From the IMG/VR virus record IMGVR_UViG_3300023301_000010, positions 1 through 57,650 of that record: a stretch of DNA of 57,650 nt. One strand, written 5' to 3'. Shown one piece after another: positions 1 through 57,650 of the stretch; the stretch's first letter is position 1, and each line of letters begins with the position of its first letter. Made by a program: the position numbers and the translations under genes. This stretch comes from a virus. Lineage: Duplodnaviria; Caudoviricetes. A model generated the notes under the pieces. It was not told the origin of the DNA. It made no database searches and saw only the letters and a program-made list of their open reading frames with translations.

Positions 1-8323: not shown

Positions 8324-10740
8324 ATTCCGCCCGTCCGTTGGAGCTGCGCCGCTACCCTCATCTCTGCGATTTGCTCAGTAGACATAAGACGCGCCTTTTC
8401 CATGGCGAGCTTCTCGGCATTACGCTGCTTATCTATCTGGATCTGTGCAGCGTCGCCCTGTGCCTTCCGCATATTGTCTTTTTCGCGGATATCCAGTTCG
8501 CGGGACTTCAAATCAACAAGCGCATCTTCGCCCTGACCCTTGGGAGTAAGCTGCTCGAGGGTTTCAGTGACAAGTTTCGCTTCGATGCGAGAGATTTCAA
8601 GCTGAAGCCGCTGCGGTTCGACCGCTTGTCCGGTTTCCTGCTGAACTTTTTCAGCTTCGCCTTGGACCTGAGTGGTCGCCAACATGGCGATGTGTTCCAT
8701 CACATGCCCGAGCAGGATACCGTACACCGGAGGTGAAGTCTGCACGATGGGCGTGAGGATGAACTTCATATGTGCCTGAATGTGCGACATATGGTCTTGT
8801 TCGGGAAACACTCGCAACGCCTTCTCACCCTGAGGGGAAGAAAGCGACCGAGCATTCTCCACCGCCGCGCTCTCCGCCTTGGGTTCTGTGGGAGGTACGA
8901 GCACCGCGTCGATATTCTGCACGCCTAGGGCCGAGTACATCCGGCGATAGGCTTCGTACATGTTGTGCATGTCGGGGGAGAGCTGAGCGAGTTTGAGCTG
9001 CTCCTGCGCCAAAGTGATGCGCTGCGTCATGCTGTAGATATTGGGATCGCTCACCGGAACGATGTCGATCCTGCGGTCGAAGTCCTGTGCCTTCACACTC
9101 TGCTCGGCACCCGGAACTTCGTAGGGGTACTCTTCGGGCAAATCTTCAGCAAACACACTGGCAAGAAGCTTCAATTCCTGCTTCTGCGCGTAGTGCAGCC
9201 GCTTGTGGACGGCAGACATCACACGACTACCACGCTCCAACAGAGCAATGGTAGTGCCGACGGGCATTTCCTGATTGCCTTCGCCCATGCCGAGGTCGGT
9301 CGTACCGATGAACTTTTGAGCAGCGCTGATGCAGAAACCCATCAAGCTGAACAAGGTGGCCGAAGGCTCCTTGTACGGCAACGGCATCAGGTTTTCGCGC
9401 AACGCGCCACCCGGAGCGTCAACGTCGCGCCACTCGCCCGGTTGCAGCGGGGACTCTTGGTCCTGAATCCGCATACCCTTGGCTTTGAATCCCGCCGGGA
9501 GGTTGCTGAGCGTTCCGGCGTCGATCAACTGACGCAACAGCGACGTAGAACTGCGCGACAAGTTGCCGATAAGGTGGACAAGCCCGAACCCGTAGAAACC
9601 GAGGCCCGGGAGAAACTTGTAGTGGACGAAATACTGGCGCTTGCGCTTGCGAGTGTCTTCTTCGCGGTAGTTGCGGCGGATGGAAAGGACTTCACCGCTC
9701 GTGGCTTCGATGGTCACGATGTACGGAAGCTTGACCCCCGTCGGTTCGCCTTCAGCATCTACATCCTCTGAACCTTCGATGTCCAGATTGCAGTGGCACT
9801 CGTAAAGGACAAACTCATCGGGGGTGGACGAAGGTTCAAGGCCCGTGATCTTGTCTTGTTTGTCCTTGATGATGTCGTCGCTGTTTTCCGTCGGATCCTG
9901 AAGTTCAACGTCGCGGTAAAAACCACTGACCTGTTGCTTCTTCAGAGTGTTTGAAGTGACTCGGACCACATGCGTAACACGCTCCGCCGTGGACAGATCC
10001 TTGGCGCTGTACGGAACGATAAGATCCTTCGCCTGAACGAAAGGACTCGTTGCACGGCCAAGATCACCGTCGTAATAAACTTTCTTAAATGCCGAACCGC
10101 CGTAGCCGACGTAGTACAGCATCTGGTCGAAATCAGGATCATATTCCTCCATGATTTCGGTGATTTGAAAGTTCATGTAGTTTTTGACGCGTTCGGCTTG
10201 AGCTTCCTTTTCAGGAGTCACCTTGCCGATCACTTGCGTACGAGTCGGACCCCCTGCTGGGAGAAGTTCCTTGTACGCCTGAGCCTGAAACTGCGTGACC
10301 GCTTCGTTCAAAATAGGGTGCGTAACACCCGTAGCCCCGTTGAACGGTTCAGTGCGTTCTTCGTACGTCAGCCCAAGGAGCGTGAGGCCTTCTTCGTAGG
10401 TCTTTTCCCACTCGGCCCTGCTCGACTTGTCTTCTTCAATGAGAGACGTGAGGTCCTTGCTGATGGAAGCAAGGTCGGTGTCATCCATCTCATCGGCAAG
10501 GTTCGCACCGAACCCCAAAGAACTGATTCGCTTTTCCGGTTCGTCAAAAACGATGGTGGCACCACCCTCGTCGTCTTCAACGATCTCAAAGCCTTCGTCG
10601 TCTTCAGGAAGCGTCTCTTCCAAATCTACTGTGGTCTCATCCGTCTGGTTCGGTACCGACGGGTATTCGTCCATCTGACCTTCAATGCTGAAAGCAGAAG
10701 GCAAAGGACGTTCAACGTTGTTGAAAGGACCAACGGCCAT
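8320..10740 (-). CDS. Portal protein
   Basis: 806 aa after TerL; HPILNEAVTQFQAQAYKELLP, GSAFKKVYYD, FVHYKFLPGLGFYGFG. Confidence 0.92.
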   Translation of the reverse strand: MAVGPFNNVERPLPSAFSIEGQMDEYPSVPNQTDETTVDLEETLPEDDEGFEIVEDDEGGATIVFDEPEKRISSLGFGANLADEMDDTDLASISKDLTSLIEEDKSSRAEWEKTYEEGLTLLGLTYEERTEPFNGATGVTHPILNEAVTQFQAQAYKELLPAGGPTRTQVIGKVTPEKEAQAERVKNYMNFQITEIMEEYDPDFDQMLYYVGYGGSAFKKVYYDGDLGRATSPFVQAKDLIVPYSAKDLSTAERVTHVVRVTSNTLKKQQVSGFYRDVELQDPTENSDDIIKDKQDKITGLEPSSTPDEFVLYECHCNLDIEGSEDVDAEGEPTGVKLPYIVTIEATSGEVLSIRRNYREEDTRKRKRQYFVHYKFLPGLGFYGFGLVHLIGNLSRSSTSLLRQLIDAGTLSNLPAGFKAKGMRIQDQESPLQPGEWRDVDAPGGALRENLMPLPYKEPSATLFSLMGFCISAAQKFIGTTDLGMGEGNQEMPVGTTIALLERGSRVMSAVHKRLHYAQKQELKLLASVFAEDLPEEYPYEVPGAEQSVKAQDFDRRIDIVPVSDPNIYSMTQRITLAQEQLKLAQLSPDMHNMYEAYRRMYSALGVQNIDAVLVPPTEPKAESAAVENARSLSSPQGEKALRVFPEQDHMSHIQAHMKFILTPIVQTSPPVYGILLGHVMEHIAMLATTQVQGEAEKVQQETGQAVEPQRLQLEISRIEAKLVTETLEQLTPKGQGEDALVDLKSRELDIREKDNMRKAQGDAAQIQIDKQRNAEKLAMEKARLMSTEQIAEMRVAAQLQRTGGM

Positions 10741-12206
10741 CAGTAGTACACCCTTCGCACAGGAGCCCCGTTGCGCTCATAAACATAATCATCAGGATGA
10801 GTAACGAACCCTCCCTGACGGAACCGCATGAGGGCTTGCGTCATCGCGTCAACCATATCATCATGCTCGCCGAACGGAAAGGCGGCGGTTTCTTCTATTA
10901 CCTCATCGGCCCAACTCGCCTCCGGAGCCCAAACCAATCCGCTTTCGAACAACGGAGCCACGGCATTCGCGCGGCTGATCTTGTCATTCCCTCGACTGGG
11001 ACTGAAGTTCACAACCGGAATACCCGTGGCCCGTAGCTCTTGAGTCAAGGGCATTCCCGCCGCCTTGCTTTCGATCAAAACCGTATCGGGTTCCCAATAC
11101 TTGTATTCTTCGTAGGCTATCCGCTTCAGTTCAGGGAATTCCCATCGGCCTTTCTTCGCGTCCAACAGAATCAAGTTGGGCGGTGAATCTTCCGTCGGGT
11201 AAAACACGCCCCACGTTTGAATCGCGCTGAAGTCGGCCGTCTGCGTTTTCATAAAAGCGGTGTCGTAACTCTGCATCACATATTGCAGCTTCGGCACTTT
11301 TTCATGTGTCCACCTTTTCCACCACAACCGCTTGATGATGCTGGACGTATCAGAAGTCGGCTGCTGCATATACTGCGCTTGCCACTTGCTGAGCGCGATA
11401 GAAGCTCGCACCCCTTCAAGTTCGTCCAAACTCCAGTATTCCGACCACAACGGCGAACCATCCGGCATGATGGCCGGGAACTCGACCACTTCCCACTTGT
11501 CGGCCTTGGGGTCGTTCGCACTCTGCTTCAACAATCTTGCAGTAAGGTCCATCTCACCCCACCGCGTCATAACCACCACAATGGCCCCGCCCGGCTGCAA
11601 ACGCTGTCGCGGTCCACCCTGATACCACTCCCACGCGGCATCGAGCGCCGCAGGACTCATCGCATCCTGCTCACTGTGCGGGTCGTCTACAATAAACAAA
11701 TCCGCTCCGCGACCCGCGATGCTGCCCCCCACACCCGCCGCGTAATACTCGCCACCGCCATCTGTTTCCCAACGATACGCCGCCTTGGAATCGCTCTTCA
11801 ACTTGACGCCAAAAACGCTCTGGTATTCTTCAGTCTCCATAAGGGTCTTCACCTTACGGCCGAATCGTACCGACAAATCTGCCGTATGCGTCGCTTGCAT
11901 GATCTTCAAATCAGGCCGACGGCCCACCATCCATGCAGGGAACAAGAAGCTCGCAAATTCGCTCTTCGTATGGCGGGGCGGCATATTGATAATCAATCGC
12001 TTCAAATCACCACGCGCCACCGCTTCCAATTTCTCAGCTACAATCTTATGATGTCGTCCGGCAATGAATCCCGGCCACACATACCGCACGAACTCTAAAA
12101 ACCCGCCACGCGCATTCTCGCTCGCAAACAAATGCGCCGCCCGCTGACTGAGCTGAGCAAACCGCTTGACGGCATCTTCCGGCAACGCTTCGAGGCTATT
12201 GGTCAT
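10740..12206 (-). CDS. terL: Terminase large subunit
   Basis: INMPPRHTKS Walker A, IVDDPH Walker B, SYDTA nuclease motif, HDDMVDAMTQAL. Confidence 0.96.
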   Translation of the reverse strand: MTNSLEALPEDAVKRFAQLSQRAAHLFASENARGGFLEFVRYVWPGFIAGRHHKIVAEKLEAVARGDLKRLIINMPPRHTKSEFASFLFPAWMVGRRPDLKIMQATHTADLSVRFGRKVKTLMETEEYQSVFGVKLKSDSKAAYRWETDGGGEYYAAGVGGSIAGRGADLFIVDDPHSEQDAMSPAALDAAWEWYQGGPRQRLQPGGAIVVVMTRWGEMDLTARLLKQSANDPKADKWEVVEFPAIMPDGSPLWSEYWSLDELEGVRASIALSKWQAQYMQQPTSDTSSIIKRLWWKRWTHEKVPKLQYVMQSYDTAFMKTQTADFSAIQTWGVFYPTEDSPPNLILLDAKKGRWEFPELKRIAYEEYKYWEPDTVLIESKAAGMPLTQELRATGIPVVNFSPSRGNDKISRANAVAPLFESGLVWAPEASWADEVIEETAAFPFGEHDDMVDAMTQALMRFRQGGFVTHPDDYVYERNGAPVRRVYY

Positions 12207-12411
12207 CGGTCCATCTTTCTGGGGAAATTGGAGTATGGGGCCATGCCCCGGTACCTTGCAACTCAGTTTGAGAAAAGGGGGCAGGCAAACCCGGTACCTT
12301 AACCGAGAATTAAGGATTCGGGGGCGAGTAACTTTTGAAAATTGACCACGAACCGTGGAAAACTTGGTTTAGGGTTTTGTGGTGGTTCCATGCACAGAGA
12401 AAGGGGGGGCC

Positions 12412-12746
12412 GACTCTGGGATTCTACCGATGAGATTAGTAGATTGATAGAAACCACCGACACCGATTGTAGAACCGATGACCAGATTCCACTGATATAT
12501 GACGTAGATTGATTCCACTGATATATGACGTAGATTGATTCCACTGATATATGACGTAGATCATCCGATTCCACTGATATATCACGTGGATTGATTCAAC
12601 ATAGATCTTATGTAGATCATCCGGATTCCACAGATATATCACGTGGATAGAGACGATTTGACAGAGGACTTATGTGGAATCAATCCACATAGATCTTATG
12701 TGGTTAACCGGGATTCTACAGATATATCATGTGGTTTGATTCCACA
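12412..12746. repeat. Array of about 26-bp imperfect palindromic repeats rich in GANTC
   Basis: GATTCCACTGATATATGACGTAGAT at 12485, 12511 and 12537; variants at 12567, 12593, 12624, 12682 and 12712; 11 GANTC sites in about 330 bp. Confidence 0.93.
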
Positions 12747-12806
12747 TTCCCAAAGCGGGAATGGTTGGACAAATGAACCACATGCCGGGAATGTAGAATA
12801 CGGACA

Positions 12807-12838
12807 GAAAGAAAGCCCTACCCATAATGGGTAGGGCT
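12807..12838 (-). terminator. Rho-independent terminator
   Basis: AGCCCTACCCA-TTA-TGGGTAGGGCT followed by TTCTTTC. Confidence 0.85.
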
Positions 12839-12844
12839 GACTGA

Positions 12845-13363
12845 TTACGCTGCGAGCGGGACTAGGTGGACAAACGGGGTGCCCCATGTCTTAGCGTTCG
12901 GGCTGTACCCGCCGTTGAGCAAGGCGAGCAGACAGACCGGATTGTTGGGAGTGTGTTGCTTGACCGTGCCGATAGCGGCCTTGTCGCCCGACTTGCACCA
13001 TGCCCAATGTGCACCGAGATTAGCACACGTGAACACATGGTTTTGGAGGAGCGCCCGAGTGCCGTTGGGATTGCCGTTGTAGCCGAACGGGACCGGACCT
13101 TTGAGGCCTTGCTTCTGCCAGTCGGACGCAACGTTGTTACGGACTGTAACTCCGGCGCGAGCCCAATGCCCCCCGCAATGCTGATTGACCCATGCGCGGA
13201 GCATTTGCACGTTGATGGGCGACTGAGCCGTGCCGAACAAGGCGTTGTTCGCGGGAGGGGCCGACGTGGCCACGGGAGCGGACTTGACCACGGGAGCGGA
13301 CTTGACCACGGGAGCGGGGGACTTGGCCACGGGAGCGGGGGACTTGGTAGCGGACTTGGACAT
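12845..13363 (-). CDS. Stand-alone hypothetical protein with N-terminal KS(P)APV repeats
   Basis: 172 aa; has its own promoter and terminator. Confidence 0.85.
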   Translation of the reverse strand: MSKSATKSPAPVAKSPAPVVKSAPVVKSAPVATSAPPANNALFGTAQSPINVQMLRAWVNQHCGGHWARAGVTVRNNVASDWQKQGLKGPVPFGYNGNPNGTRALLQNHVFTCANLGAHWAWCKSGDKAAIGTVKQHTPNNPVCLLALLNGGYSPNAKTWGTPFVHLVPLAA

Positions 13364-13415
13364 GACTTAACCCTTACGTTACATTAACCAGCAGCACCGT
13401 GCTGCCAGTAACCTC

Positions 13416-13444
13416 ACCCTACGCCCATTAAAACTCTATTACAA
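13416..13444 (-). promoter_or_regulatory. Sigma70-like promoter
   Basis: TTGTAA-N17-TAGGGT, followed by an inverted repeat GCAGCAC-G-GTGCTGC in the 5' UTR. Confidence 0.55.
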
Positions 13445-13491
13445 GCACTTTTTTACATGTTGCGATGCGAAATAGTTTTTGCGCCGCACAC

Positions 13492-13680
13492 AATCTACAT
13501 TCTCAGATGTAGATTGTTTTGACACACATCTGAGAACGTAGATTGTTTGAATCCACACGACGATCCTGTGGAATCGACGATTTGATGACCTTGAGCGGGC
13601 GCTCCCATGATCGTCAAACCGGTCTCCTCTGTCACAGGCAGAGGATTCGATGACCATGGACCTGTCTCCTCTGTCACAGG
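13492..13680. repeat. Second cluster of ATCYAC...GTRGAT palindromes plus a 17-bp direct repeat
   Basis: AATCTACAT-TCTCAG-ATGTAGATT (13492-13515); GAATCCAC...GTGGAATC (13549-13575); GTCTCCTCTGTCACAGG at 13622 and 13664. Confidence 0.75.
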
Positions 13681-13739
13681 GAAAAGATGAAATGATGAGT
13701 TTGTGATCGTCTTATCATCATTTCTAGTCTTCAATGGAC

Positions 13740-14183
13740 CTATGACGACCGACGAAGCGAAGAGACGATGTATTCGACGCACTTGGCATGGGCTCCGGGG
13801 CCAGATATACTGAAACAAGGGACAACGGCGCACGGTCCCTTGACCATCGTTATTTCAGGGATCCTATACGCGGCAAATAAATATAGAGTCTTTGACTCTG
13901 GATGTCCTACCAAGTTGAAGACGTTGTCTTTTTGCCTTGATCTTAGGGTTTGCCACGCAATTTGGGCGGGACGCCAGAGGTTAGACAGTGACAAGGATTT
14001 GGTGCGGCATATTTTGAGCTCGAGCCAAAACTCGATCCCATCTCTTGCCCCTCCCGTCGGCGAGGAGACCACTCCATTCAAATCTGGTATGCCTGTACCT
14101 ACCCATGCCTCCAACCGAGTCCAGAGGACGTCCCTGTCAGTTGCCTTTTTTAAGTCGGCCCAGAGTTTCTTTTCCAGTGACAT
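13740..14183 (-). CDS. PD-(D/E)xK nuclease (VRR-NUC/Holliday junction resolvase-like)
   Basis: EKKLW...TRLE...GIPDL...FWLELK...Q. Confidence 0.8.
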   Translation of the reverse strand: MSLEKKLWADLKKATDRDVLWTRLEAWVGTGIPDLNGVVSSPTGGARDGIEFWLELKICRTKSLSLSNLWRPAQIAWQTLRSRQKDNVFNLVGHPESKTLYLFAAYRIPEITMVKGPCAVVPCFSISGPGAHAKCVEYIVSSLRRSS

Positions 14184-14715
14184 GCGTAGCCTCAAGATCT
14201 ATGGTTGTTGCAGTCGCAGAGGCGAGGGCAGGGAACTCGGCCTGTAGGCGGCGGATCTCCGACATGACTTCCTCTTTGGACATCTGGTCGATCTTGCCCA
14301 CCAATATTTCCTGTCGGGTGATGTACAACCCTGCGGCTTGCCCTCTAGCCTTCTCTGCACTTACAGCTGCCGGATAATTACCATTCTGATAAGCCGCGTC
14401 TCGGATCTCAGCGAGCTTGCGAACGTGGTTATCAAAGTTGACCTCATACTTTCTAGCGAGCTCGCTCTTTACTTGTCGGATGTAATCCAATGCTTGCGGG
14501 TAATCCCGGCCGTTGAGCAGCGACGACGCCATACTGGCAGCGCTCGCCTCTGCATATCCCGCCATGCGGGCGGCATCCGTCTGAGTGACGTCTTCCGAGG
14601 CAAAGATCTCACAGAACTTCTTCTGCAGGGGTGTCAGTCCCATCGCCTGTTTAGGGTTGGGGACGATCTCAAGCGCGGACGTTTTCGGCTTCCACGTGAT
14701 CTTCGGTCTAGCCAT
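14137..14715 (-). CDS. terS: Terminase small subunit
   Basis: LTPLQKKFCE...QTDAARMAGY HTH and AAVSAEKARGQAAGLY. Confidence 0.85.
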   Translation of the reverse strand: MARPKITWKPKTSALEIVPNPKQAMGLTPLQKKFCEIFASEDVTQTDAARMAGYAEASAASMASSLLNGRDYPQALDYIRQVKSELARKYEVNFDNHVRKLAEIRDAAYQNGNYPAAVSAEKARGQAAGLYITRQEILVGKIDQMSKEEVMSEIRRLQAEFPALASATATTIDLEATHVTGKETLGRLKKGN

Positions 14716-14748
14716 TGCGGTCTCCTCAACCGTGTCTTTCTAGCTTGC

Positions 14749-14777
14749 ATAATAAGGACCGAAAAAGCCCCCGACAA
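14749..14777 (-). promoter_or_regulatory. Sigma70-like promoter of terS
   Basis: TTGTCG-N17-TATTAT. Confidence 0.55.
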
Positions 14778-14779
14778 GC

Positions 14780-15165
14780 ACGTTCAAACGCCTCCTTAAC
14801 ACAGTTAAGGAACTCTCTCTATAAGAGGATCAATGATATTGAGGTGATATTGAATAAGATATTGAAATTACAAATATATTGGGATAGTGTCTTTTTCGAC
14901 AGAGACATCAATTTTCAATGACCATCTTTCGCGTACGCGCAGGGGTTTAAAAGTTCTGTTTTGATGGATTGGAGATAGTGTGATAGTTAAGATAATTTTA
15001 AGATATCGGGTTAACCCTTTGAAACTGTTCACTGATAGTGAGATATCGGTTATTGGCCCTTTCACAATGACCCATAATTCTCTCACCCGGAAAACACGCT
15101 ATATGGATATCTCCTTATTTTTCAACTACTTCCCCTAATATCTTCCAATATCATTGATCTCCTTA
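14780..15165. other. AT-rich non-coding region with GATAT repeats, candidate replication origin
   Basis: Visibly AT-rich compared with the rest of the genome; GATATTGA three times in tandem; no credible ORF. Confidence 0.45.
14986..15001 (-). promoter_or_regulatory. CtrA-box consensus match
   Basis: Minus strand TTAA-AATTATC-TTAAC = TTAA-N7-TTAAC. Confidence 0.45.
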
Positions 15166-15298
15166 TAGAGAGAGTTGCGAACGAACAGGGAACACCGAAC
15201 ACCACCCCAATGATATCAAGCACTTACCCGAAACCCGCGAGCGACCCCCGAGCCGAAACCCTATTGAAAACCCCGTTGAAATCCACCCGAAAAACCAT

Positions 15299-15335
15299 GA
15301 AAAAAGGGGCCACGGACATGCGCCCGTGGCCCCTG
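15299..15335 (-). terminator. Rho-independent terminator ending the early region
   Basis: GGGGCCACGG...CCGTGGCCCC followed by TTTTTT. Confidence 0.85.
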
Positions 15336-15346
15336 AGAACGACAGC

Positions 15347-15604
15347 CTACCCGCGAGAGCTGTCGTTCCGTCCGTTGAAATCGATGTGAACTCGAGCAAA
15401 GAATTCTTGGTGTTGCCCGGTCTCACGAAACTGCTTGTTCACACGAAAAGCTTTTTCGACGGCTTCGCTGCCGGATGAGTATGCACCACAGCATGTGACG
15501 TATTCCCCCTCTTTGGGAGGGAGAGGCGGTTGATCATTCGCGATCCGATAGATATTGACATATAAGAATTTTGACACGGCTTGTTTATCCTTCTTACAGT
15601 GCAT
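15347..15604 (-). CDS. Hypothetical protein
   Basis: ORF ends just before the terminator; start uncertain. Confidence 0.55.
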   Translation of the reverse strand: MHCKKDKQAVSKFLYVNIYRIANDQPPLPPKEGEYVTCCGAYSSGSEAVEKAFRVNKQFRETGQHQEFFARVHIDFNGRNDSSRG

Positions 15605-15824
15605 GTAGAACGAACTGACGAACGTTGTCGTCGTTCGCGGTATCGTAGAATTCCACTCGAGACCCGTCTACAATTACCACCCATTTTTCGTACTCTCCTA
15701 TGAATGGAGATTGCGAACTTACCCCCGGAAAGAGGGCGTAGTCTTCGGTCTCGAATGGACGAAGGCCCGTATTCCCAAGAACGCGGAAAACATTCTCCGG
15801 CTCCAAGCGCCTACGCTTTTCCAT
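15594..15824 (-). CDS. Hypothetical protein
   Basis: 76 aa, AAGGAG RBS, promoter upstream. Confidence 0.7.
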   Translation of the reverse strand: MEKRRRLEPENVFRVLGNTGLRPFETEDYALFPGVSSQSPFIGEYEKWVVIVDGSRVEFYDTANDDNVRQFVLHAL

Positions 15825-15854
15825 CCGTTTGCTCCTTCTCCTAGCTACACCCTA

Positions 15855-15883
15855 AGCGTAATACCTAGAAACACCGACTACAA
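15855..15883 (-). promoter_or_regulatory. Sigma70-like promoter
   Basis: TTGTAG-N17-TACGCT. Confidence 0.45.
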
Positions 15884-16115
15884 CGCTCGTTTTGTCGCCC
15901 CCGCATCATCTCCCTATCGCTTCACGCCACGAGAGAGGGCTCCTACAGGCCTCCACCGCTTTTTAGCTATACGGGTAGCGGCCCCCACCTCCACAGGCCT
16001 CCTTGAGCCTCCTACGCGCGGCACGTAAAAACATCCGTTGCCGTAACCTTGCTCAAAAACGGTTTCACCCCCCGTCTTGGACGGAGGTGATTGTTCAGTG
16101 GTGTATGGAACAGTT

Positions 16116-16706
16116 TCAGTCGGTAGAACCATCCATGACTACATGGAAGGTTTTGTTCTTCATCACTTCTGCAAAGCGGTCGTCCCAGTACGCACACAAT
16201 GCCGTCACGCTATGGTACTCTTGCAGAGCGTCAGACACTTTGTCGTCCCAGTCGATGTCATCCATTGCACATTCAACTTTGTCCGAAGCATCAAAGTCTT
16301 CCAAAGCCGACTCGATCTTGGAGTCGACATCGGCCATTACGTTTTCAACTATGCTGTCGGTCATTGCTTCGGTGGCGTTCTCTACGGCAATGCTTACGTA
16401 GCTCTGTACCATCAGCTCCAACTTGGCGCGGTCAAACGCTTCGAGCTTTTCGGTAAGGGCGACAATTTGGCTCTCCAACTGAGCCAAGTGTCGTACCGCC
16501 GCCGTTTCTTCCGTTATGGCCGGAGAATTGGAAGCCACCATACGCTCTAACTCTGTAACCCGCTCGTTGAGCCAACGTGTAGAGTCGATCAAAGAGACGA
16601 TGGCACGTAGTCCAAGGTTATGCACCTCATAGGCATAGTCACGGGCTTTGTCCAAACCTTGGTCTATTGCACCACGCAGGTCGTTTGCTTCTTTTGCTTC
16701 AGTCAT
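16116..16706 (-). CDS. Acidic coiled-coil hypothetical protein
   Basis: 196 aa, AGAAAGGGG RBS. Confidence 0.8.
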   Translation of the reverse strand: MTEAKEANDLRGAIDQGLDKARDYAYEVHNLGLRAIVSLIDSTRWLNERVTELERMVASNSPAITEETAAVRHLAQLESQIVALTEKLEAFDRAKLELMVQSYVSIAVENATEAMTDSIVENVMADVDSKIESALEDFDASDKVECAMDDIDWDDKVSDALQEYHSVTALCAYWDDRFAEVMKNKTFHVVMDGSTD

Positions 16707-16756
16707 AGTCAGTTCCCCTTTCTATGGAAATCGGGCAGAGCACCACCCTAGGCTTT

Positions 16757-16791
16757 AGCATAAGCTAAGACGCGTTGAAGTAAAGCGTCTA
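16757..16791 (-). promoter_or_regulatory. Early promoter, copy A of a shared motif
   Basis: TAGACGCTTT-N7-CGCGTC...TATGCT; similar to 18567-18602. Confidence 0.6.
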
Positions 16792-17040
16792 AGCCTCGGA
16801 AGTCGTAAGTGGGGTGACCATAGTAAAGATCGGCTCAAACCCCTCTTGTTCAAGTAGATAGTTGATTTCGCGTGCGTAACGTGTCCAGTCGGGTTCGGCG
16901 GAGTCACCCCGCCTGAACTTTTCAACGTGGCCCATTATTTCTTGGTTGATGGTCCGCAGCTCGATGCAGAGCCATTCGGGCATGTCGGGCAGCAAGCTAT
17001 GAAGATACCGATAGACGAGCATAAATTCTTTTTCGGTCAT
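16789..17040 (-). CDS. Hypothetical protein
   Basis: Start at MTEKEF after a GGGAGGGG RBS. Confidence 0.7.
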   Translation of the reverse strand: MTEKEFMLVYRYLHSLLPDMPEWLCIELRTINQEIMGHVEKFRRGDSAEPDWTRYAREINYLLEQEGFEPIFTMVTPLTTSEA

Positions 17041-17074
17041 TGTTGCGACCCCTCCCTTTTGTTGTAGACTAGAG

Positions 17075-17136
17075 AAGTTCCTACTGACTCCTCCCCTTGC
17101 CCCGGAGCGCGCATCCGCTGCTCCGGGGCTTTTTTG
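17075..17136 (+). ncRNA. Candidate small RNA with anti-Shine-Dalgarno CUCCUCCCC and its own terminator
   Basis: Promoter TTGCGA-N16-TAGACT (17043-17070); GCCCCGGAGC...GCTCCGGGGC-TTTTT terminator on the plus strand. Confidence 0.5.
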
Positions 17137-17138
17137 GT

Positions 17139-17204
17139 TTATTTGGTCAGCACTTTGTAGACGGCGTAAGTGCCGATGGCGAGAACCACCACGTAAAGAA
17201 TCAT
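17139..17204 (-). CDS. 21-aa hydrophobic micropeptide MILYVVVLAIGTYAVYKVLTK
   Basis: ATG overlaps the upstream stop (TGATG); single TM helix; too short for the ORF track. Confidence 0.5.
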   Translation of the reverse strand: MILYVVVLAIGTYAVYKVLTK

Positions 17205-17437
17205 CAGTAGCACTCGCTCCAGTGTTCGCCTGTTTCCTCACCCCATTGCGAGCGAGGAGCCAACCTATGCCCGGATTGGTTGTAGTCGGCCTCGCAACTG
17301 TCGCATGTGGTGGTGAAGCGGTTAGACACGTTGAGCCATGTACCGCAGCACTTGACCTCAACCGTTTGACGGGGGTAAGTGGTCCCCGGATACTGAGCAG
17401 ATTCTACCATTTCGGTGGTCACGCGGCGGTTACTCAT
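17204..17437 (-). CDS. Cys-rich hypothetical protein
   Basis: CCG...TCDSCEADYNQSG...QWGEETGE, a recurring phage family; GGAGGG RBS. Confidence 0.7.
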   Translation of the reverse strand: MSNRRVTTEMVESAQYPGTTYPRQTVEVKCCGTWLNVSNRFTTTCDSCEADYNQSGHRLAPRSQWGEETGEHWSECY

Positions 17438-17621
17438 CGGTACCCTCCTTTGTGGGCTCTTGCTCGGCGACCTTTTGGAAGTCGTCGATGATCCGGCCCA
17501 TGCGAACAATCTCATTGCGAGCGAAAGCGATAGACTCAGGGTTGGTGCTGCTTTCCAAGATGGTGACGAGCATCTTGGCAGTTTCTGCCCATGTGGGCGT
17601 AAGTGTGAGCTGACGCATCAC
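17430..17621 (-). CDS. Hypothetical protein
   Basis: LTPTW...ARNEIVRMG; GAGGAGG RBS. Confidence 0.65.
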   Translation of the reverse strand: MMRQLTLTPTWAETAKMLVTILESSTNPESIAFARNEIVRMGRIIDDFQKVAEQEPTKEGTDE

Positions 17622-17739
17622 TCGTCCTCCTCTTCAAACCCTGCAAGCGGCACTCAAACGCATACTGCATCCGCAGTTCGGCGTTTTGCTCTGCATCCTG
17701 CGAGAAAACGGGCATTGATTCATAACGCGGTGCCATTGG

Positions 17740-17991
17740 TCAGTCCTCCGTGCTTTCTTCCACGTAGTTGATAAAGACCCTCGTGCATTCACCTACGGGG
17801 TCTAGCTCTATGCTGTCGCCGTAGTCCACGGGAGGCCTATGCCTACCTTGCAAGCCTAGGGCTGATTTGCCTCTACGGACAAGCAAGGCGCGCGAAGCAT
17901 GACTAGGAGCCGTAAACTCGGCGCGACGCACCCATGAGTAGTTGGCCTGACCCCCGAACGTGTCGGTGTATTCTGCGAGATACTTGGGCAT
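17740..17991 (-). CDS. Hypothetical phage protein
   Basis: EYTDTFGGQANYSWVRR, a common small phage family. Confidence 0.75.
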   Translation of the reverse strand: MPKYLAEYTDTFGGQANYSWVRRAEFTAPSHASRALLVRRGKSALGLQGRHRPPVDYGDSIELDPVGECTRVFINYVEESTED

Positions 17992-18004
17992 TGGTCTTAT
18001 GTCC

Positions 18005-18163
18005 TTACGTAAAGAGCGGCTGCTCAGTGAGATAAACCGTTATATTTCGGCTCTGCTTCTGCTTGAGCCGTAGCCGACGCGCGGCCTGTTGCTGCGCGTC
18101 GTAACTCGTAGCGGCTGCTATCAGCAGCTTCTGGTCGCGATACATACAAGCGTAGACAAGCAC
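18005..18163 (-). CDS. 52-aa hypothetical protein (MLVYACMYRDQ...TSYDAQQQAA)
   Basis: GAGGAGG RBS with GTG start; fills the intergenic gap; not in the ORF track. Confidence 0.65.
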   Translation of the reverse strand: MLVYACMYRDQKLLIAAATSYDAQQQAARRLRLKQKQSRNITVYLTEQPLFT

Positions 18164-18176
18164 GGCGACCTCCTCA

Positions 18177-18524
18177 CTACGTGTGGATCTGCCAACGGTG
18201 CTCGTTGCCCTTGCGAAGTATGGCGTCGGCGGAAGGGTTTTGCCCCGGACCGTGATACTCGATGCCGCCGTACAGCAGCGTACCTATCACTAGGTCTGTG
18301 TCGTTCTCAACTTCCTGAATGCGCCACACGAAATCGTTCGTGCGGCTACCAAGATCGTTACCGATGGTGACTTCAATCTTGCGACCGTCGTTCGCATAGT
18401 TCATGGCGAGAAACGAGATACGCATGAAGCAGTGGTTGAAAGATTCGGTGGCCCCGAGATGCTCGGCAAGCCGCGCTTGCTCTACGTAAAAGTCGGGATC
18501 AAAGTACTCGAACGTCACTTTCAT
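18177..18524 (-). CDS. Hypothetical protein
   Basis: 115 aa ending YGGIEYHG...WQIHT (DUF4120-like); AGAAAGGGG RBS. Confidence 0.7.
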   Translation of the reverse strand: MKVTFEYFDPDFYVEQARLAEHLGATESFNHCFMRISFLAMNYANDGRKIEVTIGNDLGSRTNDFVWRIQEVENDTDLVIGTLLYGGIEYHGPGQNPSADAILRKGNEHRWQIHT

Positions 18525-18566
18525 TGGAAGCCCCTTTCTACAGGCTCTGGCATTGTGCCTAGTTAT

Positions 18567-18602
18567 AGCTTAACTGTAGGACGCGGCGACACAAAGCGTC
18601 TA
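18567..18602 (-). promoter_or_regulatory. Early promoter, copy B of a shared motif
   Basis: TAGACGCTTT-N7-CGCGTC...TAAGCT. Confidence 0.6.
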
Positions 18603-18622
18603 TTTGTACCGCCGCGTAAGAG

Positions 18623-18817
18623 TTACTGTTCGTAGTGAGAACGGACTCGTTCCCTCGCCCGTTTGAATCGTTCCGTCACGCAAGATTGACAGAGCACGAG
18701 ACATCCTACGAGAAAATTTACCCCGTCGCTCTCACAGTCGTCACAGGGTATGCGAAACGTGAACCCCTTTCTCTCTTCAGTAGGGAAGCCGTTCACTGCA
18801 TCTTGTTCGTCACCCAT
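18623..18817 (-). CDS. Small Zn-finger protein
   Basis: CDDC...CQSC. Confidence 0.6.
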   Translation of the reverse strand: MGDEQDAVNGFPTEERKGFTFRIPCDDCESDGVNFLVGCLVLCQSCVTERFKRARERVRSHYEQ

Positions 18818-19086
18818 TCCCCGCCCCTTTGCATCAGCAACATCTCGTCATAGCCGATAGTTGCCAGTTTGATGAATTCTTCTTTCGTAATCACTTCCAC
18901 TGCCGTGGCACATGTTACGAAAAGAGAGCACTTAAAGATGAGAGCATTGACTTCTGCTTCTTCCATCCGCTCCGCGCATAGCGAATGAACCGCTGTCGCC
19001 GCGCAAGACATCAGTTCAGCTGCCATTTCCTCCAATTGCTCTTCCGAGAACCCATGCTCTGCGTCCATTTTCGTAACTACGTCCAT
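18793..19086 (-). CDS. Hypothetical protein
   Basis: Start at MDVVTK after GAGGAG. Confidence 0.6.
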   Translation of the reverse strand: MDVVTKMDAEHGFSEEQLEEMAAELMSCAATAVHSLCAERMEEAEVNALIFKCSLFVTCATAVEVITKEEFIKLATIGYDEMLLMQRGGEWVTNKMQ

Positions 19087-19600
19087 GGGACGCTCCTCTC
19101 TCCCGCACAGGCACGTAGACCAGTTCACGATGATAAGAACACCATGACGTGTCCGCGTGAACAAGTTCTCCGCAGCACAGGGTCTTCTCGGCATTAGGCG
19201 CACCGAGTATGTAGGCACACTGGAGCCGATGCCTGTTGACCAACAGCACACCGTCACCCTTGCCCAAGAACCGATGGACGACGGGCTTGGGCAGATGCAC
19301 CACCTTGCCGTTATCATCCACCGGAATGTTCACGAACGAAAGGGACGGTTTCGGTTTTGCCGTCGGGTTAAGCTCCACCACAACGTTCTCATGTGTAGGC
19401 TTGGACCTGTCCCTTTTCTTGGCCAAAGGTTCAGGCCGCTTGACAGAAAGTCCCAGACGGAACTTCATCCCCATGAAGGAGTTGCGAGTTCGCCCCGGCA
19501 AACCGTCGGCGATCTTTTGCGCGGTCAAGCCTGACTCAAACCCTTCACGCATCTTGCGGATTTCTTCATACGTCCAAGGCTTGATAAACACACCCATCAC
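19016..19600 (-). CDS. gcrA: GcrA-family cell-cycle regulator
   Basis: N-terminal WT.EEI...GLTAQKIADGL.GRTRNS..G...RLGL HTH; C-terminal CAYILG...CCG...SWCSYH. Confidence 0.85.
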   Translation of the reverse strand: MMGVFIKPWTYEEIRKMREGFESGLTAQKIADGLPGRTRNSFMGMKFRLGLSVKRPEPLAKKRDRSKPTHENVVVELNPTAKPKPSLSFVNIPVDDNGKVVHLPKPVVHRFLGKGDGVLLVNRHRLQCAYILGAPNAEKTLCCGELVHADTSWCSYHRELVYVPVRERGASHGRSYENGRRAWVLGRAIGGNGS

Positions 19601-20063
19601 TCTACCCCTTCGTAACGAGCGGGCTGAGCCCCCGCTTCCTGATTTTGATATTTGCCCGTGTACGGGCTTTCGGTCGGGGTATCCATTTGCAGCAGAATAA
19701 TCTGAGCAATGGGAGTACCCTCCCTAATAGAAAGTACCATCGAACCGTTATCGAACCGTTGTTGACAAGCTCAAGTGTGAGCCACCCGTGCCACCCCGGC
19801 TCTATCACGGTGTTGAACAGGCTCAAACCACGGCGAGCCCATGTAGATTTGTCATGCACCATGCCGACAAGGTCCTCCGGCATTTCGAACCGCTCGACGG
19901 TCGAAGCCAGAGTGAAGTCCCCCGGTTTGAGCTCGACATCTTCGGCGATGCGAACGTCGTATCCGGCATGGCTCAACCCGTAGGTGAGTCCATTGGCGAA
20001 GGACTTTTCACAAAAGGGAGTGAAGATTCCGCGCTTACGGATAGACTGTGCTGAAAGGATCAT
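19597..20063 (-). pseudogene. dcd: dCTP deaminase, frameshifted by an 11-bp tandem duplication
   Basis: AGYDVR, HDKSTWARRG, NTVIEPGW.G.LTLEL; removing one ATCGAACCGTT copy (19739-19760) restores GTPIAQII...PYTGKYQNQ. Confidence 0.85.
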
Positions 20064-20160
20064 TCTTCATTTTCCCCAAAGATGGCGCACGGGTAGCGTA
20101 CGTTTTCCCATTCCATCACCGCCTCTGACCATGAAGCTAGCTCTCGCGGCGTCACCCGCA

Positions 20161-20493
20161 TCACTCGTCCTCCTCTTCAAACTCTTCGCATTCTTCATCG
20201 AAGTCTTCCCAAGCGTCCGGATCGTCATCATCCGTATCGCCCGCATAGTGTGGGTCTAAACCCTGCAAATTGATCATCGCCAACAGGATAGCGTGCATAC
20301 CGTCTGCAGGGTGCGTCTTGCGGTAAGCCAAAGCCACCCGCTCCAACGCTTCGGCTACAGCGCCACGGCTACGGTCGTCGTCGGACACGTCTTCGACGAA
20401 CGTCTCAACGATCCCGTCCCAATGATGTGTGACGTGCACGGTGTACGTCACGGGCTTACGTTTCTTGTTCAGGTCCACGATGTCGGTCATCAC
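20161..20493 (-). CDS. Hypothetical protein with acidic tail
   Basis: MTDIVDL... coupled to the upstream gene. Confidence 0.7.
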   Translation of the reverse strand: MMTDIVDLNKKRKPVTYTVHVTHHWDGIVETFVEDVSDDDRSRGAVAEALERVALAYRKTHPADGMHAILLAMINLQGLDPHYAGDTDDDDPDAWEDFDEECEEFEEEDE

Positions 20494-20702
20494 TTGTTCT
20501 CCCCAAGTACGGCGCGGGCGGTTTTCGCCATTCGTTGATGCGCCGCGTCGGTGTCACCCCATTCAGTTTCCTCGGCTACGATTTCCCGCAGCGCATCGCG
20601 CAGCCGTTCAATTTCATCGGCGGCTTTAAGCATACGCACTGCTCGCTTGATCGGTGCGAGACCTTGTGCTTCCTCGCGCAGCCATTCAACGATGTCGGTC
20701 AT
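20490..20702 (-). CDS. MTDIV...AADEIERLR family small protein
   Basis: 70 aa; paralogous to 20699-20920. Confidence 0.75.
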   Translation of the reverse strand: MTDIVEWLREEAQGLAPIKRAVRMLKAADEIERLRDALREIVAEETEWGDTDAAHQRMAKTARAVLGENK

Positions 20703-20920
20703 CGCTTGATATCATGGAGTGCCTCGAACGCGATGTTACGCATTCTCGATACGACCCAGTAGTCGCCCAGATGTTCGGGCGAATAGTCGTGAATGGATTG
20801 CAGCTCGGCACGCAGCCGTTCGATCTCGGCGGCGCTCAACACACCCCACACCTCGGAGCGGGCTTCGCGCTCGGACTGGGAGCTGCCCTCGTCGCGCAGT
20901 TGGTCAACGATGTCGATCAT
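20699..20920 (-). CDS. MIDIV...AAEIERLR family small protein
   Basis: 73 aa; paralogous to 20490-20702. Confidence 0.75.
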   Translation of the reverse strand: MIDIVDQLRDEGSSQSEREARSEVWGVLSAAEIERLRAELQSIHDYSPEHLGDYWVVSRMRNIAFEALHDIKR

Positions 20921-21045
20921 TTATCCTGTCTCCTAGAAATGAGTGGTCAGACACCAGACGCCGACGGCCATAAAGCCGATCAGCGTAAAGGCTCCGATTG
21001 CTGTACATCACATGACGAGCACGAAAAGAAATCCGTTGTCGATCA

Positions 21046-21315
21046 TCACTTGTCATCCCCGAGAGTCGCGCGGATAATTTGCAAGGTCTCACGGATTGCT
21101 TTTTCCGTGGCGGGATACTGCTTTAGGTATTCAGCCGCAGCCTGTTTGTTAAGAGAACTGACGCCATGCTCGCAGTCAGACATCATGGCGTCGTGCAGCA
21201 TGTTTTCGATTTCTGAGAACGCGTCTTTCAGTCGCAAAACGTCGCTAGCGTTGTCTATCGCAAGCGAGGCCATACGCTGAACATTGCTTTCCAACCGTTT
21301 GATAGCGTCGGTCAT
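21046..21315 (-). CDS. Hypothetical protein
   Basis: 89 aa, coupled start and stop. Confidence 0.7.
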   Translation of the reverse strand: MTDAIKRLESNVQRMASLAIDNASDVLRLKDAFSEIENMLHDAMMSDCEHGVSSLNKQAAAEYLKQYPATEKAIRETLQIIRATLGDDK

Positions 21316-21590
21316 GCGTCTTCTCCACCACAGTCGTATCGGTCAGGGGTCAACGCTTTGTCGGCGTTGTATTCCATGGATAACCGAGCAGCGTCGTCAC
21401 TGTAGTAGCGGTTTTTCCCTATGAACCGGATGTGCCAGAGGGCCTCCCGCAACTGTTCAATTTCCTGCTTCTGCTCGGCCATGCGTGCTCTGCCCCTACT
21501 GATTTCAGCAAGGGCCATACGGAGCTCTTCAGGCCCCGGCGAACAGACGGCTCCTTGAGCCGTCTGCACCGTGTCCCCCATAAGGGTCAT
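21312..21590 (-). CDS. Hypothetical protein (EIEQLREAL)
   Basis: Start at MTLMG overlaps the upstream stop. Confidence 0.6.
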   Translation of the reverse strand: MTLMGDTVQTAQGAVCSPGPEELRMALAEISRGRARMAEQKQEIEQLREALWHIRFIGKNRYYSDDAARLSMEYNADKALTPDRYDCGGEDA

Positions 21591-21820
21591 GCTACTCTCC
21601 ACACCCGCACGCCTTCTTCCAGAGTCCGCAGAGTGAACTTTTTCCCGACGCGCTTGGCATGGGTGCCGATGTTCCCCGAAACCTTGGCCATAGTGCCGTG
21701 GGGGACGGGGATAAGGAAGCTTTCGCCTATCTCGAGCTGTTGAAGACAAACCTGAATGGGAGAACGCTTCCTGTTCTGGGGGACGGGGATAGGAATGTTC
21801 TTTTCAATCGACAGTTGCAT
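21587..21820 (-). CDS. Small phage DNA-binding-like protein
   Basis: IEKNIPIP...LEIGESFLIP...GVRVWRV, a common phage family; AAGGAG RBS. Confidence 0.75.
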   Translation of the reverse strand: MQLSIEKNIPIPVPQNRKRSPIQVCLQQLEIGESFLIPVPHGTMAKVSGNIGTHAKRVGKKFTLRTLEEGVRVWRVA

Positions 21821-22091
21821 CAGACTTCTCCTTGTTGAGTTTCGCCGCCGCGCCACCCTTGGCACCGCTGCTCTTCGCCAGTTCGGGATAGCGAGAGAAA
21901 GATCGTTTTTCGGGAGGCACCGCAAACCCTCCTTTGATACCGCTGCTCACTGCGAGATCACGGTCCCTTGAGTATGTGCGGTTTTCCGGTTTGACAGCTT
22001 TGCCGCCGCTTGCCGCGACTTCTTTGCGGCGCTCCGGTGTCAACGAGGCGAAACCCCGTAGGAGCACTCGGCTTTCTTTCTTTTCAGACAT
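21804..22091 (-). CDS. KGG-repeat general stress protein
   Basis: RGFASLTPERRKEVAASGG...RSFSR.PELAK..GAKGG. Confidence 0.8.
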   Translation of the reverse strand: MSEKKESRVLLRGFASLTPERRKEVAASGGKAVKPENRTYSRDRDLAVSSGIKGGFAVPPEKRSFSRYPELAKSSGAKGGAAAKLNKEKSDATVD

Positions 22092-22554
22092 AGTACCCCA
22101 TCTCCTGTAGTTTCTTCAGCATACGCCGAGCCTGTTTTTGGGCGCTCTCGTCGAGGGCCTTTTCTTCAAACACATGCTCAATCATAGGAAGGTACAGTTC
22201 CGCCGCCTCTGCCACGGGCGACCCTTCCCATAATTCCAAATAACCGCTGTCGGTCAGCTCTTTGAGGAAGTAGAACACCGCCGCCGCAACTTTGTCTGCG
22301 CGCTGCTCGTTGTACTCCTCCATCATCTTCGTGTGAAGCCTGTCCACCTTGTTCCCGATCACTCGGGCCACAGGCGGGGCCATCCCTTTCAGGGGTTCTA
22401 AACACGCCACCCGTAGAAGAGCCTTCATCCGCTCCAAGCGGAGAGGCCCTTCTACGTCATCTACGAACACGAACGCATCGAGGTTCGCCACCGCGAACAT
22501 CATCCTCGCAGGGAGGGCGCACTCTGTCCTTTCTTTGAAGAGCACGACGGCCAT
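22084..22554 (-). CDS. Hypothetical protein
   Basis: About 156 aa helical ORF. Confidence 0.7.
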   Translation of the reverse strand: MAVVLFKERTECALPARMMFAVANLDAFVFVDDVEGPLRLERMKALLRVACLEPLKGMAPPVARVIGNKVDRLHTKMMEEYNEQRADKVAAAVFYFLKELTDSGYLELWEGSPVAEAAELYLPMIEHVFEEKALDESAQKQARRMLKKLQEMGYYV

Positions 22555-22647
22555 CTGTTTACTCCATGAAAATGACAACAAGCACCAACAAGCACCAACA
22601 GGAGAAGAAGGTAGAACATCAGAATTCCACCCCAGTACATCGCTTCC

Positions 22648-23004
22648 CTATAATCCATCAGACATCACCTGCTTGATCTTTGCTTTGTCCTCGGACGACA
22701 GGTAGTAGCCTAGCCCCGTCTTGGTCAACACCTGAACACCATACGGAGCCAAAGCCTTGCGGAGCCGCCACATGAGGACATTGTGGGCCGCATGACTGTA
22801 GATTTCTTTGTTTTGACCGTGGACGGCCATCAGTGTTTCCAAAGAACTCTTGGAAAGATAGTCTCTCTCCAAGAGCACCTTGAACACTGAATTGAGCTGT
22901 TTCTTCAGCCCGAAGCGGATAGCCGTTTCGGGAGAGCCGTCCAGAGCTTCTTCAAGTTCACGGACACGCTCACGAAGAACTATCAGTTCAGATTGCTGTA
23001 CCAA
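22648..23004 (-). CDS. Receiver-less OmpR/CtrA-type winged-helix DNA-binding protein
   Basis: LRERVRELEEAL coil followed by NVLMWRLRKAL...VLTKTGLGYYL (Trans_reg_C pattern); TTG start after AGAGGA. Confidence 0.7.
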   Translation of the reverse strand: MVQQSELIVLRERVRELEEALDGSPETAIRFGLKKQLNSVFKVLLERDYLSKSSLETLMAVHGQNKEIYSHAAHNVLMWRLRKALAPYGVQVLTKTGLGYYLSSEDKAKIKQVMSDGL

Positions 23005-23440
23005 TGTCGTCCTCTTTCTTTGACTTGACCTTCCACGAGGGCGGAAGGTCAATGCCCAATGGCGCGAGCTTGGAAGCCAACGCGGCGGCGGAATCCGTTT
23101 CCAGTTCCGATTCCATGCTCATCTTGATGGTTTCAGTCACGTCGACCAGATTGGTCCCGGCATAGTTTTCGCTTTTGATGGTGCTGAACTGTGCCGCAAG
23201 CGACGAAAGCACCGCAAGCCTTGCATAGCTTTCGAAGTCCGTCCTGTTGAGGGCGATCTTGCTTTCGATCACGGACATCTCAACAAGAATAATGTCGTAC
23301 TCGCTCACTTCGCGGTTGAGCTTGTGCGAAGCGGTTACGGCAGCACGCCGATAGAACCCTTCGATAGACTCGTACTTCTTTTGGTGGTCAGTGATGAGCC
23401 GTGACGCTTCATCAAAAGTGTCTTTGTAACTACGGGTCAT
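22988..23440 (-). CDS. DUF6378-like hypothetical protein
   Basis: DTFDEASRLI...KKY...EVSEYDI; degenerate match. Confidence 0.55.
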   Translation of the reverse strand: MTRSYKDTFDEASRLITDHQKKYESIEGFYRRAAVTASHKLNREVSEYDIILVEMSVIESKIALNRTDFESYARLAVLSSLAAQFSTIKSENYAGTNLVDVTETIKMSMESELETDSAAALASKLAPLGIDLPPSWKVKSKKEDDIGTAI

Positions 23441-23997
23441 TCCGCAAGCTCCTGTGCGATGTAGTCGCTGCGCCCGGAAATATCAGGGCTCATCAGAACG
23501 CGGACCCGTGTGCCGATGGGGATAACCTTCAGCCGCTCAAGAATACGGTCAGTCGTGTGCGGCGGGACAAACACATTGCCGCCGTTGTAGTCGGCGAAAA
23601 TTATCCGCATCCCCGATTTGGCATAGGCGTGACGGGCGATGGTGATCTCACCGGAAATAATGTTGTTCGGGCGGTTGTAGGTTTCCCTGCCCTTTTTCAC
23701 ACCCGCGAGCAGCTCTGTCAGCCCCGCTCCGGGCGTTGCTATGGGCAGTGCAACAGGCGCAACCACCGGAGCAACCACGGCCTTATCAGAAGTTTCCATG
23801 AAGTCGATGTATTCCTGCATGATCTCGACCGCTTCTTGCGAAGGACCGTTGCGGAAGTCGCACCACAGATAGATCGAGTTGCGGGTGAACCCAGTCTCGT
23901 CGGAAAGCTTAGCCACACTTCCGGCCCTCTGCAGAGCCTTGGCAATAATCATCAACCGGGATTCAGTCATAACGTTCTTCATACTTGTCTCCACCAC
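23437..23997 (-). CDS. HTH-containing protein
   Basis: GSVAKLSDETGFTRNSIYLW...GPS, Cro/XRE-like N-terminus. Confidence 0.65.
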   Translation of the reverse strand: MVETSMKNVMTESRLMIIAKALQRAGSVAKLSDETGFTRNSIYLWCDFRNGPSQEAVEIMQEYIDFMETSDKAVVAPVVAPVALPIATPGAGLTELLAGVKKGRETYNRPNNIISGEITIARHAYAKSGMRIIFADYNGGNVFVPPHTTDRILERLKVIPIGTRVRVLMSPDISGRSDYIAQELAE

Positions 23998-24454
23998 ACA
24001 TGAACTCAGGCGGGTTACGTCTCCGCCACGTAGCTATCCTTGCTTTTTCTCCTAGATAGTAGGCACGGTAGGCAAGCGTCGTTTCGCGACACTTGTATTC
24101 GTCAGGCATGGCCTGAGCGAACGGGGTAAACCCTCGAGCAGTTAAGCTTATGGGAGCGCACCTGACCAATGCGAGAACCTCAGCGCACGCATGTATTTTA
24201 TCATAGCGGTGCTGATATTCTTTGCAGAGGGCGACGCCCAAACGCCAGAGCCATCGGTAGTTTTCCACAGACCGACTAGCCCACTGCGTACAGGGGTGAT
24301 TTTGATGACAGGGCTTGTAGGGGGCTTCTTCACCGTACAGGTGGTAGACCGTGCAAAGCATCTGCGCGGTTTCCAACGGCATCTTCACTACGTGCTTGTC
24401 GCAGTGGAACTGAGCTGCTGTAACGGGGTCGTAGTCTAGAACGAAGATGTTCAT
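23963..24454 (-). CDS. Pyrimidine-dimer DNA glycosylase-like protein
   Basis: MNIFVLD...HCDKHVVKMPLETAQML...NHPCTQW...QAMPDEYK...AYRAYY. Confidence 0.82.
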   Translation of the reverse strand: MNIFVLDYDPVTAAQFHCDKHVVKMPLETAQMLCTVYHLYGEEAPYKPCHQNHPCTQWASRSVENYRWLWRLGVALCKEYQHRYDKIHACAEVLALVRCAPISLTARGFTPFAQAMPDEYKCRETTLAYRAYYLGEKARIATWRRRNPPEFMCGGDKYEERYD

Positions 24455-24690
24455 TCCACCCACACCGAACGCGTCGGGCCGAGCGGTCCCACTATAACCC
24501 CGTAGATCATGATGCGTGCATTAGGCACGGCACTCATAATGCGGGCTTTTTCTTCCTGCGCCTCGGCAAGCGAAGGAAAATAATTGGTGGTGTAAGTACC
24601 GCGACCCCGAAACCAACAGCATGAAAATGCGTTGGCCGAAGACAGTATCTCAGCGTCGAAGTCGGCGCGGCTTTTGTCCGCGTATTCCAT
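24451..24690 (-). CDS. Hypothetical protein
   Basis: 79 aa, AAAGGA RBS. Confidence 0.7.
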   Translation of the reverse strand: MEYADKSRADFDAEILSSANAFSCCWFRGRGTYTTNYFPSLAEAQEEKARIMSAVPNARIMIYGVIVGPLGPTRSVWVE

Positions 24691-24718
24691 AGCAGCGTTC
24701 CTTTCTTGAACACCGTAA

Positions 24719-24747
24719 AGCTTAACTACCGTTTAATCCGTGGACAA
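24719..24747 (-). promoter_or_regulatory. Promoter overlapped by a CtrA-type box
   Basis: TTGTCC-N17-TAAGCT with TTAA-N7-TTAA at 24722-24736. Confidence 0.55.
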
Positions 24748-25272
24748 ACGGTTTTTGTTCCTGTTGTCCGCTGCCCATGCGACCACTGTGAAGATCTTTT
24801 TGTACTCTTCTTCTTGGCGGTAACGATCCCACAGATATTTGACACCGTTCTCAAACACGACCTCAAAATAGTGGTTGCCGAGTTTGATCTGTTCACTGGC
24901 GAAGATGACCAGTTCCAACATGTCACATATTTTCAGCCGCTTCTTTTCTTCAGGGTTCAAGATGATCGCCAAGCCGAGCTTCTTTTCCGCTTCAGCTTCG
25001 ACACGAGCTACCGCTTCGGCAAACTCGGGGTAAGCCCACTTGGTCGTGGCCGGAATATCCCCTATGAGGATTTCAGCAACGTCATGGTAAAGCGTAGCTA
25101 AAAGAAGACCTTTAGTGCTATGCGGCCAAAGCTCATTGAGCAAAGTCGCAACACCCCACGAGTGTGCTCCCACGGTTTGACTATCCCCTACTGTCGGTAC
25201 TGTATGAAAACGTTTGATGTACGCTGCACGACGAACATTTCCGATCCTTTCGATGAGCGGAAGACTTTCCAT
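24733..25272 (-). CDS. HD-domain 5'-deoxynucleotidase (YfbR-like)
   Basis: KRFH...QTVGAHSW...LYHDVAE...GDIP...KICDMLE. Confidence 0.88.
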   Translation of the reverse strand: MESLPLIERIGNVRRAAYIKRFHTVPTVGDSQTVGAHSWGVATLLNELWPHSTKGLLLATLYHDVAEILIGDIPATTKWAYPEFAEAVARVEAEAEKKLGLAIILNPEEKKRLKICDMLELVIFASEQIKLGNHYFEVVFENGVKYLWDRYRQEEEYKKIFTVVAWAADNRNKNRLSTD

Positions 25273-25273
25273 G

Positions 25274-27193
25274 TCACACTTCCATTTCGCTATGGTTTTC
25301 GCTCAAACCGCGAGTCCAAGGTTTGTCTGCAAAGGTGAGCTTCGCCTCACCCCAGTTGGGGCCGAACTCTGCGTCAACAATTGAAGGAACGCCGAGATTG
25401 ACACAGTTTTCCATGACCTGTTGAATACGTGCCGCCGTTTCGGGGTCGCCCACGCTGATGTCAAGTTCATCGTGAACCTGAATCATAGGCAAGATGCCCT
25501 GTTCGTATAGGGCTACCATTGCCGCCTTGGTTTGATCGGCTGCTGAACCCTGTATAAGCCTGTTCAGAGCCTTGTAGGTAAACGCGCGCCGTATACCGCT
25601 ACCGTGTTCGTTGAAGGCGTCCTTGTGGCTCAAGGGCTTGTGAATACCGTACCGGGAAGGTTCCCACATATCGAAGCGACAACGCCGCCCCAACAACGTC
25701 CGTATCACGCCCTTCTGCGCCGCCCTGTTCATGGTGTACTCGCTGAGCTGACGCACAAACGGCACGCGATCGTGATAGACCTTGAACAGTTCTTCGGCTT
25801 CGTCCAGTGCCAGACCCAAGCTTGCCGCAAGCTTGTTTTTCCCCATGCCGTAGAACAAACCCAGATTGATGTCCTTGGCCTGTTTACGGGGTACCCCTAC
25901 GATGGATGCCGCAAGCGCATGAAAATCCGTACGAGGATCCTTCTCGTACTGCTCGACAAATGCTCGAGCCCCTTCAAAATCCAAGAGACTTGCGTAATGC
26001 ACCACAAGGCGAGGCTCTTGACTGCTGTAGTCAAACGCGCCCCACTGTTCTCCAACTTCTGGTAGAAATAGGCTCCGGATAATCGGTCCGATCTCAGCAT
26101 TCCTTGCAGGAATTTGCTGAAGGTTAGGATCGCTATAACTGAATCGGCCCGTAACAGTGCCACCTTCGTCTGAGCGAAGTGAATGAATTTCCGCATGGAT
26201 ACGACCCTTGTGTGCGTGTTTCAGAATCGTGTCGATAAACGTGGTCCGCGCTTTGTTGAGCTCTCTCGCGTACACGATCTTCTTGGGCAGTGGATGATTA
26301 TGCGTTTTGAGGAACAGCTTGCCGAAGCTCGGTGCTCCCGTTTTCTCGGTCACCCCGTAGCTGATGCCCGCAACATCAAACGCCTTGGCTACACTCTGCG
26401 CCGCCCAGATGTCGACCGACACCCCATATTCCTGTTTCACTTCATGTAGGATAGCAGCTTCGCGCTTTTCCAAATCGGTTTTGATAAGGGCCGCACGTTC
26501 CAAGTCGACACGCACCCCTTTGGATCGCATATCGATAATGACTTTCTGCACCTTCAGCTCAAGATCGACAATGCTGCTGATGTCTTCTTTGATCACCAAT
26601 CCTTTGAAGTGGTTCCAAAGTTTCAGCGTCAGTGCCGCATCCTGCTCTGCATAGGCACCCACCATCGTAGCGGGGAGTTTGTACATTTCGGCTTTGGCAT
26701 CAACGCCGAAGTCGCGTGCAGACTCTTGCAACAGGCGTTCGTCTTTGCGTTCGTTCAGGTAATCGCGCCCCAACGAGTTGAGCGCGTAACTGAAACGGTT
26801 CTCGTCGAGCAAAGGTGCAACCACCATCGTGTCAACCACGCGGCCCTTTACTTCGATGCCTTCAGCTCTTAGCCAACCGACATCGTATCCCGCGTTATGA
26901 AAGATGAAAGTTTTTTCAGGGTCACTGCACAAATCACGAACCCAAGCCATAGTCCGCTTAGGATCGAGATTAGGGCCAAGACGATGACGAATGGGAAAGT
27001 ACCAAGCATCGCCTTCAACAGCGACGGCAACTCCGATAATTTCTCCGTCGCCTCGCGGCCAACCGCTGCCCCGGACTTTGAGGTTTGGGTCGTAGGTTTC
27101 AAGGTCAATCGATATTTCCTTTGCCCACTTGAGGTTCGGGTAGCCGTCTGGCATCACCCATTCCGTCGGCTGCGTGAAGAGGGGCAACTCCAT
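25274..27193 (-). CDS. polA: Family A DNA polymerase with 3'-5' exonuclease
   Basis: IDLET, HNAGYD and YAEQDA exonuclease motifs; FDYSSQEPR, KQAKDINLGLFYG and QVHDE polymerase motifs. Confidence 0.96.
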   Translation of the reverse strand: MELPLFTQPTEWVMPDGYPNLKWAKEISIDLETYDPNLKVRGSGWPRGDGEIIGVAVAVEGDAWYFPIRHRLGPNLDPKRTMAWVRDLCSDPEKTFIFHNAGYDVGWLRAEGIEVKGRVVDTMVVAPLLDENRFSYALNSLGRDYLNERKDERLLQESARDFGVDAKAEMYKLPATMVGAYAEQDAALTLKLWNHFKGLVIKEDISSIVDLELKVQKVIIDMRSKGVRVDLERAALIKTDLEKREAAILHEVKQEYGVSVDIWAAQSVAKAFDVAGISYGVTEKTGAPSFGKLFLKTHNHPLPKKIVYARELNKARTTFIDTILKHAHKGRIHAEIHSLRSDEGGTVTGRFSYSDPNLQQIPARNAEIGPIIRSLFLPEVGEQWGAFDYSSQEPRLVVHYASLLDFEGARAFVEQYEKDPRTDFHALAASIVGVPRKQAKDINLGLFYGMGKNKLAASLGLALDEAEELFKVYHDRVPFVRQLSEYTMNRAAQKGVIRTLLGRRCRFDMWEPSRYGIHKPLSHKDAFNEHGSGIRRAFTYKALNRLIQGSAADQTKAAMVALYEQGILPMIQVHDELDISVGDPETAARIQQVMENCVNLGVPSIVDAEFGPNWGEAKLTFADKPWTRGLSENHSEMEV

Positions 27194-27326
27194 CAGTAGT
27201 GACCTTCATTGATTGTTTGCACTGGCACCGAGGCCATTTGTTTTTCAACTGTCTAAAAGTAACGGTGCGGGATTCTTTCCCGCACTCGCATACTGCCAGA
27301 ACACGATCATCCAGAGCCAAACTCAT
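27105..27326 (-). CDS. Small Zn-ribbon protein
   Basis: CECG...CQCK; 3' end overlaps polA. Confidence 0.5.
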   Translation of the reverse strand: MSLALDDRVLAVCECGKESRTVTFRQLKNKWPRCQCKQSMKVTTDGVAPLHAADGMGDARRLPEPQVGKGNID

Positions 27327-27612
27327 TTTCACACCCGAGCATCTCTGCTTCAACGAGCAGAAGGTAGCGACGCAAGTCGCGGATGTCATCGAGAATACCA
27401 GTGTTCGACGGATCAAGCTTTATCGCCTTGAACACATCGTACCCTTGCTTTCCGGTTTGGTTTTCAATGCGGTCCCACTTACGGGCCAACATCATAAACG
27501 CCCCGACACCACCACGGCGCTTCCAACTGTCGCCGTAGCTTTCGCGGGCCTTGAGCAACCCCTTGCAATCCTGCTCGACAAGCTCGGGGAGATGGTCATA
27601 CAGAGTAATCAT
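27307..27612 (-). CDS. Nucleotide-modification-associated domain 1 (Nmad1/DUF1599, MazG-like)
   Basis: SYGDSWKRRGGVGAFMMLARKWDRIEN...DDIRDLRRY. Confidence 0.72.
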   Translation of the reverse strand: MITLYDHLPELVEQDCKGLLKARESYGDSWKRRGGVGAFMMLARKWDRIENQTGKQGYDVFKAIKLDPSNTGILDDIRDLRRYLLLVEAEMLGCENEFGSG

Positions 27613-28580
27613 TTCACCCTCCGTTCGAGCCACTCGACACACGCCTTGCGCCAGTCGTCGGCTTGGATTTCTTTGGCCACACTGATTGCCTCGATAAGGT
27701 CGCCACCCTTCCACACTCGCCACGCGCGGCGCATGGGGTCGGCTACCTCGTGAAAGAACGGATTATGGTACGGCGTCATCTGTTCACGCTTTTCGTCCGC
27801 CAAGAAACGAGAAAGGTCCATGTCAAACCGTTTGGCGTCCTTAACGAGCGGATAGTGCTTCAGGTTGTTGGTGGCGTAGGGGTCGTAGTCGGCCACCAAT
27901 CCATCGAGCTTTTTCAGCACTTCCGTATACGCATGAAAGCTGTCGGAGACCTGCGTGTAGCGACCGACTCCCACCCCGACCTGCGCCGCCATATATTCCA
28001 ACAGGAAACTGAAGTGGACGGCGTTGGCCCCATACGCTCCCCAGATCATATCGTTGCTGCGACAGCAAACCGTCATATGCAGGAGATCATCCCGCACCTT
28101 GAAGTAGATGTGCGTATTGCAGGGGATGTCATTGCTTTCATTGTTATCCATCAGATCCAGACTAGGATCCCAGATACCGACCACGGTACGGCGGTCGTTC
28201 TTGAAGTTCTTGAGGCGATACGCTGCCGTGACGAGTTGATCAGTTTCGAACCAGTTACGCCACCGATACCCGTAGGCTCCCCAAAAGCTTTGTCCGTCGT
28301 TGGAATACTCGGCGATACGCTTGTTGTACGGAGTCAACCACGCGACGTCCTTCCTACCACCCAACATCCACAAGCTTTCGAGCATGTGAAAGAAAGGGTT
28401 AGCGTCACGTTGCGGATAGAAAAGCACCCGCTCACACGGGTTCATGTAAGTAGTGGCCACGGGCATCGGCATTTCTAGGGTTTCCCCTGCCCGCGTCTGC
28501 ACTATATTTCCAGTATTCCGGATACGCAGTACCCCTAGATAGAGCGCTTCAGACACATTTTGGACGTTGATCGCGTGCAT
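27609..28580 (-). CDS. Thymidylate-synthase-family dUMP hydroxymethylase
   Basis: RDANPFF, GAYGYRWR, DIPCN (catalytic Cys), RSNDMIWGAYGAN (Asn at the dUMP-specificity position), SDSFHAY. Confidence 0.85.
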   Translation of the reverse strand: MHAINVQNVSEALYLGVLRIRNTGNIVQTRAGETLEMPMPVATTYMNPCERVLFYPQRDANPFFHMLESLWMLGGRKDVAWLTPYNKRIAEYSNDGQSFWGAYGYRWRNWFETDQLVTAAYRLKNFKNDRRTVVGIWDPSLDLMDNNESNDIPCNTHIYFKVRDDLLHMTVCCRSNDMIWGAYGANAVHFSFLLEYMAAQVGVGVGRYTQVSDSFHAYTEVLKKLDGLVADYDPYATNNLKHYPLVKDAKRFDMDLSRFLADEKREQMTPYHNPFFHEVADPMRRAWRVWKGGDLIEAISVAKEIQADDWRKACVEWLERRVK

Positions 28581-28581
28581 G

Positions 28582-29331
28582 TCAGCCCCCGAAAGCTTTC
28601 TTCCAATAAACGGTGACTTCGACGCGCTCGCCGAACTCTCCACCCGTCTTGTTCTTTTTGTTTCGCAGCTTGACGCAATCAGGATGACGATTGTGCAATG
28701 CGATAGCAGCGGCTTCGTGCTTTTCAACGTTGCGGTGAATACTGCATCCGCCCTTGGCCTGAGTGCCCGACTGATTCTGCGCGTAGTCTGTGAAAATGTA
28801 GCTCGGCTTCCCCTTTTTCAGGAGTTGCAGTGCAACATCAAAGTCTTCCATGTACTCAGCGCGGTGGTCGCACTCGAGGTATGCGCTCCGTTGGTAGCCG
28901 AGCACCCTCATGTACCGTTGGTTTTTCACATGGGGGTAGGGCAGTCGGTTTTGGCCTTCGCGAGCACTGATGCCGACATGCGCGTAAAGCTGCAACGCCA
29001 TTTCCATCTCGCGGAACAGGAACGAGTCCTCGTTCTTTTCCAAGGCCCGTAGGTGGTAGTCCACGTCTGACTTGCGCTTGTAGAAGGTAAGGTCGTCATC
29101 AAGCATGACGAAACTTTCCCCTGCGAGCTCTTTGGCAATGGTCAGGCGCTTTTCTCCAATGGTGTGGTACGGAATAGCGACCGCCTTGCACCCGTGCTGT
29201 TGAATAAGAGGGAGATACTTGTCCTTCTCATCCTCGTGCAGAACGAGTGTGACGTCTTGCTTCACACCCGGCAGTGACTCTAGCGTAGGGCAGCGATCCC
29301 ATCGCCCCCTGCTTACGACAAAGATATTCAT
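28582..29331 (-). CDS. TET-associated/GREB1-like (base-J-type) DNA glycosyltransferase, GT-A fold
   Basis: IFVVSRGR, FVMLDDDL (DxD), EDFDVALQLL, GGC, W-terminal motif. Confidence 0.8.
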   Translation of the reverse strand: MNIFVVSRGRWDRCPTLESLPGVKQDVTLVLHEDEKDKYLPLIQQHGCKAVAIPYHTIGEKRLTIAKELAGESFVMLDDDLTFYKRKSDVDYHLRALEKNEDSFLFREMEMALQLYAHVGISAREGQNRLPYPHVKNQRYMRVLGYQRSAYLECDHRAEYMEDFDVALQLLKKGKPSYIFTDYAQNQSGTQAKGGCSIHRNVEKHEAAAIALHNRHPDCVKLRNKKNKTGGEFGERVEVTVYWKKAFGG

Positions 29332-29349
29332 ACCCCATACTCGCTTTCT

Positions 29350-30213
29350 TCAGAGCGTTGGTTTGAACAGGCTTCGCGGTCTGCCTTGATCTAGCAGTAC
29401 TCGCATGTACTTATCCCACTCGCAGAGTGAATGTTCAATAGAGCGCATGTCGAACTCGGCTTGTGGCACATGGTTTCCCAAGTACTCTGCGCTACGCTGC
29501 AAAAGCTCGTACATTTCAGCATTCCAATCGCGAGCCTTGATACTGTTCAGGTCGCGACCGTGAATGCGATTTAGTCCGCGCTTGGCACCGGGTCCGGCAT
29601 TGGCCCATTTCATGCGGTCTTTGGCGAGCGCCAGAACCGGAGTGTGGTTAAGGTCGGTGATCACCTCATACGCCATGAAACCACCACCACCCCACCCTCT
29701 GAACTGTCCAAGGACACCGTGCATCGCTTGGAGCGAGTTGGTCTCCCTAGCCATATCGGCAAGGTACTTTCGGTTTTCCCACAGAGGGTTCAGAAAAAGG
29801 TCGACCACCACCTGTTCCTTCGGGTCTTTGAGCCCTTGGTTGGTGATGATGTAAGCCCCCGTGAAGACCTTTTTACCACTGTTGAGCCGATTGCGGGCGA
29901 GCGCCTTGGCATAGTTGGGATTCCACTTCTTGGTCCACCCATGCTGTTCGGCAAACTCCATCGTACCGAACATCCGAAACAGGCAGCAGTTGAAGATGAT
30001 CTCTTCAGCTGGGCTGTCATGGTTCGGGTTGGTCCAGTGCTTCCGCATCCAAAGGGTAGTGCGGTCATATTCACGAAACACGTTCGTGAACTTATATGTT
30101 TGAAGGATTTTGTCCTCGGTCCAAGGCGCGGCGTCACCCGCTCTACGCTTGGCGTAGATCAGATGACGCTCGTTGATCCAATAGAAAAACTTTTCGAGGT
30201 TTTCCTGAATCAT
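29350..30213 (-). CDS. aGPT-Pplase1-family (5-hmdU DNA kinase helical-domain) DNA-modifying protein
   Basis: FFYWINERH...PWTEDKILQTYKFTNVFREYDRTT, FTGAY, FMAYEV..DL, GPGAKRGL, IEHSLCEWDKY. Confidence 0.88.
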   Translation of the reverse strand: MIQENLEKFFYWINERHLIYAKRRAGDAAPWTEDKILQTYKFTNVFREYDRTTLWMRKHWTNPNHDSPAEEIIFNCCLFRMFGTMEFAEQHGWTKKWNPNYAKALARNRLNSGKKVFTGAYIITNQGLKDPKEQVVVDLFLNPLWENRKYLADMARETNSLQAMHGVLGQFRGWGGGGFMAYEVITDLNHTPVLALAKDRMKWANAGPGAKRGLNRIHGRDLNSIKARDWNAEMYELLQRSAEYLGNHVPQAEFDMRSIEHSLCEWDKYMRVLLDQGRPRSLFKPTL

Positions 30214-30221
30214 GGCCGTGC

Positions 30222-30938
30222 TCAATACTTGGCGATCAGTCCGATGTAGCCGCTTTTCGTGGCCCACCGAACGAAGTCGCGCGCAACCTTTTCTTGGTTG
30301 TCCGCATCCTGCAACCGACGCACGGCTTCTTCTACCGTTGCGGAAGCCTGAATCAGCATCATGTTCTTGTAACGGAGAGAGGCCTCACGACCTTCGAAGT
30401 TTTTAAGAACCTTGATGGCTTCATCCCCGTGAATACGGAGGTTGTTGGGGTTAGGCAAAGGAGACTCCACTTTGGCTTTGGGTTGCGCCTTGGGCCGTGT
30501 AGCAGCCCTAACAGGCGAAGGGTCCACAGGGGCTTCCTGCGGGGTCGGTACGGTAGCGGTTGCCCGCTTCAGCACCATGCTATGCAAGGCTTCCGCCGCG
30601 ACGCTCGGTGAAGGAAATCCGTTGGTTCCGTAAGGGAACGAACGCTTGCCCCCGTTGAGAGCAAGCCAGACGGCATCGAGCTCGTCTTTGCGGAAGAAAT
30701 CTACAAGCTGTTTTATTTCAGAGTACACCACCGCCGTCTCACTTACGACCTTAGCGGTATGTGCATCTTTCAAACTCTTGAACTTGTAGACGTTGTAGGG
30801 CTTGCCGTCACTGGCGGGTTGCCCCTCGGCGATAACGTAGTACATGCTGTCCCTTTCTACGACAGAGTGTGCAACTACCGTAAACGGTGCCGTTGCACTG
30901 ACAAGAGCTACCTTCTCCACCCTCCAAGCGTGTGCCAC
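30222..30938 (-). CDS. Hypothetical protein within the modification operon
   Basis: 238 aa with a Pro/Ala linker and a small C-terminal basic domain. Confidence 0.75.
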   Translation of the reverse strand: MAHAWRVEKVALVSATAPFTVVAHSVVERDSMYYVIAEGQPASDGKPYNVYKFKSLKDAHTAKVVSETAVVYSEIKQLVDFFRKDELDAVWLALNGGKRSFPYGTNGFPSPSVAAEALHSMVLKRATATVPTPQEAPVDPSPVRAATRPKAQPKAKVESPLPNPNNLRIHGDEAIKVLKNFEGREASLRYKNMMLIQASATVEEAVRRLQDADNQEKVARDFVRWATKSGYIGLIAKY

Positions 30939-31573
30939 AGTTTCTCATTGCGCTTAGGAGGAACTACCGTTTCCCAATCGGCAAAGCCTTCGATGACTTT
31001 TTCTGCCAGTTGGAACCAAGGAATGTACTGACTAGCGGGAGTATTGTAGTGCAGCTCCATACTAAATTCACGTACAGAGTCCGGGAGTGTGAAGGTGCCG
31101 CCGTTCAACAGCAAGTCATACTCGGCCCCTTCGCAATCCATCTTGATCGCTTCGGGCAGTACACTCCCCAACACCTTGCTGAAGTTGGAAGCGCCGACAG
31201 TAACCTTTTCGCGGCCACGAATGGAGTACATGCTGTAGTTGCCGTGATTGGTGCCGTCGGTGAGGAAGAAGTCGATAGACTTTGCATCACTGGAAACCAG
31301 AGCCGAGTTATGCAGCTTGGCCCGAGCATCACTGCCTACGTTCTTGGTCAGCAGTTCGAAGTTTTCTTTGTCGGGCTCAAACGCCCAAACTTCCTTCGCG
31401 CCATTGGCCAGAGCCCAATGTGTGAACGCGCCGATGTTGGCACCGACATCGAGAACAACGCGGTCCTTAACGGCCATCCAACCGTAACTACGGTTGATTT
31501 CACGAATGATTGAATGGTCATAGGTGTCTGGACGAATGAACATCCCGTTGGGATGTTGAATGAGATTGGTCAT
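30908..31573 (-). CDS. FkbM-family SAM-dependent methyltransferase
   Basis: VVLDVGANIGAF, AFEPD.ENF, IKMDCEGAEY. Confidence 0.9.
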   Translation of the reverse strand: MTNLIQHPNGMFIRPDTYDHSIIREINRSYGWMAVKDRVVLDVGANIGAFTHWALANGAKEVWAFEPDKENFELLTKNVGSDARAKLHNSALVSSDAKSIDFFLTDGTNHGNYSMYSIRGREKVTVGASNFSKVLGSVLPEAIKMDCEGAEYDLLLNGGTFTLPDSVREFSMELHYNTPASQYIPWFQLAEKVIEGFADWETVVPPKRNEKLWHTLGGWRR

Positions 31574-31595
31574 GTCTGCGCCTTCTTTCTTAGGG

Positions 31596-31625
31596 GGCGG
31601 GGACCATTTTGCACATGGTCCCCGC
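31596..31625. other. Intergenic stem-loop
   Basis: GCGGGGACCAT-N7-ATGGTCCCCGC with no U tract. Confidence 0.6.
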
Positions 31626-31640
31626 CGCGACAAGACTTGA

Positions 31641-32681
31641 TTACGCTACGTTGGCGTATTCCATCGCCTTAGTCAACGCCTTGCGCTTGATGTTGGCTCC
31701 TGAGCCGAACCACGCGCTGTAGAGGGAATTGCCTTCCTGTGAGGAGCGGCGGGGGTGGTCAACGGCGTAGGTCACGGCGTTGAAGGCACCCCACCACGTA
31801 CCACGGGCCGACTTCATGTCGCTGCCGGGAGACATCTCAAAAGCCTCGGCAACGGTCAAGGCGTTGCGCTTGAACTCATCACGCAACGGCGGGAGGTCAT
31901 TGGCCGCTTTGCCCTGCGCCTTCGCCCTTTCGATAAGGGTCGTAGGCTGAAGCAACTCGGCAATGAAGTTATCGACATCGAACGTTTTGGCGCTCTTAGA
32001 CGAAAGGTACTCCGACTGCTGCTTGAAGGTTTCCATGCAGTTATGACTCAATCCGAGCGCTTCTTCTGCCGCACGCATAACTTCATCGTTGAACATTTGC
32101 AGGTGAAGAACGCGGAAGCGGTTTTGCGATGCAGCATCGCCCAAAGCAAGGGTCAGCGTGTTATTGCAAACCACTCGGATCGGCGTGAACATGATGGTCA
32201 TCGCCTTGCCGACTTGGTGGCTGTTGTTGAGCAGCAAGTAGCCCTCAACTTCGTCGCCCCCCGCAAGCTTGAAGCCTTCTTTCAGCTTGGCGAGGCCCCA
32301 CACTTCTTTACCGAGCTTGAGGCTTCCGGCGGTTTCCATGTTCATGTGGCCCGCTTCGGTAAACTTCTTGAAGAAGCCCATCACCTCACGGTTTTGAAAC
32401 GGGTTGTACCCCGTACCGCAATGCGAAAGAACGCTGTTGTCGCTGTCCCGCACCACGAAGAAGCTGTCTTCTATGAGCATCATATCTCCGCTCGCCTTCG
32501 GGTTGTACTGGTTGTCGACAGAAGGCAGCGTAGACACGTAAGCGGACCGCTTGCTTACCGTCCAGTCCAGTTCGGCCGCAACCAACATTTCCTCAGGGGT
32601 CATGTTGCTGTCAACGTGCTTGCCGAGGCCGTGCCACGGAACTGCATTGGCATAGGCCATAGTTTCAACGAGATGTGCCAT
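31641..32681 (-). CDS. DUF932 family phage/plasmid protein
   Basis: MAH.VETMAY..VPWHGLG, METAGSL, TPIRVVCNNTL, GTWWGAFNAVT. Confidence 0.9.
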   Translation of the reverse strand: MAHLVETMAYANAVPWHGLGKHVDSNMTPEEMLVAAELDWTVSKRSAYVSTLPSVDNQYNPKASGDMMLIEDSFFVVRDSDNSVLSHCGTGYNPFQNREVMGFFKKFTEAGHMNMETAGSLKLGKEVWGLAKLKEGFKLAGGDEVEGYLLLNNSHQVGKAMTIMFTPIRVVCNNTLTLALGDAASQNRFRVLHLQMFNDEVMRAAEEALGLSHNCMETFKQQSEYLSSKSAKTFDVDNFIAELLQPTTLIERAKAQGKAANDLPPLRDEFKRNALTVAEAFEMSPGSDMKSARGTWWGAFNAVTYAVDHPRRSSQEGNSLYSAWFGSGANIKRKALTKAMEYANVA

Positions 32682-32695
32682 GATACTTTCTCCTA

Positions 32696-32992
32696 TCAGT
32701 TGGCTTTGCCGAGGTTAACCTCGGCGGTCATGGTAGGCAGCGCGTCAAACACTGCCTGTTCGAAGTCGATACACACTTGTTCACAGTTGGCGCTAAGAAT
32801 AACCAAAGCTCTCACCATGCCGCGAACTGCACATGTTTCTACGATCGGGTACTTTGTTTCCGGCCGCAGGAATAATTCAAGGTCTTTGTGGCTTACATGG
32901 CCACCGTGACCATGTTCTGACGCGTGTTCGTTGGCGTTCAAAAACGCTTCCTTTGTAAGATAAGGAAACGTTACCACTTTGAGCATACCCAC
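32696..32992 (-). CDS. Hypothetical protein
   Basis: 98 aa, AAGGAGG RBS. Confidence 0.7.
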   Translation of the reverse strand: MGMLKVVTFPYLTKEAFLNANEHASEHGHGGHVSHKDLELFLRPETKYPIVETCAVRGMVRALVILSANCEQVCIDFEQAVFDALPTMTAEVNLGKAN

Positions 32993-33055
32993 ACCCTCCT
33001 TGTACTTACCCCCCTACTACACCCCGCGCCGTTGCCGTTGACAAAAGCTATTTTA

Positions 33056-34582
33056 TCAATGCGGTACGCTAAAGCCTCTGGTACGCATGGGATGTATCAG
33101 GTGAAGATTGGTTTTGGCTCTTGTCAACCCAACGTAGAACACCCGCACCTCGTCATCGTCTGCGGTCATGGTCTTGCGCCACATCGACGTTTGCAGGTTA
33201 GAGTCGGTGGTGAGCATTACGTTTTCAGCCTCGCGACCCTTTGCAGCATGGATAGTGCTGATGGTAATGCGCGGGCTTGCGTCTAACCGCTGTCCTTTTG
33301 CAAAGCACGCCTTGAGGTAACGGCGGTCTTTTTCGGGGATACGACCCAGTCCTTCTTCCCACGATAGAGTATGCAGTAGGCCGTGGTGCATCATTAGGTC
33401 TTCAATGCCGAAGAACTGCTCTTCCTTCACATTGTTCATAGCCTTGTACCCGTAGGCGACTTGGGTATTCAACAGCATGAACTTGTAGATTGTTCTAACG
33501 TCTGCTGCCCTCAACCGTTCCCCACTACGGAGAGCTTCCCACAACCGAACCGCTTGCAAGACTTCCCCGTCGATAGACCTGCTCCCGTTGAAGTTATAGA
33601 GCATACCCCGTTGTCGAACTTCTTCTTCCAACTGTTGAGCACCCTTGCGGGTACGCGACATGAGCAACCACTCGCCATTGTCCAATGAAACTTCTTCACT
33701 GTGACGGTGCCAGAAGATGCCGCCTTCGCCCTCCCGTGGAAGAAAGATCTTGTCGCGCCGCTTTGGTATCCGCGAGACGACCTTTTGGCTGACTTTGTGG
33801 TGGTTGATGGGTATGCGGTAACTTTGCCCAAGGACTTCGACGTTGCCTTCAAGTCCGATAAAGTGCTCAACGTCGGCACCCGCCCAACGGTAGATAGCTT
33901 GGTCATCGTCGCCCGCGATGTAGACCGTTTTGGCACGGGCCGCTATCTGCTCGACCATCATCCATTGCAGAGCACTAAGGTCTTGGGCTTCGTCGATGAA
34001 CACTACCTCGAGCTTCGGGGCAAGGTTGCGCTTGACGAACTGTTCCAATAGATCAGTGTAGTCGTACAGACCCACCGTGTCTTTGAAGTGTCTTATCCCA
34101 CGGTTGACATAGTCAACTCTTGCCCAGTCTGTTTTCAGCGGAACGGTCGAATAATTGTAGACCTCCCGCAGTGGCTTGCATGTTATCCGGCTCATCGTGA
34201 TGAGCTCCAGGAACTTGTCGCCGTAACCGAAGTCTAAGAACGGTCCTTGGTCCTGTTCCGAAGAAGGAACAAACCCTCCAATCTTCAACCACTTGGCGAC
34301 CTCCGCGTAGTGGTCTTGCGTCATCATCTGTTGCCGCGTGATACCGATTTGACCGTAGGCGAGGCTATGCAGTGTTTTGAAGTATGGAAGGTCTTTGTCT
34401 GTCAACCTGAACCGGGCCATCGCCCGGCTCATCGCTTCGTTTGCTGCCGCCCGTGTGAAGGCGAAATAGCCGATGCGATCTGGAGGCGCACCTTTCTCCA
34501 AATGCTCCTCCACAAGCGACAACAGTTTTGTTGTCTTGCCTGTGCCGGGAGGACCGAGAATGATGTTGAACTCAGATGACAT
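33056..34582 (-). CDS. UvrD/Rep-family SF1 helicase
   Basis: GPPGTGKT, FIDEAQD, AGDDDQAIY, QSYR, STIHAAKGREA, FYVGLTRA. Confidence 0.93.
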   Translation of the reverse strand: MSSEFNIILGPPGTGKTTKLLSLVEEHLEKGAPPDRIGYFAFTRAAANEAMSRAMARFRLTDKDLPYFKTLHSLAYGQIGITRQQMMTQDHYAEVAKWLKIGGFVPSSEQDQGPFLDFGYGDKFLELITMSRITCKPLREVYNYSTVPLKTDWARVDYVNRGIRHFKDTVGLYDYTDLLEQFVKRNLAPKLEVVFIDEAQDLSALQWMMVEQIAARAKTVYIAGDDDQAIYRWAGADVEHFIGLEGNVEVLGQSYRIPINHHKVSQKVVSRIPKRRDKIFLPREGEGGIFWHRHSEEVSLDNGEWLLMSRTRKGAQQLEEEVRQRGMLYNFNGSRSIDGEVLQAVRLWEALRSGERLRAADVRTIYKFMLLNTQVAYGYKAMNNVKEEQFFGIEDLMMHHGLLHTLSWEEGLGRIPEKDRRYLKACFAKGQRLDASPRITISTIHAAKGREAENVMLTTDSNLQTSMWRKTMTADDDEVRVFYVGLTRAKTNLHLIHPMRTRGFSVPH

Positions 34583-36101
34583 TTGAGTTTTGTTTCAACT
34601 CGGGAAGATCGATCTGCTCGCCATCTGCACCCTCTACATGGAAGAACTCTTCAGGTAGTGACCACACATGGATACCCTTGCTCTTAATCCGCCAGTACAT
34701 CTTGTCGGCACCCGCATCGGTCAAACGAAGAGTGATCTTGTTGGAAGAGTACGAGTTGAATTTGTTCACTTCCAGATGCTTTTTCACATCCTTGATTTGG
34801 AACCAAACTCGACCCTCTGTCCAAACGGCGATGCCCTGCAAAATGTCATCACGAGTTTCACCCCGCGCACGGTCACAACAGAAAGCAGTGAGCAGTTCTT
34901 CAAACTCACCCCGCAACGTGGCATCGGGCGGAACTTCAACAACGGTTACGTTGTCCAACAAAGTCTGCATACGCGTCTGCCATGCACGGGCGTTCACCGT
35001 AATGGGGTAGCGATTAATCTGCCCAACGCATTCTTTCTGGAACTGCACTTGGCTGACCAGTGCCTCGGTGCTGAGCTCTACCCGCTTGCCGTCAACGTTG
35101 AGGATCCAAATAGGCGGATCACCGTTGATCTTGATCAGAGACGAAAGGTCATTGTTTGACTGCCCCGGCCCTACCCCGAACTTACGGGTCAGGCACAAAG
35201 CCTTGTTGCAGAAGCTTGCGATGGGTTGGTCATCACACTTGTAGAAGTAGTCCTTCTTCTGCAACTGTTTGATGATAGTCGACACTTCGCCGTGGCCCAA
35301 GGGCGGCTTCATGTAGTCCATATTGTATTTGACGATCAGCTGTTCCCAGTTGTCCGAATCGCTCTGCCGCGCGTACACCCCTAGGTCGAACAAAGCGTTG
35401 TTTCTGCCGCCTTCGCCAAAGCCCTGAGCGCAAAGGTGCTGAAGGCAGGGTGGTCCTTCGGGCAGCAGCTCTTGCGCCTTCGCGGGGCTCAGCTTTACCT
35501 TGAAGAAGGTATCGGGGGCTATTACCCGGCCTTCTGCAAAAGGTATGAACTCGTCGAGGCTGAGGGAGTCACCTTCCAAGCCGAAACCGTAGCGGGTTGT
35601 CATATCCCCGCCGAAGTACGGCATGTTCAGAAAGTTGCCAGTATCGCCACGCTCAACCAACAGGTGAGTCTGTTTGGGGAAGATTTCGCTGCCCGCGTAG
35701 CCGATGGCTCCGGACACCCCCTGAAGCTTTTCCTGCAAATCTTCTGCAGAAACTTCTTCCGTAAAGAAGAAGTACACATGCGCTCCGCCCGACTTGGAGC
35801 GGCACACCACCGCGTTCAAACCCATCTTTTCCAGTTTGGCGATGAGCTTCTTGTGGTTGACATCGTACTTGTCGATATCAATGGCACCCCAATGACAATG
35901 GTCATTGTCTTTGATTGGAATGATGCCAAGGCCGACCTCACCTTCTAGGTGGTCTAGCCAATGCTGCAATCCAGTCTCCTCGCGGAGAACCTTTGCGTTA
36001 CCTTTCTGTTTTCCTTCACCTTTATCGGTCGAAGGTTGAAAGGTACCGTGCGCGCGGTCATTTCCCCTGAACAGGGACATCAGTCTTTCTGCTTGATCCA
36101 T
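34572..36101 (-). CDS. Primase (AEP-type) with PriCT-like domain
   Basis: WGAIDID, RSKSGGAH, EIFPKQ, GNFLNMPY, PPC...GGRNNALF, Cys cluster. Confidence 0.85.
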   Translation of the reverse strand: MDQAERLMSLFRGNDRAHGTFQPSTDKGEGKQKGNAKVLREETGLQHWLDHLEGEVGLGIIPIKDNDHCHWGAIDIDKYDVNHKKLIAKLEKMGLNAVVCRSKSGGAHVYFFFTEEVSAEDLQEKLQGVSGAIGYAGSEIFPKQTHLLVERGDTGNFLNMPYFGGDMTTRYGFGLEGDSLSLDEFIPFAEGRVIAPDTFFKVKLSPAKAQELLPEGPPCLQHLCAQGFGEGGRNNALFDLGVYARQSDSDNWEQLIVKYNMDYMKPPLGHGEVSTIIKQLQKKDYFYKCDDQPIASFCNKALCLTRKFGVGPGQSNNDLSSLIKINGDPPIWILNVDGKRVELSTEALVSQVQFQKECVGQINRYPITVNARAWQTRMQTLLDNVTVVEVPPDATLRGEFEELLTAFCCDRARGETRDDILQGIAVWTEGRVWFQIKDVKKHLEVNKFNSYSSNKITLRLTDAGADKMYWRIKSKGIHVWSLPEEFFHVEGADGEQIDLPELKQNSNVI

Positions 36102-36124
36102 AACCCCATCCCTAAACGCATTAG

Positions 36125-36144
36125 AGGGACAGGTTGCCCTGTCC
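36125..36144 (-). terminator. Hairpin/weak terminator after the SSB gene
   Basis: GGGACAGG-GCAA-CCTGTCCC; the T tract is on the plus side. Confidence 0.5.
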
Positions 36145-36172
36145 CCCCCTTTTTTATTTGTTTACCGACCCA

Positions 36173-36970
36173 TCAGAAAGGAACGTCGTCGTCAAGCACA
36201 GGACCACTGTGTTCCTGCTCTTCCTTCACCTTGACATCACCCGCCCGGACAGATTGGGCAAAGCCGTAGGCGAGCTCAAACATTTCAACGTCGTCAGAAA
36301 CAGACTCGTCGAGCGCACGCGCACGGCTGACTTCCCAACCGAACCACGAACCCTTGTCATTGCGCTCCTCTACCGTGCGAAGCGTATAAACACTGGACAT
36401 CATTGGCATGGTGTAGAGGCGACCGTTGGCATCACGCCCCGTAAGGGACTGCATCTGAGTGAGCCACTTACGGGCCTTTTTCAACTGCGTCGACGTCATC
36501 GTGATAAGGCAACGCTGCGGACCCAGATCGGGATGCATCAGCAATACAAAGAACTGCGCCGTATTGGTCAACAAGTTGCCGTTGGGCAAAATGTCGTTGC
36601 CACGGTCGTCCTTGGTCGTGCGCTTGATAATGGGGTCATCAGCGGAATAGCTGCCCACATACCCGCCGCCCTGATCCCGAGGACGCCATTCAACCATGCG
36701 ACGGCTGTAGTGGCACGGCACAACCAGAATACCCTTTTCACCGTCGTACGCTTCGTTGGCGACAGTGTTGAAGATCATTCCGGCTTCGGCACCCTGCACA
36801 TAGGCACCGTCACGCTTGTTGACCTGCGGGCTGAGCTGAGCCAAAATGCGGAGGAAAGGAACAGAAAGATCCTGTGCCGTAATTTCCTCAAACCCGCTTC
36901 CGGCAGCAGCGGCAAACCCACCACTGAGGGCAATGGCAGTTTCTTTCTTCACTGCAACTTGCTTAGACAT
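36173..36970 (-). CDS. ssDNA-binding protein
   Basis: PFLRILAQLSPQV, MTSTQLKKARKW, NDKGSWFGW, acidic tail DDDVPF. Confidence 0.8.
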   Translation of the reverse strand: MSKQVAVKKETAIALSGGFAAAAGSGFEEITAQDLSVPFLRILAQLSPQVNKRDGAYVQGAEAGMIFNTVANEAYDGEKGILVVPCHYSRRMVEWRPRDQGGGYVGSYSADDPIIKRTTKDDRGNDILPNGNLLTNTAQFFVLLMHPDLGPQRCLITMTSTQLKKARKWLTQMQSLTGRDANGRLYTMPMMSSVYTLRTVEERNDKGSWFGWEVSRARALDESVSDDVEMFELAYGFAQSVRAGDVKVKEEQEHSGPVLDDDVPF

Positions 36971-36971
36971 C

Positions 36972-37517
36972 TCACTTCCCCTTGATCTTGGCCTTGCGGC
37001 CCGTAAAGATACCGAATAGGTCCGACGGGATACCATTACCCGCTTCTACCTGTTCCTTGACAAACGCCTTCAAAGTCATGGGTTCGACCCATTCCTTCTG
37101 CGACGTAGCAAACCCCTTAGACTGGAGTTCTCCGGCCACGGACTTTGCAACGTTGTCCTCGTTGCGGCCGAAGCTTACACTGACCACGTTCTTGATCAGA
37201 TCGCCGTGGCTATTGGACCGTAGCCAGTTGAACGCTTCTTCAGTGCGGTCCTTGGGTATAGAAGCCCCGTAGAACGTCTGCACGCTGACGGTAGAACCAT
37301 CGTCCATGCGAAGTTCTTTCAAGCCGTACTCTTCAAGCGCGGAAGGCAGCATGTCTTCGGCAATAGACCGAAACTCTTCCTTCTTCTGCTTGAGCAGCTC
37401 TTCCAAGCCTTCAATATCCATTTCCAATGCCAACTGTCGGCGCACCAACCCGGCAACACTGGACAACCCGTCTTCGTCCAGACGACTCAGCTCGTTTGCA
37501 GCTTCTGCAAAGCGCAT
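36972..37517 (-). CDS. Conserved replication-module protein
   Basis: AFNWLRSNSHGDLIKN...VEPMTLKAFVKE. Confidence 0.8.
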   Translation of the reverse strand: MRFAEAANELSRLDEDGLSSVAGLVRRQLALEMDIEGLEELLKQKKEEFRSIAEDMLPSALEEYGLKELRMDDGSTVSVQTFYGASIPKDRTEEAFNWLRSNSHGDLIKNVVSVSFGRNEDNVAKSVAGELQSKGFATSQKEWVEPMTLKAFVKEQVEAGNGIPSDLFGIFTGRKAKIKGK

Positions 37518-37521
37518 CTTT

Positions 37522-37845
37522 CTACTCCACCTCTGGCCTGTGAAACAGGTTCACGGCAATGGGTAGGTAACGGTTGTCTATCCGGTCCCACTTCAACACC
37601 TTGAATCTGCCGTTATTGCTCACCGCTGCAAGAGCACAAGCGATACCGATACAAACGGGGTCGCCCGCTAGTATAAGGTAGTCCTTGTCTGTGAACTTGC
37701 TGAGCTTCCGTTCCATGCGGCGAACGGTAGGCATTGCGGAGAGTGCTATCTGGTCCTTTGCAGGAACCAGAATATCCAGCTCGCCGAACACCACTGCGTC
37801 GGAAAGATCCCGACCACGCATTTCTTGAGTGATGTACACCGTCAC
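37522..37845 (-). CDS. Hypothetical protein
   Basis: VYITQE...DYLILAGDP...LKWDR; GTG start after GGGGAG. Confidence 0.75.
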   Translation of the reverse strand: MTVYITQEMRGRDLSDAVVFGELDILVPAKDQIALSAMPTVRRMERKLSKFTDKDYLILAGDPVCIGIACALAAVSNNGRFKVLKWDRIDNRYLPIAVNLFHRPEVE

Positions 37846-38117
37846 GGCTTTCTCCCCGTTAGTGAGCCATAGTACGCAGCCCAAGCTTTCGGGCAAGCCT
37901 CATTTTGTCGAGCACTTTCCTATTAAGGCAGTTTTTCAAACAGAGAGTGAAAAATAACGCTTTAGGGTTCACTATCAAATATACGATATCTTAACTGGTT
38001 TAAGGATACGAACTATTTCCGTCGGCAGCAAATTGAGTAGAAGAGAAAATAATTTTTGTCGGCTTGGAAACCTCCCTTATAGTGAAAGTGCGACCGACCA
38101 GAAAGGGCAGTTTTCAC
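37846..38117. promoter_or_regulatory. Divergent AT-rich promoter region
   Basis: Lies between head-to-head genes; contains CTTAAC-N4-TTAAGG at 37990-38005. Confidence 0.6.
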
Positions 38118-39557
38118 ATGCTACGATACAACTTCAAACTGAAGCCCTTCGCGCATCAGTTAGAGGCTCTTGAACGTTCGCACGACAAGGAAGAATATGC
38201 CTTGTTCTGTGAGATGGGAACGGGCAAGTCCAAGATTCTTATCGACACGATGAGTATGTTGTACGATCGTGGTGAGATCGCAGCGGCGTTGATCGTTGCT
38301 CCCAAGGGCGTTTACAAGAACTGGGAGCAGAACGAGCTACCCGTTCACCTGCCAGACCATATTGTACACCGCACAACGGTCTGGTCGCCTTCGACCACCG
38401 CTTCCAATCTGGGGAAGCTTGCCGATTCTCTCAAAAAGTGCGACGCGCTGCATATTCTGGTCATGAATATTGAAGCCTTCAGCACCGACAAAGGTACTGA
38501 TTTCGCCATCAAGTTCGCCAAGGCACACCGTTTGTTGATGGTAGTGGACGAAAGCACCACCATCAAGTCGCGCACGGCCAAGCGCACCAAGAATGTGATC
38601 AAGGTCGGGAAGCTCTCCAAGTACCGCCGGATCATGACTGGTTCGCCCATCACCCAATCTCCTTTGGACCTGTACAGTCAGTGCGACTTTTTGCACCCTG
38701 ACTTGTTGGGGTTCACAAGCTTCTGGACGTTTCAGAGCCGCTACGCCGTCACCGTTAAGCGAAGCGTAGGCTCGCACAGTTTCAATAAGATCACGGGCTA
38801 CCAGAACCTGAGCGAACTGGGTGACATGCTGGAAAAGTTCAGCTATCGTGTTCGCAAAGAAGACTGTTTGGATCTGCCCGATAAGATCTACACCAAAAGG
38901 ACTGTAGAATTAACGGACGAACAGGCTAAGATCTACGGTCAGCTGAAACGCCAAGCCCTTGCCGACCTTGAAAACGGTACGGTAACGGCGCAGCATATTC
39001 TCACTCAACTGCTGAGGCTTCAACAGGTGTGTAGCGGCTTCGTCCGGTTGGATGACGGCACTATTCAAGAGTTTCCCGCTCGCAAGTTGGACGAGCTTTT
39101 GGACACCATCGAAGAAATACCCGGAAAAGCTATCATCTGGGCAAACTTCACCCATGATATATTACGGATAGAAGCAGCATTGGCGAAGGTCTATGGTCGG
39201 GATTCTGTACGTGCGTATTACGGGGGCACTGCCGTTGAAGACAGGCAGCAGATGGTTCGGGACTTCCAAAACATGGACCATCCCCTTCGGTTCTTCGTGG
39301 GGCAACCCCGCACGGGCGGATACGGACTCACCCTTACGGCAGCAACCACCATCGTCTACTTCAGCAACGGGTACGACTTAGAAGTCCGTTTGCAGAGTGA
39401 AGACCGGGCGCACCGTATTGGACAGAAGAACAACGTGACTTACGTAGACATTATCGCTGAAAACACAGTCGATGAGAAGATTCTACGGGCATTGCGCGGT
39501 AAAATCAACATCGCTACTCAGGTGATGGCCGAAGACTATAAGCAGTGGCTCATTTGA
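38118..39557 (+). CDS. SNF2-family helicase
   Basis: EMGTGKS, VVDEST, MTGSP, GGYGLTLT, QSEDRAHRIGQ. Confidence 0.93.
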   Translation: MLRYNFKLKPFAHQLEALERSHDKEEYALFCEMGTGKSKILIDTMSMLYDRGEIAAALIVAPKGVYKNWEQNELPVHLPDHIVHRTTVWSPSTTASNLGKLADSLKKCDALHILVMNIEAFSTDKGTDFAIKFAKAHRLLMVVDESTTIKSRTAKRTKNVIKVGKLSKYRRIMTGSPITQSPLDLYSQCDFLHPDLLGFTSFWTFQSRYAVTVKRSVGSHSFNKITGYQNLSELGDMLEKFSYRVRKEDCLDLPDKIYTKRTVELTDEQAKIYGQLKRQALADLENGTVTAQHILTQLLRLQQVCSGFVRLDDGTIQEFPARKLDELLDTIEEIPGKAIIWANFTHDILRIEAALAKVYGRDSVRAYYGGTAVEDRQQMVRDFQNMDHPLRFFVGQPRTGGYGLTLTAATTIVYFSNGYDLEVRLQSEDRAHRIGQKNNVTYVDIIAENTVDEKILRALRGKINIATQVMAEDYKQWLI

Positions 39558-40152
39558 ACTTGGCATAAGCTTGCGCGAGCTTAATATCGTAAGCGTTCTT
39601 GGCAAATCCCGGACCGTTGTAGCCTCGCGCAAATCCCGCCCAGTCGCGTGTTCGTAGCTCGTCCATAAGGCCGGAGCTCCGTATGAAGTTCAACATCATG
39701 CGGATGTGGTTGGCCTCGTTGTCCAAACAAGCGAGGACCATCGTTTCAACGTCACCGTAACCGACCATCCGGTGGTTGAACCCCATAATCTGCCCCATCC
39801 CCCATGAAGCGGAGCAGAGTGCGGCAGACTGGTTTATCTCCATCGCCTTGTTGAGCCGTTCGTACTGAGCGTTGCCGCCTTTGGGATAGGGCTTATCGCC
39901 CCATTTTCCATAGGCCAACCCTTGCTCAACCGCTCGCGAACGTTGTTCACCACTCAACCGCTTGAAGAAAATGTGCGGTTCGAACAGGATCTTTGGCCTT
40001 CCGGCAGAGTCAAAGCCCGAACCCGAGGATTCCACTGCAATGACGGCACGTAGGGCCGCAGTTTCTATTTCGGCTTCCGCTGCTAGAAGGTCCAAATCGC
40101 GTGGATCAAGTTTGATGGCGGCTCCGCAGAAGTCACCAAAGATAGGGTTCAC
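39550..40152 (-). CDS. Endolysin, N-acetylmuramidase (DUF3380)
   Basis: VIAVESSG, PKILFEPHIF, SASWGMGQIMGFN, FARGYNGP; GTG start overlaps the holin stop. Confidence 0.9.
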   Translation of the reverse strand: MNPIFGDFCGAAIKLDPRDLDLLAAEAEIETAALRAVIAVESSGSGFDSAGRPKILFEPHIFFKRLSGEQRSRAVEQGLAYGKWGDKPYPKGGNAQYERLNKAMEINQSAALCSASWGMGQIMGFNHRMVGYGDVETMVLACLDNEANHIRMMLNFIRSSGLMDELRTRDWAGFARGYNGPGFAKNAYDIKLAQAYAKFK

Positions 40153-40319
40153 GACCGAGACTTCTTTTCGTATATGGACCACCCAATACCAATCAGAGTG
40201 ACCAAAGCCCCGGCGATCGCTTCAAACGAAGCAGCGTCGATCCAACCTTTACCGATGACAAAACCCCCGCCCGCCGTGAGAACGTGGCGGACAATTCCGG
40301 TAGTCATTTCTTTAGACAT
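40149..40319 (-). CDS. Holin (56 aa, two TM segments)
   Basis: MSKEMTTGIVRHVLTAGGGFVIGKGW...IGIGWSIYEKK, directly upstream of the endolysin; not in the ORF track. Confidence 0.8.
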   Translation of the reverse strand: MSKEMTTGIVRHVLTAGGGFVIGKGWIDAASFEAIAGALVTLIGIGWSIYEKKSRS

Positions 40320-40323
40320 CGTG

Positions 40324-43300
40324 TCACCCTTGCTTGGAGATCATGCTGCCGAGAGAATCACCCGGGAACAGTGATTCATAGTCAACCGAAGAACGCGGAC
40401 CCGGAGGCCGAACCGTGATGGTATTGCCAGTAGGTTCTACCAGAGCCGAAGGGACCGTCGGCACAGTAGCGGGCGGGGTCGGTACCGGGGCACGGGCCGG
40501 AACAGGCTGAGGAGGCCTAGGAGCCACGTCAAACTCTGGTATGCCCCGTGCCGGAGGCGTTGCAGAACCTTCGCCCTGCACGCGCATCGGGGCACCGTTG
40601 TCCAACCGCCTGAACCGTTTGGTTTCGGGGTCGTAAGTGACTTCTACAGGTTCGGCATCTTTGCTCAAATCTGGAACAAGGCTTTCGAACATGTAGGCAC
40701 GCATCCGGCGTTCAATCGGACCCGGCACAACTCCCGTTTTGCCGACCGGAGTAGCGAGCGTTGCTGCAAATTCAGTGTCGTACATCGAACGGGTCATCAT
40801 CTGGTCAAAGGCCCGCTGCTGTTGCGCGGAGATGAAGTTCTTACCCAACAGAGCAGCAAGGAAGGTTGCCGACTGCTTATTGGTCGCCATGCCTCGCATG
40901 TACGAACCGATCGAAGGAATCTTAGTGCCGATGTAGTCTTCGATATCCTTGATAACGGAGCCAACGTCGATGCCCCCGCCCTCTACACCCTTCTCAGCAA
41001 AACGGATGCGATAAAGAGCGTCGTTCACAACGGCTACGTTGCGGAACCCTTCCGGCGTAAGGATCTTTTCCAAAGCCTTACGGTTGTTGATCATCGCATC
41101 GGCGAAGGCATTTGGTCCGTCTTCCATGGAAGACAAAACACGGTTCATCGCGGCGGCGCGGAAACCTTCAACCAACCCGTCGTCATCAAAAGACTGGATA
41201 CGAGTGTAGAATCGCCCAAGCTGATCGGGGCTCTTCAACAGGACATCCATGAACTCTTCGGGCGTCTGCCCCTTTTCAGAGTAGGCGTCCAAAAGCTTGA
41301 CCACTTGGTCCTTTTTGATCGCCTTGGTCCGTTCGTTCAATGCCGTGGCACGGGTAGAAAGTACCGAAGCAGCCGTATTGGCATCGACCAGTTCTTCCAT
41401 GATGCCGAGCTGTTCAAGAACAGGCTTGTTCCTGTTGACGAATGTCTGCAGTCGAGTAGGATCGACCACACCGTCTTTCACAGAAGTTTCAAGGGCCTTG
41501 TCCAAAATGACGTTTCGCATGTTGTTCATGGAAGGAACGTCATCACCGATCATGCGGATATATTCCTGCACGTCGCCCAAACGACCGCTATCCGCCTGTT
41601 TGAAGATCTCGTCAGCAACGAGCTCCCCCTGCAACGCATAGCGGGTTTTCCCCGGACGACTGCCCGGAAGCTGCTCGGTGACCTTGTATACGATGCCGTT
41701 TTCAAACGGGATCTGATACTTGTTCAGGTACTCTTCGCGCCACTTGCCGTAGTTGGGGCCGAAGTTCTTTTCAGCCCACCCATCGAGCTCCCGCTTGGCG
41801 ATTTCCAGCTTGCCGAGAAGCTGCGACTGGCCCTTGGCGGCGGCATCGCCCATCAAACCACCGATGTTCTCACGCATCTCACGGTATTGGGAAAAGTTCA
41901 TTCCTTCTCCATTGAAGTCACGCAACGTGCGGACAACACTGGGAACACCACCTTCTGTGATGGCCGTATCGGGAAACTTTTCTTTGAGAACGGTTTGCAA
42001 TTCACCGAGGGATTTCAACTCGGTTTGAGCGTTCAAACCCAGATCATCAGCGGTCTTCAGTAGGTCTGCCTTGGCAGCGTCCTTCATCTGAACAAGCTGA
42101 TCTTGAATTGCCTGTCCACGCTCTACACGAGTTTGGCGGTCGGACGAGGGGAACTTGCTGATCAGAGTACGGGTTTCGTTGGCAATGCCTTCACCCTCGG
42201 AGGCAAGCTCCTTAGACATCACATCGCGACGTTCAGTAAGAGCATCGACAAACCGCTCGGGGAAATTTTTCTGTACGATCACTTCAGCCGGAACATCTCC
42301 CGTCGAAGGGAAAGTTTTCACAGCGAATTCAAACGCCCGACGGATGTTTTCCTGCATACGCTGCATGTTGTTGCGAGCGTCGCCGCTTGTCGCACGCTGC
42401 TGGAAAATTTCTTGGGTCTTGCGGAGAGGAGAATCCAAAGTCTTTTCAGCAAGCGTCAGCGCCGGGGCGGTAACACCGACGGCTTCAAACGCGTCTGCAA
42501 TTTCTTGCGCCCGCTGCATGTCACCGCGAGAAACTGCTTCATCAACGGCCTTTTGGAACTCCGGGCCGATACGGCTACGCACTACGGCAGCAGCCTTTTC
42601 GGGATCGTTGGCTTGATCAATACGGTTCTTAACGAACTCGTATCCCTTCCGCGCGACATACGTAGTAGGGGTTTTCAGAGCTATCGCTTTGAGAGTGTTC
42701 AGTGGTTCTTCAACCAAGGACGAAGTGAAAGCTCCGCTGATCAACGCAGGAATACCCGTGTTGAAACCGAGCTTTTCCTTTTCAACTTCACCCACGGCCC
42801 CTGCGACAGCAGACGAAGCCACTTCGGCAGCAACATAGGCCGCAGGACGGTTTGCAAATGATGCGACGGACTGCCGCACCATTTCTTGAGCGATGTTGGT
42901 CTTGTTCGGGTCGGCCATCACACGGCGCGAAATCTCGCCCGCCAACGGTCCGGCAAAGGCCGAACCCTGAGCACCCCTGCTTACCGCCCCGATCACGGGA
43001 AGAGCAAAGGCAGCGCCGACGCCCGCTGCTCCAGCAGCCTTTTCGGTAAGGCTAACCTCAGGAATTTCAGTCCCGGGGACACCCATGTTTAAGAAACCGA
43101 GGATCTGCTCTTTTTCTTTGAAGTTCGCAGCATTGAAAGTGCGCTCCAAGAAGTTCCGGTTGTTTCCAGACTCTTTGGGAGCATCTACAATGCCCGCTGC
43201 TTCCAACCCACGAACAGCAGTGTTGATAGCGGCGTCGGGAAGAAAGGAAACGGCGCGGTTGAACGCACCGAAAAACGCACGCTGCGCGCCAAGCTCCGGT

Positions 43301-43443
43301 TCAGGCGCTGCCTGATAGACAAGTTCGCCCCGAGCCATGATAGGCACTTTGGGGGTCTTCTTGGTCTCCGTCGGAGGAGATATTTCTTCAATAGAGAAAC
43401 CGGGCAGAAGGTTAGCTGCCGAAACGGGTGTTTCTTCTGCCAC
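40324..43443 (-). CDS. Large internal virion/ejection protein
   Basis: 1039 aa, helical, with Gly/Ala hydrophobic stretches; last gene of the ejection cluster. Confidence 0.75.
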   Translation of the reverse strand: MAEETPVSAANLLPGFSIEEISPPTETKKTPKVPIMARGELVYQAAPEPELGAQRAFFGAFNRAVSFLPDAAINTAVRGLEAAGIVDAPKESGNNRNFLERTFNAANFKEKEQILGFLNMGVPGTEIPEVSLTEKAAGAAGVGAAFALPVIGAVSRGAQGSAFAGPLAGEISRRVMADPNKTNIAQEMVRQSVASFANRPAAYVAAEVASSAVAGAVGEVEKEKLGFNTGIPALISGAFTSSLVEEPLNTLKAIALKTPTTYVARKGYEFVKNRIDQANDPEKAAAVVRSRIGPEFQKAVDEAVSRGDMQRAQEIADAFEAVGVTAPALTLAEKTLDSPLRKTQEIFQQRATSGDARNNMQRMQENIRRAFEFAVKTFPSTGDVPAEVIVQKNFPERFVDALTERRDVMSKELASEGEGIANETRTLISKFPSSDRQTRVERGQAIQDQLVQMKDAAKADLLKTADDLGLNAQTELKSLGELQTVLKEKFPDTAITEGGVPSVVRTLRDFNGEGMNFSQYREMRENIGGLMGDAAAKGQSQLLGKLEIAKRELDGWAEKNFGPNYGKWREEYLNKYQIPFENGIVYKVTEQLPGSRPGKTRYALQGELVADEIFKQADSGRLGDVQEYIRMIGDDVPSMNNMRNVILDKALETSVKDGVVDPTRLQTFVNRNKPVLEQLGIMEELVDANTAASVLSTRATALNERTKAIKKDQVVKLLDAYSEKGQTPEEFMDVLLKSPDQLGRFYTRIQSFDDDGLVEGFRAAAMNRVLSSMEDGPNAFADAMINNRKALEKILTPEGFRNVAVVNDALYRIRFAEKGVEGGGIDVGSVIKDIEDYIGTKIPSIGSYMRGMATNKQSATFLAALLGKNFISAQQQRAFDQMMTRSMYDTEFAATLATPVGKTGVVPGPIERRMRAYMFESLVPDLSKDAEPVEVTYDPETKRFRRLDNGAPMRVQGEGSATPPARGIPEFDVAPRPPQPVPARAPVPTPPATVPTVPSALVEPTGNTITVRPPGPRSSVDYESLFPGDSLGSMISKQG

Positions 43444-43460
43444 GATAAACCTCTTTAAAC

Positions 43461-45524
43461 TTACTTCCCAAGCCGCACTGTACTGCCGTCAGGCATCCGC
43501 ACAACCTTTCTGTAGAACAAGTCGCCGTGACCCTGTTTTGTCATCTCGTTGATATACGGGATGAAATCAGAGGTAATGGGCTCGCTTTCAGTCCCCGGAG
43601 GGACGCGCTTCATTTCAAGCGGAGGCCTGTTTTCAAGCGTGGCCTTCTGCCGCTCAACTTCGTTGGCGATGAGGCGGTGCAGTTCTTTCATCTGCGAAAG
43701 AGCTGTCATTGGGCTAGCGAACCACTTTTCAGGATCGGGTCCAAGCGTTTTTAGAATTTGCTGCTCATAAACAGACACACGGTCGGGGTTCTGAGAGAAC
43801 CCCGCAATGACCTTGCGTTCTAGATTACGAAGCTCTGTTTTCTTGGCTTCGTTTTCAGTGAATGCCAGATCAACGCCGGGGATAAGCGGGTCGAAAACGT
43901 TGGTCGAAATGGACTTCAGCTTGGGACCAAAACCCACGGCCTCATAAGCGTTTTGAGTCGCGCTGCTGAGCGTAGCCAGAAGGTCTTCACCCTGAATGAT
44001 CTTCTTGCTGATGTCCTCGCGCTGTCCGGTAGTAAGCTCAAACGCCCGTTGCGAAGACGGAGGCTGAGCTTCTACGATAAAGCGTTGAGCACCCTGACCA
44101 GTGATATCGCCGATGGAGGCCGGACGTTGGCCACGAGACTGCGTTTTGATCGCAATGGCTTCGTCACGCAGCTTCGCCGCTTCCGGAGTAAACGTCCCAA
44201 GCACCGCCGGGTCCGTAACGGCAGGAACAGTCGGTGCCGGAGCAGGAGCAACGGTTGTGGTTTGATCGGGCACGGCGGGGGCAGCCGGGGGAGCGTTCGG
44301 CGCGGCAGGAGCGTTCGGCACGGCGGGAGCACCCGAAGCACCCGAAGCACCCGGAGCCGTAAAGCCGCGAATCTTGGTGGGATCAACGCCGAGAGCACCA
44401 AACACTTCGGGGTTCTGAATCTTACCCGAAAGGTCGGTGATCACGGTGATTCCTTGGAACGGACCTTCCTTGACCGTTCGAGTAATCAAGCCCTTTTCAA
44501 CCTTGAGGTCGACCACTTCGTTCGGACCACGGAGGATGGTTCCGGCAGGGGTGGGCGAACGAGTACCGTCCGGGTTCAGCATGACGGTAGTGTCTTTTTT
44601 CTTGTCCGTCTGAACCATGACCTGACGCAAACCAGTGGGGTCTGTCGTATCGGGCACATACGCCATTTTGGGTTCGCCGTAGTCCGGCGTAAAGATCTTT
44701 GCAGTGCGCTCGTTGAAGGGCAATGCATCAGCAGGCTTGGGCTTACCGTTTTCGTCGACGTACTTGCCGTCACGATTCAGCTTGTACGTTCCCAAGAAAG
44801 TGTACTTTTCAGGATTGGTGGGATCAACCTGAATAAAGGGCAAAGGTTCTTGGGTAAGGAGCTTGAAGTCTTGGTCGCCGATGCGTTCGCCCGTGCGGAA
44901 CTCCTTGTCTTTGAGAGACTGAGCTTCTGCAAATGCACGCTGTTCCACTGACTGCTGCATGTTGAATTCGCGAGTAAGCACGCTTTCACGCAACTGAAAG
45001 GCACGACCCGCCGCCGCCTGACCTTCGCTAAAGGACTGACTGATTGCAGTACGGAGGCTTTCCAAGCCGAGGGCGGAACGCTGCGCCCGGTCACGTTCTA
45101 CTGCTTCTATTGCCCCCATACGGAGCGCACCCTGACGCTGCTCTTGCTCGTTCGCAGCTTTGCCTACCGTGGAGCTGAACTCGGGAAGGCTTTTGCCGAC
45201 AGAACTCATCAAGCTGCCGGGGGTAGAAGCGATGCGGCCACCGAGCGCCATGATTGCAAGAGCCGTCTGCAATCCCATGTCTCCGTCGCCCAGTGCCTTC
45301 TTACGCTCGTTGAGGATTTCCTCGTACGATCGCTGCGGACCAGACATAGACTGGAACATCTGAGCGTACTTGCCCGCAAGCGCCGGAACACCCGCAACGG
45401 CTTCGCCGCCGTCGGCAAAACCCTGCTCTTCTTCACCCATCGCCAATCGGGTGATTCCAGTGCCATGCGCTTTCTGCGGGCGGTTGCCACGGGAAAACAG
45501 GGAACGGCCGAGAACCTTGTTCAT
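43461..45524 (-). CDS. Internal virion/ejection protein
   Basis: 687 aa; MNKVLGRSLF, GFADGG. Confidence 0.75.
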   Translation of the reverse strand: MNKVLGRSLFSRGNRPQKAHGTGITRLAMGEEEQGFADGGEAVAGVPALAGKYAQMFQSMSGPQRSYEEILNERKKALGDGDMGLQTALAIMALGGRIASTPGSLMSSVGKSLPEFSSTVGKAANEQEQRQGALRMGAIEAVERDRAQRSALGLESLRTAISQSFSEGQAAAGRAFQLRESVLTREFNMQQSVEQRAFAEAQSLKDKEFRTGERIGDQDFKLLTQEPLPFIQVDPTNPEKYTFLGTYKLNRDGKYVDENGKPKPADALPFNERTAKIFTPDYGEPKMAYVPDTTDPTGLRQVMVQTDKKKDTTVMLNPDGTRSPTPAGTILRGPNEVVDLKVEKGLITRTVKEGPFQGITVITDLSGKIQNPEVFGALGVDPTKIRGFTAPGASGASGAPAVPNAPAAPNAPPAAPAVPDQTTTVAPAPAPTVPAVTDPAVLGTFTPEAAKLRDEAIAIKTQSRGQRPASIGDITGQGAQRFIVEAQPPSSQRAFELTTGQREDISKKIIQGEDLLATLSSATQNAYEAVGFGPKLKSISTNVFDPLIPGVDLAFTENEAKKTELRNLERKVIAGFSQNPDRVSVYEQQILKTLGPDPEKWFASPMTALSQMKELHRLIANEVERQKATLENRPPLEMKRVPPGTESEPITSDFIPYINEMTKQGHGDLFYRKVVRMPDGSTVRLGK

Positions 45525-45525
45525 A

Positions 45526-46584
45526 TTACGATCCCAACATTCCGGACTTGTTCAGTGCGGCAACTCCGCCAAGCGCAGCGATACCCGTACCCACCACTTG
45601 ATTGAGCGGCGAAGCAGACGGGGCGGAAACCTGACTGAGAGTTTGCTGCGAGCTCGGCGCACCTTTGTAGATATCGCTGAGGAACGATATACGCTGAAAC
45701 GGCTCGTACTGCTGCTGAAGTGTCGTTTGACGAGCAGCGTCCAGTTCGCGCTGCTGCTGCGCCTGTTGCTGACCGCCGATGTTGTACAGGAAGCTGATGT
45801 CGCCCTGCTGAAGCGCCGAAAGCTGTTGGCCAAGGCCCGCCGTCTGCTGTCCAAGAGCGCCGATACCCGCCGCCGAAGCCTGTTGCAACTGCCCTGCGCT
45901 GATCCCCGACTGACCAACGGCGGTCCCTGCCTGAAGCGCCTGTTGTGCCGCCTGAAGCTGCCGAGCCTGTTGGTTTTGGAACGAACCCTGAGCGGCAGTC
46001 TGAGCCTGAGAATAGTTGGTGTACAGGTCTTCAAAGATCCGCTTGGACTGCATGTCCATAAGGTTGCGGTCCATCTCGGCCCGCTGAACACCCGAACGGC
46101 TCCCGCCGAACGCGCCAGACCTAATAGCCTGAGCGTCGGTTGTCTGGCGCTGAATACCCGCCTGACGCGCCATTTCACGCAGGGCTTCTTGCGTGACGTT
46201 TTGCTGATACGGGTTCATAAACTGCGCTGCGGAATACGGGTTGTATCCCTGCGCGCCGCCCATCGCCATCTGCGTAGAGAGTGCCCCCGCATCGGCCACG
46301 TTGTTCATGGCGTACTGCCCGTACTGAGGCAGACCCGCGAAACCCTGCGAGGCAGCGCCGTAGGCATCCCCCGCCTGAGACAGATACGGAAGGTACGAAC
46401 CGATACCGTCCCCGGCCATCGAAATGGCCTGTTGTTGCTGAGGGGCAAGCCCCGCAACCTGAACACCGGGGATGTCTACCGGGATATTGGAACGGTCGCG
46501 AGCGAGTTGAAGTAGCCCAAGCTTATAGGCTTCAATCTCTGGGGATTCGCGAACGATCTGTTCTTGGGTGGTGGTTTCGGCCAT
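45526..46584 (-). CDS. Gln/Ala-rich DNA transfer/ejection protein
   Basis: FMNPYQQNV, GAFGGSR, C-terminal hydrophobic tail. Confidence 0.8.
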   Translation of the reverse strand: MAETTTQEQIVRESPEIEAYKLGLLQLARDRSNIPVDIPGVQVAGLAPQQQQAISMAGDGIGSYLPYLSQAGDAYGAASQGFAGLPQYGQYAMNNVADAGALSTQMAMGGAQGYNPYSAAQFMNPYQQNVTQEALREMARQAGIQRQTTDAQAIRSGAFGGSRSGVQRAEMDRNLMDMQSKRIFEDLYTNYSQAQTAAQGSFQNQQARQLQAAQQALQAGTAVGQSGISAGQLQQASAAGIGALGQQTAGLGQQLSALQQGDISFLYNIGGQQQAQQQRELDAARQTTLQQQYEPFQRISFLSDIYKGAPSSQQTLSQVSAPSASPLNQVVGTGIAALGGVAALNKSGMLGS

Positions 46585-46586
46585 CG

Positions 46587-48266
46587 TTACGCCATCCGTT
46601 CAAATTGATTCATGAGAGAGTACATTTTCTTTGCACCCTTCATGCGGTCGCCGCCTCCGGCACCACGAACGGCTTCCGCCGTCAGTACGAACTCACCGTC
46701 ACTGAGGCGAGCGGGAATAGAGTCACTGGTCCCCGTACCTTCGCCCTTGATGTGTCCACCCGAGTGAGCAAGGACAGGGTACCGAACGTCGCGGAAATTG
46801 TACGGAACACCTTGCGGAATCTGCCTCTGCGGGGCGGAGACGATGTACACCGGAGCCTGAGCAGAACCTTGTGCAGAGGCGGGGCGGAAGTTGTTGACGT
46901 CAAACCCGTACGTGCCGGGGTTTTGACGCAACAGGTCTGTTCCACTGGGACCACTGAAGGAGGGCGACGGAGGAGTGCCGGGACGGTCGCTTGCGCCCAT
47001 CCCTGAAAGAAGGGCCGCACCACCACCAAGAAGTGCTGCCGTTTTCCACTTGCTGTCAAACAAGCCGCCCAGACCGCCGCCGCTGCCCGAAGCCGCTGCC
47101 TTACCCGCTTCTACCGTCGTTGTTCCAAGTCCCGTAGGAGCGTTTATGATTCGCCCCGGAACTTCCGCAAACGTGGTGTCCGTCGCAACGCTCGACCAAT
47201 CTGTTCCAATAGGGGCAGAAGGGGGCATCGGGATGTTAGAGGTAGGAAGGCCCGGAGCACCGGGAACACCCCCCGCCATGCCCGCCTGAGAAGCCCCTTC
47301 GCCAAGTAATTTCTGTTGAAGGTTGCCCATCAGGTCGTAGGAACCGGGCGCTCCTGAGCTACCACCCATCCAAGAGGGGAAGGCAGAACTGAAGCCGTCG
47401 GTAAACGAACCACCGCCCATGTAAGAGCCAATACCAGAGGCCACCCCGGCACCGATACCGCCGATAAGGGCAGACTTGAGTGCATCAGCAGGCTTGGCAC
47501 CCGCAATCAAGGAACCGACGCCAGAACCTACGGCACCAATGACGGCAGGGCTAAGACCAAGCCCAAGACCACCCGAAACGATACCAAGAGCCACAGTACC
47601 GATAACAGGGGCAGCCTGTTTGAAGAAGTTTCTGGCGCTCTTCCAGAACCCGTATTCCCTCAAACCCGTGTTCGGGTTGATAGTGCCGGAACCACCCATG
47701 CGCCGCAGAGCAGCGACTTCATCGGGGCGAACATGTGCGAGCATCGTGTCGCCATACCGTCCGGCGGACGCAACCTGACGCGCCATTTCCGGCAGGGAAA
47801 CGATGCCACCCTTGGCAAAGCCCTGCGGAGCCATCATTTCAGGGGGCAGACCCTGCGGAGCAGCATCCATCATTTCAGGAGGCATACCTCCTTGCGCGGG
47901 TTGCGACTGGACAACACTCATCGCCTGTTGGACCATGCTTTTCAGCATACCGAAGAAAACCGCGTTGTACTCTTGCGGTAGATCTTCAGGGTCGATACCC
48001 GTTTCCTGCGCCGCTATCTGCAGATTCTGAGCGTAGTTTTCCGGGTTTCTTTCGAGAATAGAAATGACCTTGAGGATTTCAGTCAGTTCTTCTGGGCTCA
48101 TCGTGGTGAGCTGATCAGCAATCTCTTTCAACTGCGCCCTGTACTCGGGGTTCATCCCGTTCACGGCACCGTTCATACCCTTGCCGATGACCGCAGCATC
48201 TTGCTCAGAAAAAGGGTTTCCCTGAGGAGGAGCGGCTTGAGGAGCGAGAGCGGCAATTCCCTGCAT
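46587..48266 (-). CDS. Internal virion/pilot protein
   Basis: GRYGDTMLAHV, GSGTINPNTGLREY, TM-like segments, GTGTSDSIPARLSDGEFV. Confidence 0.8.
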   Translation of the reverse strand: MQGIAALAPQAAPPQGNPFSEQDAAVIGKGMNGAVNGMNPEYRAQLKEIADQLTTMSPEELTEILKVISILERNPENYAQNLQIAAQETGIDPEDLPQEYNAVFFGMLKSMVQQAMSVVQSQPAQGGMPPEMMDAAPQGLPPEMMAPQGFAKGGIVSLPEMARQVASAGRYGDTMLAHVRPDEVAALRRMGGSGTINPNTGLREYGFWKSARNFFKQAAPVIGTVALGIVSGGLGLGLSPAVIGAVGSGVGSLIAGAKPADALKSALIGGIGAGVASGIGSYMGGGSFTDGFSSAFPSWMGGSSGAPGSYDLMGNLQQKLLGEGASQAGMAGGVPGAPGLPTSNIPMPPSAPIGTDWSSVATDTTFAEVPGRIINAPTGLGTTTVEAGKAAASGSGGGLGGLFDSKWKTAALLGGGAALLSGMGASDRPGTPPSPSFSGPSGTDLLRQNPGTYGFDVNNFRPASAQGSAQAPVYIVSAPQRQIPQGVPYNFRDVRYPVLAHSGGHIKGEGTGTSDSIPARLSDGEFVLTAEAVRGAGGGDRMKGAKKMYSLMNQFERMA

Positions 48267-48331
48267 AGAATGTCCCTTTTAAGACTTCAGCGCCAAGTTG
48301 GGCGGAGCAGGACGTGCCTGAGAGCAACGGA

Positions 48332-48360
48332 ATCTTACTGCGCTACCACGTTCAAAACAA
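48332..48360 (-). promoter_or_regulatory. Putative promoter of the ejection-protein operon
   Basis: TTGTTT-N17-TAAGAT. Confidence 0.4.
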
Positions 48361-48361
48361 G

Positions 48362-48655
48362 TCATACTGTCACTGTTACGATACCTACAGAACCAGAACA
48401 GGAAACACCTTCGGGGTAGGGGGTGTAAATCACGCTGACGCGCAACGCACCACCGACCTCGAAAATAGTTCCAGGCTCTAATCCGTAGTCGTTGTTCTGC
48501 AACCCGGTAAGCACGATGGTCGTTTGCCGACCTTCACCCGGCGCACGCACCACGTCGACAAATGAAGCCAACGCACGTACAAGGTCGGAAAAGTACCGCT
48601 GATCGTACTCACCCGGAGGACGAGGAAACGTAGGGAATACAACCCTGTAGTCCAT
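48362..48655 (-). CDS. Small tail-associated protein
   Basis: MDYRVVFPTFP...; coupled to the upstream stop. Confidence 0.75.
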   Translation of the reverse strand: MDYRVVFPTFPRPPGEYDQRYFSDLVRALASFVDVVRAPGEGRQTTIVLTGLQNNDYGLEPGTIFEVGGALRVSVIYTPYPEGVSCSGSVGIVTVTV

Positions 48656-50508
48656 CAGCGACCACCGTCGGTACGGACCTCGATGCGCGGTGAGCCAAGC
48701 GACCACCGAGTACCCACCGTGTCGCTTTCCACTCGTAGCACGAGAGAACGACCCCGAAGGCGGATATCCCGCACTTGCGTATATTGGTCAACCGGAACAG
48801 TTGCCGTGCGTGCAACGGCAGAGTCTGAACCCGAAGCGTAATTGGACCCCGGATAGTTCTGAGTTTTCAACACGAACCGAAGCGAAGGCGACTGTTCTGA
48901 GTTGAAAAAGTTCACATCCGGGATCAAACGTCGTACGAAAGCGAACTTGTCGCCTTCGCCGATGTCAAAGGGCGAACTTTCAATGAAGGCGTTCAACGGA
49001 GTTTCAGGGGTCGTGCTTCCGTCGTTGACCCCGAACTCTTGGTTGTAGATGTACCCTTCGGGCGAGGCCGCTTGCGGGTAGTCACGCACGCCACGGTCCA
49101 GCCATGCCGTGCGGTTCAATACCCCGTAAGACCAAGCCTTGTCCGCATAGCAGTAGGTCACGTAGCGGTCGTTTTCCGACGAAGAAGCAGACGGGTAGAA
49201 CCACGTCACTTCGCTGAACTCGGAATTATGCGCCGCGTAGACCTTGTCTGACTGCTGATCGTTGTAGTCGTTGAACACGAAGTTCAAAATCGGGCAGGGC
49301 AGTTCCTGCGTCTGACCCGAATAGATATAGAAGTCTTTCTTGCCCATCCAGAACACGCTGTCGTCCACGGCTACAAAGCTGTTGAACCCGTTGACCGTGA
49401 TGTTGGAGGCAAGCTGCTGAATGCCGAAGGTGTACGGAGGGCCGAGGTACTGCATGGAGTACATGGCAACGTCCGTGAACACGACGATTTCGCGCTTGGT
49501 TTCCACGGCGCGCACGATCTTGGACCCTGATCCAAGGCGCAAGTCGCCCGCCGTATTGGTCGCGGTCGGCGTCCAAGTATACGGGTCTTCCTGCGAGGAG
49601 AACCGAATCCGCAGTGGGTCGATGGGCGTGGAACCACCGCTGTTTGCTCCGAACACGATAACGTGGCGGTCACGATCACTGACCATGACTTGATAAGCTA
49701 CGGTCGGCGTTTCAAGATCCGACGACAAACTGGCAAGTGTGGGGGCGCGCGTAACACCCGGAGACGAGGCACTCCAGTAGTAGACACCGCCGCCGCGCAC
49801 GTTGAAAATGAGGTCTTCCCCGTAATTGTCCTGCGTCCAGATGCGGATTTGATTGCTGATGCTGAGATTGGTGCCGCTGCCCCAACCGCCGCGCGACCAA
49901 CCGCCCGCACCCCACCCGGTCCCGCCGACTTGGTTGTCCAAGCCGACGTTGATCTGATAGGCGGCAGTGACATTGCCCCCGCCGGGCGAACCGGAAACGT
50001 CCGTCGCGTCGGCCAGTACAGGCAACGCGATGCTGTAGCTGTTTGGATCGAGGAAGGTGATTTCGTATTCTTGGTTCAGCACATCCGCCGTGACATTGCC
50101 GCCGAGGCTCGTCGCACCGCTATAGGTGACGAAGTCCCCCTCCACGCAGCCGTGCAAAAGTTCCGTGACGAGTAGGACGTTTGATCCCGCCGTCGCAGTG
50201 AAGGGGTTCGTCAGAACGACGGTAGCGCGAAGCGGCGTGATATCGTTATAAAAGCCGCCCTCTTCCACGTAATACTTGAGGGTGGTCCCCATGCCGAGGT
50301 AGTTGGACCCGTTAAGCGCGATCCAGTTCAGCATGGAGCGACACGCTCCGAGGAACGTGGTGGTGGAGTATTTTTGCCAACCGCCCACTGTTTCGGGCAA
50401 GCCGAACCGGAACCTTACGAGGTTGCCGTCGCGCCATCCGTTCTCGTTCGTATACCCGGTAATGTCACGAACGAGGCCGGGACGAAACTGGAGCTTCTGG
50501 AGCGGCAT
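48655..50508 (-). CDS. Tail nozzle / DNA stabilization protein
   Basis: MPLQKLQFRPG, VRFRFG.P, IRFSSQED, RTAWLD, C-terminal RTDGGR; beta-propeller-like. Confidence 0.8.
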   Translation of the reverse strand: MPLQKLQFRPGLVRDITGYTNENGWRDGNLVRFRFGLPETVGGWQKYSTTTFLGACRSMLNWIALNGSNYLGMGTTLKYYVEEGGFYNDITPLRATVVLTNPFTATAGSNVLLVTELLHGCVEGDFVTYSGATSLGGNVTADVLNQEYEITFLDPNSYSIALPVLADATDVSGSPGGGNVTAAYQINVGLDNQVGGTGWGAGGWSRGGWGSGTNLSISNQIRIWTQDNYGEDLIFNVRGGGVYYWSASSPGVTRAPTLASLSSDLETPTVAYQVMVSDRDRHVIVFGANSGGSTPIDPLRIRFSSQEDPYTWTPTATNTAGDLRLGSGSKIVRAVETKREIVVFTDVAMYSMQYLGPPYTFGIQQLASNITVNGFNSFVAVDDSVFWMGKKDFYIYSGQTQELPCPILNFVFNDYNDQQSDKVYAAHNSEFSEVTWFYPSASSSENDRYVTYCYADKAWSYGVLNRTAWLDRGVRDYPQAASPEGYIYNQEFGVNDGSTTPETPLNAFIESSPFDIGEGDKFAFVRRLIPDVNFFNSEQSPSLRFVLKTQNYPGSNYASGSDSAVARTATVPVDQYTQVRDIRLRGRSLVLRVESDTVGTRWSLGSPRIEVRTDGGR

Positions 50509-50521
50509 TAGGCACCCCTGT

Positions 50522-51679
50522 TCAGGTCGGTTCCGCCGGAGCTATGGTCAACTCACCCGCCGCTACGAGCGCCATGATGCGGGCGTAGTCGCTGTTGGCC
50601 GGGTCGAGCGGGATGACAAGCGTCGTGCGGCCGGACATGCTGTTGACCCGCGCGCCATACTGGTTGACGGAACCGTTCACCCCGAGAGTGTCCATCTGGG
50701 CGTTTTGGGAGCCGCCGATGATTTCGATGCTGACTGAACCGCCCGTGTAGGAAAGCGTCGGGTTGGCGCGCATCGAAGCCGGGAACTTAAATGTCATGGC
50801 GGCGTCGGTGCTGTTCCAGCACTGCCCCGTCTGTCCTTTGAAGCCCGTGCAGTAGTAGCGTTGCGCGAGCATCGTTTCGCGCCCGTAATCCCTGCGCTCG
50901 AAAGGCGTGGCGACGCTGCCGACCTCAAGCTGCACGTTGGTCAAGTAGAAGGTCGCGCCAGCATTTGCGACCCAGTTGACGGACCCAGACGTGCGAAGCG
51001 TGGAAGTCGTCACCGCTTGCCATAAACCCGCTGTCACGTTGGACGCGCTGCCGGAACCGAGGTCCACGGCAAGCTGCAAGCCGATCCCGTTGTCGGTCAC
51101 CCACGTTCCCGCCGTGTCGCCGGGAACCGTGATGGTTTTGTATTCCCACGTGTTGGCCGCACTGACCGCAAACGTGCCGACATACCCTCGATTGAAGGCG
51201 GCATTGCTCAAGCCCACGGAATAGGTGCCGGTGACACTCGACCGAACCCAAAAGCTGAGGGTGATGGTCTGCGCACTCGCCGTTCCGAAGCCAAGATCGG
51301 CAATGTTGAAGCCTTCGATCTTCTGAAACAGTTGATACGCGTCGGTCGAGCCGATGCTGCTGTCGGCGCTCGTAACCGTCAGGGCGAGGCTGTTCGTAGA
51401 CCCGGCAGGTGCCACCGTGCTGCGCTGCGAGGACCAGACGCCTCCGCCGAAGCATTGATAGCCCCAACGGTCCACGCCGTATCCGTAAGACGAAATGCTG
51501 ATGATCGCGCCAGCCTTCCTCTGGTCCAGAATTGCCGACCCGTTAATGATCCGATTTCTCCACCCCATCGACGACCCGGCGACCACGGTCCCGGCGATAT
51601 TCGCGTTGCCGTTGGCGTCGAGCGCGAGGCCCGTCGATGCGGAGGGGTGCTGTACGTTGATCGCCTTGATCGTGCTCAC
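50522..51679 (-). CDS. Tail fibre with carbohydrate-binding-like domain, C-terminally fused to a fibre-assembly-like segment
   Basis: WRNRIING, VDRW, TLSFWVRS, QLEVGSVATPFERR...QRYY; ends IPLDPANSDYARIMALVAAGELTIAPAE. Confidence 0.8.
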   Translation of the reverse strand: MSTIKAINVQHPSASTGLALDANGNANIAGTVVAGSSMGWRNRIINGSAILDQRKAGAIISISSYGYGVDRWGYQCFGGGVWSSQRSTVAPAGSTNSLALTVTSADSSIGSTDAYQLFQKIEGFNIADLGFGTASAQTITLSFWVRSSVTGTYSVGLSNAAFNRGYVGTFAVSAANTWEYKTITVPGDTAGTWVTDNGIGLQLAVDLGSGSASNVTAGLWQAVTTSTLRTSGSVNWVANAGATFYLTNVQLEVGSVATPFERRDYGRETMLAQRYYCTGFKGQTGQCWNSTDAAMTFKFPASMRANPTLSYTGGSVSIEIIGGSQNAQMDTLGVNGSVNQYGARVNSMSGRTTLVIPLDPANSDYARIMALVAAGELTIAPAEPT

Positions 51680-51861
51680 TGTGCGACCTCCGCAAGCTGT
51701 TCGTCGGTGGGGCGGGGCAGCGTGGGGTGATCCCACACCTCGATGTAGTCGCCGCGTCCGTCCGCATCGTTGCGGAGACGGATGGTGCCGCCGAACGGGC
51801 CGAAATCCGCGTCGGTCAGCGCGGGGTAGAGCGCGAGGATTTTGTCGTAGAGCGTCATCAT
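51676..51861 (-). CDS. XkdW-like fibre-associated protein, copy 1
   Basis: LYDKI.ALYP.LT.ADF...IRLRND.DGRGDYI..WDHP. Confidence 0.8.
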   Translation of the reverse strand: MMTLYDKILALYPALTDADFGPFGGTIRLRNDADGRGDYIEVWDHPTLPRPTDEQLAEVAQ

Positions 51862-52433
51862 GCGGCCCTCACGAGTACGCCGGAAAAATACGTATTGGAC
51901 GGGGAGTCCCATGTGTTCTGAGCGGACGACAGAGCGCCATAGAGTTCAATGTAATCCGTCGTTCCGTTCATGTAGACGATGGCCGAGCCGTGAGCGCCGT
52001 TCGTCGTGCCAGAAATGGAAAGATGCAGCGAAACGAAAGAGCTTCCATTTTTGTAAGCAACCGTGGTCGCGCCGCACGCCGAAGACAACATGGCGAAGCC
52101 GCCCGTGATGAGGTAATACCCGGCGATGCCGGGGGTGAAGCGCGAGTTCGTCGTGTCGTAGCAGTTTCCAAAATCGAAACGCTCCGTTTGAAACAGGAGC
52201 TTCGTGTCTGTGTACGCGGCAACGTACTGCTGAGACGATTGATACGCCGAGAACGCCGGACCATTGCCCGCCACCCCTGACGCGATCATCGTCTGAGACA
52301 CAACAGCCGTGCTGCCCGTCGTTACGACGGTGCCGCTGACAGCCGGAACCGTGACGGTGAGCGCGCTTGCGGTGCTTGGCACGTCAAGGGTGACGGACCC
52401 GCCGCCCGTGGAATTAAGCTTCAAGGGCATCAA
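51858..52433 (-). CDS. C1q-like tail fibre protein, copy 1
   Basis: GNGPAFSAY...RFTP.IAGYY...VYMNGTTDYIELY...FSGVLVRAA. Confidence 0.78.
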   Translation of the reverse strand: MMPLKLNSTGGGSVTLDVPSTASALTVTVPAVSGTVVTTGSTAVVSQTMIASGVAGNGPAFSAYQSSQQYVAAYTDTKLLFQTERFDFGNCYDTTNSRFTPGIAGYYLITGGFAMLSSACGATTVAYKNGSSFVSLHLSISGTTNGAHGSAIVYMNGTTDYIELYGALSSAQNTWDSPSNTYFSGVLVRAA

Positions 52434-52596
52434 GCTGCTCCTGTGTCGGCTGCGGCAGCGTCGGATGATCCCATCGCTCGATGTAGTCGCCGCGTCCGTC
52501 GCTGTCGTTGCGGAGACGGATTGTGCCCGTCACCGGGTTGAAATCGGCGTTGGTCAGGGACGGGTAGAGCGCGCGGATTTTGTCGTAGAGCGACAT
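52414..52596 (-). CDS. XkdW-like fibre-associated protein, copy 2
   Basis: Near-identical to 51676-51861. Confidence 0.8.
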   Translation of the reverse strand: MSLYDKIRALYPSLTNADFNPVTGTIRLRNDSDGRGDYIERWDHPTLPQPTQEQLDALEA

Positions 52597-52597
52597 G

Positions 52598-53089
52598 TTA
52601 TGCAGCCCTCACAAGTACGCCGTTGAACGACGAGTCAACGCCGCCAAAAATGGAAGTTGAAGGCGATAAATATGCGTAGCATTCAACGTAGTCAGTTGAA
52701 CCGTTCATATAAAGTAATGTAGATACGATGGTTGACTGAGTGCTCGCACCAGCAATGACGGTCTGTACTCCGTTTTTGTAGATGCCAGAGTAATTATCAG
52801 CGGTCGTCGTAAACACTGAATTTGCGTGGATGATGTAGTAGCCTGCCACTTGCGGCGTAAACCGCCCCGTCGTCGTGTTGTACGCCGTTGCAGTGTCGAA
52901 CTGCTTGGTGTTGTAGACGACTTTCGTCCACGTCCCAGTGGAAAACGACAGACCCGCGCTCGGATACGCCGAGAACGCCGGGCCGTTGCCCGCCACGCCC
53001 GCCGCAAGATCGACCTGTGCAACCGCGCCGTCTTGGATGTTTGCCGAGGTGATCCCGGTCGTGCCGTTAAGGACGAGAGCCATTGGCAT
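52598..53089 (-). CDS. C1q-like tail fibre protein, copy 2
   Basis: Paralogue of 51858-52433. Confidence 0.78.
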   Translation of the reverse strand: MPMALVLNGTTGITSANIQDGAVAQVDLAAGVAGNGPAFSAYPSAGLSFSTGTWTKVVYNTKQFDTATAYNTTTGRFTPQVAGYYIIHANSVFTTTADNYSGIYKNGVQTVIAGASTQSTIVSTLLYMNGSTDYVECYAYLSPSTSIFGGVDSSFNGVLVRAA

Positions 53090-53101
53090 GTTCGGTCCTC
53101 C

Positions 53102-57650: not shown

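Follow-up and report, generated by a model that had tools for sequence, protein, structure and literature searches.

The question raised by this locus is which modified base is specified by a compact block of phage genes that combines a thymidylate-synthase (TS) homologue with a glycosyltransferase (GT) and a methyltransferase. The window, i.e., the whole 57,650-base record IMGVR_UViG_3300023301_000010, is 97% complete (CheckV) and represents the near-complete genome of a marine-type phage related to HTVC023P-type pelagiphages. A sequence-only reading had proposed a tightly packed, co-oriented gene run leading into polA and an HD nucleotidase and making a sugar-bearing 5-hydroxymethyldeoxyuridine (5-hmdU). 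The cassette genes indeed all lie on the minus strand, with the coordinates first assigned to them, between a UvrD-like helicase gene and the DNA polymerase gene. The GT stop abuts the TS start, the TS stop overlaps the start of the gene for a 101-aa protein in ATGA, and the polA and HD genes abut; the run is read as a translationally coupled cassette, predicted to serve thymidine hypermodification. The only sizeable gap, between the 101-aa gene and polA, is occupied by a terminator-like hairpin (27265..27285, minus strand; 8-pair stem with 6 G-C pairs, T-rich tail), for which the evidence is weak, as 12 terminator-like sites were observed in the region versus 10.3 expected. HMM searches upheld the labels FkbM, aGPT-Pplase1, TAGT, TS, PolA and HD, and did not uphold Nmad1.

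The TS homologue (323 aa; 27609..28580, minus strand) matches PF00303 (4.1e-19) and phrog_5131 (1.7e-108) and is 43.5% identical to the TS homologue of phage M6. At E. coli ThyA positions 143/146/166/169/177, the meaning of which was taken from the available text of PMC13326640, it reads D-C-R-D-N, i.e., Cys146, Asp169 and Asn177 are retained and Leu143 is replaced by Asp. The same residues occur in SPO1 gp29 (annotated as dUMP hydroxymethylase), M6 gp58 and PhiJL001 gp24, and in 92 of the 96 rows of a larger TS alignment. The Asn previously placed at the dUMP-specificity site thus lies in the ThyA-177 column, and the protein carries, as judged by alignment, the active-site signature of a dUMP hydroxymethylase.

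Regarding the GT (249 aa; 28582..29331, minus strand), the earlier label of a TET-associated glycosyltransferase holds, with matches to PF20691 (3.9e-22; 79.6 bits, cut-off 27.5) and phrog_842 (2.3e-48). The protein is 41% identical to PhiJL001 gp22, and its motif D78-D79-D80 is invariant (30/30 sequences); it is classified by these matches as a member of the DNA-glycosyltransferase family TAGT with an intact DDD motif. The TAGT members described in the available text of PMC13390438 have 5-hmC DNA as substrate or, in T6, attach a second glucose to glucosyl-hmC; none is shown there acting on 5-hmU, which counts against a glycosyl-5-hmdU product. As the single GT in the genome, the enzyme would have to act on the base and not on a first sugar. 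No gene for NDP-sugar synthesis was recognised among the ORFs scanned, which also counts against such a product and gives no clue to the identity of the sugar.

Searched across all 57,650 bases at E<=1, the profiles PF18748 (kinase), PF18724 (AADT) and PF12851 (Tet_JBP) had 0 matches each, the positive controls in phage M6 having worked for the kinase and AADT searches. The kinase, AADT, PLP enzyme and radical-SAM enzyme of M6, used as tblastn queries, likewise found nothing in the window. The absence of kinase, AADT, PLP enzyme, radical-SAM enzyme and TET/JBP, noted before by eye, is thereby corroborated. Kinase, AADT and TET are also absent from five further genomes (99-100% complete); PhiJL001 has no kinase and, for AADT, only a sub-threshold cross-match of its Pplase1 gene. 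A relative of the GT is encoded in 208 of 228 pattern-matched IMG/VR stretches. In a set of 86 GT loci (the best 80 of the 208 stretches plus 6 loci of the first scan; not de-replicated, L005 being in both), TS was found in 86, PolA in 84, Pplase1 in 83, the 101-aa protein in 79, a Pyr_excise-like protein in 63 and HD in 30; M6-type kinase, AADT, PLP and radical-SAM genes were found in 0/86.

Since this GT clade stands beside such a TS in all loci of that set, and kinase, AADT and TET are missing, a TET-independent pathway placing a sugar on 5-hmdU is still the simplest reading, with which the TS signature and the DDD motif agree. The cassette product is predicted, with slightly better than even confidence, to be glycosyl-5-hmdU, possibly O-methylated. 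In this pathway dUMP would be supplied by a dCTP deaminase/dUTPase-like protein (19602..20063, minus strand; PF22769 1.3e-15, PF00692; TIGR02274 3.5e-21, below its cut-off), and competing dTMP would be removed by the HD-domain YfbR-like 5'-deoxynucleotidase (24733..25272, minus strand; PF12917 1.7e-14, NF003009), for which a homologue is encoded beside TS in M6, PhiJL001 and MW202897. The TS homologue would make 5-hmdUMP, and host kinases together with the phage PolA would put 5-hmdU into DNA. PolA (25274..27193, minus strand), a family-A DNA polymerase with 3'-5' exonuclease (PF00476 1.4e-58, PF01612), is 51-55% identical to the polymerases of HTVC023P-type phages. Once the DNA is replicated, the GT would use a host NDP-sugar to glycosylate the 5-hydroxymethyl group, a step comparable to that in base J, and FkbM would O-methylate the added sugar. 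Pplase1 would act on the same flipped-out base, its cysteine adding at C6, and would probably either aid sugar transfer or convert some of the 5-hmdU to an additional derivative. If this is true, virion DNA would contain 5-hydroxymethyluracil in place of thymine, then a sugar, possibly methylated, and would be restriction-resistant.

The FkbM-family SAM methyltransferase (221 aa from ATG; 30908..31573, minus strand; possible alternative start at an upstream TTG, 31633) matches PF05050 (4.5e-12) and TIGR01444 (77.8 bits, cut-off 37.7), in agreement with its first label. It belongs to a 7-row viral group (support 94/91), of which six rows are on TAGT-bearing contigs; the seventh, lacking TAGT, is a 5.7-kb fragment. 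The FkbM query found 33 contigs; five of these bear TAGT, all five in this group, and none of the 27 that fall in other FkbM clades does. This small clade adjoins TAGT genes in both TS-route clusters (L015/L016, L021) and TET/JBP-route clusters (Tet_JBP-FkbM-TAGT in L012, similar in L013), which is a new observation. The clade appears specifically tied to TAGT genes, which fits O-methylation of the sugar; the methyl group may alternatively go to the hydroxyl of the base or elsewhere. The occurrence of FkbM in 0/86 GT-derived loci (best 80 of 208 plus 6) counts against the glycosyl-5-hmdU reading, as does its absence from the close relatives L127-L129, of which L129 holds a divergent TAGT.

It is quite improbable that FkbM targets, in place of the sugar, another DNA position or the 5-hydroxymethyl oxygen of some 5-hmdU residues (yielding 5-methoxymethyl-dU), in which case glycosylated and methylated bases would coexist in the DNA. 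Recurrence with 5-hydroxymethylpyrimidine-generating enzymes of both routes would suit such a role, and nothing in the sequence identifies the acceptor; TAGT in every clade contig long enough to judge (6/7 rows) rather fits dependence on a sugar, and we know of no FkbM member acting on DNA. Glycan pathways often employ FkbM-family and GT-A enzymes, and both could serve a non-DNA target (host surface glycan or protein) in a phage with plain 5-hmdU as in SPO1, gene adjacency then being mere early-gene clustering. The 27 of 33 FkbM-bearing viral contigs in clades devoid of TAGT agree with this explanation, which is nevertheless held to be highly improbable: the GT matches a DNA-specific family above the cut-off and lies beside a dUMP-hydroxymethylase-type TS in 86/86 loci (best 80 of 208 plus 6), and the FkbM clade of the window is TAGT-linked in DNA-modification clusters of both routes.

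Upstream of Pplase1 a 207-aa protein with no assigned function is encoded (30222..30845, minus strand). The longest ORF begins at GTG 30938; the true start is probably its Met32 (30845), judged from three homologues of 206-207 aa in a 5.8-billion-protein set. No Pfam, PHROG or NCBIfam family was matched, and the AF2 model (pLDDT 62.8), two small domains with a disordered linker, gave no fold match in a structure search. The protein was seen in five metagenome loci, with Pplase1 next to it in all three that extend downstream (L127, L128, L129), and the order DUF932, FkbM and unassigned ORF recurs in L126 and L130. This lineage-specific neighbour of Pplase1 is likewise new.

Pplase1 itself (clade-1 aGPT-Pplase, 305 aa from GTG; 29350..30267, minus strand) was correctly assigned to its family (PF18723 8.1e-56, now named HMUDK_hel); homologues suggest the ATG at 30213 as its start. 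Its treatment as a bystander in the sequence-only reading does not fit the structural evidence. The top match of the AF2 model (pLDDT 95.3) is 8z2m_A, the glycinyltransferase (AADT) PaMx11 gp46, with a Z of 10.9, which falls in the tool's warning range for all-helical proteins, followed by HhH DNA glycosylases. Across 91/91 sequences Cys282, Glu283 and Lys286 never vary, and position 278 holds either E (59 sequences) or Q (32 sequences). The motif [E/Q]-x-x-L-C-E aligns with the catalytic E-T-x-L-C of AADT, including Cys247 of M6 gp51, which corresponds to PUGT Glu243/Thr244/Cys247 in the available text of PMC11472151. Pplase1 thus appears, on its model, to keep the fold and catalytic Cys motif of amino-acid:DNA transferases, a new point which implies a second reaction on the base; the end product may be something other than a simple glycoside. 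The presence of Pplase1, motif intact, in 83/86 loci (best 80 of 208 plus 6) implies a reaction superfluous to a simple 'GT on hmU' scheme, and the product may differ.

It is unlikely, with an appreciable chance of being correct, that Pplase1 is the key transferase, its Cys adding at C6, the C5 substituent being expelled and a new group installed. Either water, lost from 5-hmdU, or the GT-added sugar (the GT activating like the M6 kinase) would leave, and the final base would be a non-glycoside derivative, or a derivative later acted on by GT and FkbM. Hydroxide and glycosides are poor leaving groups compared with phosphate, which counts against this chemistry, as does the lack of known donor-binding residues. 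The AADT-like fold argues for it, within the limit on that Z score, as do the invariant residues, the alignment of the motif with the Cys essential to M6 gp51 and PUGT (weak as an hhalign match to AADT, E 0.061) and the retention of Pplase1 in kinase-free GT loci. TS with Pplase1 and no GT is reported for pelagiphage clades V, VIII and IX in the available text of PMC9599517, which agrees with a transferase. The clade-1 homologue M6 gp55 was dispensable in lysate reconstitution (PMC8989533), which counts against this explanation and against the glycosyl-5-hmdU reading alike.

The highly conserved 101-aa protein (27307..27612, minus strand; 3152 homologues at E<=0.001) is the gene product labelled Nmad1 earlier, and no HMM confirms that label. 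It has no Pfam match even at E 10; PF07659 (DUF1599) has 0 matches genome-wide at E<=10 and matches 0/27 scanned members of the family. DUF1599 is suggested solely by an ESM-Atlas lead, in which 11% and 25% of the members of the nearest clusters (0.97 and 0.96, respectively) carry it. The Pyr_excise-like (T4 endonuclease V-like) protein (23963..24463, minus strand; PF03013 7.5e-06, phrog_624 1.7e-64) is encoded directly upstream of Pplase1 in relatives.

The core cassette is common and not new. Pplase1, GT, TS and PolA genes also occur together in the cultured phage PhiJL001, deposited in 2004-5, and the available text of PMC9599517 (2022) places TS, aGPT-Pplase1, 5'-deoxynucleotidase and glucosyltransferase near PolA in the HTVC023P-type pelagiphages, the closest relatives of the window; an association of ThyS with GT-A appears in the available text of Pyle et al. 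(bioRxiv 2023.12.21.572611). The claim of an undescribed system stands for the chemistry and not for the gene block.

Compared with known systems, the HTVC023P-type phages are of the same lineage and have the same core genes next to PolA. Their 'partner AMGs' are TS and aG/PT-PPlase1, sometimes with 5'-deoxynucleotidase and beta-glucosyl-HMC-alpha-glucosyltransferase, for which the available text of PMC9599517 names neither product nor mechanism. PhiJL001 shares the core (gp19, gp22, gp24, gp25, gp28); where it has Nmad5 and DUF3310 genes, the window has none, or the 101-aa protein instead. To both, the window adds FkbM and the 207-aa protein. The M6/ViI/PaMx11/PhiW-14 system comprises a dUMP hydroxymethylase, the 5-HMUDK kinase, a clade-2 aGPT-Pplase (AADT) and tailoring enzymes. 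The TS, Pplase1 (35% identical), HD and PolA genes of M6 are homologous to those of the window and in the same order, and pre-replicative 5-hmdU followed by post-replicative decoration is shared with the predicted pathway; the window differs by having TAGT and FkbM in the cassette instead of kinase, AADT, PLP and radical-SAM enzymes. SP-15 and Carin-5 (available text of PMC12686479) also have a sugar-bearing thymidine replacement, but these large myoviruses carry several sugar-nucleotide genes and attach the sugars through a dihydroxypentyl linker with phosphate; nothing of the kind is present in the window. In the T-even glucosyl-hmC system (gp42 dCMP hydroxymethylase, alpha/beta-GT), hydroxymethylation by a TS-family enzyme precedes replication and the sugar is then added on DNA, as predicted here, and the T6 TAGT, which adds the second glucose, is of the same Pfam family as the GT of the window (phrog_842; available text of PMC13390438); the window differs in the substrate (dUMP, with Asn at position 177, in place of dCMP, with Asp there) and in having one GT only. 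Kinetoplastid base J (thymidine hydroxylases JBP1/2, JGT) is alike in predicted product class, a sugar on 5-hydroxymethyluracil, and phage GT-A enzymes are reported to resemble T. cruzi JGT structurally at ~9% identity (available text of Pyle et al.); the window has no JBP/TET dioxygenase, 5-hmU would be made as a nucleotide, and T would be replaced genome-wide, not at chosen sites. The phage 5mYOX(TET/JBP)-associated GT-A clusters (Burke 2021; Pyle 2024; T-dioxygenases, PNAS 2026) share the GT family, and in L012 and L013 the FkbM clade, whereas in the window the hydroxymethyl group would be introduced by the TS route before replication rather than by oxidation on DNA.

The record is linear, 57,650 bases long and 97% complete according to CheckV, with nearly all genes on the minus strand. 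On this strand an AEP-type primase (36101..34572) and a UvrD-like helicase (34582..33056) are followed by a 98-aa ORF, a DUF932 gene (32681..31641) and the cassette under study, which comprises an FkbM methyltransferase (31573..30908), a 207-aa protein of no named family (30845..30222), a clade-1 aGPT-Pplase (Pplase1; 30267..29350), a TAGT glycosyltransferase (GT; 29331..28582), a thymidylate synthase (TS) homologue (28580..27609) and a 101-aa protein (27612..27307) and leads into PolA (27193..25274) and an HD 5'-deoxynucleotidase (25272..24733). Neighbouring gene ends overlap or abut, with the stop of the TS gene and the start of the 101-aa gene sharing the sequence ATGA. The sole sizeable gap, 113 bases before polA, contains a terminator-like hairpin, in a region whose count of such sites is not above that of shuffles. 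Among the eight gene labels of the sequence-only reading, seven hold against HMM profiles; the eighth, 'Nmad1' for the 101-aa protein, fails every profile test. The observed gene cluster is real, this label excepted. No match was found when positions 24000-36000 were compared by megablast with phage records. PolA is 51-55% identical to the PolA proteins of 023Pt_psg01, HTVC027P and HTVC023P; in 023Pt_psg01 it comes almost directly after the helicase, which makes the modification genes of the window a cassette that interrupts this pair.

The TS homologue was aligned with E. coli ThyA, T4 gp42, SPO1 gp29, M6 gp58 and PhiJL001 gp24 and read at the diagnostic positions set out in the available part of PMC13326640. 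There, replacement of Leu143 by an acidic residue marks a hydroxymethyl rather than a methyl product, retention of Asp169 marks an enzyme other than a 5-hydroxy-dCMP synthase, and residue 177 separates dUMP (Asn) from dCMP. The window protein retains Cys146, Arg166, Asp169 and Asn177 (E. coli ThyA numbering) and carries Asp in place of Leu143, a combination shared with the SPO1 and M6 enzymes; the catalytic Cys146 and Arg166 are invariant in the alignment. The Asn that had been proposed at the dUMP-specificity site is present in the ThyA-177 column, as in SPO1 gp29 and M6 gp58, whereas T4 gp42 has Asp at this position, and a dCMP hydroxymethylase is thereby ruled out. Asp169 likewise rules out a 5-hydroxy-dCMP synthase, as those enzymes have Asn there. 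In a larger alignment the D-C-R-D-N signature occurs in 92 of 96 rows, the exceptions being E. coli ThyA, T4 (whose row is locally misaligned, shifted by one, and so reads Tyr in the 177 column), the related locus L021 (Ile at 143) and one truncated row. Identity to the M6 enzyme is 43.5%. Because the diagnostic positions match the SPO1/M6 pattern, the predicted assignment as dUMP hydroxymethylase is well supported at the sequence level.

The genes that would act on 5-hmdU in the manner of M6 were looked for and not found. The profiles for the 5-hmdU kinase (PF18748) and for Tet_JBP (PF12851) gave no matches in the genome, the latter indicating that the JBP/TET-type thymidine hydroxylase of the base J pathway is absent, and the profile for the clade-2 amino-acid:DNA transferase (AADT; PF18724) gave none at E<=1. 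Searches of the window by tblastn with the AADT, PLP enzyme, radical-SAM enzyme and kinase of M6 also returned nothing. As a positive control, the kinase and AADT profiles recover the M6 genes (AADT 159.7 bits). Five relatives that are 99-100% complete gave no match to either profile; in PhiJL001 the kinase profile found nothing, and the AADT profile gave only a sub-threshold cross-match to gp19, its Pplase1. The absences noted in the sequence-only reading (kinase, clade-2 AADT, PLP enzyme, radical SAM enzyme and TET/JBP) are thus confirmed.

The GT matches PF20691 (TAGT) with 79.6 bits (cut-off 27.5), and its GT-A DxD metal/NDP-sugar motif, D78-D79-D80, is invariant in 30 of 30 sequences; PDB searches with the sequence and with its profile gave nothing. 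A profile-guided scan of IMG/VR yielded 208 GT relatives among 228 pattern matches, of which the best 80 were kept; together with the loci of a first scan these make up a set of 86 loci, not de-replicated. A TS gene lies nearby in all 86, a context from which the putative acceptor of the GT is inferred to be a hydroxymethylpyrimidine in DNA. The remaining genes occur in the following numbers of the 86 loci: PolA 84, Pplase1 83, the 101-aa protein 79, UvrD 61, AEP primase 52, DUF932 50 and HD 30; the M6-type kinase, AADT, PLP enzyme, radical SAM enzyme, FkbM and the 207-aa protein are each found in none. A 'second sugar' role of the T6 type was set aside for the GT, as the scanned ORFs (at least about 110 aa, outside the structural-gene half) include no other glycosyltransferase. 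In the related locus L008 two short ORFs (66 and 87 aa; 7759-8320) share the GT match between them, which may reflect a broken gene or a sequencing frameshift; Pplase1, TS, HD and PolA are intact there.

The FkbM protein matches PF05050 (46.9 bits, cut-off 22.7) and TIGR01444 (77.8 bits, cut-off 37.7); a PDB sequence search gave one weak match. Homologues were found in 33 viral loci. In the tree the window clusters with the related loci L012, L013, L014, L015/L016 and L021 (support 94/91, not starred). TAGT shares the contig in six of the group's seven rows, among them the window; the seventh row is a 5.7-kb fragment. TAGT is missing from the other 27 FkbM contigs, and an association as clustered as this arose in 0 of 500 label shuffles. 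The gene order is FkbM-Pplase1-GT-TS-HD in L015/L016 and UvrD-Pplase1-FkbM-GT-TS-HD-PolA in L021. L012 carries Tet_JBP-FkbM-TAGT (1056-3360) beside a large terminase, with no TS, and in L013 Tet_JBP-like and TAGT-like genes lie 5.6 kb from FkbM; the L012 cluster, like L013, may be the dioxygenase-route counterpart of the pathway in the window. The FkbM clade of the window follows the GT, whichever route makes the hydroxymethyl base, and this argues for an FkbM step after sugar attachment. That the enzyme O-methylates a sugar hydroxyl is, judged solely from the link with TAGT, a tentative proposal. No literature linking FkbM to phage DNA hypermodification was found. The cassette makes the clade a likely candidate for the first DNA-glycan tailoring methyltransferase.

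Pplase1 matches PF18723 (HMUDK_hel) with 189.9 bits (cut-off 25) and belongs to a family of 4091 representatives at E<=0.001. A model built from a 91-sequence alignment has a pLDDT of 95.3. In a VIA-align wide search of 48,161 chains its top structural match was the PaMx11 glycinyltransferase 8z2m_A (Z 10.9, 226 residues, rmsd 4.2), followed by queuine-salvage DUF2419 and HhH DNA glycosylases (Z 7-10), values of a size that warrants caution for helical proteins. The AADT match came from this search only: Foldseek of the model against the PDB gave nothing at E<=0.001, and a PDB sequence search gave nothing. All 91 aligned sequences have Cys282, Glu283 and Lys286; four residues before the Cys, at position 278, 59 of them have Glu and 32 have Gln. 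The segment E-H-S-L-C-E aligns, weakly (E 0.061), with E-T-V-L-C-K of M6 gp51, whose Cys is residue 247. This residue matches Cys247 of the AADT PUGT, in which, according to the available part of PMC11472151, Cys247 attacks C6 and the metal is held by Glu243 and Thr244. The L-C-E core is kept in M6 gp55, PhiJL001 gp19, L015, L021 and L129. The AADT fold and a catalytic Cys with Glu four residues upstream are both present; Pplase1 is predicted to work like the AADT family and is not filed as a member, PF18724 giving no match. Judged by the fold match, the invariant Cys, Glu and Lys and the alignment with M6 gp51 and PUGT, it appears to be catalytically active, with a chemistry akin to that of the AADTs.

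These features also bear on the main rival to glycosyl-5-hmdU, which holds that Pplase1 is a true group-transfer enzyme whose product is something else; we regard this as rather unlikely. The clade-1 homologue M6 gp55 is dispensable for the M6 reaction (PMC8989533, available part). The name of PF18723 implies a 5-hmdU DNA kinase as partner, yet neither the window nor the five complete relatives has a PF18748 match. Ten longer relatives of Pplase1, scanned for fused GT or kinase domains, all contain HMUDK_hel (one with a partial HhH-GPD) and none contains a kinase, an uninformative result. A complex prediction for Pplase1 and the GT (score 0.01, mark 0.32) carries no weight either way. A more speculative proposal, to which we give little credence, makes the clade-1 aGPT-Pplase a DNA base transferase that needs no kinase: its invariant Cys would add at C6 of 5-hmdU or glycosyl-5-hmdU, the enzyme would swap the C5 substituent, and in this lineage of abundant marine phages it would fall to the GT, not to a kinase, to activate or complete the reaction. 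FkbM included, the outcome would be virion DNA with a methylated sugar-thymine adduct that no DNA is yet known to contain. The cassette lends itself well to work on the clade-1 aGPT-Pplase, long without an assigned role, because it lacks kinase and AADT while the catalytic motif is intact.

The true start of the ORF before Pplase1 is probably Met32, giving 207 aa. This protein has only three homologues in a large protein set; a viral-contig scan with the 238-aa ORF found no relative, and a metagenome scan with an alignment found five loci (L126-L130), all from close relatives. Pplase1 follows directly in all three that extend downstream (L127-L129), and FkbM precedes in L126 and L130 and is missing in L127-L129; L129 has a divergent TAGT. 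The structural model is of moderate quality, and Foldseek against the PDB gave nothing at E<=0.001.

The 101-aa protein has no Pfam match at E 10, DUF1599 (PF07659) has none in the genome at E<=10, and the DUF3310 profile none in the genome. Twenty-seven relatives gave no match to either profile, and a PDB search with the family profile found no relative. The family is very conserved (3152 members at E<=0.001, many marine, typically 60-75% identical), and is not covered by Pfam; in the 79 loci that have it, its gene is flanked by PolA on one side and by TS or HD on the other. At this position M6, PhiJL001 and further phages have a DUF3310 protein; hhalign gave a probability of 0.09 for the two groups, which were rejected as one family. 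In the nearest Atlas clusters 11% and 25% of members carry DUF1599, which is a lead to a distant relationship and not membership.

Several other genes touch on base metabolism or on the host. A Pyr_excise-like (T4 endonuclease V-like) protein (24463..23963, minus strand; phrog_624, 1.7e-64), located downstream of HD beyond a 79-aa ORF, may count as one more component of the cassette that handles DNA bases; in 63 of the 86 related loci its gene lies between UvrD and Pplase1. L129 has a dCMP deaminase gene (3492-3998) between the TS and 101-aa genes, as do close relatives; the window has none there and encodes a dCTP-deaminase/dUTPase-like protein 7.5 kb away, and these are two different routes to dUMP. 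A gene for a GcrA-like cell-cycle regulator (19016-19600, minus strand; PF07750, 8.5e-14) hints at an alphaproteobacterial host, and the 54% G+C suggests a host other than SAR11. The only clear plus-strand gene midway along the otherwise minus-strand genome encodes an SNF2-family helicase (38064-39557), adjoined by Pam3 gp32-gp34-like genes (36173-37896). Proteins identical to the 238-aa and 101-aa ORFs are also on record from a contig twice as long as this one (115,321 bases), perhaps a concatemer or another assembly.

In the proposed pathway, the deaminase/dUTPase-like protein would supply dUMP, the HD enzyme would remove dTMP, and the TS homologue would convert dUMP to 5-hmdUMP, after which PolA would place 5-hmdU in DNA. 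The sole GT would then move a sugar from a host NDP-sugar onto the hydroxymethyl group and FkbM would methylate the attached sugar; Pplase1 would carry out a further, Cys-dependent step on the base. The earlier interpretation along these lines is reasonable as a prediction from gene content, and for glycosyl-5-hmdU in virion DNA the balance tips modestly in favour; methylation of the sugar is somewhat less likely than not. The prediction is directly testable because the cultured relative PhiJL001 has the core, encoding Pplase1 (gp19), GT (gp22), Nmad5 (gp23), TS (gp24), HD (gp25), DUF3310 (gp26) and PolA (gp28); the core is also common to the uncultured record MW202897.

The core itself has been published as a gene association in pelagiphages, where it is related to M6 and PhiJL001 (PMC9599517), and phage GT-A-like glycosyltransferases have been divided between 5mYOX (TET/JBP-type) and ThyS (TS) neighbourhoods (Pyle et al., bioRxiv 2023.12.21.572611); the available parts of these two sources do not name the product. 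The literature searches gave no report of phage DNA whose 5-hmdU bears a sugar directly, and this gene set may appear in the supplements of the pelagiphage and Pyle papers. The novel elements are the tie of FkbM to TAGT, a Pplase1 whose AADT-like active site is intact where no kinase is present, and the 207-aa protein as a conserved partner. If the prediction is true, it bears on restriction evasion, on virome sequencing bias and on enzymatic tagging of 5-hmU. The GT clade is encoded in at least 208 IMG/VR stretches, and a large, widespread group of marine and freshwater phages would then carry a base-J-like sugar-modified thymine with no need of a dioxygenase, a type of base so far known only from kinetoplastids, where it is made by another route.
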